64,000 nucleotides of DNA from Micropruina sp. (GTDB lineage: Bacteria > Actinomycetota > Actinomycetes > Propionibacteriales > Propionibacteriaceae), in NCBI GenBank assembly GCA_047602545.1, contig JASGHC010000003.1:88266-152265 (forward strand), in the 5' to 3' direction. The position numbers were made by a program, and so were the translations under genes. Position 1 is the stretch's first letter. Each line of letters begins with the position of its first letter. Of the stretch, positions 1 to 64,000 are shown piece by piece. The notes below the pieces were generated by a model, which was not told where the DNA came from, searched no databases, and saw only the letters and a list, made by a program, of their open reading frames with translations.

Positions 1-794
1 TCGATCCTGACTCCGGACGGCTCACCGGCGCCGACACCGGTCCGGGCCGGCTGCCGGAGCCGTCCGAGATCGAACAGGTGGCGCTCTCCCTGCTCGACTC
101 GTCAGTGACTGAGGCGGCCCGCTCGCGAGACTTGGACGGCGTCCGGCTCACCGTGAGTGCGGGCGGTACGCGTGAGGCGCTCGACCCGGTGCGTTACCTG
201 GGCAACCGATCCTCCGGGCGGATGGGCCTGGCGCTGGCTCGGGCCGCTCTGCTGCGCGGCGCCGACGTCCGGGTGGTCGCCGGTGCGATCACCGCAGCGG
301 TACCCGGCCGGGCCGAGCTGGTTGAGGTGGTCTCGACTGCTGATCTTGCCGACGCGATGACGCAGGCCGCAGCCGATTCGGATGTGCTGATCATGGCCGC
401 GGCGCCCGCCGACTTCACCCCCGCGTCGCCGAGCGACAGCAAGTTGAAGAAGGAGGGCGACGCCGGGCTGACCGTGACGTTCACCCAGACCACCGACGTG
501 CTGGCCGGTCTGGTGCGGCAGCGGCGTCCGGGGCAGGTGATCGTCGGCTTCGCCGCCGAGACCGCCGGGTCGGCGTCCGAACTGATGGAACTGGGCCGCG
601 CCAAGCTGGCCCGCAAGGGCTGCGACCTGCTGGTGCTGAACGACGTCAGCGGGGGAGCGGTCTTCGGTGCGGCCGACAATACGGTCGCCATCATTGACTC
701 CGAGGGTGTGGTCGACACCGTCGCCGGAGACAAGAATCTCGTCGCGCATCGCATTCTCGATGCCGTCGCCACTAGCAGAAAGAGCAACCGATGA
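1..794 (+). CDS. coaBC: CoaBC (phosphopantothenoylcysteine decarboxylase/synthetase), C-terminal CoaB part; the 5' end lies outside the window
   Basis: The frame of ORF 78..794 stays open back to position 3. CoaB-like motifs are present ([27 protein letters not shown]). The stop overlaps the metK start (ATGA at 791). Confidence 0.85.
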
Positions 795-1981
795 GCCGCC
801 TGTTCACCTCGGAGTCCGTCACCGAGGGTCACCCCGACAAGCTCGCCGATTCGGTCTCGGACGCCGTCCTGGACGCCTTGCTCACCCAGGACGCCGACAG
901 CCGCGTCGCCGTCGAAACCCTGGTCACCACCGGCACCGTCGTGGTGGCCGGCGAGGTGTCTACCACCGGCTACGTCAACATCGCCAAGCTGACCCGGGAA
1001 CGCATCTTGCAGATCGGCTACGACTCCTCGGACAAGTCGTTCGACGGCGCGTCCTGCGGGGTGCTGGTGTCGCTGGGTGCCCAGTCGCCCGATATCGCCC
1101 AGGGTGTGGACGACGCCGGCGAGCACCGCGAGGGCGGCTCCGGCGACGCGCTCGACGCCCAGGGCGCCGGCGACCAGGGCCTGATGTTCGGCTACGCCTG
1201 CACCGACACCCCCACGCTGATGCCGCTGCCGATCGACATCGCGCACCGGCTGGCCGAGCGGCTCACCGCGGTGCGGCGCGATCGGGTGCTGCCCTTCCTG
1301 CTGCCCGACGGCAAGACCCAGGTCACCATCGCCTACGACGGTGACCGGGCGGTGTCGGTGGACACCATCGTCGTGTCGTCGCAGCACACCGGATCGGCGT
1401 CGTATGAGCGCGACATCCGGCCGGGCATCCTGCACGAGGTGGTCGAGCCGGTGCTGGCTCGGTATGACGTCTCGACGGACGGCTTGAAGGTGCATATCAA
1501 CCCGACCGGGAAGTTCGTCATCGGCGGCCCGATGGGCGACGCCGGACTGACCGGCCGGAAGATCATCGTCGACACCTACGGCGGCATGGCCCGGCACGGC
1601 GGCGGCGCCTTCTCGGGCAAGGACCCGTCCAAGGTCGACCGGTCCGCCGCCTACGCCATGCGCTGGGTCGCCAAGAACGTGGTCGCGGCCGGTTTGGCTA
1701 CGCGTTGCGAGGTGCAGGTGGCGTACGCGATCGGCCGGGCCCATCCGGTCGGCTTCTACACCGACTGCTTCGGCACCGAAACCGTGCCCCTGGAGCAGAT
1801 CACCGCAGCTGTGCTGTCGGTCTTCGATCTGCGCCCGGCCGCCCTGATCCGCGACCTGGACCTGCTCCGTCCGATCTACTCCACGACGACCAACTACGGC
1901 CACTTCGGACGCGAACTCCCCGAGTTCACCTGGGAACGCACCGACCGCGCCGACGCCCTGGCGAACGCGGTCCGCGGGTAG
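791..1981 (+). CDS. metK: S-adenosylmethionine synthase
   Basis: 396 aa with classic MetK motifs ([44 protein letters not shown]). Confidence 0.97.
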
Positions 1982-2257
1982 TTCCCGCGTTCGTCCTTCC
2001 GTCGGACGCCCCGGGATTTCGTTGGTCGAGCTTGTCGAGACCCACTTCTGTGGTCCTGTCTCGCTGGTTGCGTTTGGTTCCGCGGAGTGGGCTGCACCCC
2101 GTCCCGCCCGTGCGCAGCTCGCCCTACTTCTGCTGTTGTCTTGGAGTCCCTGGCAGGGGGCTCGCGCGCTTTACGCCCGACCTACCCGGACGGGGTGCAG
2201 CCCACTCCGCTTTCCGGTTGCGTCGTGTTCGCAGCTCGCGTTCTGGTGGTCGAGCTT

Positions 2258-2349
2258 GTTGGTCACTGGGGTCGGCTTCTTTGGTTGCCCGGGGACGGTT
2301 CCTTTGGTTACCCGGGGACGGTTCTCTTGGTTACCCGGGGATGGTTCTC
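2258..2349. repeat. Tandem 23-bp repeat: three good units plus one degenerate unit (TTGGTTACCCGGGGACGGTTCTC)
   Basis: Read directly. Units lie at about 2281-2303, 2304-2326 and 2327-2349, with a degenerate copy at 2258-2280. The repeat sits in the 550-bp metK-priA spacer. Confidence 0.8.
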
Positions 2350-2398
2350 CGGGTCGCTGCTGATCGCGCGATCGACCACTGGTGACCGGATCCCGGCA

Positions 2399-2426
2399 CT
2401 ACTTTCGGGATATTTCCCGAAAGTAG
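2399..2426. other. Perfect hairpin or palindrome (12-bp arms CTACTTTCGGGA / TCCCGAAAGTAG, 4-nt loop), flanked by two copies of the palindrome GATCGCGCGATC
   Basis: Read directly. The GATCGCGCGATC copies lie at about 2362-2374 and 2452-2464, roughly symmetric around the hairpin and about 110 bp upstream of the priA start. Confidence 0.6.
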
Positions 2427-2534
2427 CGGGTGTTTCCTGAAAGCTGTGGCCGATCGCGCGATCGGTCACGTCCGTCCGCGCGGTGAGATCTCCGCCGAGC
2501 GCGCGCACGCGATGACCGGCGTCCGGAATCGTCG

Positions 2535-4505
2535 GTGCCGACCTCTAGCATCGAGTTCGTGGTTGAGCCGAGGGTTGCGCGGGTGGCGGTAGACATGCCG
2601 TTGCCGCATCTCGATCGACCGTTTGACTACGCCATTCCCGACGAGTTGGCGTCCGCGGTGGTGCCGGGTTGCCGGGTGAAGGTCCGGTTTGCCGGACGGC
2701 AGCGCGACGGCTATGTGCTCGAGGTGGCGGCCGCGTCGGACGCCGATCGCGAGCTGTCGCCGCTGCTGAAGGTGGTCTCGTCCGAGCCGGTGCTGCGGCC
2801 CGAGATCGCGGCCGTGATCAGGGACGTCGCCGACCACTACGCGGGCACGTTCGCCGATGTCGTCCGGTTGGCGGTGCCACCCCGGCACGGGATGACCGAG
2901 ACGGCCGACCCTGCTGACTATCCGCGCCCGCACGCGCCCGACGGCGACCCGGTGGTGCTGCCGAAGTATCCGCACGGGGCGTCGCTGCTGCGGGCGCTGG
3001 GCGGCGACGTCGCACCTCGGGCGGCGCTGTGCTTGGCGCCGGTGGCGCGTCCGGTGGGGGACTGGGCCGCGGCCCTGATCGAGGCGGCGTCCGCAACCCT
3101 GGCGGGTGGTCGCGGCGTTCTGCTGCTGGTGCCGGACGCGTCCGACCTGACCCGGTTGGAGGTGCGCTGCGCCGAGGCGTTCGGACGCGGCAGCTTCGTC
3201 ACACTCACCGCCGAGAAGGGTCCGGCGGCCCGGTACCGGGCGTTTCTGGCGGCCGCCCGCGGGCAGGTGCGGTTGGTGCTCGGCACCCGGGCGGCGGCGT
3301 TCGCCCCGGTCGCCGACCTCGGGCTGATCGCGATGTTCGACGACGGCGACGATTCGTGGGCTGAGCCGCGGGCACCCTATCCGCATGCGCGGGTGGTGGC
3401 CGCGCTGCGCGCCACCCGGCAGCGCTGCGGACTGCTCTACGTCGGGTACGCCCGCAGCACCGAAACCCAGGCGATGGCCGACCGGGGCTGGTTGGTGCCG
3501 GTGGAACTGCCCGGTCCGGCGCGGCGCGAGGCGTGTCCGGTCGTCCGGGCCACCGACGACGGCACCGCGCCGGCCGGACGCGACCCAGCGGTGCATTCCC
3601 GGTTGCCGCACGAGGTGTTCACCACCATCCGGGCCGGGCTGGCGTCCGGCCCCGTGCTGGTGCAGGTGCCGCGAGCCGGCTACATGGCTGGGTTGGCCTG
3701 CGCCCGCTGTCGGACGGTCGCCCGCTGTCCGTCCTGCGGCCATCCGCTGGCCGGGGAACGGGCCGAGCGGGGGCCGGTACCGGTGTGCCGGGCGTGCGGC
3801 GTCCGGCCCGACTGGCATTGCGCGGACTGCGGCAGCGCCGAGCTGCGTGCACCCCGGGTGGGGGTGGTACGAACTGCCGAGGAGTTGGGCCGGGCATTCC
3901 CGCAGACGCCGGTGGTGCAGTCCAGCGGCGACCATCCGGTGGCCGAGGTGGGTGCCGAGCCGGCCTTGGTGCTGTCCACGCCCGGCGTCGAGCCGATGGC
4001 CGCCGGCGGTTATGCGGCGGCGGTGCTGCTGGACGCCGAGGTGTTGCTGGCCCGGGCCGATCTCCGGGCGGCGGAGGAGGCGCTGCGGCGCTGGCTGGCT
4101 GCCGTGGCTCTGGTGCGCGGCGCGTCCGACGACGGCAGCGTGGTGGTGGCCGGGCCGGCGTCCGCGCGGGCCATCCAGGCGCTGGTGCGGCTCGATCCGG
4201 CGGGTTTCGCCGAGCGTGAGCTGGCCGACCGTGCCGAGGTCGGCTTCCCGCCGGCGACCCGGCTGGTCAGCCTGGAGGGCGGCGTCCAGGCCGTCGAGGA
4301 CGCCGTCCGCGCAATCCACGCTGAGACCGGGGTGGTGCCGCTGGGTCCCGTGCCAGTCGCCGACGGCGAGGTGCGCGCGCTGCTGCGGACACCGCTCGGC
4401 GCGGGACGTGCGCTGGTGGCCGCCGCCAAGGCCGTCCAGATCCGGCGGACGGCGCACAAAGAGGACGGCTCGCTGCGGGTGCGGGTCGATCCCGCGGTTC
4501 TCTGA
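2535..4505 (+). CDS. priA: Primosomal protein N' (PriA helicase, actinobacterial type)
   Basis: 656 aa. The N-terminus reads VARVAVDMPLPHLDRPFDY, a Cys4 zinc-binding cluster is present (CARCRTVARCPSCGHPL...CRACG...HCADCG), and the position before fmt fits. Confidence 0.88.
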   Translation: MPTSSIEFVVEPRVARVAVDMPLPHLDRPFDYAIPDELASAVVPGCRVKVRFAGRQRDGYVLEVAAASDADRELSPLLKVVSSEPVLRPEIAAVIRDVADHYAGTFADVVRLAVPPRHGMTETADPADYPRPHAPDGDPVVLPKYPHGASLLRALGGDVAPRAALCLAPVARPVGDWAAALIEAASATLAGGRGVLLLVPDASDLTRLEVRCAEAFGRGSFVTLTAEKGPAARYRAFLAAARGQVRLVLGTRAAAFAPVADLGLIAMFDDGDDSWAEPRAPYPHARVVAALRATRQRCGLLYVGYARSTETQAMADRGWLVPVELPGPARREACPVVRATDDGTAPAGRDPAVHSRLPHEVFTTIRAGLASGPVLVQVPRAGYMAGLACARCRTVARCPSCGHPLAGERAERGPVPVCRACGVRPDWHCADCGSAELRAPRVGVVRTAEELGRAFPQTPVVQSSGDHPVAEVGAEPALVLSTPGVEPMAAGGYAAAVLLDAEVLLARADLRAAEEALRRWLAAVALVRGASDDGSVVVAGPASARAIQALVRLDPAGFAERELADRAEVGFPPATRLVSLEGGVQAVEDAVRAIHAETGVVPLGPVPVADGEVRALLRTPLGAGRALVAAAKAVQIRRTAHKEDGSLRVRVDPAVL

Positions 4506-4729
4506 GCCGAGTACGCCATCGGCCACAGTCCGCGGGTCAGCGCACCAGTCCCGGCTGGGGTGCAAACCGGTCCGGTTGGAGGTCAAGCGCACCGGCTGGT
4601 GGTGGGCCGGCGCACGCCGGACTCCACGAGCGAGCCCGCGGTGATCGAGCCGTCCTCCCGGATCAAGTCCGGGATGACCAGGTGACGATGCGCCGGCCGC
4701 ACTCAGGCCGCACCCAGCCTCGTCCGGCC

Positions 4730-4899
4730 CACTAGTGGCCTGTCGCTCCTGAGGCTTGGTCCTGGCGGCTCGCCGGGCACGCGCCTCGCGTCGTTCTCCT
4801 CAGTCGTGCTTCGACCCGGTAGGCCCTGGCTCGTCGGCCTAGCGATGCACGCACCCGAAAGCCGCCAGCCCCAAGCCTCAGGGTCGACAGACCACTAGG
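4730..4899. other. About 170-nt imperfect long hairpin in the priA-fmt spacer
   Basis: The left arm 4732-4759 plus 4762-4770 pairs with the right arm 4860-4868 plus 4871-4898 (about 34 of 37 bp). The apical region is 89 nt. The right arm ends about 9 nt before the fmt GTG. Confidence 0.6.
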
Positions 4900-4907
4900 C
4901 TGACGCG

Positions 4908-5828
4908 GTGCGTCTCGTATTTGCCGGCACCCCGGAGGTTGCCCTGCCCACCCTGGAGGCGCTGGCGGCGTCCCGCCACGAGCTCGTCGGCGTGGTCACC
5001 CGTCCGGACGCCGCCCAGGGTCGCAGCAGGCGTTTGGTCCCGAGCCCCGTCGCAGCCTGGGCGGCTGAGCGGGGCATCGAGACGCTGAAGCCGGTCAGCC
5101 CCCGCGAACCGGCGTTCGCCGCGCGGCTCCGGGAGCTGGCCCCGGACTGTGGCCCGGTCGTCGCCTACGGTGCACTCATCCCCGGTGACGTGCTGGCGAT
5201 CCCGCAGCACGGGTGGGTGAACGTGCACTTCTCGCTGCTGCCCGCCTGGCGTGGGGCGGCTCCGGTGCAGCGCGGCATCCTGGCCGGAGACCCCGAGACC
5301 GGGATCTCGCTGTTCGACCTGGTACCGGCTCTCGACGCCGGTGACCTCTACCGCCAGGAGCTGTCCCCGCTGGGTGAGACCGAAACCTCCGGCGACGTGC
5401 TCACCCGGCTGGCCGATCGCGGTGCCGAACTGCTGGTCGAGGTGCTGGACGCTCTCGAAGCCGGCACCGCCGTCCGCACCGCGCAGTCCGACCACGGCAT
5501 CACCCTGGCCCCCAAGCTGACCGTCGCCGACGCCCGGATCGACTGGACCCGCCCCGCGGTCGAGATCGACCGGAAGATTCGGGCCTGCAACCCGAACCCG
5601 GTGGCCTGGACCACCTATCGCGGCGAGCGGTTCAAGATCCACCTCGGCCGGGCTCAGGCCGGCACGATCCTCGACCCCGGCGTGATCGACGCCGGACGTC
5701 GCTCCGTCATTGTCGGTACCGGCCGCGGCGTTCTGGAGCTCATCCAGGTGCAACCGGCCGGGAAACGTGCAATGGCGGCCGCCGACTGGGGACGTGGCCT
5801 GGGCGGCGACCCGGGAGCCTTCGAGTGA
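4908..5828 (+). CDS. fmt: Methionyl-tRNA formyltransferase
   Basis: 306 aa with MRLVFAGTPEVALPTL and HFSLLPAWRGAAPVQ motifs. Confidence 0.95.
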   Translation: MRLVFAGTPEVALPTLEALAASRHELVGVVTRPDAAQGRSRRLVPSPVAAWAAERGIETLKPVSPREPAFAARLRELAPDCGPVVAYGALIPGDVLAIPQHGWVNVHFSLLPAWRGAAPVQRGILAGDPETGISLFDLVPALDAGDLYRQELSPLGETETSGDVLTRLADRGAELLVEVLDALEAGTAVRTAQSDHGITLAPKLTVADARIDWTRPAVEIDRKIRACNPNPVAWTTYRGERFKIHLGRAQAGTILDPGVIDAGRRSVIVGTGRGVLELIQVQPAGKRAMAAADWGRGLGGDPGAFE

Positions 5829-7402
5829 GCGCCAACACGAATCCGGATCGGGCCGGAACTAACCAGCCCACACCGGATCGTTCTCGCCGGTCTGCCGCTG
5901 GGAACGCGCGGCTCAATGAGGTCTCGACTGCGGCGCGCTCGGCGGGCGATCGAGGACCCACGTCTCTTGCGCCGGACGACCCGGGACCGCGCGGCGCGAA
6001 CCCTCGTCGGTCGAACCCGTCGAAGTCCGCTGATAGGGAGGTCACGAGAAGCTCAACCAAGGCACATCGGCGTTCCACCAGGTCCGGGGGCACCAGGCGT
6101 GAGGGCGGCCCTGACCTGGCCCGGCTCGCCGCCTATCGCACGCTCCGCGCCATCACCGCCGACGACGCCTACGCCAACCTCGCCCTCGCCGAGCACACCG
6201 TCGGCCTCTCCGCGCGCGATGCCGCCTTCGCCACCGAACTTGTCGCCGGCACCTGCCGGGCACTCGGCCTGTACGACGCGATCATCGTCTCGGCGGGGGG
6301 ACGGCCGCTCAAATCCCTGCAGCCCGCCGTCGTCGACCTGCTGCGTCTCGGCACCCATCAGCTGATCGAGTTGCGGGTACCGACGCACGCCGCCGTCGCC
6401 GCCACCGTCGAACTGGCCAGGACCGCGGTCTCGCAGCGGGTCACCGGTGTGGTGAACGCGATCCTGCGCAAGGTGGCGGCCCTGGACGCCGACGGCTGGG
6501 CGGCGCGGCTGCGGGCCGAACGCTCCGACGCCGACGCTCTGTTGGCCCGCCACCCGCAATGGATCATCGACGCCTACACCGACCTGCTCCCGGCCGATGA
6601 GGTGACCGCACTGCTGGCCGCTGACAACGAACCGCCGGTGCCGCACCTGGTGGTGCGCCCCGGGCTGGCCGAGGTTGCCGAACTGGGCGGACGGCCGCTG
6701 CGCTGGTCGCCGTTCGGCGCCGAGGCGTCCGGCAACCCGGCGGACGTGCCCGCGGTCGCACAGGGCCGCGCCGGCGTCCAGGACGAGGGGTCGCAACTGA
6801 TCGCCTGGGCACTGACCCGGGTCGAGGCGCCGGACGGCCCCTGGCTCGACCTGTGCGCCGGGCCGGGCGGCAAAACCGCGTTGCTCGCCGGACTGGCCCG
6901 CGACAAGGGCGAACGGCTCCTGGCCAGCGAACTCCAACCGCATCGTGCGGCCCTGGTCGCCCGCGCCTTGGCCAGCTACCCGGAGCCGGTGCCGGTCGTC
7001 ATCGCCGCCGACGGAGCCCGCCCCGCGTGGCCGCAGAACCGCTTCGCCCGGGTGCTGCTGGACGCCCCCTGCACCGGCCTGGGTGCGTTGCGCCGACGTC
7101 CGGAAGCCCGCTGGCGGCGGCGTCCGGCCGACCTGGACGACCTGGTGCCGCTGCAGCACCAACTCCTCGCCTCGGCGATCGCCGCGACCCTGCCCGGAGG
7201 CGTGATCGCGTACGCCACCTGCTCGCCGCACCGGCGCGAAACCACCGAGATCGTCGAGGCGGCGTCCGGTGTCGAGGTGCTGGACGCGCCCGCCGTCCTC
7301 CCCGAAGTCCCGGATGCGGCCCGCGGTCCCTACCTGCAGCTGTGGCCGCACCGCCACGGCACCGACGCGATGTTCCTCGCCTTGCTCCGTAAGACCAGGT
7401 GA
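5825..7402 (+). CDS. rsmB: 16S rRNA (cytosine-C5)-methyltransferase RsmB/Sun, with a basic low-complexity N-terminal extension
   Basis: The start overlaps the fmt stop. A NusB-like region is followed by a SAM methyltransferase region (DLCAGPGGKT, LLDAPCTGLGALRRRPE, YATCS). Confidence 0.88.
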   Translation: MSANTNPDRAGTNQPTPDRSRRSAAGNARLNEVSTAARSAGDRGPTSLAPDDPGPRGANPRRSNPSKSADREVTRSSTKAHRRSTRSGGTRREGGPDLARLAAYRTLRAITADDAYANLALAEHTVGLSARDAAFATELVAGTCRALGLYDAIIVSAGGRPLKSLQPAVVDLLRLGTHQLIELRVPTHAAVAATVELARTAVSQRVTGVVNAILRKVAALDADGWAARLRAERSDADALLARHPQWIIDAYTDLLPADEVTALLAADNEPPVPHLVVRPGLAEVAELGGRPLRWSPFGAEASGNPADVPAVAQGRAGVQDEGSQLIAWALTRVEAPDGPWLDLCAGPGGKTALLAGLARDKGERLLASELQPHRAALVARALASYPEPVPVVIAADGARPAWPQNRFARVLLDAPCTGLGALRRRPEARWRRRPADLDDLVPLQHQLLASAIAATLPGGVIAYATCSPHRRETTEIVEAASGVEVLDAPAVLPEVPDAARGPYLQLWPHRHGTDAMFLALLRKTR

Positions 7403-7436
7403 AACCGCCAGGGAAGCGCTGACCGTCGTTGCTCAC

Positions 7437-7495
7437 AGCTTGTCGAGACCCTGGACGACCTGGTGCTGGCAAAGGGTCTCGGACAAGCTCAACCG
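7437..7495. repeat. Palindromic intergenic repeat (REP/MITE-like), full hairpin copy
   Basis: AGCTTGTCGAGACCC (7437-7451) pairs with GGGTCTCGGACAAGCT (7474-7489). The loop contains TGGACGACCTGGTGCTGG, which is identical to the loop of the copy at 60240-60308. Confidence 0.7.
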
Positions 7496-7548
7496 GCGGC
7501 GGTCACGTTGATCAGCGCGTCCCTGGGCATCGGGATAGGGTGCCACTC

Positions 7549-8214
7549 ATGACGATGCGGATCACGCCGAGCATTCTGAACGCCAATCTCGCCAATCTGG
7601 CCGGCGAGATCGCCCGGATTCCCAGTGCCGACGGTGTGCACGTCGATGTGATGGACAACCACTTCGTGCCCAACATGACGTTCGGGCTGCCGGTGGTCGA
7701 GTGCATCCGGGCGAGCACCACGGCGTTCCTCGACATCCACCTGATGATCGCCGAGGTCGACCGCTGGGCGCCGGCCTTCGCCGACGCCGGGTGCGAGTCG
7801 GTCACCTTCCACGCCGAGTCGTCCCACGCCCCGATCAAGCTGGCCCGCGAGTTGCGGGCTCTGGGCGCCCGGGCTTCGATGGCGCTCCGCCCGGCCACCC
7901 CGATCGAGCCGTACGCCGACATGCTCGGCGAGCTCGACATGGTGCTGCTGATGACCGTCGAGCCCGGTTTCGGCGGCCAGAAGTTCCTCGACCTGGTGCT
8001 GCCGAAGATCCGCCGGACCCGTGAGCTGATCGAGGCCCGCGGCGGCGAGATCTGGCTGCAGGTTGACGGCGGGGTGTCGGTGGACACCATCGAACGCTGC
8101 GCCGAAGCAGGTGCGGACACCTTCGTCGCCGGCTCCGCCGTATACGGCGCCGACGACCCCGACGCCATGGTGATTGCGCTGCGCGAGCAGGCGATCGCCG
8201 CCTGCGCGCATTGA
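7549..8214 (+). CDS. rpe: Ribulose-phosphate 3-epimerase
   Basis: An internal ATG of ORF 7429..8214 gives [17 protein letters not shown]. Further motifs are [12 protein letters not shown] and [12 protein letters not shown]. Confidence 0.93.
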
Positions 8215-9068
8215 CCAGGCAGCTGGTCGCCGTCCTCGGCCGCGGCGTCGTGCCGACGGCCGACCCGATCGCGACCGCCGACGATGTCGGCCTGGTCAGG
8301 GGCGATGGCTGCTTCGACGCGATGCGGGTGCTCGGCGGCGGCCCGGACGCCGTGGTCGAGAACCTGGACGACCACCTGGTCCGCTTCGCCGAATCGGCGG
8401 CCACTCTTGACCTGCCGTTCGACATCGACGCCTGGCGTGCCCTGATCGCGGACGCCGTCGCCTCCTGGGAGCCGGCGCCCGAAGCAGTGCTCAAACTGGT
8501 GCTCACCCGCGGCCCGGAATCGACGCCGGGCGTCCCGACCGGCTTCCTGACCCTCACCGAACTCGACCTGGACGCGATGCATCGGGCGCGGACGCTCGGC
8601 ATCGCCGTCCGGACGATGAACCGCGGCTACGCCAGCGACGCCTTCACCGACGCCCCCTGGCTGCTGGGCGGAGCGAAGTTGCTGTCCTACGCGATCAACG
8701 CCGCCGCGAAACGTCACGCCGGACGGCACGGCGACGACGACGCCCTCTTCGTCAGTTCGGACGGTTACGCCCTCGAAGCGCCCACCGCCGCGGTGATCGT
8801 GTTGCGGGACGGCGTCCTGACCACCACACCGCCAGGGGGGACCGGCATTCTCGACTCGATCACCGTCCGGCAGTTGTTCGCCGGTGCCGCGGCCGAGGGC
8901 GTCGAAACCCGGTACGAGCTGATTCCCACCGACGACCTCTTCACCGCCGACGGGGTCTGGCTGGCCTCATCAATCCGCGGCGTATGTCCGGTCGTGCGTT
9001 TGGACGGACGCGACGTTCGCGTTGACGCCGCCTGGTCCATGCGAGTGGCCGCCTGGGGAGGCTTCTGA
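8211..9068 (+). CDS. Class IV (fold type IV) aminotransferase / aminodeoxychorismate-lyase-like protein
   Basis: 285 aa with a TTG start overlapping the rpe stop. The general class IV pattern is present ([10 protein letters not shown]..., ...[12 protein letters not shown]). Confidence 0.7.
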
Positions 9069-9090
9069 CCAAGGCCAGCGCTCGGACGGG

Positions 9091-9285
9091 CTAGGTGCGC
9101 CGCCGTAGTGACGGATCGTCGATCTCGGCGATCCGCGCCGCCACGATCGTGCGGATGGTGTCGTCCGTCAGCGGCCGCTCCGGTTGGAAGCGGATCGTTC
9201 CCTTGTCGTAGTCGAGGTCGTTGACCGAGTCATCTACCGGATCGTTGACGCCCGGTTGGTGATCGAGGTGGTCTCCGGCGTCCAC
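9091..9285 (-). CDS. Small acidic hypothetical protein (about 64 aa)
   Basis: Only the 3' part of ORF 9091..9636 shows G/C-rich third positions, so a GTG start at VDAGDHL is proposed. No family was recognised. Confidence 0.35.
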   Translation of the reverse strand: MDAGDHLDHQPGVNDPVDDSVNDLDYDKGTIRFQPERPLTDDTIRTIVAARIAEIDDPSLRRRT

Positions 9286-9329
9286 CGCAGGGACGCCTAC
9301 CGCAACTGACGTCTGCGTAGAGCGCTCAA

Positions 9330-10202
9330 TTACCGCAGGCCGGGCGCCGGCGGGTTGCGGCGCCGCCGCAGGTACCGCTGGATCTCGGCGGCGATCGCCT
9401 CGCCCTGCGGTTCCGGCTGGTTCTCGTCGCGCCGCTCTTCGAGGGCGGTGATGTAGGCCGAGATGTCGCTGTCCTCGGACGCCAGCTCGTTGACCTGGCT
9501 CTCCCACAGCGCGGCCTGGTCGGGCAGTTCGCCGGTGTCGAGCGGGGTGTCCAGCAGGTCTTCCAGGCGGTCGAGCAACGCCAACGTCGCCTTCGGGTTG
9601 GGCGGTTCGGCGACGTAATGCGGCACGGACGCCCACAGCGAGGCTGCGCGCAGCCCCAGCACGGTGCAGTCGGCGGCGATCACGCTGAGGATGCCGCAGG
9701 GTCCCTCGTAGTCGGAGACTTCAACCCCCAAGTCCGCCGCGACGTCGTCGGTGGTCGCGGACGCGTTGACCGGTACCGGCCGTGAGTGCGGGGCGTCGGT
9801 CAGCATCGCGCCCAGGAACACCACGATGTCGGGCCCGACGGTGCGGATCGCCGAGACCAGCGCCGAGGAGAATGCCCGCCAGTGGAAGTTGGGCTCGGGC
9901 CCGCCGATCAGCACCAGATCGCGTTCCGGCAAAGGCGCCACCAGCACCTCGGTGGTTGGCCATTGAAGAGTCCGCTCGCCCCCGGACGTGGTGGCGATGG
10001 TGGGCCGGTTCACCTGGAAGTCGTAGTAGTCGTCAGGGTCGATGGCGAACGCCAGCTTGGCCGAGGTGATCTCGGCGAGGTGGTCGATCACCCCGCTCGC
10101 GGCGTCTCCGGCGTCGTTCCAGCCCCCGAAGGCGGCCACCACAGCCGGGTTCCGCAGGTTCTTCAGCGACTTCACCTGAGCCATAGCGGCCATGCTACTC
10201 AT
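9330..10202 (-). CDS. PAC2 (proteasome assembly chaperone 2) family protein
   Basis: 290 aa. The N-terminus LRNPAVVAAFGGWNDAGDAAS is typical of actinobacterial PAC2-family proteins, and the gene neighbours metH as in mycobacteria. Confidence 0.8.
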   Translation of the reverse strand: MSSMAAMAQVKSLKNLRNPAVVAAFGGWNDAGDAASGVIDHLAEITSAKLAFAIDPDDYYDFQVNRPTIATTSGGERTLQWPTTEVLVAPLPERDLVLIGGPEPNFHWRAFSSALVSAIRTVGPDIVVFLGAMLTDAPHSRPVPVNASATTDDVAADLGVEVSDYEGPCGILSVIAADCTVLGLRAASLWASVPHYVAEPPNPKATLALLDRLEDLLDTPLDTGELPDQAALWESQVNELASEDSDISAYITALEERRDENQPEPQGEAIAAEIQRYLRRRRNPPAPGLR

Positions 10203-10267
10203 GCCTCACCGAGTCACCCGGGACGACTCAACGGCGAGCTCAGGCACGGTTTCCGCCGGTGATCGAT

Positions 10268-13200
10268 TCATTCCTCCGGGTCGTATCCCAGGTTGGGCGA
10301 CAGCCACCGCTCGGCCTTGGCGAGACTCCAGCCCTTGCGTTCGGCGTAGCTCTCCACCTGGTCGCGGGCGAGGCGTCCGACGACGAAGTAGCGGCTGTCC
10401 GGATGGGAGAAGTACCAGCCGGAGACGGCGGCGCCGGGCCACATCGCCATCGACTCGGTGAGTTGAATGCCGGTGCGGCGCTCCACGTCGAGCAGGTTCC
10501 ACAGGGTCTGCTTCTCGGTGTGGTCGGGGCAGGCCGGGTAGCCGGGCGCCGGGCGGATGCCGCGGTACTGCTCGGCGATCAGCGCGTCGTTGTCTAGCGC
10601 CTCGTCGGGGACGTAGCCCCAGAACTCGCGCCGGACCCGCTCGTGCAGCCGCTCCGCGAACGCCTCGGCGAGCCGGTCGGCGAGCGACTCCAGCAGGATG
10701 CCGCTGTAGTCGTCCAGCGACTCACGGAACGCCTTTACCCGCTCCGACGCGCCGAGGCCGCCGGTCACCGCGAAAGCGCCCACCCAGTCGGCCAGTCCGG
10801 TCGACTTGGGTGCCACGTAGTCGGCCAGCGACCGGTTCGGGACGCCCTCGCGGTGATGGCCCTGCTGCCGCAGATGATGCAGCCTCAACCGCACCTCACT
10901 ACGGGATTCGTCGGTGTACAGCTCCAGGTCGTCGTCCACCGCGGAGGCTGGGAAGAAGCCGATCACACCGTTGGCTTGGAGCCAGCCTTCGGCGATCACC
11001 TGATCGAACATGGTCTGCGCGTCGGCCCACAGTTTCCGCGCCGCCTCACCCGAAGCGGGATTGTGCAGAATGTCGGGGTAGCGTCCCTTGAGTTCCCAGG
11101 CGTTGAAGAACGGCTGCCAGTCGATGTAGTTCCGCAACTCGGCCAGCGGGTAGTCGATGAACTCGCGCACCGGCCCGGCGTCCAGCATTGCCGGACGCGG
11201 CGGTACATACCCGGACCAGTTGATCGGCGTCCGCTCCTTCAACGCCTCGGCATAGGGAATCAGCGGCCGGTCGTTGCGCTTGGCGGCGTGCCGTTCCCGG
11301 ATCGACTCGTAGTCGCGGAACACCTCGGCCATGAAGTCGGGACGCTTCTCGTCCGACAGCAGCGCCGCCGCGGTCGGTACCGAGCGGGAGGCGTCCTTCA
11401 CCCACACCACCGGGCCCTTGTAGCGCGGCGCGATCTTCACCGCGGTGTGCGCGCGTGACGTGGTCGCCCCGCCGATCAGCAGCGGCAACTCCAACCCGAG
11501 CCGTTGCAGTTCGGCGGCGAAGTTCGACATCTCGTCCAGGGACGGGGTGATCAGCCCGGACAGCCCGATCATGTCGGCGCCGACCTCTTCGGCGGTGTCC
11601 AGGATCTTCTGCGCCGGCACCATGACGCCGAGGTCGACCACCTCGTAGTTGTTGCACTGCAACACCACGCCGACGATGTTCTTGCCGATATCGTGCACGT
11701 CGCCCTTCACGGTGGCCATCACGATCCGGCCCTTGGTGTAGGCGGCGTCGCCGGGCTTCTTCTCGGCCTCGATGAACGGAATCAGGTGCGCGACGGCCTT
11801 CTTCATCACCCGCGCCGACTTCACCACCTGCGGCAGGAACATCCGGCCGGCGCCGAACAGGTCGCCGACCACGCCCATGCCGTCCATCAGCGGACCCTCG
11901 ATCACATCGAGCGGACGCCCCCCGGAGGCCACCAGCTCGACCCGCATCTCCTCGGTGTCCGCGACCACGTGCTCATCGATGCCCTTCACCAGCGCATGCG
12001 TGATCCGCTCCCGAGCCGGTAGCGACCGCCACTCCTGGACGGCCTCCTCGACCTGGACGCCGGCGACGTTGAAGTCGGCGGCGATCTCGAGCAGCCGCTC
12101 GGTGGCGTCCGGACGCCGGTTCAGCACCACATCCTCGATGCGTTCCCGCAGCCGCGGGTCGATCTCGTCGTAGACCACCAGGGCGCCCGCGTTGACGATG
12201 CCCATGTCCATGCCGGCAGAAATGGCGTGGTAGAGGAACACCGCGTGGATCGCTTCGCGCACCGGGTTGTTGCCGCGGAACGAGAACGACACGTTCGACA
12301 CGCCGCCGGAAATCAGCGCGCCGGGCAGGTTCTGCTTGATCCAGCGGGTGGCCTCGATGAAGTCGACGCCGTAGTTGGCGTGCTCCTCGATGCCGGTGCC
12401 GATCGCGAAGATGTTCGGGTCGAAGATGATGTCGTCGGCCGGGAAGCCGACCTCGTCGACCAGGATTCGGTAGGCCTCGGCGCAGATCTCTTTGCGGCGC
12501 TCAAGGGTGTCGGCCTGGCCGTCGGTGTCGAAGGCCATCACCACGATCGCGGCGCCGTACTTGCGGCACAACCGGGCGTGCTCGACGAACTCGTCGACGC
12601 CGGATTTCATCGAGATCGAGTTGACGATCGGCTTGCCCTGCAGGCAGCGCAGCCCGGCCTCGATCACCTCCCACTTCGACGAGTCGACCATCACCGGCAC
12701 CCGGCAGATGTCCGGTTCCGAGCTGATCAGCTTGCAGAACCGGTCCATCGCGGCGACGCCGTCGATCATGCCCTCGTCCATGTTGATGTCGATGACCTGG
12801 GCGCCGTTCTCCACCTGCTGCCGGGCCACATCAAGCGCAGTGCTGTAGTCACCCTCGCGAATCAACCGCCGGAACCGGGCCGACCCGGTGATGTTGGTGC
12901 GTTCACCGACGTTCACGAACAGCGAATCCGGCGTGATGATGAGCGGCTCCAGCCCGGCCAGCCGCATCGCCGGCGCCGGCTCAGCAGGTAGGCGCGGGGC
13001 GGCGTCCCGGGTGGCGCGGACGATCTTCTCGACGTGCTCGGGGGTGGTGCCGCAGCAGCCGCCGAGAATATTGACCAGCCCGTCGGCGGCGAAACCGGCC
13101 ACGATCGCGGCCATCTCGTCGGGCGTCTGGTCGTACTCGCCGAACGCGTTCGGCAGGCCCGCGTTGGGGTAACAGGAGACGAAACAATCGGCGATCCGGG

Positions 13201-14038
13201 ACAGTTCGGCCACGTAGGGCCGCATCTCGGCCGCACCCAGGGCGCAGTTCAGCCCGACCGCCAGCGGACGGGCGTGCCGGATGCTGGTGAAGAACGCCTC
13301 GGTGACCTGGCCGGACAGGGTCCGTCCGGAGGCGTCGGTGATGGTGCCCGAAATGATCAGCGGCCAGCGGCGTCCGCGCTGCTCGAACAGGGTCTCCAGG
13401 GCAAAGATCGCGGCCTTGGCGTTGAGCGTGTCGAAGACGGTTTCGATCAGCAGGATGTCCGAGCCGCCGTCGACCAGGCCGTCGGCCTGCTCCAGGTAGG
13501 CCTCGACCAGCTCGGTGTAGCTGACGTTGCGGGCTGCCGGATCATTCACATCGGGCGAGATGGACGCCGTCCGGTTGGTCGGGCCGAGTGCTCCGACGAC
13601 ATAGCGCGGACGGCTCGGATCGGACGCGGTCGCCGCGTCGCAGGCCGTCCGGGCCAGCCGGGCCGAGGCCAGGTTCAGCTCGTAGGCCAACGCCTCCATG
13701 CCGTAATCGGCCATCGAGATCCGCTGCGCGTTGAACGTGTTGGTCTCGATGAAGTCGGCGCCGGCGTCCAGGTAGTCGCGGTGGATGGACGCGATGATCT
13801 CCGGCTGGGTCAAGGAGAGCAGGTCGTTGTTGCCCTTGACGTCGCTCGGCCAGTCGGCGAACCGCTCGCCCCGGTAGTCAGCCTCTTCCAGCTTGAACCG
13901 CTGAATCACCGTGCCCATCGCGCCGTCGAGAAAGTGCATTCGGGTCGCCAGGGCGGCTCGCAGGGTCGCGGTGGCGTCCGGGCGAAGCTCGCCGGAAGCG
14001 GGGCGCGAAAGAGTCAGAGTGTCCGAGCGGCTGCTCAC
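10268..14038 (-). CDS. metH: Cobalamin-dependent methionine synthase
   Basis: A GTG start is chosen inside the 1789-aa ORF, giving about 1256 aa. The product contains Hcy-binding, pterin-binding, B12-binding ([11 protein letters not shown]) and AdoMet-activation domains in order. Confidence 0.93.
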
Positions 14039-14176
14039 TGATGCACAATCCCTTCTGAAGTTCTGGCTCACTGTACGCGCCCGCTGCGCGGTTGGTCGCG
14101 GCCCTCCAGCGCGCGGCCCGGCCGGGGACCGCCATCGCGGTCGGGCGAGGTTGCCGGAGGCCCTACCCTTAGGGGC

Positions 14177-15670
14177 GTGCCCTCGATCGTTCGCTCCGTG
14201 CTGTCTGTGGTGACCGCATCGTGCGTGGCGATCGGCGCCGCCGGGTGTGTGCAGACGCTGAGGCCGCTGCCCTCCAGTTCGGCAGGCAGCAGCACGCCGG
14301 CACGTCCGTTCACGGTGCTCACCGAACAGCGGGCGACGACGACCGACCCGGCTGGTGCACGTAACGATTCCGACGCCATGGTGGTGCTCGACCTGTTCCA
14401 GCGGTTGATGCTGGTGCAACCGGGCACCCAGCTGCTCAAGCCCGACCTGGCGAAGGAATGCCTGTTCACCGGTGCTCAGGTTTACGAATGCAGCCTCCCG
14501 AAAGAAGTGGTGTTCTCCAACGGTCGCAGCCTCACCAGCGCGGACGTGAAGTTCAGCATTCTGCGGGCGATCCGGCTGGCGCCGCAACGAATGTCGATGC
14601 TGGGTGCGCTGCGCAGCATCGAAACCCCGGACGCCACCACGGTCCGGTTTCGGCTGAAGTACCCCGACAACCAGTTCGGCTTCGGCCTGGCGGTGCCGGC
14701 GGCGTCCATCGTCGATCGTGAGGTGTATGCCGCCGACAAACTCCGTCCGGTCGAGCAGCCGGCGATCGGCAGCGGGCCGTACCAGCTGGAGTCGTGGGAC
14801 ACCAAGGGGCTCACGATCACCCGCTACCTGCAATACAAGGGGCCCCTCGGCACCGACATGCCACGGATTCGGGTTACCTGGTCCGATTCGCCGACCGCAG
14901 AGGAGGCGCTGGCCGGCGGGCAGGCCGAGATCGTCTGGCGGACCCTGAGCCCCGCCGCGATCGACCGGCTGCAGAACCGAGCCCGCGAGGCCCAGGAGGA
15001 CGGCCGGCAGGCCGGCTACTTCCGCTGGGGCCTGCCCCGGGGCGTGCTGCAGCGACTGGTCTGGCTGACCCGCAGCCCCTACCGTGCGAATGCCGCGCTG
15101 CGGAACGCGGTGGCCCTGGCGCTGCAGGAGGACCGGACCGCCGGTTCGATCCTGCCCAGCATGATCGACGGACACACCGACGCCTTCCCGCTCGGCGGTG
15201 AGCCGAAGATCCCCAAGCTTCAACCGGGCGTCGTGCTCGCCCTGCGCTTCACCGACTCCTCGCCGGCGATGGAGGATCTCGCCAACCACGTGCGCGACAC
15301 CCTGCAGCAGCGCCTGCACATCACTGTGCAGTTGGTCACCGAGTCGGAGCGTGCCGATCTCGAGCTGACCGACAGCGGCCCGATGACGAACACCGCGATC
15401 GGCTGGTTGCAGGACTACCTGAAGAACCCGTTGCCGGGCAGTGCCGGCAAACTGTCCGACCTGGAGGAGCGGATCCGGTCCTCCAGCCGGGACGCGGTGC
15501 AGCTGCCGGCGCTGATCGAGATCCAGAAGCAGGCGGCGGCGGACGCCACCGTCGTTCCGATCGCCGAGGTCGACGGGGTGCTGTTCCTGCGGGACCGGGT
15601 GGACCTGGTCGGCGAGGCGTTCGGACCGGGATGGCAATTGGCCTTGTGGGGAGCACGATGGCGGAACTGA
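14177..15670 (+). CDS. ABC transporter substrate-binding lipoprotein (family 5, peptide/nickel type)
   Basis: 497 aa with a signal peptide and lipobox (AIGAAGC). Length and composition fit an SBP_bac_5-like protein. Confidence 0.7.
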
Positions 15671-16566
15671 ATGGGGTACACACCGGGCCGTTGCAGGCAG
15701 GTGAGCGGGTCACCCTGACCGATCCGAAGGGACGCCGCCACTCGCTGCTGCTGGCGTCGGGGGCAACCTTTCACACGAGCAAGGGCGGCATCAGCCACGA
15801 TGCGCTGATCGGCGGGCCGGACGGCAACGTGGTGACGTCGGCGGGCGGCATCGCCTACGTGGCGTTCCGTCCGTTGCTGGAGGAGTTCACCGTCACCATG
15901 CCTCGTGGTGCTGCGGTCATCTATCCCAAGGACGCCGCCCAGATCCTGGTGCAGACCGACATCTTCCCCGGTGCCCGGGTGCTCGAGGCCGGGGTGGGTT
16001 CGGGCTCGCTGTCGATGCACCTACTGCGGACGATCGGTCCAGGCGGACGGCTCTACTCCTATGAGCGGCGGGCCGACTTCGCCGCCGTCGCGGAGCGCAA
16101 CGTGGAGCGCTTCTTCGGCGCGCCCCACCCGGCGTGGGAGGTGCGGATCGGCGACCTCGTCGAGACGATCGGCCCCGAGCCGGTGGACCGCGCCATTCTC
16201 GACATGTTGGCGCCCTGGGAGTGCATCGACGCGGTGGGCAGGGTGCTGGTGGCCGGCGGCATGCTGTGCTGCTACGTGGCGACAGCGACTCAGCTCGGGC
16301 GCACCATGGACACCCTGCGGGCGCATGGCGGGTTCACCGAACCGGCGGGGAGCGAGTTGTCGGTGCGGCAGTGGCATGCCGAGGGCCTGGCGATCCGGCC
16401 CGGACATGCCACCACCGGGCACACCGGCTTCCTGATCTTCAGCCGCCGGTTGGCGCCCGGCGTGACCGCTCCGTTGCGCCGGCGGCGTCCGGCACCGGGG
16501 GCGTACGGACCCGACTACAGCGGTCCGCGTCCGCCCGGGGTGGCGGTGGAGGAGACCGGGGAGTGA
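15658..16566 (+). CDS. trmI: tRNA (adenine58-N1)-methyltransferase TrmI
   Basis: MAELNGV...[11 protein letters not shown]...IYPKDAAQI...[12 protein letters not shown]. The position directly upstream of arc matches the mycobacterial arrangement. Confidence 0.85.
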
Positions 16567-18176
16567 ATGCCTCGGGTGACCCGCTTGCCGAGGCCCGCGA
16601 GTTGGCCGAGGCTCGTGGTCGCGCCGCGGAGCTGGCGGAACGCCGGCTCGCCAACGCCCGTGCGGATGCCCGAGCACTCGCCCAGACCAACGAGAAGCTG
16701 AACACCACGCTGCGTGAGGCGCGCGAGTCACTGGTGGCGTTGCGCGATCAGCTGGAGGCGCTGTCAACTCCTCCGCAAGCCCATGGTGTGCTGGTCGGGG
16801 TTGCCGGTGATGGGCTGGTCGACGTGTCGGTCGGCGGACGGGTGCTGCGCGTCGCGGTGGCGCCGGAGGTGGCGGACGCCGAGCTGGGCGCGGGCGTCCC
16901 GGTGCTGCTGAACGAGGCGATGATGCTGGTCGGGCTCGGCCCGGAACCCGCGCAGTTGGACGTGGTGATCGTCAAGGACGTGCTGGCCGACGGCCGGTTG
17001 CTGGTGGCTGGCGGCGGTGACGACGAGCATGTCGTGACGGCGGCGTCCGGGGCAGCCGGTGCGCAGCCGGGGCAGAGCGTGGCCGCGGATCGTCGGGCCG
17101 GCGTCGCGCTGTGGGTGGTGGAGCGTACCGAGGTCAACGACCTGCTGCTCGACGAGGTGCCGGAGGTCGACTATTCCGACATCGGTGGGCTGGGCGGCCA
17201 GATCGAACAGATTCGGGACGCCGTCGAACTGCCGTTCCTGCACCGCGACCTTTATGCCCGGTATCAACTGCCGGCGCCGAAGGGCGTGCTTTTGTACGGA
17301 CCGCCCGGCTGTGGCAAGACGATGATCGCCAAGGCGGTCGCGAATTCGCTGGCCGAACAGGTCGGTGGGGGAGTGGGCAGTCATTTCCTGAACATCAAGG
17401 GCCCCGAACTGCTGAACAAGTATGTGGGGGAGACCGAACGACAGATCCGGGTGATCTTCGCCACGGCCCGCGAACACGCCGCCGACGGACGTCCGGTGAT
17501 CGTGTTCTTCGACGAGATGGATTCCCTGTTCCGCACCCGCGGCAGCGGCGTCAGTTCCGACATGGAATCGACGGTCGTGCCGCAGCTGCTGAGCGAAATC
17601 GACGGCGTCGAGGGCCTGTCGAATGTGATCATCATCGGCGCGACCAACCGCGAGGACCTGATCGACCCGGCGATTCTGCGACCCGGACGGCTCGACGTGA
17701 AGATCAAACTCGATCGCCCGGATGCGGCGTCCGCCGAAGAGATTCTGGACAAATACCTGACCGTCGAAACTCCGTTGCGGCTGGCCGACGACGCTGATGC
17801 GGAGGCGTACCGGCGGCGGCTGGTCGAGGCGACCGTCGCGGTGCTGTACGCCGAGACCGACGAGAACCGCTTCCTCGAGGTCACCTACGCCTCCGGTGAC
17901 CGTGAAGTGCTCTACGTCAAGGACTTCGTCTCGGGCGCCATGCTGGCCAACGTGGTCGGACGGGCCAAGAAGGCGGCCATCAAGGAGGTGCTCGCCGGCG
18001 GCCCGGACGGCGTTCGGGTCGAGCATCTGATCGAGGCGTGCGCGGCGGAGATCGCCGAGAACGAGGACCTGCCGAACACCACCAATCCGGACGACTGGGC
18101 ACGCATCTCCGGCCGCAAGGGCGAGCGGATCACCTTCATGCGCACCCTGCGAGGTGGACGCCAGGTCAGCCCGTAG
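16563..18176 (+). CDS. arc: Proteasome-associated AAA ATPase ARC/Mpa
   Basis: The GTG start overlaps the trmI stop. An N-terminal coiled coil is followed by an OB region and an AAA module (GPPGCGKT Walker [10 protein letters not shown] Walker B). Confidence 0.9.
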
Positions 18177-18680
18177 GGTCGGTTCGCTTCCCGCTGGTCG
18201 AGCGGGTCGTGACCTGAGCGCTTTCCTCGGTCGAGGTTGTAGGGCGGCGTTTGTCGTCGGTCGAGGTTGTCGGCCGCGTTCCCGTGGGCCGAGCTTTCGA
18301 GACACCGACGATCGCAGTGCTTGTTCGCCCTTCGTTGAGCATGGATCCGGTTGATCGGCCTTGGTTTGGACCTTGGTGTGTGTGCGTGCGTGGCTTGTCG
18401 AGACCCTGCTGTGCCGCGGTGTGTCCTTCGCCTCTTGTCGAGTCGGACCCGGTTGGTTGACCTTGGTCCGGACCCTGGTGAGTGCTTCGTGGAGGCGCGG
18501 CGAGTGTCACAAGCTCCGACTCCTCGTTGCCCGAGCTTGTCGAGACCCTGTCGCGTTGCTGGTCGGGCGTTGTGGATGGAGCGGGTTGATGCGGACGAAT
18601 TCTTAGTCATCCTGTGGATAACTCTCCATCGGGTCGCGGGGCGTGTCAGACTCGGCGGAATCGTTCCCTGGGGAGGCCCG

Positions 18681-19280
18681 ATGAAGTACCTGTTGGCTCC
18701 GGTCGTCGTGGTGTTGTTGGTCGGATGTACGCAGACCGTGGCACCGTCCGCCAGCCCATCCGCGCAACCCACACCGTCGACGGCGACGCCCAGTGCGCGA
18801 CCGACGTGTGCGCCGATGGGAGGGACCCCCTACCCGTGCTCCGCTGACGAGTATCAGAAGGTTCAAGAGCAGAACCAGCTGACCGAGGAGGCGATCGCGC
18901 TTTACAGACGGTGGAACAAGGAAAGCACCCGGTTGTATCGCACTGGCGGCGCGAGTAAGCCGACGCCTGAGATGTTGGAGACAACGGCGGGGCAGTTCCG
19001 GGCGAGTGTTTCGGATCTCTTCCGAGACTTGAAGAACTCCGAGACCCGGGCCGTCTCGGGTGCAGTGAAGATCGTGACCATTCGGCCGGACCATCGCTCT
19101 GGTATGGAGCCAGGAGCGATTGCCATTACGGCGTGTTTGGATGGCAGGTCGCTTAACTTCGAGCGGAGCGGGAAGTCCATTGCACGGGGAACGATGGCTG
19201 TCGAGGACGTAACGGTAAAGCCGGTGTCGAGGCAACTGCGCCTATGGTCCGTGCGATCGGGGAAAGTCACGTCATGCTGA
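18681..19280 (+). CDS. Lipoprotein of unknown function (cassette copy 1, gene 1)
   Basis: MKYLLAPVVVVLLVGC carries a lipobox and a GGAGG lies upstream. The stop overlaps the start of the next gene (ATGCTGA). Confidence 0.65.
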   Translation: MKYLLAPVVVVLLVGCTQTVAPSASPSAQPTPSTATPSARPTCAPMGGTPYPCSADEYQKVQEQNQLTEEAIALYRRWNKESTRLYRTGGASKPTPEMLETTAGQFRASVSDLFRDLKNSETRAVSGAVKIVTIRPDHRSGMEPGAIAITACLDGRSLNFERSGKSIARGTMAVEDVTVKPVSRQLRLWSVRSGKVTSC

Positions 19281-20119
19281 GACCTTTGATCCGAGTCACG
19301 GTTTCGGCTATCTGCGTGCTCGCGGTTGTTCTGGGAATGGCTGCCACTCCGGCGTATGCAGAACGTGATGAGAACGACCGGAACTCGGAGGGGTCGTCGA
19401 AGACGGACAGGGCTCGAATCAAGATCGAGACTGGAAAAGGTAAGGCTGATGGTGCGTTCAGTTTTCTACTAGGTAGGACGCATCGGAACGGCCCGAATCA
19501 GAAGAGGTGGGCTGGCGCAAGCAACAGCAAGAAGGAGATCCCGGAGAAGGGTCGCCGCACGATCGTGTTGGAGTGTTGGGAGAGGACTCAGGATGATTCG
19601 TGTTTCGATCTGGATGGTCCCAGTGGTGTGGTGATGTTGACTGGTCCGTTGGCTCGGGCGATGGCGGTGAATTTGGTGGCGCGGTTGCGGTTTCCGGCGC
19701 CGGCGCCGGTCTTTGGTCCGGATCCGAGCAAGAACGAGTGGAGGATGCTGGCGGTTGGGTTCCCGGTGTGGTTGTGGACGGAGGGGCCGACGACGGTGTC
19801 CACGTTGACGAGCTCGAACGGTTTTACTTTCCGGATGACGGCGCGGTGGCGTTCGACGACTTTCCGCATGGGTGATGGTGATTCGGTGACTTGTACGGCG
19901 ATGACGAAGTATTCTGCGTCGGTGAAGTCGGGGACGGCGTCCCCGGATTGTGGTCATGTGTATGCCAAGCCGTCTTTGCCGAAGGGCAAGTACCAGGTGC
20001 GGGCGGTTGCTGATTGGGATGTTGCGTGGTCGGTTGCGGGGTTCTCTGGTGTGATTCCGGCCTATAACGAGGCGTCGGCCAGCATCCCGATCGGTGAGCT
20101 GTCCGCCCTCAATCGGTAG
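19274..20119 (+). CDS. Secreted protein of unknown function (cassette copy 1, gene 2)
   Basis: The signal peptide reads MLRPLIRVTVSAICVLAVVLGMAATPAYA/E. The C-terminal 200 aa are nearly identical to the copy at 23535..24353. Confidence 0.65.
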   Translation: MLRPLIRVTVSAICVLAVVLGMAATPAYAERDENDRNSEGSSKTDRARIKIETGKGKADGAFSFLLGRTHRNGPNQKRWAGASNSKKEIPEKGRRTIVLECWERTQDDSCFDLDGPSGVVMLTGPLARAMAVNLVARLRFPAPAPVFGPDPSKNEWRMLAVGFPVWLWTEGPTTVSTLTSSNGFTFRMTARWRSTTFRMGDGDSVTCTAMTKYSASVKSGTASPDCGHVYAKPSLPKGKYQVRAVADWDVAWSVAGFSGVIPAYNEASASIPIGELSALNR

Positions 20120-20840
20120 GGACGCGGTGACCATCGTTCGGTTGAGGGACGCTCTCACCCGTCGTTCGGTAGGGCGCGCTCACCGTCGTTCGGTAGGGGA
20201 GACGCTGATCATCGTTGGTCGAGCTTGTCGAGACCTCGGTTCCGCACCGCTGAGACGAGGGTGCTGACAAGTCGAGCCAGCGGCGTCCTGTTGGTCAGTA
20301 GGGCGGTCGTCACCGTTCTCGAGAACCTCTGGAAGCGTTACAGCGCACTCCAATCACGGTGCGTGTACTTCTTGCCGCCGTCCACGCCTTGGGGGACCCG
20401 ACCGCGGTTCCGGTGCGAGCCACAGGTCTCACGCAGCGTTGCCGGCGTGCAGTGCCGGCCTGACTCGTCAACACGTGTCTCGGGACTAAGCAGGGACACC
20501 CCGAGCCGAGACACCCCGAGCGGGCTTCCCCGTGGCTGTCGCGGACATCTGCACTGGCGGCCGAGATCGTTCATGCCTGCACCGCAGGGCCCACATGCTG
20601 CGACGTCAACTCGTGCTTTGAGTTCGCTAATGATGGTGCCCGCCGAGCCGACCTTGATCGATCTAGACACGTGCTTCGACGGCTGATCAATGCGGCCTCC
20701 GTCCGCACAGGCGTGCGGCCTTCCTGAGCAAACGCCTGGTCCTGCGGTGCTGCTATCGACCAGGCGAATAGCCGCGCGGTATCCGTTCCTAACCGGAAGC
20801 GGGCTGCGGCAGTTCCACTGCACAGAAATGATGTCGCCAG

Positions 20841-22193
20841 CTATTCGGGTGGTCGGAATCGTTGGTGACGTCGTGGTTGTCGATGTTTATCCACAAAGCG
20901 TGGCGGAATCAGTTCCGCTATCCCATCGGCCGAGATGCGGATCTCCCATTGCAACTCAGTTGCCCGTTTCCGGTCGGGCTCCAACAAATTGTGGTGATGT
21001 TTACACAACAAACACAGATTCGACAACGCTGTCGGCCCGCCTTGTACCCACGGGGTGATGTGGTGGGCGTCGCAATCAGCTGCTGGACGGTTGCAGCCGG
21101 GAAACACGCAGCCTTGGTCGCGGACGTGTAGGGCGTGGCGAATGTCAGGGGTCACCAGCCGTTGTTCGCGCCCCACGTCCAGCACCCCGGACGGCCCACC
21201 CAGGATCACCGGCAGCACGCCGGCGTCGCACGCGTACTGGCGGAGCTGGCCTGCGGTCAGTTGGGTGCCGTCAGCCAGACCGGCGCCGTGGCAGTCGTTG
21301 AGCAGGTCGTCGTAGTTGATCAGGATCGTGAGGTGCGGCCGGTCGCCACCGTGCTTGGGGGCGTCGCGGTGGATCGCGATCCGGCGGGCCAACTCGACCA
21401 GCGCATCAGCCCGGCGTTGCGGCCACGATGGTTGCGGCACTCCCGGATCGCGGAGTTCCAGGGCGGTGCGATGCATCTGCTGCGCCAACGCTTCGATCTG
21501 TTCCTTGATCAGTGCCGCGTCCGCGCTGGGCAGGCTGCCTTTGATGGTGGTGGACCCGTGCCCATCGTCGGAAAAGTTCAAATGCCGGGCTTGCTGGGCG
21601 TCGCGTAGTTCCCGTTCCTGCCGTTTTGCCTCGGCCTCCTCCGCCACTTCGGGTGCCACCATCTCCAGCAGGTAGCGCGACAAGCCGGCCAGGTAGTGGC
21701 TGTCGAACTGCTCACAATGCTCGACCATCGTCGCTTGCGCCTTCGCTTCGGCTTCGGCACCCAGATCGGCAGGCAGCTTCTTCAACACCTGCGTCACAGC
21801 TTGGGCCTGCCGATCGTTCGCCCGCCCGTCCCTGAGAGCATCGCCGAGTTGCGTGAACCGATACAGATCTTTCGCGTGGTGCACCATCGCCGAGGCTTGG
21901 CCGCGGGTGTAGCGCAACTCGGCTGCCAACCAGCTGGTGGTTGGGAGGCCGTGGGCGGTCATCGCCGCGTCGGCCCGGTCGACCTGGCCGAGCACGGTGT
22001 GCAGCACACCCGAGAGCCGCGACTGCACCGTGAGCAGGTCAGCGACCAGATCCAACTGCTTCCGATCGGTCAGAAGCGTCACCGTGTTGTAGTCGAGGTG
22101 ATCGAGCAGGCCGGTGACCACGGTGGCGAAATCCGCCACCGCCGTCCCCACCTCTGCCCCGATACTCATACCACTCATCCTCAACGTCGCCAC
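20841..22193 (-). CDS. DUF222 / HNH endonuclease protein (REP13E12-like)
   Basis: 450 aa. The C-terminal HNH signature reads CVFPGCNRPAADCDAHHITPW...LCKHHHNL. The N-terminal region has the DUF222-type pattern known from mycobacterial 13E12 repeat proteins. Confidence 0.85.
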   Translation of the reverse strand: MATLRMSGMSIGAEVGTAVADFATVVTGLLDHLDYNTVTLLTDRKQLDLVADLLTVQSRLSGVLHTVLGQVDRADAAMTAHGLPTTSWLAAELRYTRGQASAMVHHAKDLYRFTQLGDALRDGRANDRQAQAVTQVLKKLPADLGAEAEAKAQATMVEHCEQFDSHYLAGLSRYLLEMVAPEVAEEAEAKRQERELRDAQQARHLNFSDDGHGSTTIKGSLPSADAALIKEQIEALAQQMHRTALELRDPGVPQPSWPQRRADALVELARRIAIHRDAPKHGGDRPHLTILINYDDLLNDCHGAGLADGTQLTAGQLRQYACDAGVLPVILGGPSGVLDVGREQRLVTPDIRHALHVRDQGCVFPGCNRPAADCDAHHITPWVQGGPTALSNLCLLCKHHHNLLEPDRKRATELQWEIRISADGIAELIPPRFVDKHRQPRRHQRFRPPE

Positions 22194-22931
22194 TGACAGT
22201 TTCCGCGACCGGCCCGGCCGGGGATAAATCCCGTAGCCAGACTGATCGACTGATTCATGAAAACCACGGTAGAGACCGGCTCTGACAGTTTTCGGCCCCG
22301 GTGGGAGAGCGGGCGAAATTCCTTGGAGCTGACAACACTCGCGCCATTTTTGACAACACCTGTGACAACACCTTTCCGATCGGCAAAGGTTGCGGAAATC
22401 AACAGCGCCGAGGAATCGCCACAGGCCTGATCTCGCTCGGGCCGTCGCGAAATTCCGCCCGGATGAAGCTCATCGCCACCTCGCAGCGTCACGCCAACCT
22501 TGCGAGCACCAGGTGTCCATCGGACCGAGCTCCCGGCGTACCCACCACCTGAGCCAGTAACGCGCAATCTCCTCAGTACTCAGGGTGCGGAACTGGTGCA
22601 AGGCGGAGTCGAGATCGTCGGTGGCGTACTCGTGAGCGAGCTTGGCGAGATCCCGTCGGCTGCGGTGCTTCTTCGCCGCTCGTTGAGCCGGATCCGATTG
22701 GTCAACCTTAGGTCTAGACCCTGGTGCGTGCCTCGTGGAGGCGCTGGCGAGTGTCACAAGCTTCCGACTCCCCGTTGCCCGAGTTCGTCGAGACCGTTTC
22801 GCGCGCGCTGGCCCGGTGTGGCGTAGGTCGCGGGCGGATGTCAGGTGAATTCTTAGTCATCCTGTGGATAACTCTCCATCGGGTCGCGGGGCGTGTCAGA
22901 CTCGGCGGAATCGTTCCCTGGGGGAGGCCCG

Positions 22932-23547
22932 ATGAAGTACCTGTTGGTTCCGGTCGTGGTGCTGTTGTTGGTCGGATGTACGCAGACCGTGGCACCGTCG
23001 GCCAGTCAGTCTGCCCAGCCTGCGCCGTCTGTTCCGTTCAACAGAGACGCCGAGTGCGGGTCCGACGTGTGCGCCGATGGGAGGCGCTCCTTACCCGTGC
23101 TCTGCTGAGGAGTATCAGAAGGTTCAAGAGCAGAACCAGCTGACTGAGGACGCGATCGCGCTCTACAGACGGTGGAACAAGGAAAGCACCCGGTTGTATC
23201 GCACTGGTGGGACGACTACGCCGACGCGTGAGATGCGGGAGATCATGGCCGGCGATGCGCTCAAGAGTGGCTTGGGGATCTTTCAAGATCTGAAGGCTGC
23301 TAAGGCGAAGGCAGTTTCCGGAGAAATACAGATAGTCCGAATCGGCCCGGATCCTAGTCGACAGGCGCAGCCGGGCAGCGTGGCGATTGTGGCTTGTCTG
23401 GATGGCCGCTCGCTCAAGTTTGAGCGTCAAGGGAAGCGGATTGGTAGTGGGGTGCGATTCACGGAGTATGTAACGTCCGCGCCCGTGAATGGAAAGCTGC
23501 GGATGGTGTTAGCAACCTCTGAAGGTGTCGAGTCATGTCAGTCGTGA
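22932..23547 (+). pseudogene. Lipoprotein, cassette copy 2, apparently frameshifted
   Basis: The signal-peptide frame (MKYLLVPVVVLLLVGC) terminates at 23108. The homologous C-terminal domain continues in another frame (23077..23547). Confidence 0.55.
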
Positions 23548-24353
23548 GCCTGCTTAGGGCTCTTGCTGGGGGTCTATGCATAATGCTGGCGGTGTGCGTT
23601 GGGTCCGCGGCCGCTGAGGAGCGGGATAAGCCACCCACTGGCAAGCCCAAGGTCAATATCTCTATCGGCAAGGGTGTTGCCGACGGCTATTTCAGTTCCT
23701 TTACGCGGGACTCCCGCGGGCCGGGGGCTAAGAAGCGGGATTGGATCGGGAAGAATAACAGCAAGAAGGAGATCCCGGAGAAGGATCGCCGCACGATCGT
23801 GTTGGAGTGTTGGGAGAGGACTCAGGATGATTCGTGTTTCGATCTGGATGGTCCCAGTGGTGTGGTGATGTTGACTGGTCCGTTGGCTCGGGCGATGGCG
23901 GTGAATTTGGTGGCGCGGTTGCGGTTTCCGGCGCCGGCGCCGGTCTTTGGTCCGGATCCGAGCAAGAACGAGTGGAGGATGCTGGCGGTTGGGTTCCCGG
24001 TGTGGTTGTGGACGGAGGGGCCGACGACGGTGTCCACGTTGACGAGCTCGAACGGTTTTACTTTCCGGATGACGGCGCGGTGGCGTTCGACGACTTTCCA
24101 CATGGGTGATGGTGATTCGGTGACTTGTACGGCGATGACGAAGTATTCTGCGTCGGTGAAGTCGGGGACGGCGTCCCCGGATTGTGGTCATGTGTATGCC
24201 AAGCCGTCTTTGCCGAAGGGCAAGTACCAGGTGCGGGCGGTTGCTGATTGGGATGTTGCGTGGTCGGTTGCGGGGTTCTCTGGTGTGATTCCGGCCTATA
24301 ACGAGGCGTCGGCCAGCATCCCGATCGGTGAGCTGTCCGCCCTCAACCGCTAG
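23535..24353 (+). CDS. Secreted protein of unknown function (cassette copy 2, gene 2)
   Basis: The signal peptide reads MSVVSLLRALAGGLCIMLAVCVGSAAA/E. This is a paralogue of 19274..20119. Confidence 0.65.
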   Translation: MSVVSLLRALAGGLCIMLAVCVGSAAAEERDKPPTGKPKVNISIGKGVADGYFSSFTRDSRGPGAKKRDWIGKNNSKKEIPEKDRRTIVLECWERTQDDSCFDLDGPSGVVMLTGPLARAMAVNLVARLRFPAPAPVFGPDPSKNEWRMLAVGFPVWLWTEGPTTVSTLTSSNGFTFRMTARWRSTTFHMGDGDSVTCTAMTKYSASVKSGTASPDCGHVYAKPSLPKGKYQVRAVADWDVAWSVAGFSGVIPAYNEASASIPIGELSALNR

Positions 24354-24546
24354 CGAAGCCCTGATCATCGCAACCATTGCTGGTTGAGCTTGTAGAAACC
24401 CTGCCGAGCGGTCTCGACGAGCTCCGACCATCAGACCTGACTTTCACACCTCGTGCTGATCTTCGGGTCTTGCAGCGCATCATGCCTTGTCAGAGGGTTA
24501 CGGTGGGTGGGTCGGGGGCACTAATCGGACGGTAGGATCAGGGGTT

Positions 24547-25221
24547 GTGAGCCCGTTTCTGCGGAAGGTGAAGACCGCTTCGGGTGCGGTGGCGGTGCAG
24601 ATCGTGGAGAAGAAGCACGGCCAGCGGCGGATCGTGGAGCATCTCGGCTCGGCTCACAGCCAGGGCGAGTTGGCCGCTCTGGTCGAGATCGGCACCCAGA
24701 AACTCAACGCCGGGCAGGAGCAGCTTGATCTTGGCCTGGACGAGCAAGGAGCGCCGGCCGGTGTCGCGGTCGTGCAGGGCTCAACGTCACAGCTGCTGAT
24801 CGATGTGATTCGTGGGTCGTGGGAGCGGCTCGGGTTCGGCGTGATCGGCGATGAGGCGTTCTTCCAGCTGGTGCTGGCCCGGTTGGTGGAGCCCACCTCG
24901 AAACTCGACAGCCTCCGCGTGATCAACGAGCTCGGGATCACACCGTCTCATCACAACACTTACTACAAGGCGTTGAAACGGTGCGCCGGCAAGGATTACC
25001 GAGCACAGCTTGCCGCTGCCTGTTTCCAGCATGTCTGGAGTGATGCTGGTGGGGATGTGAGCCTCTTGCTTTACGACACCACCACCCTCTATTTCGAGGC
25101 CGAGAAAGAAGACGGACTACGGAAAGTGGGCTACTCGAAGGAGCGGAGGGTTGATCCGCAGATCGTGGTCGGTCTGCTGGTGGACGCTTCGGGGTTTCCG
25201 TTGGAGATTGCCTGTTACGAG
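24547..25221 (+). pseudogene. IS1634-family transposase, N-terminal fragment
   Basis: VSPFLRKVKTASGAVAVQIVEKKHGQRRIVEHLGSAH is a typical N-terminus. The reading frame is cut at ...EIACYE by the IS256 insertion. Confidence 0.75.
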
Positions 25222-25258
25222 GAGCTTGTCAAGTTCTCTGTGTAAGTAGTTTCCGGTT

Positions 25259-25504
25259 TTAGTGGTTGTTGATGGCGTGTTCGAGGCCGAAGGCGATGCC
25301 GTCGGTCCAGTTGGCGATGGTGATGGGGTCGTCGGTTTCGTTGAGGCTGAGTGCTTCGGCGCAGGCGGGGGCGGCGGGGTCGCCGCTTTCGAGCCAGGCG
25401 GTGAGGCGTTGCATGGCCAGGAGCGCGTCGCCGATGGCTCGGCGGACGAGCTGCTCGGTCTGCTCGGTGTGCCCGGTCTGGTTGGTCATGAGGGGGCCGT
25501 TCAT
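25259..25504 (-). CDS. Small hypothetical protein (81 aa) inside the IS256-family element, downstream of the transposase gene
   Basis: Its ATG overlaps the transposase stop (ATGA). The product begins MNGPLMTNQTGHTEQTEQLVRR. No family was recognised. Confidence 0.4.
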   Translation of the reverse strand: MNGPLMTNQTGHTEQTEQLVRRAIGDALLAMQRLTAWLESGDPAAPACAEALSLNETDDPITIANWTDGIAFGLEHAINNH

Positions 25505-26904
25505 AGGTAGCGGGTGAGTCGGTCGGGGTAGGCCAGGGCGAGGGCGCCGAGTGCGGCTTTCCAGCCGTGTACGCCTGCTCCTTCGACGAGTCGGCCGGGG
25601 GCTTTGCGTTGGTTGCGGGGCAGGCCGGCTTCTTTGGCGCGTTGCCGGGCTCGTTTGTCCTCGATGTCGCGGATGGCGAGCCAGAGCAGCTTGATCACGG
25701 CGTCGTCGTTGGGGAAGTGGCCGCGGTTCTTGATGATCTTTCGGAGTTGGTAGTTCAACGATTCGATCGCGTTGGTGGTGTAGATGATCCGGCGTAGCTC
25801 GGGTGGGAAGGCCAGGAACGGGATGAACCGTTCCCACGCGTTCTCCCAGGTCGCGACCGTGGCCGGGTACTTGCGGCCCCACTCGGATTCGGTGAAGGCG
25901 AGGAGTTCGAGCTCGGCGGCCTCGCTGGTCGGGGCGGTGTAGATCGGTCGCAGCGCGGCGGCGACCTTCTTGCGGTCGGTGTAGCTGATGAACCGCATCG
26001 AGGCCCGGATCAAGTGGACAACGCAGGTTTGCACGGTTGCTTGCGGCCAGGTCGCCTCGATCGCTTCGGGGAAGCCGGTCAGGCCGTCGCAGCACACGAT
26101 CAGGACGTCACGGATGCCGCGGTTACGCAGTTCGGCGCATACCCCGGCCCAGAACTTCGCGCCCTCGTTGGCCTGGACCCAGATCCCGAGGACGTGTTTC
26201 ACGCCGTCGAGATCGACCCCGACCGCGACGTGAGCGGCCTTGTTGCGGACCTGGTGGCCGTCGCGGACCTTCACCACGAGCGCGTCGAGGTAGATGATCG
26301 GGTAGATCTCCTCCAACGGCCTGGCCTGCCACGCTTTGACCTCCTCGGCGACCGCGTCGGTGATGTTCGAGATGGTTTCGTGGGACAACTCGGTGCCGAT
26401 CGTGCGGGCCAGGTGATGCTGGATGTCGCGCACCGTCATCCCGCCGGCGTAGAGGCTGATGATCATCTCGTCCAGGCCGCCGGCGCGGCGGGCGCCCTTG
26501 GGCACCAGGCGCGGCTCGAAGCTGCCGGTCCGGTCCCGCGGCGTCGCCAACGCGACGTCACCGACCTCGGTCGCGATCGTCTTCGGCGTGGTCCCGTTCC
26601 GGGCATTCGTCCCGTCACCGCGTTGGTGCTTGGCATAGCCCAGGTGATCGGTCAGCTCGGCCTGCAGACCGCGCTCCAGCACCGCCTTGATCATCTCCGG
26701 CAACAAGCCACCCTCACCGGTCAGCTGGAGATCACCGGTCTCGACACGGTCGAACACCGCATCCAACAGACCGGCCTGCACCATCTCCTCGACGGTCTCC
26801 CGCGCCGACGCCGGCGCCACCGGCGATCCGAACGGACCCGGCGCTGCCGCCTGCTCGTCCTTAGTCATAGTCATGGTCATACCTCTCATCGTTCGAGGAA
26901 TCAC
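25501..26904 (-). CDS. IS256-family (mutator-type) transposase
   Basis: 467 aa with hallmark regions (YLDALVVKVR, VCCDGLTGFPEAI, TTNAIESLNYQLRK). Confidence 0.93.
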   Translation of the reverse strand: MIPRTMRGMTMTMTKDEQAAAPGPFGSPVAPASARETVEEMVQAGLLDAVFDRVETGDLQLTGEGGLLPEMIKAVLERGLQAELTDHLGYAKHQRGDGTNARNGTTPKTIATEVGDVALATPRDRTGSFEPRLVPKGARRAGGLDEMIISLYAGGMTVRDIQHHLARTIGTELSHETISNITDAVAEEVKAWQARPLEEIYPIIYLDALVVKVRDGHQVRNKAAHVAVGVDLDGVKHVLGIWVQANEGAKFWAGVCAELRNRGIRDVLIVCCDGLTGFPEAIEATWPQATVQTCVVHLIRASMRFISYTDRKKVAAALRPIYTAPTSEAAELELLAFTESEWGRKYPATVATWENAWERFIPFLAFPPELRRIIYTTNAIESLNYQLRKIIKNRGHFPNDDAVIKLLWLAIRDIEDKRARQRAKEAGLPRNQRKAPGRLVEGAGVHGWKAALGALALAYPDRLTRYL

Positions 26905-26936
26905 TTACACAGACCATCTGACACGCCCGTTACGAG

Positions 26937-27818
26937 GGCAACAAAGCCGAAACAGCGACGATCATCCCGGTCCTGACCGATTTCCAAGCCCGTAACCAGG
27001 TGGCCGACATGGTCGTGGTGGCCGATGCCGGGATGCTGTCCGGGGAGAACCTCCAAGCCATCGCGGACGCGGGCCTGCGGTTCATCGTCGGGTCGCGGAT
27101 GACGAAAGCACCCTATGACTTGGCCAAACACTTCCGGTGGCACGGTGACAGCTTCATCGATGGGCAGATCATCGACACCGTCACGATGCGTGGCCGGCAC
27201 CAGCCCGACCCGGCCCGGGTCAACACCCGACGGGAACCGGTATGGAACGAGAAGACCGACCTTACGACGTGGCGGGCAATCTGGCAGTACTCCCGCAAAC
27301 GCGCCGTCCGCGACAGCCACACGTTGACTGCGCAAACGAATCGGGCCCAAGCGATCATCGACGGTGACCGACCCGCGAAGAAGGCCCGCTTCGTGAAAAC
27401 CGACGGCGCCACACTCACCCTGGATAACACCTCAGTAGAACGGGCCCGCCGACTGGCCGGTCTGAAAGGCTACGTCACCAACATTCCCGCAGCCACGATG
27501 CCAGCCGCCGACATCATTGCCAGCTATCACGACCTGTGGCGGATCGAGCAATCGTTCCGGATGTCCAAAACCGATCTGGCTGCCCGGCCGATCTTTCACC
27601 ACACCCGGGAAGCGATCGAAGCCCACCTGACCATCGTGTTCGCCGCCCTCGCGATCGCCCGCGACCTACAAGCCAGATCCGGACGGAGCCTGCGCAAGCT
27701 CATCACCACACTGAGGCCCCTGCGCCAAGTCACCATCACCATCGGCGGCCACCATCTCGACGCCCAACCCACCATCGACCCAGACACCCGCGAAACCCTC
27801 AACGCGCTGGGGCACTAA
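26937..27818 (+). pseudogene. IS1634-family transposase, C-terminal fragment
   Basis: It continues ...GNKAETATIIPVL...VVVADAGMLS...LWRIEQSFRMSK in frame with the N-terminal fragment once the IS256 element is removed. Confidence 0.75.
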
Positions 27819-27930
27819 AGGTGTGAAAGTCAGGTCAGAATCAGCCACGTCCAGGCACCGAGCTCTCGCAAACTTCGCGGCACGCCGCAACGCTCAGTGT
27901 GGCCCTGGCCGGAGCTGTCGACGAGAGGTT

Positions 27931-28287
27931 TCAGCGTGGCGTTCGCCGCGTTCGCGACGCAATCAACCGCCAGCCCAGCATGCCGATGATCAGGAAGACG
28001 CCGGCGACGACCACGAAGCTGGGCTGGACGCCGTCCCCGGCGCTGGCGCGGATCCACATCCCGAAGACGAGTGTGCCGAGCCAGACGAGCGTACCGTTGA
28101 CCAGTTGCGCGGTCGGGCGTTTCAAGCCGAGCAGGATCAGCGTGGTGCCGATCAGCCCAGCCAGGAACGGCCAGGCTGTAGTCACGACCCCGGCGGGGTC
28201 GGAGGCTTCCGCGTGCGAGAGGCGTCCGATCACGGCGAAGACCAGTACCCAGGCCAGGTCGAGGCCCAGCGTCGTCCACCACTTCAC
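27931..28287 (-). CDS. DUF3054-like small integral membrane protein
   Basis: A GTG start is chosen inside ORF 27931..28635. The product has about 4 hydrophobic helices (VKWWTTLGLDLAWVLVFAVIGRLSH...). A membrane protein neighbours dop in mycobacteria. Confidence 0.65.
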   Translation of the reverse strand: MKWWTTLGLDLAWVLVFAVIGRLSHAEASDPAGVVTTAWPFLAGLIGTTLILLGLKRPTAQLVNGTLVWLGTLVFGMWIRASAGDGVQPSFVVVAGVFLIIGMLGWRLIASRTRRTPR

Positions 28288-28310
28288 GGGGCCAACCCTA
28301 CGATGAGCCC

Positions 28311-29675
28311 ATGCCGCTGCTGGGGACCGAGACCGAATACGGAATCCTGGCGCCGGGAAGGCCTGACCTGCACCCGACGATGCTGTCCGCTGCGGTCGTG
28401 GACGCCCACGCCGGGGCTGCAACGCTGGCACGACTCGACCCGGACGATCCGATCCCGATCGAGGATGCCCACAACCGATTCCTCGGCAACGGTGCCCGGC
28501 TGTACGTCGACCATGCCCACCCGGAGTACTCCACGCCGGAGGTGACCTCGCCATGCGCCGCACTGCTGGCTGACCTGGCCGGCGACGCGACCGTCGCCCG
28601 CGCTGCAGCGGTGGCCGGTGAACGGCTGGGCACACCGGTGCGGGTGTTCAAGAACAACACCGACGGCAAGGGCGCCTCGTACGGTTATCACGAGAACTAC
28701 CTGTTCGACCGGGCTACGCCGTGGGACCGGATCGTCGAAGGAATGCTGGCGTTCCTGGTGACTCGCCTGGTGTTCAGCGGCGCCGGACGGGTCGGTCTCG
28801 GCCAGTCCAGCAGCAGCGCAGGATTCCAGCTGTCGCAGCGGGCCGACTTCTTCGAGACGATCACCGGGCTGGAAACGACGGTGCGGCGTCCGCTGGTGAA
28901 CACCCGGGACGAGCCGCATGCCGATCCGCGCAGGTGGCGCCGGCTTCATGTCATCGCCGGTGACGCGAACCGGTCGGAGACGTCCACGCTGCTCAAGCTC
29001 GGGACGGCCGCGGCTGTGGTTGCGGCGATCGAAACTGGTGCTTTGCGGCCACCCAGGCTGGCGGACCCGCTCGGCGCGGTGCGCACGATCAGTCGGGATC
29101 CGAGCTGCACGGCCACTCTGGAGTTGATCGACGGACGCCGGCTGACCGCCATAGACGTCCAGCGTGAGTATCAGGCTCAGGTTGAGGGTGCGGGTTGTGG
29201 CGATCCCGCGGTGGTCGAGCTGTGGCGCCAAACCCTCAACCAGTTGGCTGACGATCCCTGGTCCTGTGTCGAACTGGATTGGGTGGCCAAGCTCACCCTC
29301 ATGGAGAGCTTCAGGCGGCGCGACAACATCGGCTGGGGCCACCCACGCCTGGCTCAGCTCGATCTCGCCTGGGCCGACCTGGACGATCGGGTCAGTCCCT
29401 ACGCGGCGCTGGTCCGGGCGGGCCGGATGCCCCGGCTCACCACGGACGCCGAGGTCGGGCGCGCTGCGATCGAACCGCCCGGCGACACCCGTGCCTACCT
29501 CCGCGGCCTCCTCGTGGCCGAGCGGGCGTCCGATGTACTGGGTGTCGACTGGTCATGGATTCTGCTGCAGACCCGATCCGGGCGCCGCCGGCTGAGGCTG
29601 GACGACCCGCTGGGCAGCACCGCGGTCGCCATCGCGGACGCCGGAGGTCTGGACGCCGCCGTGGCGTCGCTCTGA
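28311..29675 (+). CDS. dop: Pup deamidase/depupylase Dop
   Basis: 454 aa with GTETEYGI, NGARLYVDHAHPEYSTPE, GFQLSQRADF and NTRDEPHAD...RRLHVIAGDAN. This is the Dop-type rather than the PafA-type pattern. Confidence 0.85.
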   Translation: MPLLGTETEYGILAPGRPDLHPTMLSAAVVDAHAGAATLARLDPDDPIPIEDAHNRFLGNGARLYVDHAHPEYSTPEVTSPCAALLADLAGDATVARAAAVAGERLGTPVRVFKNNTDGKGASYGYHENYLFDRATPWDRIVEGMLAFLVTRLVFSGAGRVGLGQSSSSAGFQLSQRADFFETITGLETTVRRPLVNTRDEPHADPRRWRRLHVIAGDANRSETSTLLKLGTAAAVVAAIETGALRPPRLADPLGAVRTISRDPSCTATLELIDGRRLTAIDVQREYQAQVEGAGCGDPAVVELWRQTLNQLADDPWSCVELDWVAKLTLMESFRRRDNIGWGHPRLAQLDLAWADLDDRVSPYAALVRAGRMPRLTTDAEVGRAAIEPPGDTRAYLRGLLVAERASDVLGVDWSWILLQTRSGRRRLRLDDPLGSTAVAIADAGGLDAAVASL

Positions 29676-29680
29676 CCTCG

Positions 29681-30154
29681 CTAGCGGCCCTGGTCGCGTC
29701 CAGCCAGCCGTGCTGCGCGGCGTTGCTCGGCCTTCGCCCAGCGTGCCTTGTCGAGATCGCTGGTGGGTTCGAACTGCGGAACCGCCATCGCCTTGCCCTG
29801 GTCGTCGAGCGCGACCATCACGAAGTAGCAGCTGGTGGTGTGCCTGCGGACGCCGGTCAGGATGTCCTCGGCCTCGACCCGGATGCCGACCTCGATGGAC
29901 GTCCGTCCGGTGTAGTTCACCGATGCCAGGAAGGTCACCAACTCGCCGACGTGAACCGCACGACGGAACCAGACGCCATCCACTGCCGCGGTCACGCAGT
30001 AGTGCCGGGCGAACCGGCTGGCGCAGGCGTAGGCGACCTGGTCGAGCACTTTGAGCAGATGCCCGCCGTGCACGTTGCCAGCGAAGTTCGCGGTGTCCGG
30101 CGTCATCAGCACGGTCTGCGAGAGGGTCCTGGGCGTGGGTTCGTCCGTCAACAC
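29681..30154 (-). CDS. Acyl-CoA thioesterase (hotdog fold, YciA/BFIT-like)
   Basis: TANFAGNVHGGHLLKVLDQVAYACA...SIEVGIRVEAED. The start is uncertain (GTG at 30154, or the upstream TTG at 30232). Confidence 0.72.
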   Translation of the reverse strand: MLTDEPTPRTLSQTVLMTPDTANFAGNVHGGHLLKVLDQVAYACASRFARHYCVTAAVDGVWFRRAVHVGELVTFLASVNYTGRTSIEVGIRVEAEDILTGVRRHTTSCYFVMVALDDQGKAMAVPQFEPTSDLDKARWAKAEQRRAARLAGRDQGR

Positions 30155-30304
30155 GGCACAACTGTAGAGCCGTCGGCCTCCGGACCCGAAAAGCCCGCGT
30201 CTGCTGGATCCCCTTCGACCGACGCATGGCAAGGAGCCGGCCCCGGCCGATCGCTACGGCTGGCTGCTGGCTGGGAGGACACGGATCCGAAACTCGAATC
30301 CCCG

Positions 30305-32041
30305 TCATTCGATCAGGTAGTCGTAGCGGACGCCGCTGGGCGGCACCGAGGGGCTGACCTTGGTGCGGTGGGCGGCCCAGACGTGCAGGGTGCCGTCGAT
30401 CCAGCGGGCCGCCTGGTAGCTGCGTTGGACGAGCAGGCCGCCGGTGGGCACCTCCTCCTCCGGAATCAGCAGGGCACCGTCGGGGCCGCCGCCGAGCAAT
30501 TCGGTGACGCTGTGCACGAGGCGGCGTCCGTCGATGTCGAGCACCGAGCCACGGGCCAGGACGACCTGCTCGCTGGGGCCGGGGCGGGCCGGGATGAGTG
30601 GGATCCAGTGCGGCGGCGGGCCCTGGGCCAGGTGGTAGTCGGGGGCCGGATCGGGGTCGCCGGGCGGATCGGGCGGCCGGGTCGCGCTCAGCGGGAGCCC
30701 GGTCTGCAGCGGGGACTCGACCGTCTGCTCGATCGCCCAGCCCAGGTTGGCCTGCTCGTCGCGGGCCAGCAGCACCTCTTCCACCACCGGTCCGGTCAGG
30801 GGTTTCGCCAGCCGGGGCGCGACGTACAGCAGGTTGCGGATGGTCGCACCCTCGGGTTCGTTCACGTCGGACGGCATGGCGTGCTGGAACACGCCCCAAC
30901 CCCTCGCCGAGGCGGCGTTGGGATCGCCGAGATGCCGCAGCAGCGTCCGGACGCCGAAGGTGTCGGTGACCACCAGCGACGACGTCCGGACCAGGCACCC
31001 GACCGGGAGGTCGACGCCGATCACGAACCAGTCGTTGCCGTAGCCGGAGAGGGTTTCGATGAGCAGCACCTGGGCCAGGTCGGTCTCCGCGGGCTGCAGC
31101 GCAGCCAGGTTGAGGTCGCCGTCCTCGAACTCCCAGAACCGGCGGGCCGGTAGGCCGGGCGCGGTGACCGGGGCGGGCATCACGCTCCGGACGACGGCCG
31201 GCCCGGCCTCGGCCGGAATGGTGCCCAGGTTGACCTCGCCGTTGACGTCGAACTCGTACCAGTCGAGCACGTCGCTGTCGTAGCGGTGCGCGGTGAGCGT
31301 GGTCTCGTCGAACGGGCTGGCGCCCAGCCGGGCTGCCATGGACGCCGTGTGCTCGAACCGCGCCGGCTGCCAGCACTCGGCGGCGAGGTCCACGTCGTCG
31401 AACAGGTCGGCCACCAGCCGCAACCAGTCGGCGCAGGCGACGCGGAACTCGGCCACGTCGCCGGGGGCCACGGTTTCGTCGATCCGGGGTTGCGGACGGC
31501 CGGTGAGCTCGCCGCGCAGTCGGCGTCCGTCCAGGCTGCGACCGCCGTGCAACCGGGCGTAACCGGCGGTCGCAGGATCCGCCTCGGCCAGCACGTCGTC
31601 GCCGTAGATCGGCAACGCGAACCCCCGCAGCAGCGCCGGCGCGTAGTCGCGCGACACCGTCTGACCGGCCAGCAGCCGCAGGAACAGCCGGCCGGTGTCC
31701 ACCCCCAGCCGCAGCCCGGCCAGCGTGTCGGCGGTGGCCGGCAGCGGCGCGCCCGCCTTCTCGATCAGGGTCTCCAGCGGTGCCGCGAGGGCGGCGAAGG
31801 TGGGCGCCTGCAGCTGCGTGTTCGGCGGGATCGGGCCGGCGACGAACCGGGTGGGCTCGGCGGCCACGCCACGCCAGCGGGCCACCACCGGGGTGCCGCC
31901 GTCCTGGGCGGCGAACTCGCCGAGCTGCCATTGCCGGGCCAGCAGCCACAGCGGGTCGTGCACCGGTGCGGTCGCGCCAACCGTCACGTCCGGACGCAGT
32001 GGGTCGGGTTCGAGCCGGAAGTAGCTGGTGATCGACGCCAT
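30305..32041 (-). CDS. Uncharacterised 578-aa protein (gene 5 of the orphan operon)
   Basis: The composition is protein-like. The ATG lies 1 nt after the stop of the upstream gene. No family, signal peptide or TM segment was recognised. Confidence 0.78.
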   Translation of the reverse strand: MASITSYFRLEPDPLRPDVTVGATAPVHDPLWLLARQWQLGEFAAQDGGTPVVARWRGVAAEPTRFVAGPIPPNTQLQAPTFAALAAPLETLIEKAGAPLPATADTLAGLRLGVDTGRLFLRLLAGQTVSRDYAPALLRGFALPIYGDDVLAEADPATAGYARLHGGRSLDGRRLRGELTGRPQPRIDETVAPGDVAEFRVACADWLRLVADLFDDVDLAAECWQPARFEHTASMAARLGASPFDETTLTAHRYDSDVLDWYEFDVNGEVNLGTIPAEAGPAVVRSVMPAPVTAPGLPARRFWEFEDGDLNLAALQPAETDLAQVLLIETLSGYGNDWFVIGVDLPVGCLVRTSSLVVTDTFGVRTLLRHLGDPNAASARGWGVFQHAMPSDVNEPEGATIRNLLYVAPRLAKPLTGPVVEEVLLARDEQANLGWAIEQTVESPLQTGLPLSATRPPDPPGDPDPAPDYHLAQGPPPHWIPLIPARPGPSEQVVLARGSVLDIDGRRLVHSVTELLGGGPDGALLIPEEEVPTGGLLVQRSYQAARWIDGTLHVWAAHRTKVSPSVPPSGVRYDYLIE

Positions 32042-32042
32042 C

Positions 32043-35000
32043 TCAGCCTCCCGCCGGAGTCAGGCCGTGCGGATTGGTGGACGGCACGTCGGCTTCATTG
32101 TTGAACGCGAGCACGGAAGCCGGCAGGTACTGCCGCACGGCGCCGAGCGCTTCGGGCGGCACCGCTCGCAGGTGCGCCAGTTCGAGGGTCTCGATCAGCA
32201 CCTGGTTGAGGCTGCCGACCGTCCACGGCTCACCGGGCACCGGCGGCACCGCCAGCAGAATCGCCTGCGGCGCCATCGCCTCCGGCGGGTCGTACCGGAA
32301 CGCCACCCCGGTGGTCTGAGTGTCGGAGGGTACCACCTCGGCCCACTCGTCGATCAGCAGACCGGCCAGGGTGCGTCCCGGCGCCAGCAACTCGCCGCCG
32401 ACCAGCAGCAGCGAGCTGGCGCCGTCGACGTAGCGGCTTGCCGGAAGCGCATTCCAGGTGTCGCCCGAGGCGTACGGCACCTGCGCCACCGACAGCCGCA
32501 ACGGCAGCCCGCCGAGCGCTTCGGCCTCGCGCAGGGCGATCCCGGCCCGGGCCAGCGGCTCGCGGACCCGTTCCATCCGGGTCAGCCAGACTTCTGCGCC
32601 CAGAGGGTCGCCGCCGGTCAGCGCCGGGTCGTCGCGGGACGCCATCAGCTGGCCGACACTGCTGGGGACGAATCGGGGGACCGCGACGAACCCGGGGCCG
32701 ACCAGGGCGCGCGCCTCGGTCAGCAGCCCGTCGACGTCGCTGGACCCCGCCACTGGCGCCGCCAATCGGGCGGTGAGGTCGGCCCGCACCCGGACGGCCG
32801 CAGCGTCCCAACCGGATTGCGCGGACGGCAGCCCGGCCTCACCGACGCCGAGCGTCCAGGAGGCGATCACCGCCTCTCGGAGGTCGTCGTCGGAGCCGCC
32901 GTTCACGGCGGCATCGAGGGCGGCGACCACCTCGTCGACCCGTTGCCGGGCCTCGGTCACCCGGGCGCTCAACTCGGCGGCGTCCACCCCGCCGAGTGGG
33001 TCGGCGTGCGGCGGCTGCAGGTCGGCGCCGTCCAGCGGCTTCGCGGCGGTGACCAGGGCCGCGAGAGAACTGCCCAGTTCAAGCAGCGCCAGCAGGTCGG
33101 GGTCCGGGGTCAGTTGGGTGGTCTCCACCGCCAACCCGGACGCCAGCGCGGCCCGGACGGTCAGCTCGCGCAGGCCGCCCTCGGTGCCGGCCAGGTGCAC
33201 GAAATCGGACGCGGTGAGCCTCAGGTCGGGCCACGGCACGGATAGCGGTGGGTCGCCGGCCAGGGTGACCGTCCGGTGGGACGCGGGGCCGAGCATCGAT
33301 CCTAGCCAGGCGTCCAGTGCGGGCTCGGCTGCGGCGCGAGCGGACCCCCCGGGGCGGAGCCCGGGATGACGGGGTGCGGCGGTCGGGTCGCCGGACGGAG
33401 TGACGACCGGGGAGTCGGAGGGACCTGCCCAGCCGGGTGTGGGCGCGGCGTCCGGGTCGAACAGCAGCACCACCCGGTGGGTGACCGCGGCACCGGTCCG
33501 CGGGGTGGCCAGGAAGTCCAGGTCGGGCGGCGGGGTCAGGCCACGGTCGAGGTCGCCGACGGTGTTCACCGCGCGGGTCAGGTCGCCGCGGGCGAACTGG
33601 TGGGCCTGCTCGGCCTGCAGGGTGTCGGCGCAGGCGTCCACCGCCGCATTGAGCGCCCGGAGGACGGCGACCGCGCGCTTGCGCTCGTCGTCGGTCGGTG
33701 TCCGGCTCATCGACACCAGATGGTCGACGGCGTGGTCCTCGCCGCCCAGCCACAGCTCGTGCAGCCGCAGGCCGTCCAGCCGGCGGGCCTCCACCGGCAG
33801 CTCCTCCTGGCCGGGCAGCGGGGCCACCTCGCGGGCGTCGTTGATCGCGAAGTCGAGGTTCCGCTCATGCAGGTCACGCTCGACCAGGTAGCCGAGCACC
33901 GCGCCCATCGTGCGTCCGGCCCGGACGCCGTCGAAGACCCAGCGGGCCAGCCGGATCCGCTCCGAGGTGAGGCTGACCGCGAACGGATCCTGCTCGCCGC
34001 CGCCGTGGGCCAGGTGCGCGTTGCGCAGCATCGCCGCCACCTGCGCCTGATGCACCGACGGGGCATGGATGAACCCCGGATCGTCGTCGGCGAACACCAG
34101 CGGCGCCGGCTCGCCGGCCGGTAGTTGGGTGACCGGGGTGGCGACCGACGGCTGCAGACCCTCCACCCAGCCGTAACCGCCGGCCAGCAGCCCGGTCGGC
34201 GCCGCTCCCCGCAGCTGTGTCAGCCGAGCGGACGCCAACGCGGTCACCCAGGCGTCCAGCCGGTAGGCGGACGCGTCCAGCGTGCCCAGCAGCTGCCGCT
34301 CCAGGACCGGCGCTGGGACCGGCGCCAACGCCTCGACGGCGGCCCCGAACCCGGCCAGCGGTCCGGTCGGCGATTGGTCGGCCAGCCGGTCGCGCACCGT
34401 GCCGCCGCCGGGTAGCGCCGTGGCGCGCCGGGCCTCCCACCCGGTCACGTCGTCACCGAAGCCGTAGAACTCGGCGTCCGCGGCGGGCAGCCCGAGCAGC
34501 CGGGACGCCGCGTCCGCGTGCTCGCGCAGCAACCCGTGCCGCAGCAGCGCCTCCAGCACCGACTCGGGAACATCCGGTGAAGTGGCCAGCGTGTCCGGAT
34601 CGGCCGCCAGCAATGCCCGCAACGCGTCCGCCTCGCCCTCCGCACGCACCAGCGGCAGGCTGACCGGACGCCCGTCCGGCTCGTGGACGACCAGCGCGCC
34701 GGGCACCAGGCCGAGGCCGGCTGCCCGGGCGATCGGCAGGTTCCGGTCTCGCGCGGCGTTCCAGAAGCCGATGTCGGTCAGCTCGAGGGCCAGGAAGCGG
34801 ACCAGGTTGTCGGCGAAGCGGGCGCCCATGCTGCGCCGAACCGTCAGGTCGTCGGAGCGGCCCTCCAACCGCAGCACGTTGACCAGATCGGTGGCGACGT
34901 CGCCGCGCCCGACCCGGGGCGCGAGCCCGGCGGCCGGACGCCAGCCCTGATCGCGCAGCCCGGCCAGCGTCCGCGCCAGCCGGGACAGTCGAGCATCGTC

Positions 35001-36206
35001 GCCGCCGAAGCGGCCCAGCGAGGTCACCGGCAGCACCCCGTACGGCTGCCGGCCCACCCGCAACACCGGCAGCGGGCCGTCGGGGCGGACGAACTGGGCG
35101 GCGAAGTCGCGGGCCCAGTCATTGGTCGCGGCGTCCACCCCGACGAACTGGGTGAGCCAGTAGCCCCAGGTGGCCGGCCACAGGGCACGGCTCATCGCGG
35201 CCGCTACCCGCGGCTCGTCCAGCTCGGCGTGCGGCAGGCTGCCGACAAGCTCGTCGTCACCCACGCCGAAAGCCGCGGACGCCGCCGCACCGAAAGAACC
35301 CGGCACCGGGGTGGCGACCGCCGGTGACCAGCCGCCCGGATCGGTGCTCGACCAGCCCGACGCCGCCGCCTCTGCGTTGTTCGTCGTCGCCTCCGGAGGC
35401 AAGAACCCGAGCCCGGCCGAATACCGTTGCGCCTCCAGCAGCGCCGCCACCTCGGTGGCTGCAAGGGCGGCGTCGCCGTCCCGGACGCCGCAGGCCACCA
35501 ACAGGTTGACCGGGCCGGTCACCGGCAGCCGCACGGCCATGCCCAATTTCTCCGCCGCTCCGAAGTCGATCAGCCAGTTCATGCCGGCGTTGACGGCGGC
35601 CACCTCGTGGTCGTCGGCGTCGGCGATCAGCGGCGCGGCCAAGTCCGGCCCGACGGCCGGGTCGATGGTGATCGGTGCGCCGGTGACGGCGGCGATCAGC
35701 TGCCCGCCGGCGTAGGCGGTCACCGTCCACTGCCGCGGCAGCAGCCGAGCCACCGGGGTGCGCCGGTCCTCGGTCACGGTCAGTGCCGGGAATGCCGGGT
35801 CGGAGCCCAGCGGATCGCCGTCGCTCATCTCGACGCTCGGCCGCGCCGCCGGATTGGTTGGACGGGTGGCCCGCGCGACCCAGCCCGCCCGTCCGGGCCC
35901 GAAGCGGTCCGCCAGCGCGGCCCACAGCCGCTGCTGCCGGGCGGCGTTCGCGCCGGTGCGCCACTGGCCGCGCCAGAACTCCTGGCCGGCGGCCTGTTCG
36001 GCCTCGGACAGCCGCGGGTCGTGGGCGTCCACCTGCACCTGGTCGGGGTAGATCCGCACCAGCAGCTCGCCGCCGGCGTAGCGGGTCTCCAGCCGCACCG
36101 GCAGCAGGGCCAGCGGATGCTCCGGGTCGGCCAGCACGCCGCTCAGCCGTGGGTCGGCGAGCAGGGTGTCCGCGGTGAGCGGGGCCAGGTTCAGCGGATC
36201 GGTCAT
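32043..36206 (-). CDS. Uncharacterised 1387-aa protein (gene 4 of the orphan operon)
   Basis: The start MTDPLNLAPL overlaps the upstream stop (ATGA at 36203-36206). The longer track ORF to 36710 is rejected. No family was recognised. Confidence 0.78.
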   Translation of the reverse strand: MTDPLNLAPLTADTLLADPRLSGVLADPEHPLALLPVRLETRYAGGELLVRIYPDQVQVDAHDPRLSEAEQAAGQEFWRGQWRTGANAARQQRLWAALADRFGPGRAGWVARATRPTNPAARPSVEMSDGDPLGSDPAFPALTVTEDRRTPVARLLPRQWTVTAYAGGQLIAAVTGAPITIDPAVGPDLAAPLIADADDHEVAAVNAGMNWLIDFGAAEKLGMAVRLPVTGPVNLLVACGVRDGDAALAATEVAALLEAQRYSAGLGFLPPEATTNNAEAAASGWSSTDPGGWSPAVATPVPGSFGAAASAAFGVGDDELVGSLPHAELDEPRVAAAMSRALWPATWGYWLTQFVGVDAATNDWARDFAAQFVRPDGPLPVLRVGRQPYGVLPVTSLGRFGGDDARLSRLARTLAGLRDQGWRPAAGLAPRVGRGDVATDLVNVLRLEGRSDDLTVRRSMGARFADNLVRFLALELTDIGFWNAARDRNLPIARAAGLGLVPGALVVHEPDGRPVSLPLVRAEGEADALRALLAADPDTLATSPDVPESVLEALLRHGLLREHADAASRLLGLPAADAEFYGFGDDVTGWEARRATALPGGGTVRDRLADQSPTGPLAGFGAAVEALAPVPAPVLERQLLGTLDASAYRLDAWVTALASARLTQLRGAAPTGLLAGGYGWVEGLQPSVATPVTQLPAGEPAPLVFADDDPGFIHAPSVHQAQVAAMLRNAHLAHGGGEQDPFAVSLTSERIRLARWVFDGVRAGRTMGAVLGYLVERDLHERNLDFAINDAREVAPLPGQEELPVEARRLDGLRLHELWLGGEDHAVDHLVSMSRTPTDDERKRAVAVLRALNAAVDACADTLQAEQAHQFARGDLTRAVNTVGDLDRGLTPPPDLDFLATPRTGAAVTHRVVLLFDPDAAPTPGWAGPSDSPVVTPSGDPTAAPRHPGLRPGGSARAAAEPALDAWLGSMLGPASHRTVTLAGDPPLSVPWPDLRLTASDFVHLAGTEGGLRELTVRAALASGLAVETTQLTPDPDLLALLELGSSLAALVTAAKPLDGADLQPPHADPLGGVDAAELSARVTEARQRVDEVVAALDAAVNGGSDDDLREAVIASWTLGVGEAGLPSAQSGWDAAAVRVRADLTARLAAPVAGSSDVDGLLTEARALVGPGFVAVPRFVPSSVGQLMASRDDPALTGGDPLGAEVWLTRMERVREPLARAGIALREAEALGGLPLRLSVAQVPYASGDTWNALPASRYVDGASSLLLVGGELLAPGRTLAGLLIDEWAEVVPSDTQTTGVAFRYDPPEAMAPQAILLAVPPVPGEPWTVGSLNQVLIETLELAHLRAVPPEALGAVRQYLPASVLAFNNEADVPSTNPHGLTPAGG

Positions 36207-38968
36207 GACTCGGGCTCCCGCATCAGCACGGTGATCGGAATGGTGATCCGGGTCGGCAACTGGCGCAGCCGTCCGGCGAGGGCGGCGGCGGTGGCATCGG
36301 ACGCCGGGGCATGCGTCACGTCCGCGGGTGCCTCGCCGACCTCGAAGCCGAACCGGGGCGCGCCCGGCTGCTCGGCGATGCTGATCGTGTACTGATCGGC
36401 CTGCGCCAGCGGGATGGTGAAGCCGAAGTAGCTGACGTCGGGGTCGAGCGAGCCGCGGAACACGGGCAGCAGGGTGACCGGTGGGTTGGCGCCGGGCTTG
36501 GACGCGGTGACCACGGCGTCCGGGAAGCGGCGGATCAACTCGCTGCGCAGCAGCAGTACGAACCGTTCCTGGCGCAGGGTCGGTGCACCCAAGGCCCGGT
36601 CGGCCCACTGGTCGAGCTGCGGAATGTCGGGCTGCTCGCTGGGTGCGACGGCGGCGTCCCAGAACTGGTCGAAGAAGGTCGCGGTGCGCGGCGCCGGGAA
36701 CTCGCGCCACAGCAGCTCGCGGCCGAACTCGTGGTTCAGCCCGACCAGGAACGCCTCGACGAAGGCACCGTTGGTGCGCAGCGCCACCGCGGTGTTGGCC
36801 GGGACTCCGTCCAGGCCGGGCAGCAGCCAGTGCTGGCCCAGCTCGATCAACGCCTGCGCCATCGGGGTGGCGAATCGTGGCGTGAAGCCGAGGTCGGGCA
36901 GCGGCGACTCCGAGCCGGTCGGAGCAGAAACAGGGGTAGTGAACAGGGCGTCGAGCGCCACCGCGAAGGTGCGGACGGGCGCGACGAGTTCCTTCGCCTC
37001 CGCGACCAGGGAGCCGATGGCGACCGTGCCGCGGTGCGGCGGGCGATGCGGCCGCTCGTCCAGGAACGCGGCGAGCTGCGCGCCGGCCACCTGGCGGAAC
37101 AGCGCGGCCGCCGCCGAGTCGCGCCGGGGCGGCAGGGGGTGCGGACGCGGATCGACCGGATCGGGGTCGCCCGGGTCCGGCAGGTCCGGATCGCCCGGAT
37201 CGCCCGGTCGGCGGCGGGCGACCGGTGTCGGCCCGCCGCCGTCCTCGGTGGTGCGCAGCGCCGGTCGCAGCACCCCGTGGGTCACGCCTCCGGTGGCGAC
37301 CTCACCGGGCAGCGGGAACGGACGCGGACCCGCGGGCGCCGCGGCGGCGCCCAGCACGAAGCCGGGCCGGGGTGGCCGGTCGTGCACGGCCTGTGCGGTG
37401 AGGCTGCCCCAGACCACGTGCTGCTGGATCGGCGCCGTGGGCGTCACGGCGTCGAAGGTGAGCGGACCGCTGGACGCCTCGAAGGTGCGCTGCAGCACCG
37501 CGGCCGGCACCATCCGGCTCAGCCAGTCGAGTGTCGGCAGGGGAGTGCCGCCGGTCTGGGCGACCCGCTCCGCCGTCCGTACCGCCGGGCCGCGGGCCCG
37601 GGTCACCCGGCGGACCGCCGACCCGATCGCCGCGGACGGCAGCTCGGCCGCCGACCACTGGGCGGCGAAGCTGGCGCCGCTCGAGGTGGCCGGCGCGGTC
37701 ATCAACCGGGCCCGCAGCGGGGCCAGCACGAACACCCCGGTCTCGGCGGTGAGCGGTGCGACGTAGCGCCGGTGCAGGCTGGCGGCGACGGTGAAACCGA
37801 CACCGGCCAGGCCGACCAGCCGAGACGCCGCCCGCAGGTCGGCGGCCTGGTCCCATGCCGCTGCCACCAGGGTCTCCTGCTGGCGCTGGATCACCAGGGT
37901 GCCGAGCGCTGCCGCCACCCGGGCGGTCGGGTCGCTGTTCAGCTGCTCGTACCACCGGCCGCCGGCCGCGGCGTCCAGGGTGGCCGGGGTGCGGTAGGCC
38001 GAGCCGTAGCGCGGCGGCGCCAGCACCGGTGGGTTCGGCGATGCGGCGTCCGGAGCGTTCAGGACGGCACGCAAGGCGGAGGCGAATCGCGTTGCCAGAC
38101 CGGGGTCGGGCCAGCGGTTGACAGGCGTGTCGAGAGCCAGCAGGGCGCCGCCGAGCAGTTCCTGGGCGTCGTCGGTGCCGGTCAGCCCGAGGCCCGCGGT
38201 GGACAGGTTGACGGGCCGGGTGCCGAACCCGTCGCCGACGCCGCGCCCGCGGATCGCCAGCGCCAGCGACTGGAAGTCGCCGGCCGGTCCGGTGGCGAAG
38301 CGCCAATGGTGATAGATGGGCAGTTCGACGCTCGGCATGCCGTCGGCGAGCGTCCAGGCGGGACCCTCGGCGTTGCCCGGGTCGTCGCCCAGGCCGGCCC
38401 GGCGTCCGGCCTCGAAGGTGGGCACCACGCAGGCCAGATAGGACGTCTGCTCGTCCAACAGCCGCCCGCAGACCAGCCGGGACAGGGTGCGGGCCGGGTC
38501 GCCGGCCAATGCGGACGCCACCGCCGCCGAGTTCGCCGCGCCGTCCAGCGCCACTTGGGCGTGCGCCCAGGCCCACGAGTCGGCCAGGTTCGGCAACTCG
38601 TTCTCCGGCTTGGCCGGGGCGCCGATGGTCAGCACCGGCAGGGCACCGCGTCCGGCCGGGCCGAGCCGCACGCCCGGCTGCTCACGCAGCACGATCAGGC
38701 ACAGCCAGGGCCGCAGCTTCCCGCCGGACGCCGACGCCGGAGTGAACAGCCAGGGCAGCCCGGGGTCGTCGAACTCGACCAGGGCAAGGTAATTCGACTC
38801 GAAGGTGCGGGCGTTCGGCGCCGGATCGGAGCGGATCACCTGCTGCGGCGACACCCCGGTGACGTCGCCCGGGCCCAACAGCTGTACCGGCACGGATGCG
38901 CTCGGTCCGCCGTTGACGGTGACGCCCGCGGTGGTGCCGACATGGCTGGCCGGATGAGCGGTGTGCAC
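36203..38968 (-). CDS. Uncharacterised 921-aa protein (gene 3 of the orphan operon)
   Basis: A GTG start lies at 38968. The composition is protein-like, with an internal Pro/Asp-rich linker (PGDPGDPDLPDPGDPDPVDP). No family was recognised. Confidence 0.78.
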   Translation of the reverse strand: MHTAHPASHVGTTAGVTVNGGPSASVPVQLLGPGDVTGVSPQQVIRSDPAPNARTFESNYLALVEFDDPGLPWLFTPASASGGKLRPWLCLIVLREQPGVRLGPAGRGALPVLTIGAPAKPENELPNLADSWAWAHAQVALDGAANSAAVASALAGDPARTLSRLVCGRLLDEQTSYLACVVPTFEAGRRAGLGDDPGNAEGPAWTLADGMPSVELPIYHHWRFATGPAGDFQSLALAIRGRGVGDGFGTRPVNLSTAGLGLTGTDDAQELLGGALLALDTPVNRWPDPGLATRFASALRAVLNAPDAASPNPPVLAPPRYGSAYRTPATLDAAAGGRWYEQLNSDPTARVAAALGTLVIQRQQETLVAAAWDQAADLRAASRLVGLAGVGFTVAASLHRRYVAPLTAETGVFVLAPLRARLMTAPATSSGASFAAQWSAAELPSAAIGSAVRRVTRARGPAVRTAERVAQTGGTPLPTLDWLSRMVPAAVLQRTFEASSGPLTFDAVTPTAPIQQHVVWGSLTAQAVHDRPPRPGFVLGAAAAPAGPRPFPLPGEVATGGVTHGVLRPALRTTEDGGGPTPVARRRPGDPGDPDLPDPGDPDPVDPRPHPLPPRRDSAAAALFRQVAGAQLAAFLDERPHRPPHRGTVAIGSLVAEAKELVAPVRTFAVALDALFTTPVSAPTGSESPLPDLGFTPRFATPMAQALIELGQHWLLPGLDGVPANTAVALRTNGAFVEAFLVGLNHEFGRELLWREFPAPRTATFFDQFWDAAVAPSEQPDIPQLDQWADRALGAPTLRQERFVLLLRSELIRRFPDAVVTASKPGANPPVTLLPVFRGSLDPDVSYFGFTIPLAQADQYTISIAEQPGAPRFGFEVGEAPADVTHAPASDATAAALAGRLRQLPTRITIPITVLMREPES

Positions 38969-39032
38969 GTCCGGCGGCAGGGCGAGCGCTCCACCCCGGC
39001 GGACCCAGGGCAGGAAGGTCAGGGCCGGTGGG

Positions 39033-42000
39033 TCATGGCACCGCTCCCGGAACCAGGCCCAATCCGATCATCTGGGGCGCGGCCAGCCGGGGGGCGTCCG
39101 CACGAGCCACCCGGCTGTAGCGGCCGGCCGCCGAGGTGCGGGTCAGTGCCCGGGCCGCGGCGCTCATCCGCAGGCCGGCGCGGACGTGGTCGGGTGCGGC
39201 GGGCTTCGGCTGCTCCTGGACGACCGGTACGCCGTCCGGCCCCACCAGGATCTCGGTGTAGGCGAACGGCGCGGCCACCCCGGCGGCGGCGTCCGTGGCG
39301 TAGCGGTCGCTGCCGAAACCCACCCCGGCTTGCCGGGTCACCATGCCGGGCGCCGACAGCCGCTCGGCGTCGGTCTGCTCGAAGAACTGGCTGTCCGGGA
39401 ATTCGTCGTGGACGACCTGGTCGAAGGTGGTGATCACCGTGTCGCCGACCCGGCCCGCGGTGATCGAGAAGCGGCGCTCCTTCGCCGGCACGAACGCGCC
39501 CACCCGGTCGATGTCGCGGTTGACGTTGAGCGGCACCAAGCCCTGCTGGACGACCAGCTGGCCGAGCGGATGCAGCCACAGCCCGGTCGCGGCCGGGTCG
39601 GTGCGGACGCCGACCAGCTCGCCCGCGGTGGGCGGCAGCACGGCCCGCCAGCTGAGCGGATCGCTCAGCCGGGTGACCAGCTCGTTCAGCACGTCGAGCG
39701 CGTCACTGACCAGCGAGTTGCTGCCGCCGATCAGATTCTTGTCGAACGACACCGAGTAGTCCCACCAGAGCAGGCTGAACGTCGCCTTGCCGGCCACCCG
39801 CAGCGGCAGCGGACCCTCCAGGGTGCCGCTGACGTCCACCTTGAACAAGTTCCGGCTGCCGCGCTTCAGCTGGACGCCGGCCTTGAAGTCGGCGATGAAG
39901 TGCGGCGGCCAGAACTGCACCAGCACGTCGAAACCGATGTAGCCCTCGATCGAGAAGCCGAAGGCGGCCGCATACAGCGAGGCGGTGGCGCCGAACTGCA
40001 GCGTGTTCGGGGTGATCGCCAGGTAGGCCTCGATGATCAGCTTCGGGTTGTCGCCGGTGGTCAGCGCGACCGTGACCCGGGGCACCACCGGGAAGTTGGC
40101 CGGCGGGCTGAACCGCGGATTGAAACCGCCGATGGCCAGGGCGAACCCCAGGCCTGGGGCACGCCGGAAGGCGGCGGCACCGGTGAGTGCGAAGCGTCCG
40201 AACAGCTTCGACTCGTACAGCACGGCGTCCAGGGCGGCGAAACCGGTAGAGAAGTCGAACTCGCCCACCACGTCCAGGTTGAGGGTGAGCAGCGGCGCCT
40301 TCTCCTGCGGCAGCACCGAACTGACCCGGCCCAGCACCAGCAGCCGGGACGAGTCGGTGGTGCCGTCGCGTTCCAGCATCAGCGCCAGGTCGGCGCGCAG
40401 CAGCGGGCTGGCGGCGCTGCCGAAGGTGAGCTTCACCAGCAGCCCGTAGATGTGGGTGCCCTCCTTGGGTGGGAAGAAGGTGCGCAGCCCGGCCACCATC
40501 TCGGGCAGCGTCTTGATCGGGTCGGCCGGGAAGAGCAGGTATTTCAGCTTGCCGGACGGCAATGCGGCCCGCACGGCGGGGACGTCCAGGGTGCGGTCGG
40601 CGGCGTACAGGAGGCCGAGGCCGTCCAGGGTGATGAAGCCGGCGGTCAGGCCGAGGTGCTCGACGGTGCCGATCAGGATGAACGAGGTCAGGGCGTTGCC
40701 CTGGGCGTCGCGGGTGGAGACCAGGCCGAGGCAGGTGAGGGTGACCCGGTCGCCGATCCGCAGCACCACGGCGCCGTAGTAGTCGCCGGAGGCCAGGTCG
40801 TGATGGATGGTGCCGCCGCCGCTGATCGGGCCGGTCTGCAGGTTGAGCGCGATGCCGGTGGGCAGGCTGGCGTCCACGTGCGCGTTGACCAGCCGCAGGT
40901 TGCGCTGGTCGGACGGCTTCATGGTGTCGAGCTGTGCCAGCAGGCCCAGTTCGTCGACCCGCAGGTACACCGGGCCCCAAGTGGCGCTGAAGGTGATCAG
41001 GCCGCCGGCGGCGACCGCCCAGCCGGTCTGCGGTTCGTCGGCGCTGCGCCAGGCCAGCCGCAGCACCAGTTCGAGCACGTTGATGCCCAGCACTCCGCCG
41101 CCGCCCATCGGCAGGGTGATGTCGAGATCGGACGGCCCGGCCGGCCCGAGGAGTCGAACGGAACGGCGGCGTTGGTGGTGGCGTCCACCCCGGAGACCCG
41201 GTGCACTTCGTGGATGAAACCCAGCTTCGAGTCGTAGCCGAGCGAGAGCCCGAACATCGTCCGATAGGGCTTGCCGCCGAGTAGTTTGCGGATGAAGCTG
41301 TCGGCGCTGGAGCCGTCCACCACCAGCGCGCAGTTGTCGAGCACCATGAGCACCCGCGCGCCGGTGGGCGACAGGGTGAGCAGGAACGAGATGCCGCCCA
41401 ACTCGACCCGGATGCCGGTCGAGCGCGGCAGCGCGTAACTGATGCCGCTGGCGTCCGGTGTTGCCACGTACCCGAAGGACGCCTCCAGCCCGGACGCCTC
41501 GGGGCTGGCCTCGATGTCGTCGCCGCTGAGCAGCAGGGCGGCGCCGGCGTCGCTCTTCACGCCGACCCGGAACCGCCAGGTGGGATCGCCCTGGCCGCGG
41601 TTGGGGTTGAGCACCTGGTCGATGGTCAGCGCGCCGCCGAGCGCCAGGAACAGCTGGTGTTTCCGGGCCGGGGTGCCCAGCCGTCGCGGCAGGTACAGCC
41701 AGCTGAGTTTCAACTCCTCGTCGGACGGGTCGCCGTCGTGGCGCAGCGAGAACGACACCATCCGGCTGGCCAGCAGGTCGGCCGCGGTGGGCCGGGTGGG
41801 CGAGTCGATGTCGAGGCCGGGGGCGTCCCAGCCGACGATGACGTCGCTGAGCACGTTCTCGTTGAACTCGTCCTTGGTCTGGTCGATGGTGGCGATTGCG
41901 GCCATGATGCCGCGGATCAGTCCGTCGACGACGAGGAAGGTCGTGTCGCGTGCCGTGTTCAGCGTCGAGCCGGACGCCCCCTCGCGGGTGTCGTCCAGGT

Positions 42001-42544
42001 CGTCGAGGGTGCGGCCCGGGTTCCAGACGAAGGACAGGATGGTGGTGATCGAGTTCAGGAATCGGCCGGCGTGGTACTCGCCGCCGGACTTGTCGGGCAG
42101 CGCATGGTCGCCCGGGCCGAGCGATCCGGTGAGTTCGGAGGCGATCGCCACCCCCTGCATGACCAGGTACAGCTTGGGCCAGCGCTGCCGCACATAGGTG
42201 CTGCCCAGCAGGTCGAACATGCTGGTCACGAAGGTGTCGGTGCGGCCCGACCAGTCGCTGCCACCCCACGATTCGATCTGGTCGATGATCGCGCCGATCA
42301 GCAGCGCCAGGTTGCCGGCCGCCTCGATGTCGGCCTGTAGATCCTCGTTCGTCGAGGCGCGGTAGGCGGTGATCGAATCCAGCGGAGCCTTGGGCAGGTC
42401 CAGTTGGGTCGAGGCGCCCGGTGGTCCGCCCAGGTCGCGCAGGATCGCCTCGCGGGCCTCGGCGCGGCCCAGCAGGTCGGCAACGAAGCCGATGAAGTCG
42501 ATCACTTCGCCAGCCAGCTTGCGCAGCACCGATCCGGCGCTCAT
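39033..42544 (-). CDS. Uncharacterised protein of about 1170 aa (gene 2 of the orphan operon), interrupted by an apparent -1 frameshift near 41153
   Basis: The N-terminal part starts at 42544 (MSAGSVLRKL, an ATGA overlap with gene 1). Protein-like sequence switches from the frame of ORF 40997..43186 to the frame of ORF 39033..42269 around ...AVPFD / LLGPAGPSDLDITLP.... Confidence 0.6.
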
Positions 42545-45486
42545 GGCGTCGGCTCCGGGATCGGCACGGACTCGATGGCGAACCGGCGCAACTGTTCGGG
42601 CGGGTCTTCGGTCAGGGGGCCGAGCGGGGCCCGGTGCACCATGTAGGGGCCCATCACCGCCAGCTGGGTGTCGGGGTCGACGGCCTCGGTGTACACCTCG
42701 CCGACCGCGGTGACCGCGTCGCCGTCGCTCTCGAACCGGCAGATGCCGAAGTTGGAGCGGAACATCATCTGCCGGGTGTTGCGCATCCGCTCCAGGGCGT
42801 GCTGGTGGCGCACCGCAACCGCCCGGAGTGCGGCGAACGTGGTGGCCGGGTCGGCGGCTTGCTGCTCGATCAGAGCCTCGTCCAAGGGGAAGGCGCGGAT
42901 CGGCGTGGGGCGCACGGCGTTCGGGTCCTCCGGTGGCGGCTGCGGCACCACATCGGGCCGAGCATCGAGCAGGGGAGTGACCCGCCAGCGCCACTCGGGC
43001 GGCTTGGCCGGATTGAGCCGTGAGGTCTTGGCCGGGTCGGTTTCGCCGGGCGGGTTGTCGTCGATCCAGCCGTGAGTGGGCAGCAGCACCGGGCTGCGCA
43101 GCAGCTTGGCGCGGGTAACGGCGACCAGGTCGTCCTCGGTGCGCCCGGACGGCAGCACCACCAGGTCGGTGTCCGGCCTGGTCCAACCGAGTCGTTCGAC
43201 ACCGAGGCGGGCGCGCAGCATCTGCTGCAGCGCCATCATCTTGGCGTCCAGGGCCTGCAGGTAGACCGGCATCACGTTCTTGAAGCCGCTCGAGGTGAAC
43301 TGGGCGATCCGGGCCGGGCTGGTGCTGGTGCCGCGCCAGTAGCTCATCAGGTTGGACGCGGCGTTGTGCACGTCACCGGAGAGCAGCACCACCCGCCCGT
43401 AGTCGGCCAGCCGGGACATGAGGTACTCGAAGGTGTTCTCGTCCAGCGCCCAGGTCTCCAGGGCGTCCGGGTTGGTGCCGGGCATCAGCCGGGTGCCGGA
43501 GATCTTCGTCTCGGCCACCTCGTCGTAGTGGACGGCGTCGAAGATCTTGTAGATCGCCCGTCCGACCACCTCGTCGAGCACCGGCGGACCGATCACCTGC
43601 AGCGGCGCGATCACCACCAGTACCTCGACCCCGACCGGCAGCGGTGGCTTGGGGATCTGGTCGTCCAACGCCTCCTTCGACACGTTGCCGGGCGGGCCGA
43701 CCTCGCTGACGTAGCTGCGCCGGGTGCGGTTGTCGAGCGCCACCACCCGGTGCTTCGGCCCGTCGATGGTGAAATGCCAGGTGAGCGGCGGTTTGACCGA
43801 CAGGAATTGCCCGTTGGGCAGCGGCTGGTTGTCGAGATCGTGGCCGAACATCTTCGCCAGCGCGGTGAAGGTGGCGGCGTCCGGGCCCCTGGTGGCGCCC
43901 TCGGGGAACAGCTTCGGCACGGCCACCAGCAGGTCGCCGGGCAGCTGGCCACCCAACTCGGGACGGGTGACGGAGGTGATGTCGTAGCGCCGCGGGTCGT
44001 TGCCCCAGTCCTGGAACAGGGCGTAGGCGGTCATCGCGTTGGTCAGGATGGTCTGGCCCAGCGCGGAGCCCAGCACCCGGTGCCGCCACATCGGGGTGAG
44101 GAAGTAGTCGTCGGTGACGTCGTGGTCGTCGAGGATCATGTAGGTCGGCACGTTGGCGAGCAGCCGTTGGGCGCGCCACAGGCCGGCCAGGAATTGCCGG
44201 TGCACTCGTTGGTTCCGACGGCTGACATTCGGCTTCTTGGCTTCCTTCTTCGCCTTGTCCTTGGCGCGTTCGTCATCCTCTTCGGCGCGTTCGGCGGCGC
44301 TGAGCTCGTTGCGGCGCTTCGCCTCCTTGGCGATCTCCTCGGTTCGGACCGTTGCGTCGGTGAAGGTGTACTGCGGCACGCGCGCGGGAAATCCCGGTGC
44401 GGGCAGGTCGACGGACTGTTGGTCGGTGAGCACGTCGAGCCAGTTGACGGTGCCGGACGCCGCGGCGTCCGGGGTCTGCTTCAACTTCGCGCCCGGGATC
44501 TCGGTGCCCCAGCAGGCCGGCGACCAGTAGAGCAGGTAGGTGGCGGCGAACTCGCCCAGCGAGATCAGGTGGTTCCTGCCGTCCTCGCTGGTCAGCTGGG
44601 CGCTGCAGTTGGTCAGGTAGAGCCGGTTGCCCACCCCGAACCAGGGTGGGCCGGCGGGCAACGGGTTGGCCGTGGTGGTGGCGGTGGCCTCGTCTTCGTA
44701 GGCGGCGTCCGGATTCTCGGGGTCGACAGGGGGCTTCAGCAGCCGCACCTTGTCAACGGCGACCCGCTCGACCGGGGTCGCGGCCGGTTCGCCGGACAGC
44801 GGAGCGGACGCCGACGCCGTCCCGATCAGCTCGACACCCAACTCGACCACCCGGCGCATCAGCACGTCTTCGACGTCGTCGGCGTAGATCTGGTCGCCGC
44901 CCAGGAACAGCTGATGCAGCCGGGCGCGCGGGTCCCCAACGCGTTCGGCCAGGTACTCGTCCATCCAGGCGAACGCGTCGCCGTCGTCGTAGCCGGCACG
45001 GCGGCACGAGCCGTAGGCGAGCTGCAGGTCGTCGAGCTGGCTGGGCGGCAACGCGAAGCTGGGCAGCATCCGGTCGGCGTAGCCGAGCGGACCCGCGGTG
45101 GTACCGCTGACCTGATGGGTCTCCAGCAGCTTCAACGACTGCAGCGTGTTGGTGCCGCCGTCAGCCTCGATCCACAGGTTGTAGGAGTACAGCCGGTCCG
45201 GCTCGAACACCTTGCCGGAGGCGGGCGGAATGCGCGCCGACACCAGGCTCAGGTAGAGGTGTTCGCCGACCCGGATCGCCTCAGCCCCGGGGAACGGCGG
45301 CGGCGCGTTCGGATCGGGCGGGTCCGCGCTGGACACGAACGGCGGGTTGGTCGTGTCGTAGGCGACCCGCCCCTCGAACACTTCCAGCGTCACCGAGGCC
45401 GGGCTGCTGAACGCCGTCCAGACGCTGACCAGCCCCGGGTTGACCCGACGAAGGATCGGGCCCGCCAAGAGCAACGGAAGTTCCAT
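42541..45486 (-). CDS. PhoD-like metallophosphoesterase-domain protein, 981 aa (gene 1 of the orphan operon)
   Basis: Motifs occur in PhoD order: LLAGPILRRV..VSVWTA, YGSCR, FLGGDQIYADD, ILDDHDVTDDY, LLSGDVHNA. The protein also has a charged K/E/A-rich insert and a long C-terminal extension. No signal peptide was seen. Confidence 0.75.
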   Translation of the reverse strand: MELPLLLAGPILRRVNPGLVSVWTAFSSPASVTLEVFEGRVAYDTTNPPFVSSADPPDPNAPPPFPGAEAIRVGEHLYLSLVSARIPPASGKVFEPDRLYSYNLWIEADGGTNTLQSLKLLETHQVSGTTAGPLGYADRMLPSFALPPSQLDDLQLAYGSCRRAGYDDGDAFAWMDEYLAERVGDPRARLHQLFLGGDQIYADDVEDVLMRRVVELGVELIGTASASAPLSGEPAATPVERVAVDKVRLLKPPVDPENPDAAYEDEATATTTANPLPAGPPWFGVGNRLYLTNCSAQLTSEDGRNHLISLGEFAATYLLYWSPACWGTEIPGAKLKQTPDAAASGTVNWLDVLTDQQSVDLPAPGFPARVPQYTFTDATVRTEEIAKEAKRRNELSAAERAEEDDERAKDKAKKEAKKPNVSRRNQRVHRQFLAGLWRAQRLLANVPTYMILDDHDVTDDYFLTPMWRHRVLGSALGQTILTNAMTAYALFQDWGNDPRRYDITSVTRPELGGQLPGDLLVAVPKLFPEGATRGPDAATFTALAKMFGHDLDNQPLPNGQFLSVKPPLTWHFTIDGPKHRVVALDNRTRRSYVSEVGPPGNVSKEALDDQIPKPPLPVGVEVLVVIAPLQVIGPPVLDEVVGRAIYKIFDAVHYDEVAETKISGTRLMPGTNPDALETWALDENTFEYLMSRLADYGRVVLLSGDVHNAASNLMSYWRGTSTSPARIAQFTSSGFKNVMPVYLQALDAKMMALQQMLRARLGVERLGWTRPDTDLVVLPSGRTEDDLVAVTRAKLLRSPVLLPTHGWIDDNPPGETDPAKTSRLNPAKPPEWRWRVTPLLDARPDVVPQPPPEDPNAVRPTPIRAFPLDEALIEQQAADPATTFAALRAVAVRHQHALERMRNTRQMMFRSNFGICRFESDGDAVTAVGEVYTEAVDPDTQLAVMGPYMVHRAPLGPLTEDPPEQLRRFAIESVPIPEPTP

Positions 45487-45722
45487 GGATACTCGCCCGG
45501 TCTTCCCTCAACAGTGAACTCGCTTCGGACGCTACGCCCGGCACCCACCGCCGTCACCTGGGTACAAGTGCGTACGCCCATCGGGCGACGCCGGGGACAG
45601 TTCCTTGGTCGCCGGGCGAGCCGGTCCCACGGGCCCGGGCGAACCACGCGCGGGCGCATCCGGGCGGGCGGACGGTCGTCCGGCCAGCGCGCGATAGGCT
45701 GTCTCGTCGAACAGGAGGAACC

Positions 45723-45905
45723 ATGGCCGAGCGCATCCAGCGTCAGCGCAGCACTGCGCGCGCCGAGGAGTCGCAGGTCGAGGTGACCCCGGCAGCCACC
45801 AAGCCGGCGGTGGACTACGACGCCCTGCTCGACGAGATCGACTCGGTGCTCGAGACGGACGCCGAGGAGTATGTCCGCTCCTTCGTGCAGAAGGGCGGCC
45901 AGTGA
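45723..45905 (+). CDS. pup: Prokaryotic ubiquitin-like protein Pup
   Basis: 60 aa ending ...EEYVRSFVQKGGQ, the canonical C-terminal GGQ. A GGAGGA sequence lies upstream. Confidence 0.93.
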   Translation: MAERIQRQRSTARAEESQVEVTPAATKPAVDYDALLDEIDSVLETDAEEYVRSFVQKGGQ

Positions 45906-46981
45906 ACGAACCAACCCTGACCCCAGCGGTGGTGATCGGAACCGGGCTGGTCGGGGCGTCGGTCGGTGCCGCCCTGGTCAAGGCCGGCGTCGAGGTGCAC
46001 CTGATCGACCGGCTGTCCTCGCACGCCAAGGTGGCGGCATCGCGCGGTGCGGGCACCACCGATCCGATCGACCCGGAAACGGTCCGCCTGGTCGTCGTCG
46101 CGGTGCCGCCGGCCCGGTTGGCCGACACGATCGCGGACGCACTGCGCAGTTACCCACGGGCGACGGTCACCGACGTCGGTTCGGTGAAGGGAACCGTGCT
46201 GGCCGAGCTGCGTGACCGCGGCGTGGACCTGGCCCGCTACGTCGGTTCGCACCCGATGGCGGGCTCGCAACGGGTCGGTCCGCTGACCTCCCACGCCGAC
46301 CTGTTCGTCGACCGCACCTGGGTGATCACCCCGCACGACACGTCCCGGGCGAAGGCGGTGCTCACCGTGCAGGCGCTCGCCCGCAATTGCGGGGCTCGGG
46401 TGGTCAGCATGGGTGCCACCCATCACGACGAGGCGGTTGCGCAGGTGTCGCACCTGCCGCAGTTGATGAGCAGCCTGACCGCGACCCGGCTCAACGAGGT
46501 TCCGGACGAGCATCTGCGGCTGGCCGGTCAGGGCGTCCGCGACGTGACCCGGGTCGCGGCGTCCGATCCCCGGCTGTGGACGCAGATCATCAGCGCGAAC
46601 GCCGACGCGGTGCGGGCCGAGCTGGAGGCCGTCCGGGACACCCTGAACGAACTGCTCGAAGGCTGGGGCGATGAGGAGGCGCTGCGTCGTTTCCTGGCCG
46701 ACGGACGCCGCGGCGTCCGGGAGCTGCCGGGCAAGCACGGCGTCGGGAAGACTGCCTATGCCGAGGTGATCGTGGCCATCCCCGACACCCCGGGTGCGCT
46801 GGCCAGGCTGTTCGCCGACGTCGAGGCCGCCGGGGTGAATGTCGAGGACATCCGGATCGATCACGATCCCCAGCGCGAGGTCGGCTACCTGGCTGTCGGG
46901 GTCACCAAAGCGGCCCGGGCCGGGCTCGAAGACGCCATGACGCAGGCCGGCTGGACACTGCGCTATTCCGAATCGCTGTAA
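45902..46981 (+). CDS. tyrA: Prephenate dehydrogenase
   Basis: 359 aa with an N-terminal Rossmann motif (VIGTGLVGAS), HPMAGS, and a C-terminal ACT-like region. The GTG start overlaps the pup stop. Confidence 0.87.
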   Translation: MNEPTLTPAVVIGTGLVGASVGAALVKAGVEVHLIDRLSSHAKVAASRGAGTTDPIDPETVRLVVVAVPPARLADTIADALRSYPRATVTDVGSVKGTVLAELRDRGVDLARYVGSHPMAGSQRVGPLTSHADLFVDRTWVITPHDTSRAKAVLTVQALARNCGARVVSMGATHHDEAVAQVSHLPQLMSSLTATRLNEVPDEHLRLAGQGVRDVTRVAASDPRLWTQIISANADAVRAELEAVRDTLNELLEGWGDEEALRRFLADGRRGVRELPGKHGVGKTAYAEVIVAIPDTPGALARLFADVEAAGVNVEDIRIDHDPQREVGYLAVGVTKAARAGLEDAMTQAGWTLRYSESL

Positions 46982-46989
46982 GGAGAATC

Positions 46990-47706
46990 GTGACGAAACC
47001 CCTAGTGATCGCCATTGACGGGGCCAGCGGCTCGGGCAAGTCGAGCACCGCTCGCGGGGTCGCCACCCGGCTCGGGCTGGCCTACCTGGACACCGGCGCG
47101 ATGTACCGCGCGGTCACCGTGGCCTACCTGGACGCCGGGGTGGACGCCGCCGATCCGGCCGCAATCACCGACGCCGTGGTCGCCGCCGACATCGTCATCT
47201 CCACCGATCCGGCCGACCAACGGGTGCGGGTGAACGGACGCGACGTGACCGAGGAGATCCGCTCCCAGCGGATCTCCAGCAACGTCTCCACCGTCGCGGT
47301 GATCCCGGCGTGCCGGGAGAACCTGGTCGCCCGGCAGCGGGCGATCATCGAGGCCGCGCCGAACGGCATTGTCGCCGAGGGCCGCGACATCACCACCGTC
47401 GTCGCCCCGGACGCGGACGTCCGGCTGCTGCTCAGCGCCGATCCGGAGATCCGGATGGCCCGCCGCAAACTCGACCACGGCGGCCAGATCGACGACGCCG
47501 CACTGCGCGACCAGATCTTGCGCAGGGACGCTGACGACTCCACTCTGGTGGACTTCAGCACTGCCGCCGACGGGGTGGTCAGCCTGGACGGCTCCTTGCT
47601 GTCGCTCGACCAGGTCATCGACGCGGTGGTGGAGTTGGCGGAACGGGCGGTTTCGACCAACTCGGTGTCGACAAGCTCAACCGGCGGAGATGAGGAAACA
47701 CCGTGA
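46990..47706 (+). CDS. cmk: Cytidylate kinase
   Basis: [19 protein letters not shown]...LDTGAMYRA. The C-terminal tail [12 protein letters not shown] is encoded by a copy of the dispersed repeat. Confidence 0.93.
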
Positions 47707-49040
47707 CCGAGAGCACCGAAGAACTGATCAAGCCCGTCGTCGCCGTCGTCGGACGGCCCAACGTCGGCAAGTCGATGCTGGTCAACCGGATCATCGGACG
47801 TCGCGAGGCGGTCGTCCAGGACATCCCCGGGGTGACGCGCGACCGGGTCTCCTACGACGCGTCCTGGAACGGCCGCGAGTTCGTCATCGTCGACACCGGC
47901 GGCTGGGCCCCCGATGCCAAGGGGTTGGCCGCGCAGATCGCCGAGCAGGCCGAACTGGCGATCGCCGCCGCCGACACGGTGCTTTTCGTGGTGGACGCCA
48001 CCGTCGGCATCCAGGACGTCGACGAGGCTGTCGTCGGCGTGCTGCGCCGCAGCAAGAAGCCGGTCGTGCTGGCCGCCAACAAGGTCGACGACGCCCGCAA
48101 CGAGGCCGAGGCGGCGACGATGTGGAACCTCGGCCTGGGCGAGCCGCACCCCGTCTCGGCACTGCACGGACGCGGCTCCGGCGACCTGCTCGACGCCCTG
48201 ATGGATGCCCTTCCGGACGCGCCGCGCGAATCCGACGAGGTGATTGGTGGTCCGCGCCGGGTGGCGATCGTGGGCCGTCCGAACGTCGGCAAGTCATCGC
48301 TGCTGAACAAGCTGGCGCACCAGCAGCGCTCGGTGGTCGATAACGTCGCCGGCACCACCGTCGACCCGGTCGACGAACTGGTCGAGGTGGGCGGCATCGT
48401 CTACCGGTTCATCGACACCGCCGGCATCCGGCGCCGGGTGAAGGAGGCGTCCGGGCACGAGTACTACGCCTCGCTGCGCACCGCGTCCGCGATCGAACGG
48501 GCCGAGGTGTGCGTGGTGGTGATCGACGCGTCCGAGCCGATCGCCGATCAGGACCTGCGGGTGATCGGCATGGCCGAAGAGGCCGGCAAGGCGCTGGTGA
48601 TCGCCTACAACAAGTGGGACCTGACCGACGAGGAACGCCGCCACTACCTCAATCGCGAGATCGAACAGGACATTCAGACGTTCTCCTGGGCGCCGTCGGT
48701 GAATATCTCTGCGCTCACCGGACGCGGCGTCGACCGGCTCTCGAAGGCCATCGAGACCGCGCTGGAAGGCTGGGAGACACGGGTGTCGACCGGCAAGCTG
48801 AACGCCTTCCTGGGCCGGATCACCGCGGCCCATCCGCACCCGGTGCGGGGCGGCAAGCAGTCCCGGATCCTGTTCGGCACTCAGGCACACACCGCCCCGC
48901 CCACGTTCGCGCTGTTCACCTCCGGACAACTCGACCCGGGCTACATCCGGTTCCTACGCCGCCGGCTCCGCGAGGAGTTCGGCTTCGCCGGGACGCCGGT
49001 GCACATCGAGGTCCGCGCCCGAGAGAAGCGCAAGAAGTAG
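47703..49040 (+). CDS. der: Ribosome-associated GTPase Der (EngA)
   Basis: Two GTPase domains are present ([12 protein letters not shown] and [12 protein letters not shown]), followed by a KH-like C-terminus. Confidence 0.95.
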
Positions 49041-49054
49041 CTGAGCGTGGGGCG

Positions 49055-50140
49055 TTAGCTCTGCCCCTGCCCAGGCCACTGATTCTGGGACGACCCGGGC
49101 TGCGGAGTCCCATACCCAGGCTGGCCGGGGTACGGCTGCGGATACTCCGGCTGACCGGGCTGAGGGCCCTGCGGCGTGTAGCTGAACCCACCGAAGCCGG
49201 GCTGCTGCGGCGGCAACTCACTACGCCGCACCTGATCGATGAACATGTAGGTGTAGTAGGTCTGGACGAACGGGCTGGTGAACAGCTGCACGACGAGCTG
49301 CACCACGACCGTCACGGTGAACACCGGGATCAGTGCGAGCAGGTAGGCCAAGGCTTCCCCGGCTGACGGGTTGCGAGGCATGACGGCACCCACCATGCCG
49401 CCGGTGAGCTGGCCGATCGCGTTCAGCACCCAGAGCACGGCCGTGACGGCGAGTTGCGGGAGGATCGCGTAGCCGAACGTCCGCCAGAAGCTGCCCTTGG
49501 TCAGGCTCCAGGAGCGCTTCAGCGCTTCCACTCCGCCCAGCCCTTCAATGGCGACGGACGGCACCAGGTAGAGCAGCTTGGTCCACAGGAAGATCGACAC
49601 GGGGACGGCCACCAGGGTCAGGACGAAGAGCAGCCCGACGGCGCCGAGGACGGCCACACCGGGATCTCCTCCGTTGGCAACGCTGTTGACCATGCCCCAC
49701 ATAGAGGCGCCGACCAGCAGATAGAGGGCGATCATGATGCCGAAGAACAGGCCGATCACCGGTAGCAGCCGCGGCAGGTACCCGCGGGTACGGGCCAGCA
49801 GACCGCCGAAGTCGGGACTCTCGCCCTGCGCGATCTCGTAGGCGGCCTGCGACATCATGCCGTACATCTTGAGTTGAGCCAGCACCACCACAAGGCTGCC
49901 CACTGCGAAGATCGCGACGACGATCACCAGCGCGGTGAGCATGGCACTCTGGCTGGCGGTGACCGCAGCCCCGCCGGCCACTACCGCGGCAGCCAGGAAC
50001 AGGGCCAGCGACAGCAGCGACGGCGCGAGTGCAAGCAGGACGAACAGCCCGAAGCGCCGCTTGAGCGCCTCGAACGAACCGGCGAACAGCCCGGAAATGT
50101 CCATCGGGCTGGGACGAAGCAGGGGAGTGGGGCTGATCAC
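49055..50140 (-). CDS. Polytopic membrane protein with a Pro/Gln/Gly-rich C-terminal tail
   Basis: 361 aa with about 6-7 hydrophobic helices. The tail reads QQPGFGGFSYTPQGPQPGQPEYPQPYPGQPGYG. Confidence 0.7.
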   Translation of the reverse strand: MISPTPLLRPSPMDISGLFAGSFEALKRRFGLFVLLALAPSLLSLALFLAAAVVAGGAAVTASQSAMLTALVIVVAIFAVGSLVVVLAQLKMYGMMSQAAYEIAQGESPDFGGLLARTRGYLPRLLPVIGLFFGIMIALYLLVGASMWGMVNSVANGGDPGVAVLGAVGLLFVLTLVAVPVSIFLWTKLLYLVPSVAIEGLGGVEALKRSWSLTKGSFWRTFGYAILPQLAVTAVLWVLNAIGQLTGGMVGAVMPRNPSAGEALAYLLALIPVFTVTVVVQLVVQLFTSPFVQTYYTYMFIDQVRRSELPPQQPGFGGFSYTPQGPQPGQPEYPQPYPGQPGYGTPQPGSSQNQWPGQGQS

Positions 50141-50262
50141 CTGATCGAGTCTAGGGCGTCACACTGACAAGCGTGGGGACGTGCGCGGCGGCTCGCTTTG
50201 AGAGCGGCCGCCCGAACCGTGTAGGGTGATCCGTCGGAGCTCACCGAGCTTTGGAAGAAGAG

Positions 50263-50336
<74 letters not shown>

Positions 50337-50525
50337 CCGTTGAAAGGCCTTGCCAGAGGCACATTTCCGGGTCGGTTTCCGTTTTGCAGGACTATTGCAG
50401 GACTAGCGTTTCTCACACGCGATTCCTGAGTCGCAGGGGACAGGCATCGGATCGTGTGTCGCGAGTGTTCGGATAGGGTCGCCGTCCGGAGCGGTTCGAA
50501 CTAGACCAACGAAAGCAGGAGACCT

Positions 50526-50852
50526 GTGGCTCGGAAGACGCTCGTCATCGTGGAGGATGACCTGGGTGGAGGTGCTGCGGATGAGTCCGTGACCTTCGCG
50601 CTTGATGGCGCTACGTATGAGATTGATCTGAGTGCGGCGAATGCGGCTTCGCTGCGGGATGGGCTGAGTGTCTTCATTGCGGCTGCTCGTCGGGTGAGTG
50701 GCGGCCGTCGGATAGGCGGCGGTGGCCCCGCGCGTACCGACAAGGAGCAGTTGGACGCAATCCGGCGATGGGCCCGGGAGAACGGCTACGAGGTGTCGTC
50801 GCGTGGCCGGATCAGCAAGGTCGTCAGGGACGCCTACAACGCGTCGCGATAG
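50526..50852 (+). CDS. lsr2: Lsr2-family nucleoid-associated protein
   Basis: 108 aa. The N-terminal dimerisation part reads TLVIVEDDLGG...VTFALDGATYEIDLS. The C-terminal AT-hook-like DNA-binding part reads IRRWARENGYEVSSRGRISKVVRDAY. Confidence 0.87.
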   Translation: MARKTLVIVEDDLGGGAADESVTFALDGATYEIDLSAANAASLRDGLSVFIAAARRVSGGRRIGGGGPARTDKEQLDAIRRWARENGYEVSSRGRISKVVRDAYNASR

Positions 50853-50900
50853 CCATCGCGGTGTGTGGTGTGGCCAGCCGCGCTCGTTGCGCAGCGGGCG

Positions 50901-51098
50901 TTAGGTCCTGGCGGTGGGGACTCGTCGGAATAGGTGGTCCACGTCTGATGCCTTGACCCGGATGAGCCGTCGGCCATTGTGATACGCGGGCAGTTCGCCG
51001 GTGGCGATGCGGCGGCGGATTGTTTTGGTGCCCAGGCCGAAGATTTCGGCGGCCTGGACGATGCTCAGTAGCCGCGCGCCGCTGATCGTGGTGGTCAC
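50901..51098 (-). CDS. Excisionase-family / MerR-like helix-turn-helix DNA-binding protein
   Basis: 65 aa. LLSIVQAAEIFGLGTKTIRRRIATGELPAY is typical of Xis-type HTH proteins. Confidence 0.7.
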   Translation of the reverse strand: MTTTISGARLLSIVQAAEIFGLGTKTIRRRIATGELPAYHNGRRLIRVKASDVDHLFRRVPTART

Positions 51099-51388
51099 GA
51101 GTCCTCCTCTGGCCAGTGAAGTCTGTGCTTCCGTTGGCGGATCTGGACTTGGCTTGGACGTGCGGCGCTACCGAACAGGCACTCAAGGGTCGTGACCGGC
51201 TGACGGGAGTGGCTATGCGAACCGCCTCTGGCAAGGGGTGACGCTAGGCATTCCAACTTGGGGGTAGCCAAGAAGACCGATGCGACGTAGCGTGAAGATC
51301 CAATTGCTGAAGAAGTTTGAGGCTGCGGGGGCGTCCCAATCTCCACTATTCCTGACCTAGCTAGGGAGGTAGGTAGGAGGGAGCCGCC

Positions 51389-51649
51389 ATGGTGTCACGA
51401 GCGCCGCTCGTCGCGACCGCAAGCCCGGTCGCGATCCTGCTATCAGCGTGCACACCCACTGGCTCTCCCAGCCACTCTGCGTCATCGCCTTCGGTGTCCT
51501 CGTCGGTGGTTTCGGCCACGCCAACTCCTACTGCAACAGAGTCCTTGTCCGCTGCGGGGGACGGTTCACCGCGTCCTGGAACTGGGTCGATGGTGACCGG
51601 TGGTTGTGAAGACCGCACCGCCAGTGTCGGCATCCTGTGTGCCGGTTGA
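51389..51649 (+). CDS. Possible small Ser/Thr/Pro-rich lipoprotein
   Basis: A strong GGAGGGA lies upstream and the sequence has a lipobox-like ILLSAC. The composition is low-complexity, so the call is weak. Confidence 0.3.
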   Translation: MVSRAPLVATASPVAILLSACTPTGSPSHSASSPSVSSSVVSATPTPTATESLSAAGDGSPRPGTGSMVTGGCEDRTASVGILCAG

Positions 51650-51729
51650 TCCGGGATCTTGGCTTGACGTCCGCGCCGGGCGCGGCGGTTTAGCCTTTTG
51701 GAGGTGAGCCGGGCCGGGCTGCTGGCGAG

Positions 51730-51981
51730 CAGCGCAGGAGCGTCGGTCCTCGTCAGGCTTCGAGACTGTCGTCCATCCCGCAGTTGATGACGCGGTGGAA
51801 GCACCGGAGTCGTGGTCACCTTTTGGCCGGATGGAACCGCGAGCCGCGCGTCCGATCCCGAAGCGTCAACGGGTTTCCCTACCGTGTTGTCTACTTCGTT
51901 CGAGACGAACTGCTCACGGTGCTGGCCGTTGCCCACGAGAAGCGTCGTCCTGGCTACTGGAGAGACCGCGTGATTCCGTAG
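51730..51981 (+). pseudogene. RelE/ParE-family toxin remnant (frameshifted)
   Basis: The C-terminal frame reads FPYRVVYFVRDELLTVLAVAHEKRRPGYW. The upstream ParE-like part (HPAVDDAVEAPESW) is in a different frame. Confidence 0.4.
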
Positions 51982-52035
51982 CGCCAGGCCGATGGAAGTG
52001 TCTGATCCCACCTTGCCCGGTGTCCGGTCATAGGT

Positions 52036-52061
52036 CATACTGAACCATATGGTTCAGTATG
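52036..52061. promoter_or_regulatory. 26-bp perfect palindrome (CATACTGAACCATATGGTTCAGTATG), likely an ArsR-family operator
   Basis: Read directly. It is centred on the ATG of the ArsR-family gene. The TGAAC...GTTCA arms resemble ArsR/SmtB operators. Confidence 0.6.
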
Positions 52062-52396
52062 TGGAGGTGCGCCTCGACACCTCGTTCGCGGCACTCGCGG
52101 ATTCGACCCGGCGCGGCGTGCTCGGCCGGCTGGGACTTGCCGATGCGTCGATCAGCGACCTGGCCGATGCCGCCCAGATGACCCTCACCGGTATGGGCAA
52201 GCACGTCGGCGTGCTGGAACGGGCCGGACTGGTCACGACGCGCAAGGTCGGACGCGTGCGCCTGTGCCAGCTCGGCTCGAACACTCTCGCGGACGAGACG
52301 GAGTGGCTCACGCGTCATCGTCAGCTTTGGGTTGCGCGCTTCGACGAACTGGACCGGATCGTCGACGAACTCAAACGAAATGGAGATGACCGATGA
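52049..52396 (+). CDS. ArsR/SmtB-family transcriptional regulator
   Basis: FAALADSTRRGVLGRL...SISDLA...LTGMGKHVGVLERAGLV is a wHTH of the ArsR type. Confidence 0.85.
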   Translation: MVQYVEVRLDTSFAALADSTRRGVLGRLGLADASISDLADAAQMTLTGMGKHVGVLERAGLVTTRKVGRVRLCQLGSNTLADETEWLTRHRQLWVARFDELDRIVDELKRNGDDR

Positions 52397-52914
52397 GCGG
52401 CAGCAGCGCTGGTGGCAATGTTCCGATCCGGCCCGAGACGACGGTGGAGCGAGTGTCGCCGAGTGAGGTCGTGGTCACCCGGACCTTCGACGCGCCGGCG
52501 CGACTGGTGTTCGCGGCCTGGACCCGCGCCGAACTGTTCGAGCGCTGGTGGGTGCCCCGATCGTTGGGCATGAAGCTGCTCGCGTGCGAGCTCGACGTTC
52601 GCACCGGCGGCAGCTACCGACTGGTGTTCGATCAAGGGGACGCGGAGCCGATCGCGTTCTTCGGCACCTACCTCGAAGTGGTTCCCGATGCTCGCTTGGT
52701 CTGGACCAACGACGAAGGCGGCGAACCAGGGCCTGTCACCACGGTCACCTTTGAGGAACAGGACGGGCGCACCCTGCTGGTCATGCGGGAACGACACTCC
52801 TCCAAGGAGTCCCTGGACGAGTCGGGCCTGGGAGCGGCGGAGGCGACGGTCGAGAGCTTTGCGCAGCTCGATGAGGTTGTGGCGGACTTGGTGACCGGCG
52901 CGACGCGTCCGTGA
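52393..52914 (+). CDS. SRPBCC / AHSA1-like (START-fold) protein
   Basis: VVTRTFDAPARLVFAAWTRAELFERWW...GGSYRLVF. It is the typical partner gene of ArsR regulators, with overlapping stop and start. Confidence 0.85.
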   Translation: MSGSSAGGNVPIRPETTVERVSPSEVVVTRTFDAPARLVFAAWTRAELFERWWVPRSLGMKLLACELDVRTGGSYRLVFDQGDAEPIAFFGTYLEVVPDARLVWTNDEGGEPGPVTTVTFEEQDGRTLLVMRERHSSKESLDESGLGAAEATVESFAQLDEVVADLVTGATRP

Positions 52915-52951
52915 GGCTCTGCCGGCGTGTGCGCATCTACACTGGTTCGCC

Positions 52952-53492
52952 GTGGATGCGACCGAGCTTGCCGAGGCGCTGCGCGTAGCGCGTGTGGCTG
53001 AACGCATGGGTTTGCTCGGTGCGGGTGACTGGCCGGATTTCGCCGCCACGCTCTTTCTCGAAGGAGTCGAAGATCTCGAGATTATCGAGTTGGCCGGATT
53101 CAACCAGTCCGTCAGCCCGTGGCAAGTCAACCCGCTGACCACGTCCCTGTACGAGAGGCATGCGACAGCCCCCGCAGGACGCGGACGCTGCTGTCGCGAC
53201 GCTCGCGCGGCTGCTGGCGGCGGATCTCCGAGCCCGTCCCAGCAGCGTCACCGGGCCGATGATCCGGCTTCTGGCTCGGCTGGCGCCGCCAGACTTCGAG
53301 TCAGATTTGGCCACGCAGTGCTTCGGTGCCGAAGAGTATCTGGACTGCGACTGCTCAGGTCAGGTGGATCCGGCATGGGAAGCCGAACTCGAGGGGTTGC
53401 CTGGCGTTGGAATCCCCGACTCCATCAACCAGGCACTGGCGGCCCCGCTCCGCTCGACGCTTCCCCCTGTGCAGCGTCTCCACGGCCACTGA
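52952..53492 (+). pseudogene. Hypothetical gene, apparently frameshifted near 53150-53165
   Basis: Protein-like sequence runs VDATELAEAL...TSLYERH in one frame, then MRQPPQDADAAVATLARLL...QRLHGH in another. The junction is at a CCCCC run. Confidence 0.3.
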
Positions 53493-54084
53493 GTGCAGGG
53501 GTTGGCGCAACCTGGGACTGTCGCGCCGCTCGTAGGGCGACCCGTACGAGGTCGCCTGGTGTGACGGTCTCGGCGGGCTGGGCAGGCTCGGTCAAAGAGG
53601 AGCCAGCCCGGCGCCCGGCGAAGGCGATTAGCTTCAGAACGGCGATGAGTTCGAGGGGAGCGACAGGCAGCAGTCTTCCGGACGGCAGAGGCACGAGATC
53701 CGCGTGGGCCGCCGCTTCGGCGCAACCGAGGACGCTGAGGCTGGACTCGTGGATAACCACCTCGCCGTCGCGTTCGAGGTCGCCGAAAGGCACCACGTCC
53801 ACTTGCTGCCCGAGCAACCTCCTGCGCTGCCAGGCTCGTGTCGGTTCGCCGATGGTCGCCAGCATCGCGTCGAAGTCGACGGCGTCATGGGCGGCGATGG
53901 CGATGTCAACATCGTTGGTCGCGCGACGTGGCAGCGTAACGTCGCCAAGGATGAGGGCGAGGTCTCGGGCTGCGGCACCGATGAGTACCCATCGTCCGGG
54001 GGCGCCAAGGGCATCCACCAGGGCATTCAGCAGTTCGCCGGGGACGGGGAGGTCGCCCTCAGCCAAGGGTGCGAAGGTGCGCAT
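53425..54084 (-). CDS. Nucleotidyltransferase-fold protein (AbiEii/MNT-like, putative toxin)
   Basis: WVLIGAAARDL...TNDVDIAI follows the G[SA]xxxxD...DxD pattern of the pol-beta nucleotidyltransferase fold. The start is uncertain. Confidence 0.45.
   Translation of the reverse strand: MRTFAPLAEGDLPVPGELLNALVDALGAPGRWVLIGAAARDLALILGDVTLPRRATNDVDIAIAAHDAVDFDAMLATIGEPTRAWQRRRLLGQQVDVVPFGDLERDGEVVIHESSLSVLGCAEAAAHADLVPLPSGRLLPVAPLELIAVLKLIAFAGRRAGSSLTEPAQPAETVTPGDLVRVALRAARQSQVAPTPALSGRGDAAQGEASSGAGPPVPG
53430..53499. repeat. Direct repeat copy A (about 70 bp, about 85% identical to 55145..55214)
   Basis: CAGGCACTGGCGGCCCCGCTCCGCTCGACGCTTCCCC...CCACTGAG aligns with copy B and includes the TGA at the equivalent position. 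Confidence 0.7.
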
Positions 54085-55084
54085 CGCTCCTCCTGAGCTT
54101 GGTTGCGATCTCTTGTGAGCGGGAGTCACCGTCGCGGAGCAGGTCCCCGTAGATCAAGACGCTTGGCACCAACCCGGGTTGCGACGCGGGCAGTCCGTCT
54201 CCCCAGAAGCGCTCCCGGACCTCGATCCGGAACGGAGTCGGGTCGGTCGTGAGGCGCAGCAGAGTGACGGCGGGGCCGAGAGCCGCGGCGTAGACGATGC
54301 CATCAGTGGCGCGTACCCGATCGTCCAGGACCGCTGCTGCGGCGATTCCGCCGAGGAGGATGGTGCCCTCGGTTTCGGCTCGCACCGTGCCTGACCATCG
54401 ATCGTCAGCGGCGTACAACGCCCGAGGCGAGAGCGGACGCACCGCCAGCCTTCGATAGGAGTCTGCCCAGGCGTCGAGCAGCCGGCCGGGGTGGTGGAGT
54501 CGCCCATCTAGGAGGAGCCCTGCGTCGGTGAGTTGGGCAAAGGTGTTGTGGACAGTGCCGATCGAGGCGCGTGCGACCGTGGCCAGCGCGCGCACTGGGC
54601 TGGCCGCCAGGTCGGGGTTGGCCAGGAGTGAGAAAGCCACCCGATGGCTGGCCCGGTTGAGTGCCAGGGCCCCAGGGGCTCGCTTCGCCTGCGCTTCTCG
54701 GCTCGCCGACTTGGCATGCATTCCGATGCGGCCGGGTTTGTGCACCCGCGCGAACAGCACCGTGCGCCCGTCCAGCGACACGTGGGCGTTGCCACGCTCG
54801 TCCAGGAAGCTGACGCCGGCGTCCGCGAGGCGGTGCACTGTGACGTCGTCAAAGCCGCTGTTCACCAGCAACGGTAGCCATCCCGGCTCCTCCTCCGGTG
54901 TCCTCGGGTTCGGGTCAACGGGGTGGACCTGGACCCGATGGAGCGATGACCCGTGACGTAGGACGAGCCGACGGCCGCTGGCGGGCTGTACCGACAAGGC
55001 GGTGACGTCCTTCATCCCCGCGCGTACTAAGCCCCGCTGGACGAGTCGCGCCAACTCGTCGCCTTGGGTGTTCACAAAGCCCAT
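54059..55084 (-). CDS. wHTH-containing protein (AbiEi-like putative antitoxin/regulator)
   Basis: An internal ATG is chosen (MGFVNTQGDELARLV). The central region reads VRALATVARASIGTVHNTFAQLTDAGLL. It lies directly upstream of the nucleotidyltransferase gene. Confidence 0.4.
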   Translation of the reverse strand: MGFVNTQGDELARLVQRGLVRAGMKDVTALSVQPASGRRLVLRHGSSLHRVQVHPVDPNPRTPEEEPGWLPLLVNSGFDDVTVHRLADAGVSFLDERGNAHVSLDGRTVLFARVHKPGRIGMHAKSASREAQAKRAPGALALNRASHRVAFSLLANPDLAASPVRALATVARASIGTVHNTFAQLTDAGLLLDGRLHHPGRLLDAWADSYRRLAVRPLSPRALYAADDRWSGTVRAETEGTILLGGIAAAAVLDDRVRATDGIVYAAALGPAVTLLRLTTDPTPFRIEVRERFWGDGLPASQPGLVPSVLIYGDLLRDGDSRSQEIATKLRRSDAHLRTLG

Positions 55085-55144
55085 ACGTTCAATATAACTG
55101 AACGATCGCGGGTGTTGAACAGCAGTGCGCATGCCGCTGTCACT

Positions 55145-55214
55145 CAGGCAATGGCGGCCCCGCTCCGCTCGACGCTTCCCCTTGTGCAGCCGCCAAACAG
55201 CCACTGAGCGCAGG
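55145..55214. repeat. Direct repeat copy B (partner of 53430..53499)
   Basis: CAGGCAATGGCGGCCCCGCTCCGCTCGACGCTTCCCC...CCACTGAG. Confidence 0.7.
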
Positions 55215-55381
55215 TGCCGGTGCACCCGGACCGCCCCCGTCGCCGGTGGTGCGGTACCCGCTGTTTCATGAACGCTGGCCGGTTCGCGGCGTCGGTTTCT
55301 GATCTACGTTCGCGTCATGACACGCTTTCCCTCGTTCGCTCGCTGGCGCCCGTAGCCGCGACTGTTGGAGGGAGACCGACC

Positions 55382-56497
55382 ATGGCGATACCTCTCTCAC
55401 CACTGGAGGTGCTTGGCTGGGAGGTGCTCCGGCGCTCCGGGAAGCGTCGTCCGGTCGAGGTGACGCCGGTGCCGATTCCGATCCTGACCCGGCGGATCGT
55501 GGACGGCGTCCCGCAGGGGTTGACCGGCGGTGACGCGTTCGCCGACGTGCTGGAGTTCGTCCGCGGGGACGAGGGGCGGATGGCTGTGACCGTCGTGTCG
55601 CATCCGACGCCGGAGGTCGTCGCCGAGTTGGCGGACGCGTGGCAGCTTCATCCGCTGCTGGTCGAAGACCTGGTGCAGGCCGACCAGCGTCCGAAGGTGG
55701 AGCGCTACGGGGAGGTGTTGTTCGTCGCCGTCCGTTCGGCCCGCTACGTGGACGCCACCGAAGAGGTCGAGTTCAGCGAGTTCCATCTCCTGGTGCAGTC
55801 CGAGGCGCTGGTCATCGTCTGCCAGGACGGACGGCTCACCGACGGCACCGTGATCACCGCCGGCACGGACTCCGAGCAGGTGTCGCTGGGCGACGGTGCC
55901 GAATTGTTCAGCAACCCGGATCTGCTGCGACTCGGGCCGGAGGCGCTGGTCTACCAGCTGCTCGACACGATCGTCGACGGCTACTTCCCGGTGATCGACG
56001 GGTTGCAGACCGACAAGGAACAGATCGAACGGCAGGTGTTCAGCGGCGATGCGGCAGCCGCCGAACGTATCTATCGGCTGAGTGAAGAGGTCATCGACCT
56101 GCTGCATGCGACGACCGCCCTTTCGAAGGTGCTCCGCCGCTTCAACGTCGGCGCCAAGAAGTACCAGCTGCCGGCCGAACTGCTCACCTACCTGCACGAC
56201 CTGGACGACCGCCTCAGCCACGTCATCGGCGAGACGAGTGAGCTGCGCGATGCGCTCTCCCAGATTTTGAATGTGAATGCGACGTTGGTTGCGCAGCGCC
56301 AGAACGAGGATATGAAGAAGATCTCGGGTTGGGCGGCGATCCTGTTCGCCCCTACTTTGATCGCCGCGGTGTACGGGATGAACTTCGACGTGATGCCGGA
56401 ACTGCATTGGACGATCGGCTACCCGGTTGCGGTCGGTGCGATGGTCGCCTTCGCATTGCTGCTGTACCTGATCTTCAAGTGGAAGAAATGGATGTAG
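55382..56497 (+). CDS. corA: CorA-family magnesium/cobalt transporter
   Basis: YGMNF (GMN motif) is followed by two C-terminal TM helices. An ATG with GGAGGGA upstream is chosen inside ORF 55214..56497. Confidence 0.9.
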   Translation: MAIPLSPLEVLGWEVLRRSGKRRPVEVTPVPIPILTRRIVDGVPQGLTGGDAFADVLEFVRGDEGRMAVTVVSHPTPEVVAELADAWQLHPLLVEDLVQADQRPKVERYGEVLFVAVRSARYVDATEEVEFSEFHLLVQSEALVIVCQDGRLTDGTVITAGTDSEQVSLGDGAELFSNPDLLRLGPEALVYQLLDTIVDGYFPVIDGLQTDKEQIERQVFSGDAAAAERIYRLSEEVIDLLHATTALSKVLRRFNVGAKKYQLPAELLTYLHDLDDRLSHVIGETSELRDALSQILNVNATLVAQRQNEDMKKISGWAAILFAPTLIAAVYGMNFDVMPELHWTIGYPVAVGAMVAFALLLYLIFKWKKWM

Positions 56498-56745
56498 CAG
56501 CCTCGCGAGTTCGATACCGGTCAGCTCGGACATCGTCCTAAGTAGGCGAGGGCCGTCCGCCGGTAGCGCACAGTATGCGTTGCACCTGAGCGTCCACCTG
56601 CCAGGTTTCCGACGAACTCAACCAGTGGCGTTGATCAGCGGTCCCCGAGGACAACGACCACTTCGCCACCGGCGGCACCAGTCGATGATGTAACGCTCGG
56701 ACATGTCAGGGCGCCAGCAACTCCCGTCCCTGCAAGGAGACCACC

Positions 56746-57558
56746 ATGAATGACGTCGATGACGCCCTGACCCGGCTTGTCGCTGAAGCCGATCCGCTGC
56801 CACAGTCCGATGACCCGGGGAGCGTGGATCGGGCGTGGGCAATGGTTGAGGCGGAGCTGTTCGATGATCCGGCCGTGACACCGTTCCGGCGGGGAAGCCG
56901 GTGGCGCCGCGTCGGGGTGGTGGGTGTTGTCGCGGCGGTCGGACTGGCGGCCAGCGCGGGCACGGTGTACCTCTCGACGCGGACGGGCGAGCACAACCCT
57001 CCCGAGTCGGTGGCGGCAGGTGGCCCGGGGGAGAACTATCGGCTGAACGGCACCGATTTCGCCGCTGAACTCGCCAAGCTCGCCTCGGACGTCCCTTACC
57101 CGAACGCGGCAGCGCGCACCGCAAACCTGGCGGCGATCGTGCGGGACGCGAGCCGGGACGACGAGTCGAGTCAGGCGTCCACCGGCGCGTTGCGAGCCGA
57201 GATCGCCCGCGGCGCGATCTGCGCCTGGACGCTCTCCTGGCAGTCCGATCACACCACGAAGGCTCGTCGTACCGCGACGGCCGCGTTGCGCGGTGCGATG
57301 TCGTGGCCTGCGGTGACCGACGTTGACCCGAAGCCGGCAATCGACGGCTACCGTTCGGACGGAGGTGCTGGCCCGACCGTGTTCGGCCATCTGCCGGGCA
57401 TCATCGAGGCCGCCATCAACGGCGATGAGGCTGGGCTGGCGGCGGCGCTTGATGAGTCCGCGTACTGCGCCGTTACCGATCGGCCCGCGGTCGCCGCGAA
57501 TCAGGCAGCTGCGCCCACCGGCCCCGCGGGCACGCCGGCTCCGACGACCAGGCCGTGA
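56746..57558 (+). CDS. Single-pass membrane protein, possible anti-sigma factor
   Basis: 270 aa with one TM segment (WRRVGVVGVVAAVGLAASAGTVYL). The stop abuts the start of the ECF sigma gene. No family was recognised. Confidence 0.45.
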   Translation: MNDVDDALTRLVAEADPLPQSDDPGSVDRAWAMVEAELFDDPAVTPFRRGSRWRRVGVVGVVAAVGLAASAGTVYLSTRTGEHNPPESVAAGGPGENYRLNGTDFAAELAKLASDVPYPNAAARTANLAAIVRDASRDDESSQASTGALRAEIARGAICAWTLSWQSDHTTKARRTATAALRGAMSWPAVTDVDPKPAIDGYRSDGGAGPTVFGHLPGIIEAAINGDEAGLAAALDESAYCAVTDRPAVAANQAAAPTGPAGTPAPTTRP

Positions 57559-57559
57559 C

Positions 57560-58102
57560 ATGACGTTGTCACGGGACGAGTTCGAGGTGCTCTACCGCAC
57601 GCATGCTCCCGAGATCCTGGGCTACCTGCGTCGCCGCGGAGCCGGCGACGACGCCCAGGACCTGCTTGCAGACACGTTTCTCACCGCCTGGCGGCGCCGA
57701 GACGACCTGCCCGACACCACCCTGCGGCGGGCCTGGCTGTTCGGCGTCGCACGCCGGCTCCTGCTGGCGCACGGACGTCGCAACCCGCCGGTCCTCACCG
57801 ATGCTCCGGACGGCTGGACCGCCCTCACGGCATCCGACGACGAGGTGGAGTCCAGGGCGGACGCCGTGCGGGCTGCGCTGGCCGATCTCCCGGACGTTGA
57901 CCGCGAGCTGCTGACCATGACCGTGTGGGAACGCCTCCCGGTCGTCGAAGCAGGCCTGGTGCTCGGACTGAAGGCGTCCGCAGCCAGAGTGCGGTTGCAC
58001 CGCGTCCGGAGCAGGCTCGCCCGGGACCCACGCCTGGCTGCGCTGCTGCACGACGAGCCGGTGTCGGTCGTCGCCGACCAGACCGGTCTGCGCCCGCGCT
58101 GA
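57560..58102 (+). CDS. ECF-type RNA polymerase sigma-70 factor
   Basis: Region 2 reads LYRTHAPEILGYLRRR...AQDLLADTFLTAW. Region 4 reads LPDVDRELLTMTVWERLPVVEAGLVLGLKASAARVRLHRVRSRL. Confidence 0.85.
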   Translation: MTLSRDEFEVLYRTHAPEILGYLRRRGAGDDAQDLLADTFLTAWRRRDDLPDTTLRRAWLFGVARRLLLAHGRRNPPVLTDAPDGWTALTASDDEVESRADAVRAALADLPDVDRELLTMTVWERLPVVEAGLVLGLKASAARVRLHRVRSRLARDPRLAALLHDEPVSVVADQTGLRPR

Positions 58103-58231
58103 CCCGCCCAACCCTGCAGCGCACGTCCTGCCACAACGCCACGGTGGGGTCCTCGGCATTGGGTGTGAACCGCACATGTTCGACGACCAGGTATCGCTCG
58201 TCCACCGGTGCTCCGTTCACCGAGTTGATTC

Positions 58232-58864
58232 TCAGCGGCGACGTGGACGTCGGCGTCCAGCCCGGCCGTTGCTCTCGGTCTTCACCGGCTTGGCGACGCG
58301 AGCCCTCTCCTGCTGGGTGCGGGAACTCTGCGCCGTCCGGCCGCGGACCACGCCGATGAACTCATCGGTCAGCGGGTGCGGCTGGTCGGCGCGCCAGGCC
58401 AGCCCGATCCGGGTCGGTTCGGCATCGGTGACCGGGCGGTAGGTGAGGTCACGGCGGCTGTGGGTGCGGGCGATCGACATCGGCACCCGCAGCACGGCGA
58501 TCTCGATCGCCACCTGATCGATGCCGTCCGCGTCAGCTTCGGTGAGCACGGTTTCGTCGGCGAGATCTGCCGTGGCGACTTCGTCGAATGCCGCGATCGG
58601 ATGCTCCTTCGACACCCACACCACGGGTGCCTCCTCGTACAGCGGAATGAGGTGCAGCCCTTCGACGCCGATCGGTAGCCGGACGAAACACAGGTCGACC
58701 TCACCGGCGTCCAACACCCGACGCTGATCCGGCTCGGTCACCTCGACGACCTCCAGCGGCACAGATCGGAAGCGCTCCTGCCAGATCGTCGTCCACTTGG
58801 TCAGCGTGACGCCGGGCACGAAGCCGACGCGCAGGCGGGTGCCGGGGGTCGGGGGAGTCGTCAC
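58232..58864 (-). CDS. LysR substrate-binding-domain protein (no HTH domain)
   Basis: LRVGFVPGVTLTKW...DLCFVRLPI...LYEEAPVVWVSKEHP is the typical LysR_substrate pattern. Confidence 0.72.
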   Translation of the reverse strand: MTTPPTPGTRLRVGFVPGVTLTKWTTIWQERFRSVPLEVVEVTEPDQRRVLDAGEVDLCFVRLPIGVEGLHLIPLYEEAPVVWVSKEHPIAAFDEVATADLADETVLTEADADGIDQVAIEIAVLRVPMSIARTHSRRDLTYRPVTDAEPTRIGLAWRADQPHPLTDEFIGVVRGRTAQSSRTQQERARVAKPVKTESNGRAGRRRPRRR

Positions 58865-58901
58865 CCGGGCAGGCTATCGCGGCGCCGGATAGGCTGACCC
58901 G

Positions 58902-59252
58902 GTGAGCCAGACCATGAAGCCGGTAACCGCCGCCGCCAAGCTCGGCATCTACCTGCCGGCTACCCCCGAACAGTTCCGCGAGTCGCCGATCACCCGCGCC
59001 GAACTGGACGCGCTGCGTGCCGACCCGCCGCCATGGCTGGTCGAGTTGCGCCGCAACGGACCGTTCCCGCGTGACGTGGTCGCGCAGAAACTCGGCGTGT
59101 CGCGATCCGGATTGACCCGGGCGGGCATCACAGACGCCCTGGACGCCGACCAGATCGGTGCGCTAATCGCCGACCCGCCGGACTGGCTCATCCGCGAGCG
59201 GGAGAGCTACCGCGAGGTGATCGCCGAGAAGGCCCGCCTGAACGCGCGTTAG
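58902..59252 (+). CDS. Conserved actinobacterial hypothetical protein (internal duplication ...DPPPWLVELRR / DPPDWLIRERE)
   Basis: 116 aa, divergent from the LysR-domain gene. The family name was not verified. Confidence 0.55.
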   Translation: MSQTMKPVTAAAKLGIYLPATPEQFRESPITRAELDALRADPPPWLVELRRNGPFPRDVVAQKLGVSRSGLTRAGITDALDADQIGALIADPPDWLIRERESYREVIAEKARLNAR

Positions 59253-59631
59253 CTCCTGAGGAATTCGGCCAGCTCGGCCACGGACGCCGTCGGGACGGGG
59301 ACCCGCGCGAAGAAACTGCTGTTCCGCCACTCGTCAGCGGCTTCGTCCGGGTCGCCGATCCAGTCCTGCTCCACATAGGCCGCCAGGTCGGTGAGGCCCT
59401 GTGCCTTCGCGAACTCGGCGGTCGCACGTCCCCGCAGCCGTCGCCGGCGGCGTCGACGCTCTCGATCTCCAGCCTGGTGAGTTCCCGCAGCAACGGGGCG
59501 TCGTCGGGCCGGCGACTGGACAGCAGGGTCGCCACCAGCGCGGCCCGGACGTCGTCCGCACCCGCCATCGTGCGCAGTTCGCCGGGTGTGGGGGCACGTG
59601 CCGCCGCCAGCAGGAGGGCTCCGGTAGCCAT
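59249..59631 (-). pseudogene. Small hypothetical protein, apparently frameshifted
   Basis: The N-terminal frame reads MATGALLLAAARAPTPGELRTMAG...EIESVDAAGDG. The protein-like C-terminus (EFAKAQGLTDLAAYVEQDWIGDPDEAADEW...AELAEFLRS) lies in another frame and ends at 59249. Confidence 0.4.
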
Positions 59632-59637
59632 GTCGCT

Positions 59638-60111
59638 TTACGCCTCAGTCCGCTCGCCACCGCGCCGGGAGCGCAGCCACTCGGCGCCGTTCCACATCAC
59701 CGGCCTGGCGCCGACCGGTGGAATGCTCAGCTCCGGATCGTCGGACTGCACCAGGCACACCATCGGATGCCGCCACAGCGCTGCGTCCCGGGCCTGGACG
59801 GCGAAGATGTCCAGCAACGCGAACGCCACCTCGGCGTGAGCGGCGGCGAAGCGGTCGAAGTGCACCAGCACCAGCACCAGGCCGGTTGACGAGGCGTCCG
59901 GCCCGTACCCGCCGCCGGCCACGTCGCTCAGGCAGTCGTTGAGGGCGTCCAGGTTGTTCCCGTAGTAGCCGGGAAAGTCCAGCAGCGAGGCCAGGGCGCG
60001 ATGCATTGCGTACTGATCCGTCCATGCCGCCGCGTCAGTCGTCCGGACGTCGTAGCCACGACTATGCAGCCGGCCGACGGTGTCGTCGAGCAGGGCCGGG
60101 TCCCAGAACAT
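59638..60111 (-). CDS. Barstar-family (ribonuclease inhibitor) protein
   Basis: LLDFPGYYGNNLDALNDCLSDV...LVLVLVHFDRF is the barstar-like motif block. The start is chosen at MFWDPALL. Confidence 0.68.
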   Translation of the reverse strand: MFWDPALLDDTVGRLHSRGYDVRTTDAAAWTDQYAMHRALASLLDFPGYYGNNLDALNDCLSDVAGGGYGPDASSTGLVLVLVHFDRFAAAHAEVAFALLDIFAVQARDAALWRHPMVCLVQSDDPELSIPPVGARPVMWNGAEWLRSRRGGERTEA

Positions 60112-60239
60112 CGTGATGTACGGATCGCGGATCAACTGGCGTTCCGTCGGGTCGGACGCCGCGGGGCTGTCGTGCTGCACACCTCCATCCTTACCCGGGT
60201 GGCAGGTCCGGGTCGAGAGCGTGGGCGGCCTGGCTTCTC

Positions 60240-60308
60240 GTTGGTCGAGCTTGTCGAGACCTTGGACGACCTGGTGCTGGTCAGGGGTTTCGACACGCTC
60301 AACCAGCC
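60240..60308. repeat. Palindromic intergenic repeat (REP/MITE-like), full hairpin copy
   Basis: GTTGGTCGAGCTTGTCGAGACC ... GGTTTCGACACGCTCAACCAGCC. The loop carries the same TGGACGACCTGGTGCTGG as the copy at 7437-7495. Confidence 0.7.
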
Positions 60309-60359
60309 ATGGTTGCGTCGTGCAGCGATTGCCGAGGCGATCTGATGGAACGCTGCGGT

Positions 60360-60737
60360 GCGGGTGATCGTGCACACCGAAGTCGGTGCCGAGCCCCGGC
60401 TCGTTCGCGGAGCTGGTGGCCGTCCGGGCTGCCGACTTCGACCTGGTCCGGCTACCGGACACACTCAATTTCGTGACCGTTGCCGGTTCGCCACCGCCCA
60501 CCAGCCCAGCCTGTGGCCGCACTGCCGTGGGGCCTGGTGGTGGCGCGCGAACTCATCGTCGCGGGCAGCCATGGGATGGCCGCCGCCGACCATCCGGCGA
60601 TGCTGCAGTTGATCGCGGACGGCACGGTCGACCCCGGACGCCTCGTCGGGGGGCCTCGACCGGGCCGGTGTCGAGCCTGATGGCCCTGGACGCCCGGCCC
60701 CTTCCGCCGGGATCACCGCGGCCACGGTTCACGGCTG
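60360..60737 (+). pseudogene. Remnant of a zinc-type alcohol dehydrogenase (C-terminal half, multiple frame changes)
   Basis: Fragments lie in different frames: FAELVAVRAADFDLVRLPDTLNF, CRFATAHQ, RELIVAGSHGMAAADHPAMLQLIADGTVDPGRLV. No N-terminal part is present. Confidence 0.5.
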
Positions 60738-60816
60738 ACATACGGCCGACACATCGGGGAAACAACCGGCTCCTACGATCGCTGAGACCGAAATCCCCAC
60801 CGAAGGCGAGCTTTAC

Positions 60817-62991
60817 ATGACTGCGAACGACATCCGCCAGGTTGCGATTACCGAGGTGCTCAACCGGCAACCGGCGGAGACCGAAGAAATCCTCCCGCTC
60901 TCCGAGATGTGGGCGTGTGACGTCTTCGGCCTGGCGGCCATGGAGGAGGCGTTGTCGAAGAACGCCTTCAAGGCGATGAAGCGCACCGTCCAGACCGGTG
61001 AACCGCTGGACGCGGCGACGGCTGACGTCGTCGCGGCCGCGATGAAGGACTGGGCGATGCGCAAGGGCGCCAAATTCTTCTCGCACGTGTTCTACCCGCT
61101 GACCAACATCACCGCCGAGAAGCACGACGGCTTCATCGTCACCAACTCCGACGGTCACGCGATCACCGAGTTCACCGGCAGCCTGCTGATCAAGGGCGAG
61201 CCGGACGGCTCGTCGTTCCCCAACGGCAGCCTGCGGATGACCAGTGCCGCCCGCGGCTACACGGCCTGGGATCCGACCAGCCCCGCGTACATCAAGAACA
61301 CCAAGAACGGCGCGACGCTGATGATCCCCAGCGTGTTCATGTCGTGGACGGGTGAGTCGCTGGACAAGAAGATCCCGCTGCTGCGCTCGAACGCCGCGAT
61401 GGACAAGGCGGCTCGCAAGGTGCTGGCCCTGATGGGCGAGACCGACATCGCCCCGCTGAACTCCAGCTGCGGGGCCGAGCAGGAGTACTTCCTGATCGAC
61501 AAGAACTTCGCCGCGGCTCGCCCCGATCTGCTGCTGGCCGGACGCACCCTGTTCGGCGCGCCCCCGGCGAAGGGACAGGAGTTCGACGACCACTACTTCG
61601 GCGCGATCCCCGACCGCGTCCAGGTCTTCATGCAGGACTTCGAGGACCAGCTCTACCGGCTGGGCATTCCGGCCAAGACGCACCACAACGAGGTCGCCCC
61701 GGCGCAGTTCGAGATCGCGCCCTACTTCGAGGCCGCCAACGTCGCAGCCGACCATCAGCAGCTGATGATGACGATCATGAAGGCCACCGCGCTGGAGCAC
61801 GGCTTCGTCTGCCTGCTGCACGAGAAGCCGTTCGCCGGTATCAACGGCTCCGGCAAGCACGTCAACTGGTCGGTCGGCAACGCCACCCAGGGCAACCTGC
61901 TCGATCCGGGCAGCTCGCCTGAGCAGAACCTGCAGTTCCTGGTCTTCTGTGGCGCCGTGATCCGCGGCATCCACCTGTACGGGCCGCTGCTGCGCGCCGT
62001 GATCGCGACCGCGTCCAACGACCACCGGCTCGGTGCCAACGAGGCTCCGCCGGCGATCATGTCGGTCTACCTCGGCGACCAGCTCGAGGCCGTCTTCAAC
62101 GACATCAAGGACGGCCGGGTGTCGGCGACCAAGGACGGCGGCATCATGGACCTCGGCCTGTCGCAGATCCTGCCGTTCACCCGTGACCCGGGCGACCGGA
62201 ACCGCACCTCCCCGTTCGCCTTCACCGGCAACCGTTTCGAGTTCCGCGCGGTGGGTTCGTCCCAGTCGGTGTCCGGGCCGCTGGTCGCGATGAACACGAT
62301 CCTGGCCGACTCGCTGGAGTGGATGGCCGGCCGGTTGGAGACCGAACTGGCTGCGGGCAAGGAGGTTCCCGAAGCGGTGGCGGCCGTCCTGCAGGAGGTC
62401 ATGAAGGAGCACGGCGATGCCGTCTTCGGTGGTGACGGCTACTCCACCGCATGGCACGAAGCGGCGGTCGCAGAGCGTGGTCTGCGTAACCTGCCGACCA
62501 GCGCCGACGCGCTGCCCGTCTTCACCGAGCAGCCGGTGATCGATCTCTTCGAGTCGACCGGTGTGCTCTCGCCGCTGGAGTTGAACAGCCGTTACGAGGT
62601 GTACGCCGAGCAGTACATCAACTCGATCACGGTCGAGGCGAAGCTGGTCATCGAGCTGGGCAAGACCGTCATCTACCCGGCCGCCCTTGGCTACCTCGCT
62701 GAATTGGGCTCAACCTATGACGTGGCAGCCAGGTTCGGTGCCGACCTCGACACCTCCATCGGACGCAGCATCGCCAGCGAGGCGAAGGCACTTCTGGCCG
62801 CCGTCACCGCGCTCGAGGGTGAAATCGGCGAGCACGACTTCGCCACCGTCGCGGACCACCTGAAGCACTGCGCCACCACCGTGCGGGGCCTGATGGACGA
62901 GGCTCGCGTGCACGCTGATGCGCTTGAAGCCGAGGTCGCGGACAGCGCCTGGCCGCTGCCGAAGTATCGCGAGATGTTGTTCATCCGCTGA
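60817..62991 (+). CDS. glnN: Glutamine synthetase type III
   Basis: 724 aa, the GSIII length class. Motifs include KFFSHVFYPLT, EQEYFLID, HHNEVAPAQFEIAP and NGSGKHVNWS. Confidence 0.92.
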   Translation: MTANDIRQVAITEVLNRQPAETEEILPLSEMWACDVFGLAAMEEALSKNAFKAMKRTVQTGEPLDAATADVVAAAMKDWAMRKGAKFFSHVFYPLTNITAEKHDGFIVTNSDGHAITEFTGSLLIKGEPDGSSFPNGSLRMTSAARGYTAWDPTSPAYIKNTKNGATLMIPSVFMSWTGESLDKKIPLLRSNAAMDKAARKVLALMGETDIAPLNSSCGAEQEYFLIDKNFAAARPDLLLAGRTLFGAPPAKGQEFDDHYFGAIPDRVQVFMQDFEDQLYRLGIPAKTHHNEVAPAQFEIAPYFEAANVAADHQQLMMTIMKATALEHGFVCLLHEKPFAGINGSGKHVNWSVGNATQGNLLDPGSSPEQNLQFLVFCGAVIRGIHLYGPLLRAVIATASNDHRLGANEAPPAIMSVYLGDQLEAVFNDIKDGRVSATKDGGIMDLGLSQILPFTRDPGDRNRTSPFAFTGNRFEFRAVGSSQSVSGPLVAMNTILADSLEWMAGRLETELAAGKEVPEAVAAVLQEVMKEHGDAVFGGDGYSTAWHEAAVAERGLRNLPTSADALPVFTEQPVIDLFESTGVLSPLELNSRYEVYAEQYINSITVEAKLVIELGKTVIYPAALGYLAELGSTYDVAARFGADLDTSIGRSIASEAKALLAAVTALEGEIGEHDFATVADHLKHCATTVRGLMDEARVHADALEAEVADSAWPLPKYREMLFIR

Positions 62992-63007
62992 GTCGGCAAC
63001 TGTCTGC

Positions 63008-63042
63008 GAGGACGGCGGGACGTGTGACGTCCCGCCGTCCTC
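63008..63042. terminator. Stem-loop between convergent genes (16-bp perfect stem, 3-nt loop), likely a bidirectional terminator
   Basis: GAGGACGGCGGGACGT-gtg-ACGTCCCGCCGTCCTC, followed by GACGATTT. It starts 17 nt after the glnN stop. Confidence 0.7.
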
Positions 63043-63070
63043 GACGATTTGGCCCAGGTCCTGGGTCAGG

Positions 63071-63448
63071 TCAGCTGAACAGCCAGTAGCCGGCGACCGC
63101 CATGGGGATCAGCCCGAGAATCACCAGGGGATGGTAGGGGCGGCGCCGGTTGATGATCAGCACGGGAACCGCCCCCGCCAACCCGATCACGCCGGTCATG
63201 ATCCACAGGCCGATGACGGAGTCGTAGGGCAGCTCGACTGGGGCCCGGGTTACGACGAACAGCGCCAGCACGGAGGCGACCATCGCGATCACTCCGCCGA
63301 GCAGCAACGACACCACGGTGCGCTGGACCAGGTCGAGGCTGCGGCGTTCCGAATCGGTGGAGGTCTGCGCCTCGTCACCCATCGCTCCGACGTCGGACGT
63401 CGACCTGGTCGGTGTCGGGGGCTGCGGTTGGAGGCTCACCAGGGTCAC
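63071..63448 (-). CDS. Small membrane protein (3 predicted helices)
   Basis: Hydrophobic segments are VVSLLLGGVIAMVASVLALFVV, VIGLWIMTGVIGLAGAVPVLII and LVILGLIPMAVAGYWLF. The start is uncertain. Confidence 0.55.
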   Translation of the reverse strand: MTLVSLQPQPPTPTRSTSDVGAMGDEAQTSTDSERRSLDLVQRTVVSLLLGGVIAMVASVLALFVVTRAPVELPYDSVIGLWIMTGVIGLAGAVPVLIINRRRPYHPLVILGLIPMAVAGYWLFS

Positions 63449-63902
63449 TGTACTGACCGCCTCGCGTCAGCCCGTGCCGTCCCTGCCGTACGGAACGGGC
63501 CCGGCCGTACCCGGGCCGCGGACGAGGATGGGTGTACTCACGTGCGGCTTCGCTGGACAACGCGAGCAGCACCAGCACGCTGAGGCCGAGGCCGACCAGG
63601 TCGCCGCCCAGCCGGCCGTGGTCATTGGTCATCGAGCGGCTCACGAAGACGGCAGCCGCGTTGAGCAGGCTCAGGCAGCACAGCGTCACCCGGGCCCAGT
63701 TGCGGCGCGTCCAGACCAGCGCACCGAGCGTGAGGTCGACCAGCGCCAGTCCGGCCAGGCTGACGCCGAGCACCGGCACCAGCACGGCGAGCTCCGTTTC
63801 GGCGTCCCCGGCGAAGTCGTTCGATGCGCCCAGGAAGGTGAAGCCCGCGAGAACCAGGTAGATCAGCCCGCGAATCGCCGTGACGCCCAGCGCGAAGAGC
63901 AC
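63375..63902 (-). CDS. Hypothetical membrane protein
   Basis: Several hydrophobic helices are present. The N-terminus may extend further upstream and the C-terminal tail overlaps the next gene. Confidence 0.4.
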   Translation of the reverse strand: MLFALGVTAIRGLIYLVLAGFTFLGASNDFAGDAETELAVLVPVLGVSLAGLALVDLTLGALVWTRRNWARVTLCCLSLLNAAAVFVSRSMTNDHGRLGGDLVGLGLSVLVLLALSSEAAREYTHPRPRPGYGRARSVRQGRHGLTRGGQYSDPGEPPTAAPDTDQVDVRRRSDG

Positions 63903-64000
63903 CTGGACCGGCGGTGTGGCGAGTGGAGCGGGCGGCAGGGCCGGCGTGCCCGGGTGCGCCGACGCCAGGCCGGCGAGGTCGACGATCGGCAGGTGGCCGT

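What the first reader, a model, noticed from the sequence alone, without database searches (positions are those of the whole stretch)
30305..45486. Orphan 15.2-kb operon of five giant uncharacterised proteins wedged between dop and pup
Five consecutive minus-strand genes total about 5,000 codons: 981 aa at 42541..45486, about 1170 aa at 39033..42544 if the frameshift is bridged, 921 aa at 36203..38968, 1387 aa at 32043..36206, and 578 aa at 30305..32041. Their translations have ordinary protein composition, unlike the Arg/Pro/Gly-rich antisense ORFs. Apart from PhoD-like metallophosphoesterase motifs in the first protein, I cannot assign any of them to a family. By eye there is no Walker A (GxxxxGK[ST]) and no helicase, methylase, nuclease or DDE motif. 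There is also no signal peptide, lipobox or clear TM helix, and no phage sheath/tube/portal-like sequence. The block lies on the opposite strand exactly between dop and pup, which are adjacent in canonical actinobacterial pupylation loci. Its GC content looks host-like. It therefore behaves as a discrete module inserted into a conserved locus. Its function is unknown. Speculative options are a large cytoplasmic or envelope-associated assembly, a non-canonical toxin, or a phage-defence module.
Basis: partly seen in the sequence, partly recalled or inferred. Interest (0 to 1): 0.9.

Follow-up and report, generated by a model that had tools for sequence, protein, structure and literature searches.

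The report
Widespread five-gene swappable-enzyme cassette
The five giant genes between dop and pup are one copy of an uncharacterised cassette found in many bacterial phyla and some archaea, in which four conserved huge proteins of unknown fold are paired with an interchangeable degradative enzyme, probably forming a new kind of enzyme/toxin-delivery complex.

Summary
Five tightly coupled minus-strand genes (about 5,060 codons) lie between dop and pup. The block is not an orphan. The same g2-g3-g4-g5 set, in the same order, occurs in every one of 48 informative loci from at least 10 phyla, including haloarchaeal plasmids, always in different surroundings. DUF6603 (g2) has 7,522 representatives at 50% identity, yet no paper mentions it.

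The first gene is interchangeable. It is PhoD-like here and elsewhere PLD, subtilase, M64-like peptidase, a glycoside-hydrolase-like protein or one of several unknown classes.

The N-terminal ~530 residues of g2 are swapped together with the enzyme, while its C-terminal DUF6603 domain stays 60-100% identical. Two loci carry two enzyme+g2 pairs ahead of one g3-g4-g5.

No core protein matches Pfam (apart from DUF6603), NCBIfam, PADLOC, PHROGs or PDB sequences. A confident AlphaFold model of g4 (pLDDT 80) has no Foldseek match.

Homologues carry extracellular-type add-ons: PG-binding, FG-GAP, lamin-tail, beta/gamma-crystallin and a halo surface domain.

Best reading (about 45%): a new polymorphic enzyme/toxin-delivery complex, with g2 as a payload-specific adaptor. 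Main rival: an abortive-infection defence system.

The window copy has two 1-nt frameshifts, but Ka/Ks (0.09-0.41) shows selection.

The parts
42541..45486 (-). g1, 981 aa: the variable 'payload' gene, here a PhoD-like metallophosphoesterase without a signal peptide
   Evidence: ORF. Pfam PhoD 17.9 bits, below cut-off; homologues L086 and L038 pass at 29.2 and 27.3 bits. Invariant GSC, GDQIYAD, DDHDxTDD and SGDVH motifs. In other loci this position holds PLD, S8, M64-like, GH-like or unknown proteins.
39033..42544 (-). g2, about 1,170 aa once the frameshift is bridged: a payload-specific N-terminal half plus a conserved C-terminal DUF6603 domain
   Evidence: Two ORFs, 40997-43186 and 39033-42269, joined by homology to intact 1,165-1,169-aa proteins. 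The N-terminal half co-varies with the payload class.
39378..41000 (-). DUF6603 (PF20248) domain of g2, the conserved docking half
   Evidence: Pfam E=4.3e-94, residues 424-964 of ORF 39033-42269. Identity between tandem g2 copies jumps from about 30% to 85-100% at this boundary.
41135..41147 (-). 1-nt deletion (frameshift) within g2, in a GGGCC run
   Evidence: tblastn frame switch. Comparison with L003 and L008.
39022..39036 (-). ATGA start of g3 overlapping the g2 stop, followed by a second 1-nt deletion in a C-run
   Evidence: the window reads ATGACCCACCGGCCCTGACC, whereas five homologues stay in frame into the conserved (L/F)xFLPW motif.
36203..39036 (-). g3, about 944 aa: conserved core protein with no known family
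   Evidence: No Pfam, NCBIfam, PADLOC or PHROGs hit and no PDB hit with a profile. Long Streptomyces/Micromonospora variants carry FG-GAP and DUF3892.
32043..36206 (-). g4, 1,387 aa: the largest and most conserved core protein, mainly alpha-helical, with no known fold
   Evidence: AlphaFold2 on residues 188-1387: pLDDT 80.4, pTM 0.59. Foldseek against PDB and BFVD gives no match at E<=1e-3.
30305..32041 (-). g5, 578 aa: conserved core protein with no known family
   Evidence: at least 1,078 clusters, all 'hypothetical'. The AlphaFold2 model is poor, pLDDT 56. Some homologues carry C-terminal beta/gamma-crystallin or lamin-tail domains.
28311..29675 (+). dop (flank, not part of the cassette)
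   Evidence: Pup_ligase E=3.6e-142. TIGR03688 Dop 479 bits against PafA 324 bits. The N-terminus MPLLGTETEYGI is intact.
29681..30232 (-). 4HBT thioesterase (flank, not conserved with the cassette)
   Evidence: Pfam 4HBT E=4e-17. Found next to the cassette only in L029.
45723..45905 (+). pup (flank), divergent from g1 across a 236-bp spacer
   Evidence: ORF ending in GGQ. TIGR03687 66 bits.

Best explanation
The block is one copy of a widespread, self-contained five-gene cassette encoding a large multi-protein complex that carries an interchangeable degradative enzyme.

Shown:
- g2, g3, g4 and g5 are always encoded together, in this order and tightly coupled.
- The gene in front of g2 is swapped among unrelated hydrolase families.
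- The N-terminal ~530 residues of g2 are swapped together with that enzyme, while the C-terminal DUF6603 domain stays conserved.
- Several enzyme+g2 pairs can precede a single g3-g4-g5.

Inferred:
- The N-terminal half of g2 binds its cognate enzyme, and perhaps keeps it inactive.
- The DUF6603 half docks this pair onto a scaffold built from g3, g4 and g5.
- The whole assembly acts outside the producer cell as a polymorphic toxin or enzyme-delivery particle against the envelopes of competing cells. In Micropruina the payload would be a PhoD-like phosphodiesterase acting on teichoic acids, phospholipids or nucleic acids.
- Because no signal peptide is present, release would be by lysis or an unknown route, as for Tc toxins and tail-like particles.
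For: Co-conservation:
- In 48 of 48 loci with enough downstream sequence, g3, g4 and g5 follow g2 in order on the same strand. In 10 further loci the fetched DNA ends inside g4.
- Hosts include Actinomycetota, Alpha-, Beta- and Gammaproteobacteria, Acidobacteriota, Nitrospirota, Myxococcota, Chloroflexota, Gemmatimonadota, Heliomicrobium and haloarchaeal plasmids.
- No other flanking gene is conserved across phyla.

Variable payload:
- PhoD-like in most loci; PLDc_2 in L004, L037, L042, L051, L056 and L063; Rv2525c-like GH in L053; subtilase S8 in L054, L079 and L088; M64-like in L081 and L085; and at least 7 unknown classes.

Cassette swap:
- For locus pairs whose DUF6603 halves are 60-75% identical, the g2 N-terminal halves are 59% identical if the payload class is the same and about 21% if it differs.
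- In Nitrospira L079 (PLD-g2-S8-g2-g3-g4-g5) and Pyrinomonadaceae L051 (X-g2-PLD-g2-g3-g4), the two g2 copies are 15-37% identical up to about residue 530 and 85-100% identical afterwards.

Extracellular-type accessory domains on homologues:
- PG_binding_1 on a PhoD-like payload, and FG-GAP on g3.
- A halo surface domain on g4 and two lamin-tail domains on g5.
- Beta/gamma-crystallin on g5.
- Payload families (PhoD, S8, M64, GH25-like, PLD) are typical exo-enzymes or envelope-directed effectors (established knowledge).

Other support:
- Purifying selection, Ka/Ks 0.09-0.41.
- 4-bp start/stop overlaps suggest stoichiometric co-production.
- g5 is poorly predicted as a monomer despite strong conservation. 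This is compatible with folding only inside a complex, but it is weak evidence.
Against: - There is no direct evidence of a complex, of export or of toxicity.
- No signal peptide, TM segment, secretion ATPase, lysis gene or conserved secretion partner was found.
- No immunity gene accompanies the payloads, which is unusual for interbacterial toxins.
- No shared docking motif was found among the payload classes.
- The extracellular-type domains occur in a minority of homologues and not in the window copy.
- The window copy has two frameshifts and may be inactive.
- The PhoD assignment of g1 is marginal.
Confidence: 0.45

Rival explanations
1. It is an intracellular anti-phage (abortive-infection) system. 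g3-g5 sense infection and release or activate the g2-bound hydrolase, which kills the infected cell. Payload swapping would then be effector diversification, as in Lamassu, Avs or CBASS.
For: - The effector module is swappable, and it encodes PLD, protease and phosphoesterase activities that also serve as defence effectors.
- The distribution is patchy, with inter-phylum transfer and plasmid carriage.
- All proteins lack signal peptides.
- No immunity gene is needed under this model.
- The window copy lies next to IS elements.
Against: - No PADLOC hit for any of the five proteins.
- No NTPase, helicase, nuclease or other known sensor motif in about 4,000 conserved residues.
- No relatives in viral contigs.
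- The annotated neighbourhoods examined are not defence islands.
- The accessory domains (PG_binding_1, FG-GAP, lamin-tail, crystallin, halo surface domain) and a GH25-like payload point to the outside of the cell.
Confidence: 0.2
2. It is a non-toxic extracellular or cell-surface scaffold that displays degradative exo-enzymes (phosphodiesterase, lipase, protease, glycosidase) for nutrient scavenging, in the manner of a cellulosome.
For: - The payload families are classical scavenging exo-enzymes.
- The hosts are soil and sludge heterotrophs.
- Surface- or adhesion-type accessory domains occur on homologues.
- There is no immunity gene.
Against: - There are no signal peptides or anchoring motifs.
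- Each complex carries one enzyme rather than a synergistic set.
- Rapid payload swapping with a sharp recombination boundary is more typical of conflict systems.
Confidence: 0.12
3. It is a cytoplasmic cargo-sequestering assembly (compartment-like), in which g2 targets an enzyme into a shell made of g3-g5.
For: - The adaptor-plus-cargo logic fits.
- No export signals were found.
- g4 has a large helical novel fold.
Against: - There is no similarity to encapsulin or microcompartment shell proteins.
- Extracellular-type domains occur on core proteins.
- Wall-directed payloads (GH-like, PG-binding) make little sense in the cytoplasm.
Confidence: 0.08
4. In this particular genome the block is a decaying, non-functional remnant.
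For: There are two 1-nt deletions, one in g2 and one at the start of g3.
Against: - Both lesions are single-base losses in G/C homopolymer runs, a typical long-read error pattern.
- There are no further stops or deletions.
- Ka/Ks is 0.09-0.19 against a 96%-identical relative and 0.20-0.41 against M. sonneratiae, for all genes tested.
- Close relatives are intact.
Confidence: 0.15

Closest known systems
Tc (ABC) toxin complexes (TcA/TcB/TcC)
   Same: Several giant proteins (about 1-2.5 kaa) without signal peptides are encoded in one operon. A conserved machine carries a hypervariable enzymatic payload that is exchanged by recombination. Extra payload modules can share one machine.
   Different: There is no sequence or fold similarity: Pfam finds no VRP1/ABC_toxin_N, TcA_TcB_BD, SpvB, TcdB_mid or RHS domain, and Foldseek of g4 is empty. 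Here the payload is a separate full-size enzyme encoded upstream, not the C-terminal tip of TcC. The variable part of the carrier is N-terminal.
Polymorphic toxin systems (Rhs, CdiA, LXG, Streptomyces umbrella toxins)
   Same: There is a sharp boundary between a conserved region and a swapped toxin module. Tandem alternative modules occur. The repertoire is hydrolytic. The systems occur in soil competitors such as Streptomyces and Myxococcota.
   Different: The toxin is not fused to the conserved protein. No immunity gene follows. There is no known trafficking domain (no RHS, LXG, WXG, PT-VENN or ALF) and no dedicated secretion system nearby.
T6SS VgrG/PAAR-adaptor-effector islands and eCIS (PVC/Afp) cargo loading
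   Same: An effector gene is paired with a cognate adaptor or chaperone encoded next to it. Orphan effector+adaptor pairs exist (L053). Some members are released without signal peptides.
   Different: There is no sheath, tube, baseplate, spike or AAA+ protein. PHROGs, Pfam and BFVD searches are all negative, and there are no viral-contig relatives.
Anti-phage systems with swappable effectors (Lamassu, Avs, CBASS)
   Same: A conserved core is combined with diverse hydrolase effectors. The distribution is patchy and shaped by horizontal transfer.
   Different: No PADLOC hit. No SMC, STAND or cyclase core, and no NTPase motifs. The accessory domains are of extracellular type.
PhoD alkaline phosphatase/phosphodiesterase family (for g1 only)
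   Same: Metallophosphoesterase-type invariant motifs are present, including a conserved Cys. Two homologues reach the Pfam PhoD threshold and carry an N-terminal DUF7800.
   Different: The window g1 is below threshold at 17.9 bits. A profile search does not retrieve any PDB PhoD. There is no Tat signal, and the protein is about twice the size of PhoD.

Membership tests
DUF6603 (PF20248), for g2 | Match to the Pfam model above the gathering score | tested here: met
   316 bits, E=4.3e-94, against a cut-off of 27. Homologues are annotated 'DUF6603 domain-containing protein'.
PhoD-like phosphatase, for g1 | Match to Pfam PhoD above the gathering score | tested here: inconclusive
   Window g1 scores 17.9 bits, below 27. 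Homologues L086 (29.2) and L038 (27.3) pass. A profile search against PDB sequences gives no PhoD hit.
PhoD-like phosphatase, for g1 | Conserved metal-binding and catalytic motifs of the metallophosphoesterase type | tested here: met
   GSC161, G197-D-Q-I-Y-A-D203, D453-D-H455..T-D-D460 and S703-G-D-V-H707 are invariant in 18 sequences. Equating these with PhoD ligands is from memory; it was not aligned to a PhoD structure.
PhoD-like phosphatase, for g1 | Tat/Sec signal peptide (secreted enzyme) | tested here: not met
   The N-terminus MELPLLLAGPILRRV has no twin-arginine signal or hydrophobic h-region.
Tc / ABC toxin complex | TcA, TcB and TcC hallmark domains (VRP1/ABC_toxin_N, TcA_TcB_BD, SpvB, TcdB_mid, RHS repeats) | tested here: not met
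   No such Pfam hit in the five window proteins or in 26 diverse g4 homologues. No Foldseek match of g4 to any Tc structure.
Contractile injection systems (T6SS, eCIS, tailocins) | Sheath, tube, baseplate or spike proteins and an AAA+ ATPase | tested here: not met
   Pfam, PHROGs and BFVD are negative. No Walker A. No conserved neighbours.
Known anti-phage defence systems | Match to any PADLOC-DB model | tested here: not met
   0 families for all six ORF translations at E<=0.1. PADLOC-DB v2 dates from 2023, so later systems are not covered.
Known anti-phage defence systems | Enrichment in defence islands | not tested
   Only a handful of annotated neighbourhoods were inspected. No statistical test was possible with these tools.
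Polymorphic toxin systems | Conserved region abutting a variable toxin module, with a sharp recombination boundary and tandem alternative modules | tested here: met
Polymorphic toxin systems | Toxin domain fused to the C-terminus of the conserved delivery protein | tested here: not met
   The payload is a separate upstream gene, and the variable part of g2 is N-terminal.
Polymorphic toxin systems | Cognate immunity gene adjacent to the toxin | tested here: not met
   The genes overlap by 4 bp, leaving no room, and no conserved small flanking ORF of at least 120 aa was found. Whether the g2 N-terminal half acts as an inhibitor is not testable here.
Pupylation locus (flanks) | Dop and Pup orthologues | tested here: met
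   Dop TIGR03688 scores 479 bits (cut-off 492, best model). Pup TIGR03687 scores 66 bits (cut-off 41).

The most novel reading that the evidence does not exclude
g2-g5 form a previously unrecognised, autonomous protein-delivery machine, unrelated in sequence and fold to Tc toxins, contractile injection systems or any secretion system. It loads full-size hydrolases through a swappable adaptor (the g2 N-terminal half) and delivers them to other cells. It is present in at least 10 bacterial phyla and in haloarchaea. This would be a new class of polymorphic toxin particle.
Probability: 0.35. Interest if true: 0.92.

Novelty: categorically new. Interest (0 to 1): 0.85.

Why it matters
If the cassette is a delivery or display machine, it would add a new and very widespread weapon or enzyme-carrier to the short list of large protein-toxin systems (Tc, CIS, Rhs, Umb). 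It would also be the first shared between Bacteria and Archaea with no detectable link to phage tails. About 4,000 conserved residues per system currently have no annotation, although thousands of family members exist in soil, sludge and sediment metagenomes. A plug-in rule, in which a payload gene plus about 530 adaptor residues is joined to a constant DUF6603 dock, would be directly exploitable for engineering cargo delivery. If the cassette instead proves to be a defence system, it would be one without any recognisable NTPase sensor, which is also unusual. For Micropruina, an abundant glycogen-accumulating organism in wastewater plants, it may shape competition in activated sludge.

Tried and rejected
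- Single-sequence and profile searches of all five families against PDB sequences found nothing usable. The best hits had E>=0.057 and were not credible.
- NCBIfam, PADLOC and PHROGs scans of the window proteins found nothing.
- A Pfam scan of 26 diverse g4 homologues gave only scattered coiled-coil noise.
- Profile-profile comparison (hhalign) of g1-g5 against each other found no paralogy.
- The AlphaFold2 model of g5 was too poor to use (pLDDT 56), and Foldseek on it was meaningless.
- Foldseek of the good g4 model against PDB and BFVD gave no match at E<=1e-3.
- I looked for a shared N- or C-terminal docking motif among payload classes and found none.
- I looked for any sixth conserved gene (immunity, lysis, secretion, regulator) in the 10-kb flanks of 79 loci. 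None is conserved outside Micropruina synteny.
- A viral-contig scan for DUF6603 found none.
- Promoter, terminator and Rfam scans of the block found nothing.
- Literature searches for 'DUF6603', 'PF20248' and combinations of toxin terms returned no relevant paper. Umbrella-toxin papers were retrieved for context only and were not read.
- Pseudogene decay was considered and judged unlikely from Ka/Ks.
Full report
**What is in the window.**
Five minus-strand ORFs occupy 30305-45486. They are packed head to tail. The g1 stop and g2 start, and the g3 stop and g4 start, share ATGA. g4/g5 reads TGAGATG.

g2 is interrupted. tblastn with the intact 1,169-aa protein of Micropruina sonneratiae matches residues 1-472 in one frame (42544-41135) and 469-1158 in another (41147-39081). 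The sequence shows one base missing in a GGGCC run.

The ATG that overlaps the g2 stop (ATGA at about 39033-39036) is out of frame with the conserved (L/F)xFLPW motif, which follows in frame in all five homologues compared. With both sites bridged, the proteins are 981, about 1,170, about 944, 1,387 and 578 aa.

A 96%-identical metagenomic relative (L008) and M. sonneratiae are intact at both sites. Ka/Ks is 0.09-0.19 against L008 and 0.20-0.41 against M. sonneratiae for every gene tested. The genes are therefore under purifying selection. The two lesions are either homopolymer sequencing errors or very recent.

- dop lies at 28311-29675. It scores 479 bits on the Dop model against 324 on PafA, and its N-terminus is intact.
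- pup lies at 45723-45905 and ends in GGQ.
- A 4HBT thioesterase sits between g5 and dop.
- pup is followed by tyrA, cmk and der rather than prcBA.

**Family assignment.**
g2 carries DUF6603 (PF20248, E=4e-94). g1 gives only a sub-threshold PhoD hit of 17.9 bits. Two long homologues do reach the PhoD threshold. The motifs GSC, GDQIYAD, DDHDxTDD and SGDVH are invariant, so a PhoD-like metallophosphoesterase is plausible but not proven. A profile search retrieved no PhoD structure.

g3, g4 and g5 match nothing:
- Pfam, NCBIfam, PADLOC and PHROGs are all negative.
- PDB sequences are negative by single sequence and by profile.
- The five families are not paralogues of one another.
- No Walker A motif is present.
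- No convincing TM segment or signal peptide is present.

**The block is not an orphan.**
The organism is a Micropruina: g2 is 96% identical to a Micropruina sp. protein. A scan of one genome per species with a DUF6603 alignment found at least 292 species, and 79 loci were fetched. I searched six-frame ORFs of all loci with the window proteins and with divergent seeds.

The results were consistent. In all 48 loci with at least 9.3 kb downstream, g3, g4 and g5 follow g2 in order on the same strand. Ten further loci have a 1,700-1,900-aa g3, so the fetched DNA ends inside g4. Shorter contigs show as many of the genes as fit. The single exception is L053, where a payload+g2 pair stands alone.

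The hosts are very diverse. They include Actinomycetota, Alpha-, Beta- and Gammaproteobacteria, Acidobacteriota, Nitrospira, Myxococcota, Anaerolineae, Gemmatimonadota and Heliomicrobium. Natrinema, Salinigranum and other haloarchaeal plasmids also carry it.

Family sizes are large:
- DUF6603: 7,522 representatives at 50% identity with E<=1e-3, of which 3,123 have E<=1e-30.
- g5: at least 1,078 clusters at 90% identity.
- g4: at least 887 clusters at 90% identity.

Every name given by a source is 'hypothetical' or 'DUF6603 domain-containing'. Neither 'DUF6603' nor 'PF20248' occurs in the searchable literature.

Nothing else in the flanks is conserved across phyla. The position between pup and dop is shared only by Micropruina spp. 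(L003, L009, L010, L019, L029). The cassette therefore entered that site in a Micropruina ancestor. Two Sphingomonas genomes carry versions 62-66% identical to the actinobacterial ones, whereas other proteobacterial versions are 30-37% identical. This indicates inter-phylum transfer.

**The first gene is a swappable payload.**
The position upstream of g2 is occupied by different proteins in different loci:
- a PhoD-like protein in most loci;
- a PLDc_2 protein in L004, L037, L042, L051, L056 and L063;
- an Rv2525c-like glycoside-hydrolase-like protein in L053;
- a subtilase in L054, L079 and L088;
- an M64-like peptidase in L081 and L085;
- at least seven classes without any family match.

None has a signal peptide, although most of these enzyme families are normally secreted.

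**g2 is a two-part adaptor.**
The N-terminal half of g2 is poorly conserved overall, but it tracks the payload. Among locus pairs whose DUF6603 halves are 60-75% identical, the N-terminal halves are 59% identical when the payload class is the same. They are about 21% identical, which is essentially unalignable, when it differs. The same trend holds in every identity bin.

Two loci make this explicit. Nitrospira L079 reads PLD-g2-S8-g2-g3-g4-g5. Pyrinomonadaceae L051 reads X-g2-PLD-g2-g3-g4. In both, the two g2 copies are 15-37% identical up to about residue 530 and 85-100% identical from there to the end. That boundary coincides with the start of the Pfam DUF6603 match.

The exchanged unit is therefore [payload gene + first ~530 codons of g2]. 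The DUF6603 half is the constant part. Several payload/adaptor pairs can share one g3-g4-g5.

**Structure.**
The g5 model, built from 121 sequences, was poor (pLDDT 56). Low confidence fell on several of its most conserved segments, and Foldseek on it was uninformative.

The g4 model covered residues 188-1387 and used 51 diverse sequences. It was good: pLDDT 80.4, pTM 0.59, with 949 of 1,200 residues at 70 or above. It is predominantly alpha-helical with a few beta elements. Foldseek found no match at E<=1e-3 in the PDB or in BFVD. Within the limits of these libraries, g4 has no known fold.

**Where does it act?**
The window proteins give no localisation signal, but homologues carry informative additions:
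- PG_binding_1 on a Streptomyces PhoD-like payload;
- FG-GAP repeats and DUF3892 in the long g3 of Micromonospora and Streptomyces;
- a haloarchaeal surface domain (NF045517) inserted in g4 of a Salinigranum plasmid;
- two lamin-tail domains at the end of g5 on the same plasmid;
- beta/gamma-crystallin domains on some g5 proteins.

From established knowledge, all of these are domains of extracellular or surface proteins. A peptidoglycan-binding or GH25-like payload has its substrate outside the membrane.

**Most likely mechanism (about 45%).**
The cassette encodes a large complex in three parts. The g2 N-terminal half holds a cognate hydrolase and may keep it inactive. The DUF6603 half docks the pair onto a g3-g4-g5 scaffold. 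The assembly then works outside the producer as a polymorphic toxin or enzyme-delivery particle.

The shown steps are co-conservation, payload variability, the payload/adaptor co-swap, the tandem pairs, the absence of known domains, and selection. The inferred steps are physical complex formation, adaptor binding, export (by lysis or an unknown route) and the target.

**Rivals.**
- An abortive-infection defence system with swappable effectors (about 20%) fits the cytoplasmic synthesis, the missing immunity gene and the patchy distribution. It does not fit the absence of any NTPase or sensor motif, the absence of PADLOC hits, or the extracellular-type domains.
- An enzyme-display scaffold (about 12%) cannot be excluded.
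- A cytoplasmic cargo compartment (about 8%) cannot be excluded.
- Independently of mechanism, there is about a 15% chance that this particular copy is inactivated by real frameshifts.

**Comparison with known systems.**
In logic the cassette is closest to Tc toxins, polymorphic toxin systems and VgrG/adaptor/effector islands. All have a constant machine, a recombining payload and spare modules. The cassette nevertheless fails every membership feature tested for them:
- no Tc, RHS, sheath, tube, baseplate or ATPase domains;
- the payload is not fused to the carrier;
- no immunity gene.

It also fails membership of catalogued defence systems. I therefore rate it as categorically new in kind. 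Two caveats apply. The DUF6603 family is already catalogued as a domain of unknown function. AlphaFold DB could not be searched.

**Verdict.**
Interest is high (0.85).

Noticed in passing
window 25501-27818 and 18000-28000: An IS256/Mutator-family transposase (25501-26904, minus strand) and a DDE_Tnp_1 fragment (27000-27818, plus strand) lie directly upstream of dop. The segment 18-28 kb has GC 0.61-0.65 against about 0.70 elsewhere, which suggests a separate foreign island next to the pupylation genes.
   Followed up: partly
window 45723-49040: pup is followed by prephenate dehydrogenase (tyrA), cmk and der, not by the proteasome genes prcB/prcA. The same arrangement is seen in other Micropruina genomes.
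   Followed up: partly
window 29681-30232: A 4HBT thioesterase on the cassette strand lies 72 bp downstream of g5. It is shared with L029 only and is absent in M. sonneratiae, so it is not part of the cassette.
   Followed up: yes
L079 695-12406; L051 4473-15592: There are tandem payload+g2 pairs with different payloads (PLD and S8 in L079; an unknown class and PLD in L051) ahead of a single g3-g4(-g5). The g2 copies are near-identical only in the DUF6603 half.
   Followed up: yes
L053 2760-8263: An orphan pair, a GH-like payload plus g2, has an opposite-strand ORF downstream instead of g3. The core may be elsewhere in that Gemmatimonadaceae genome.
   Followed up: partly
L090 (Salinigranum marinum plasmid NZ_CP100462.1) 1298-18280: This archaeal version of the cassette has enlarged proteins: g3 1,229 aa, g4 2,322 aa with a halo surface domain, and g5 904 aa with two lamin-tail domains. 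A 1,642-aa PKD/PQQ beta-propeller/PGF-pre-PGF protein is encoded just downstream.
   Followed up: partly
L017 and L021 (Sphingomonas spp.): These cassettes are 62-66% identical to actinobacterial ones, whereas other proteobacterial versions are 30-37% identical. This indicates transfer between phyla.
   Followed up: partly
L091 (Rhizobium lusitanum plasmid p_3) 3483-16076: In this variant g3 and g4 each appear to be split into two annotated CDSs (357+731 aa and 946+597 aa). A CVNH lectin gene lies downstream. I did not check whether the splits are real.
   Followed up: no
window 50263-50336: A single tRNA gene is the only Rfam match in the window at gathering threshold.
   Followed up: no
L009, L023, L025, L031, L064, L069, L088, L092: Many long-read MAG copies of the cassette are fragmented into several ORFs per gene. 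This fits homopolymer indel errors in very GC-rich DNA, and is relevant to judging the two frameshifts in the window.
   Followed up: no
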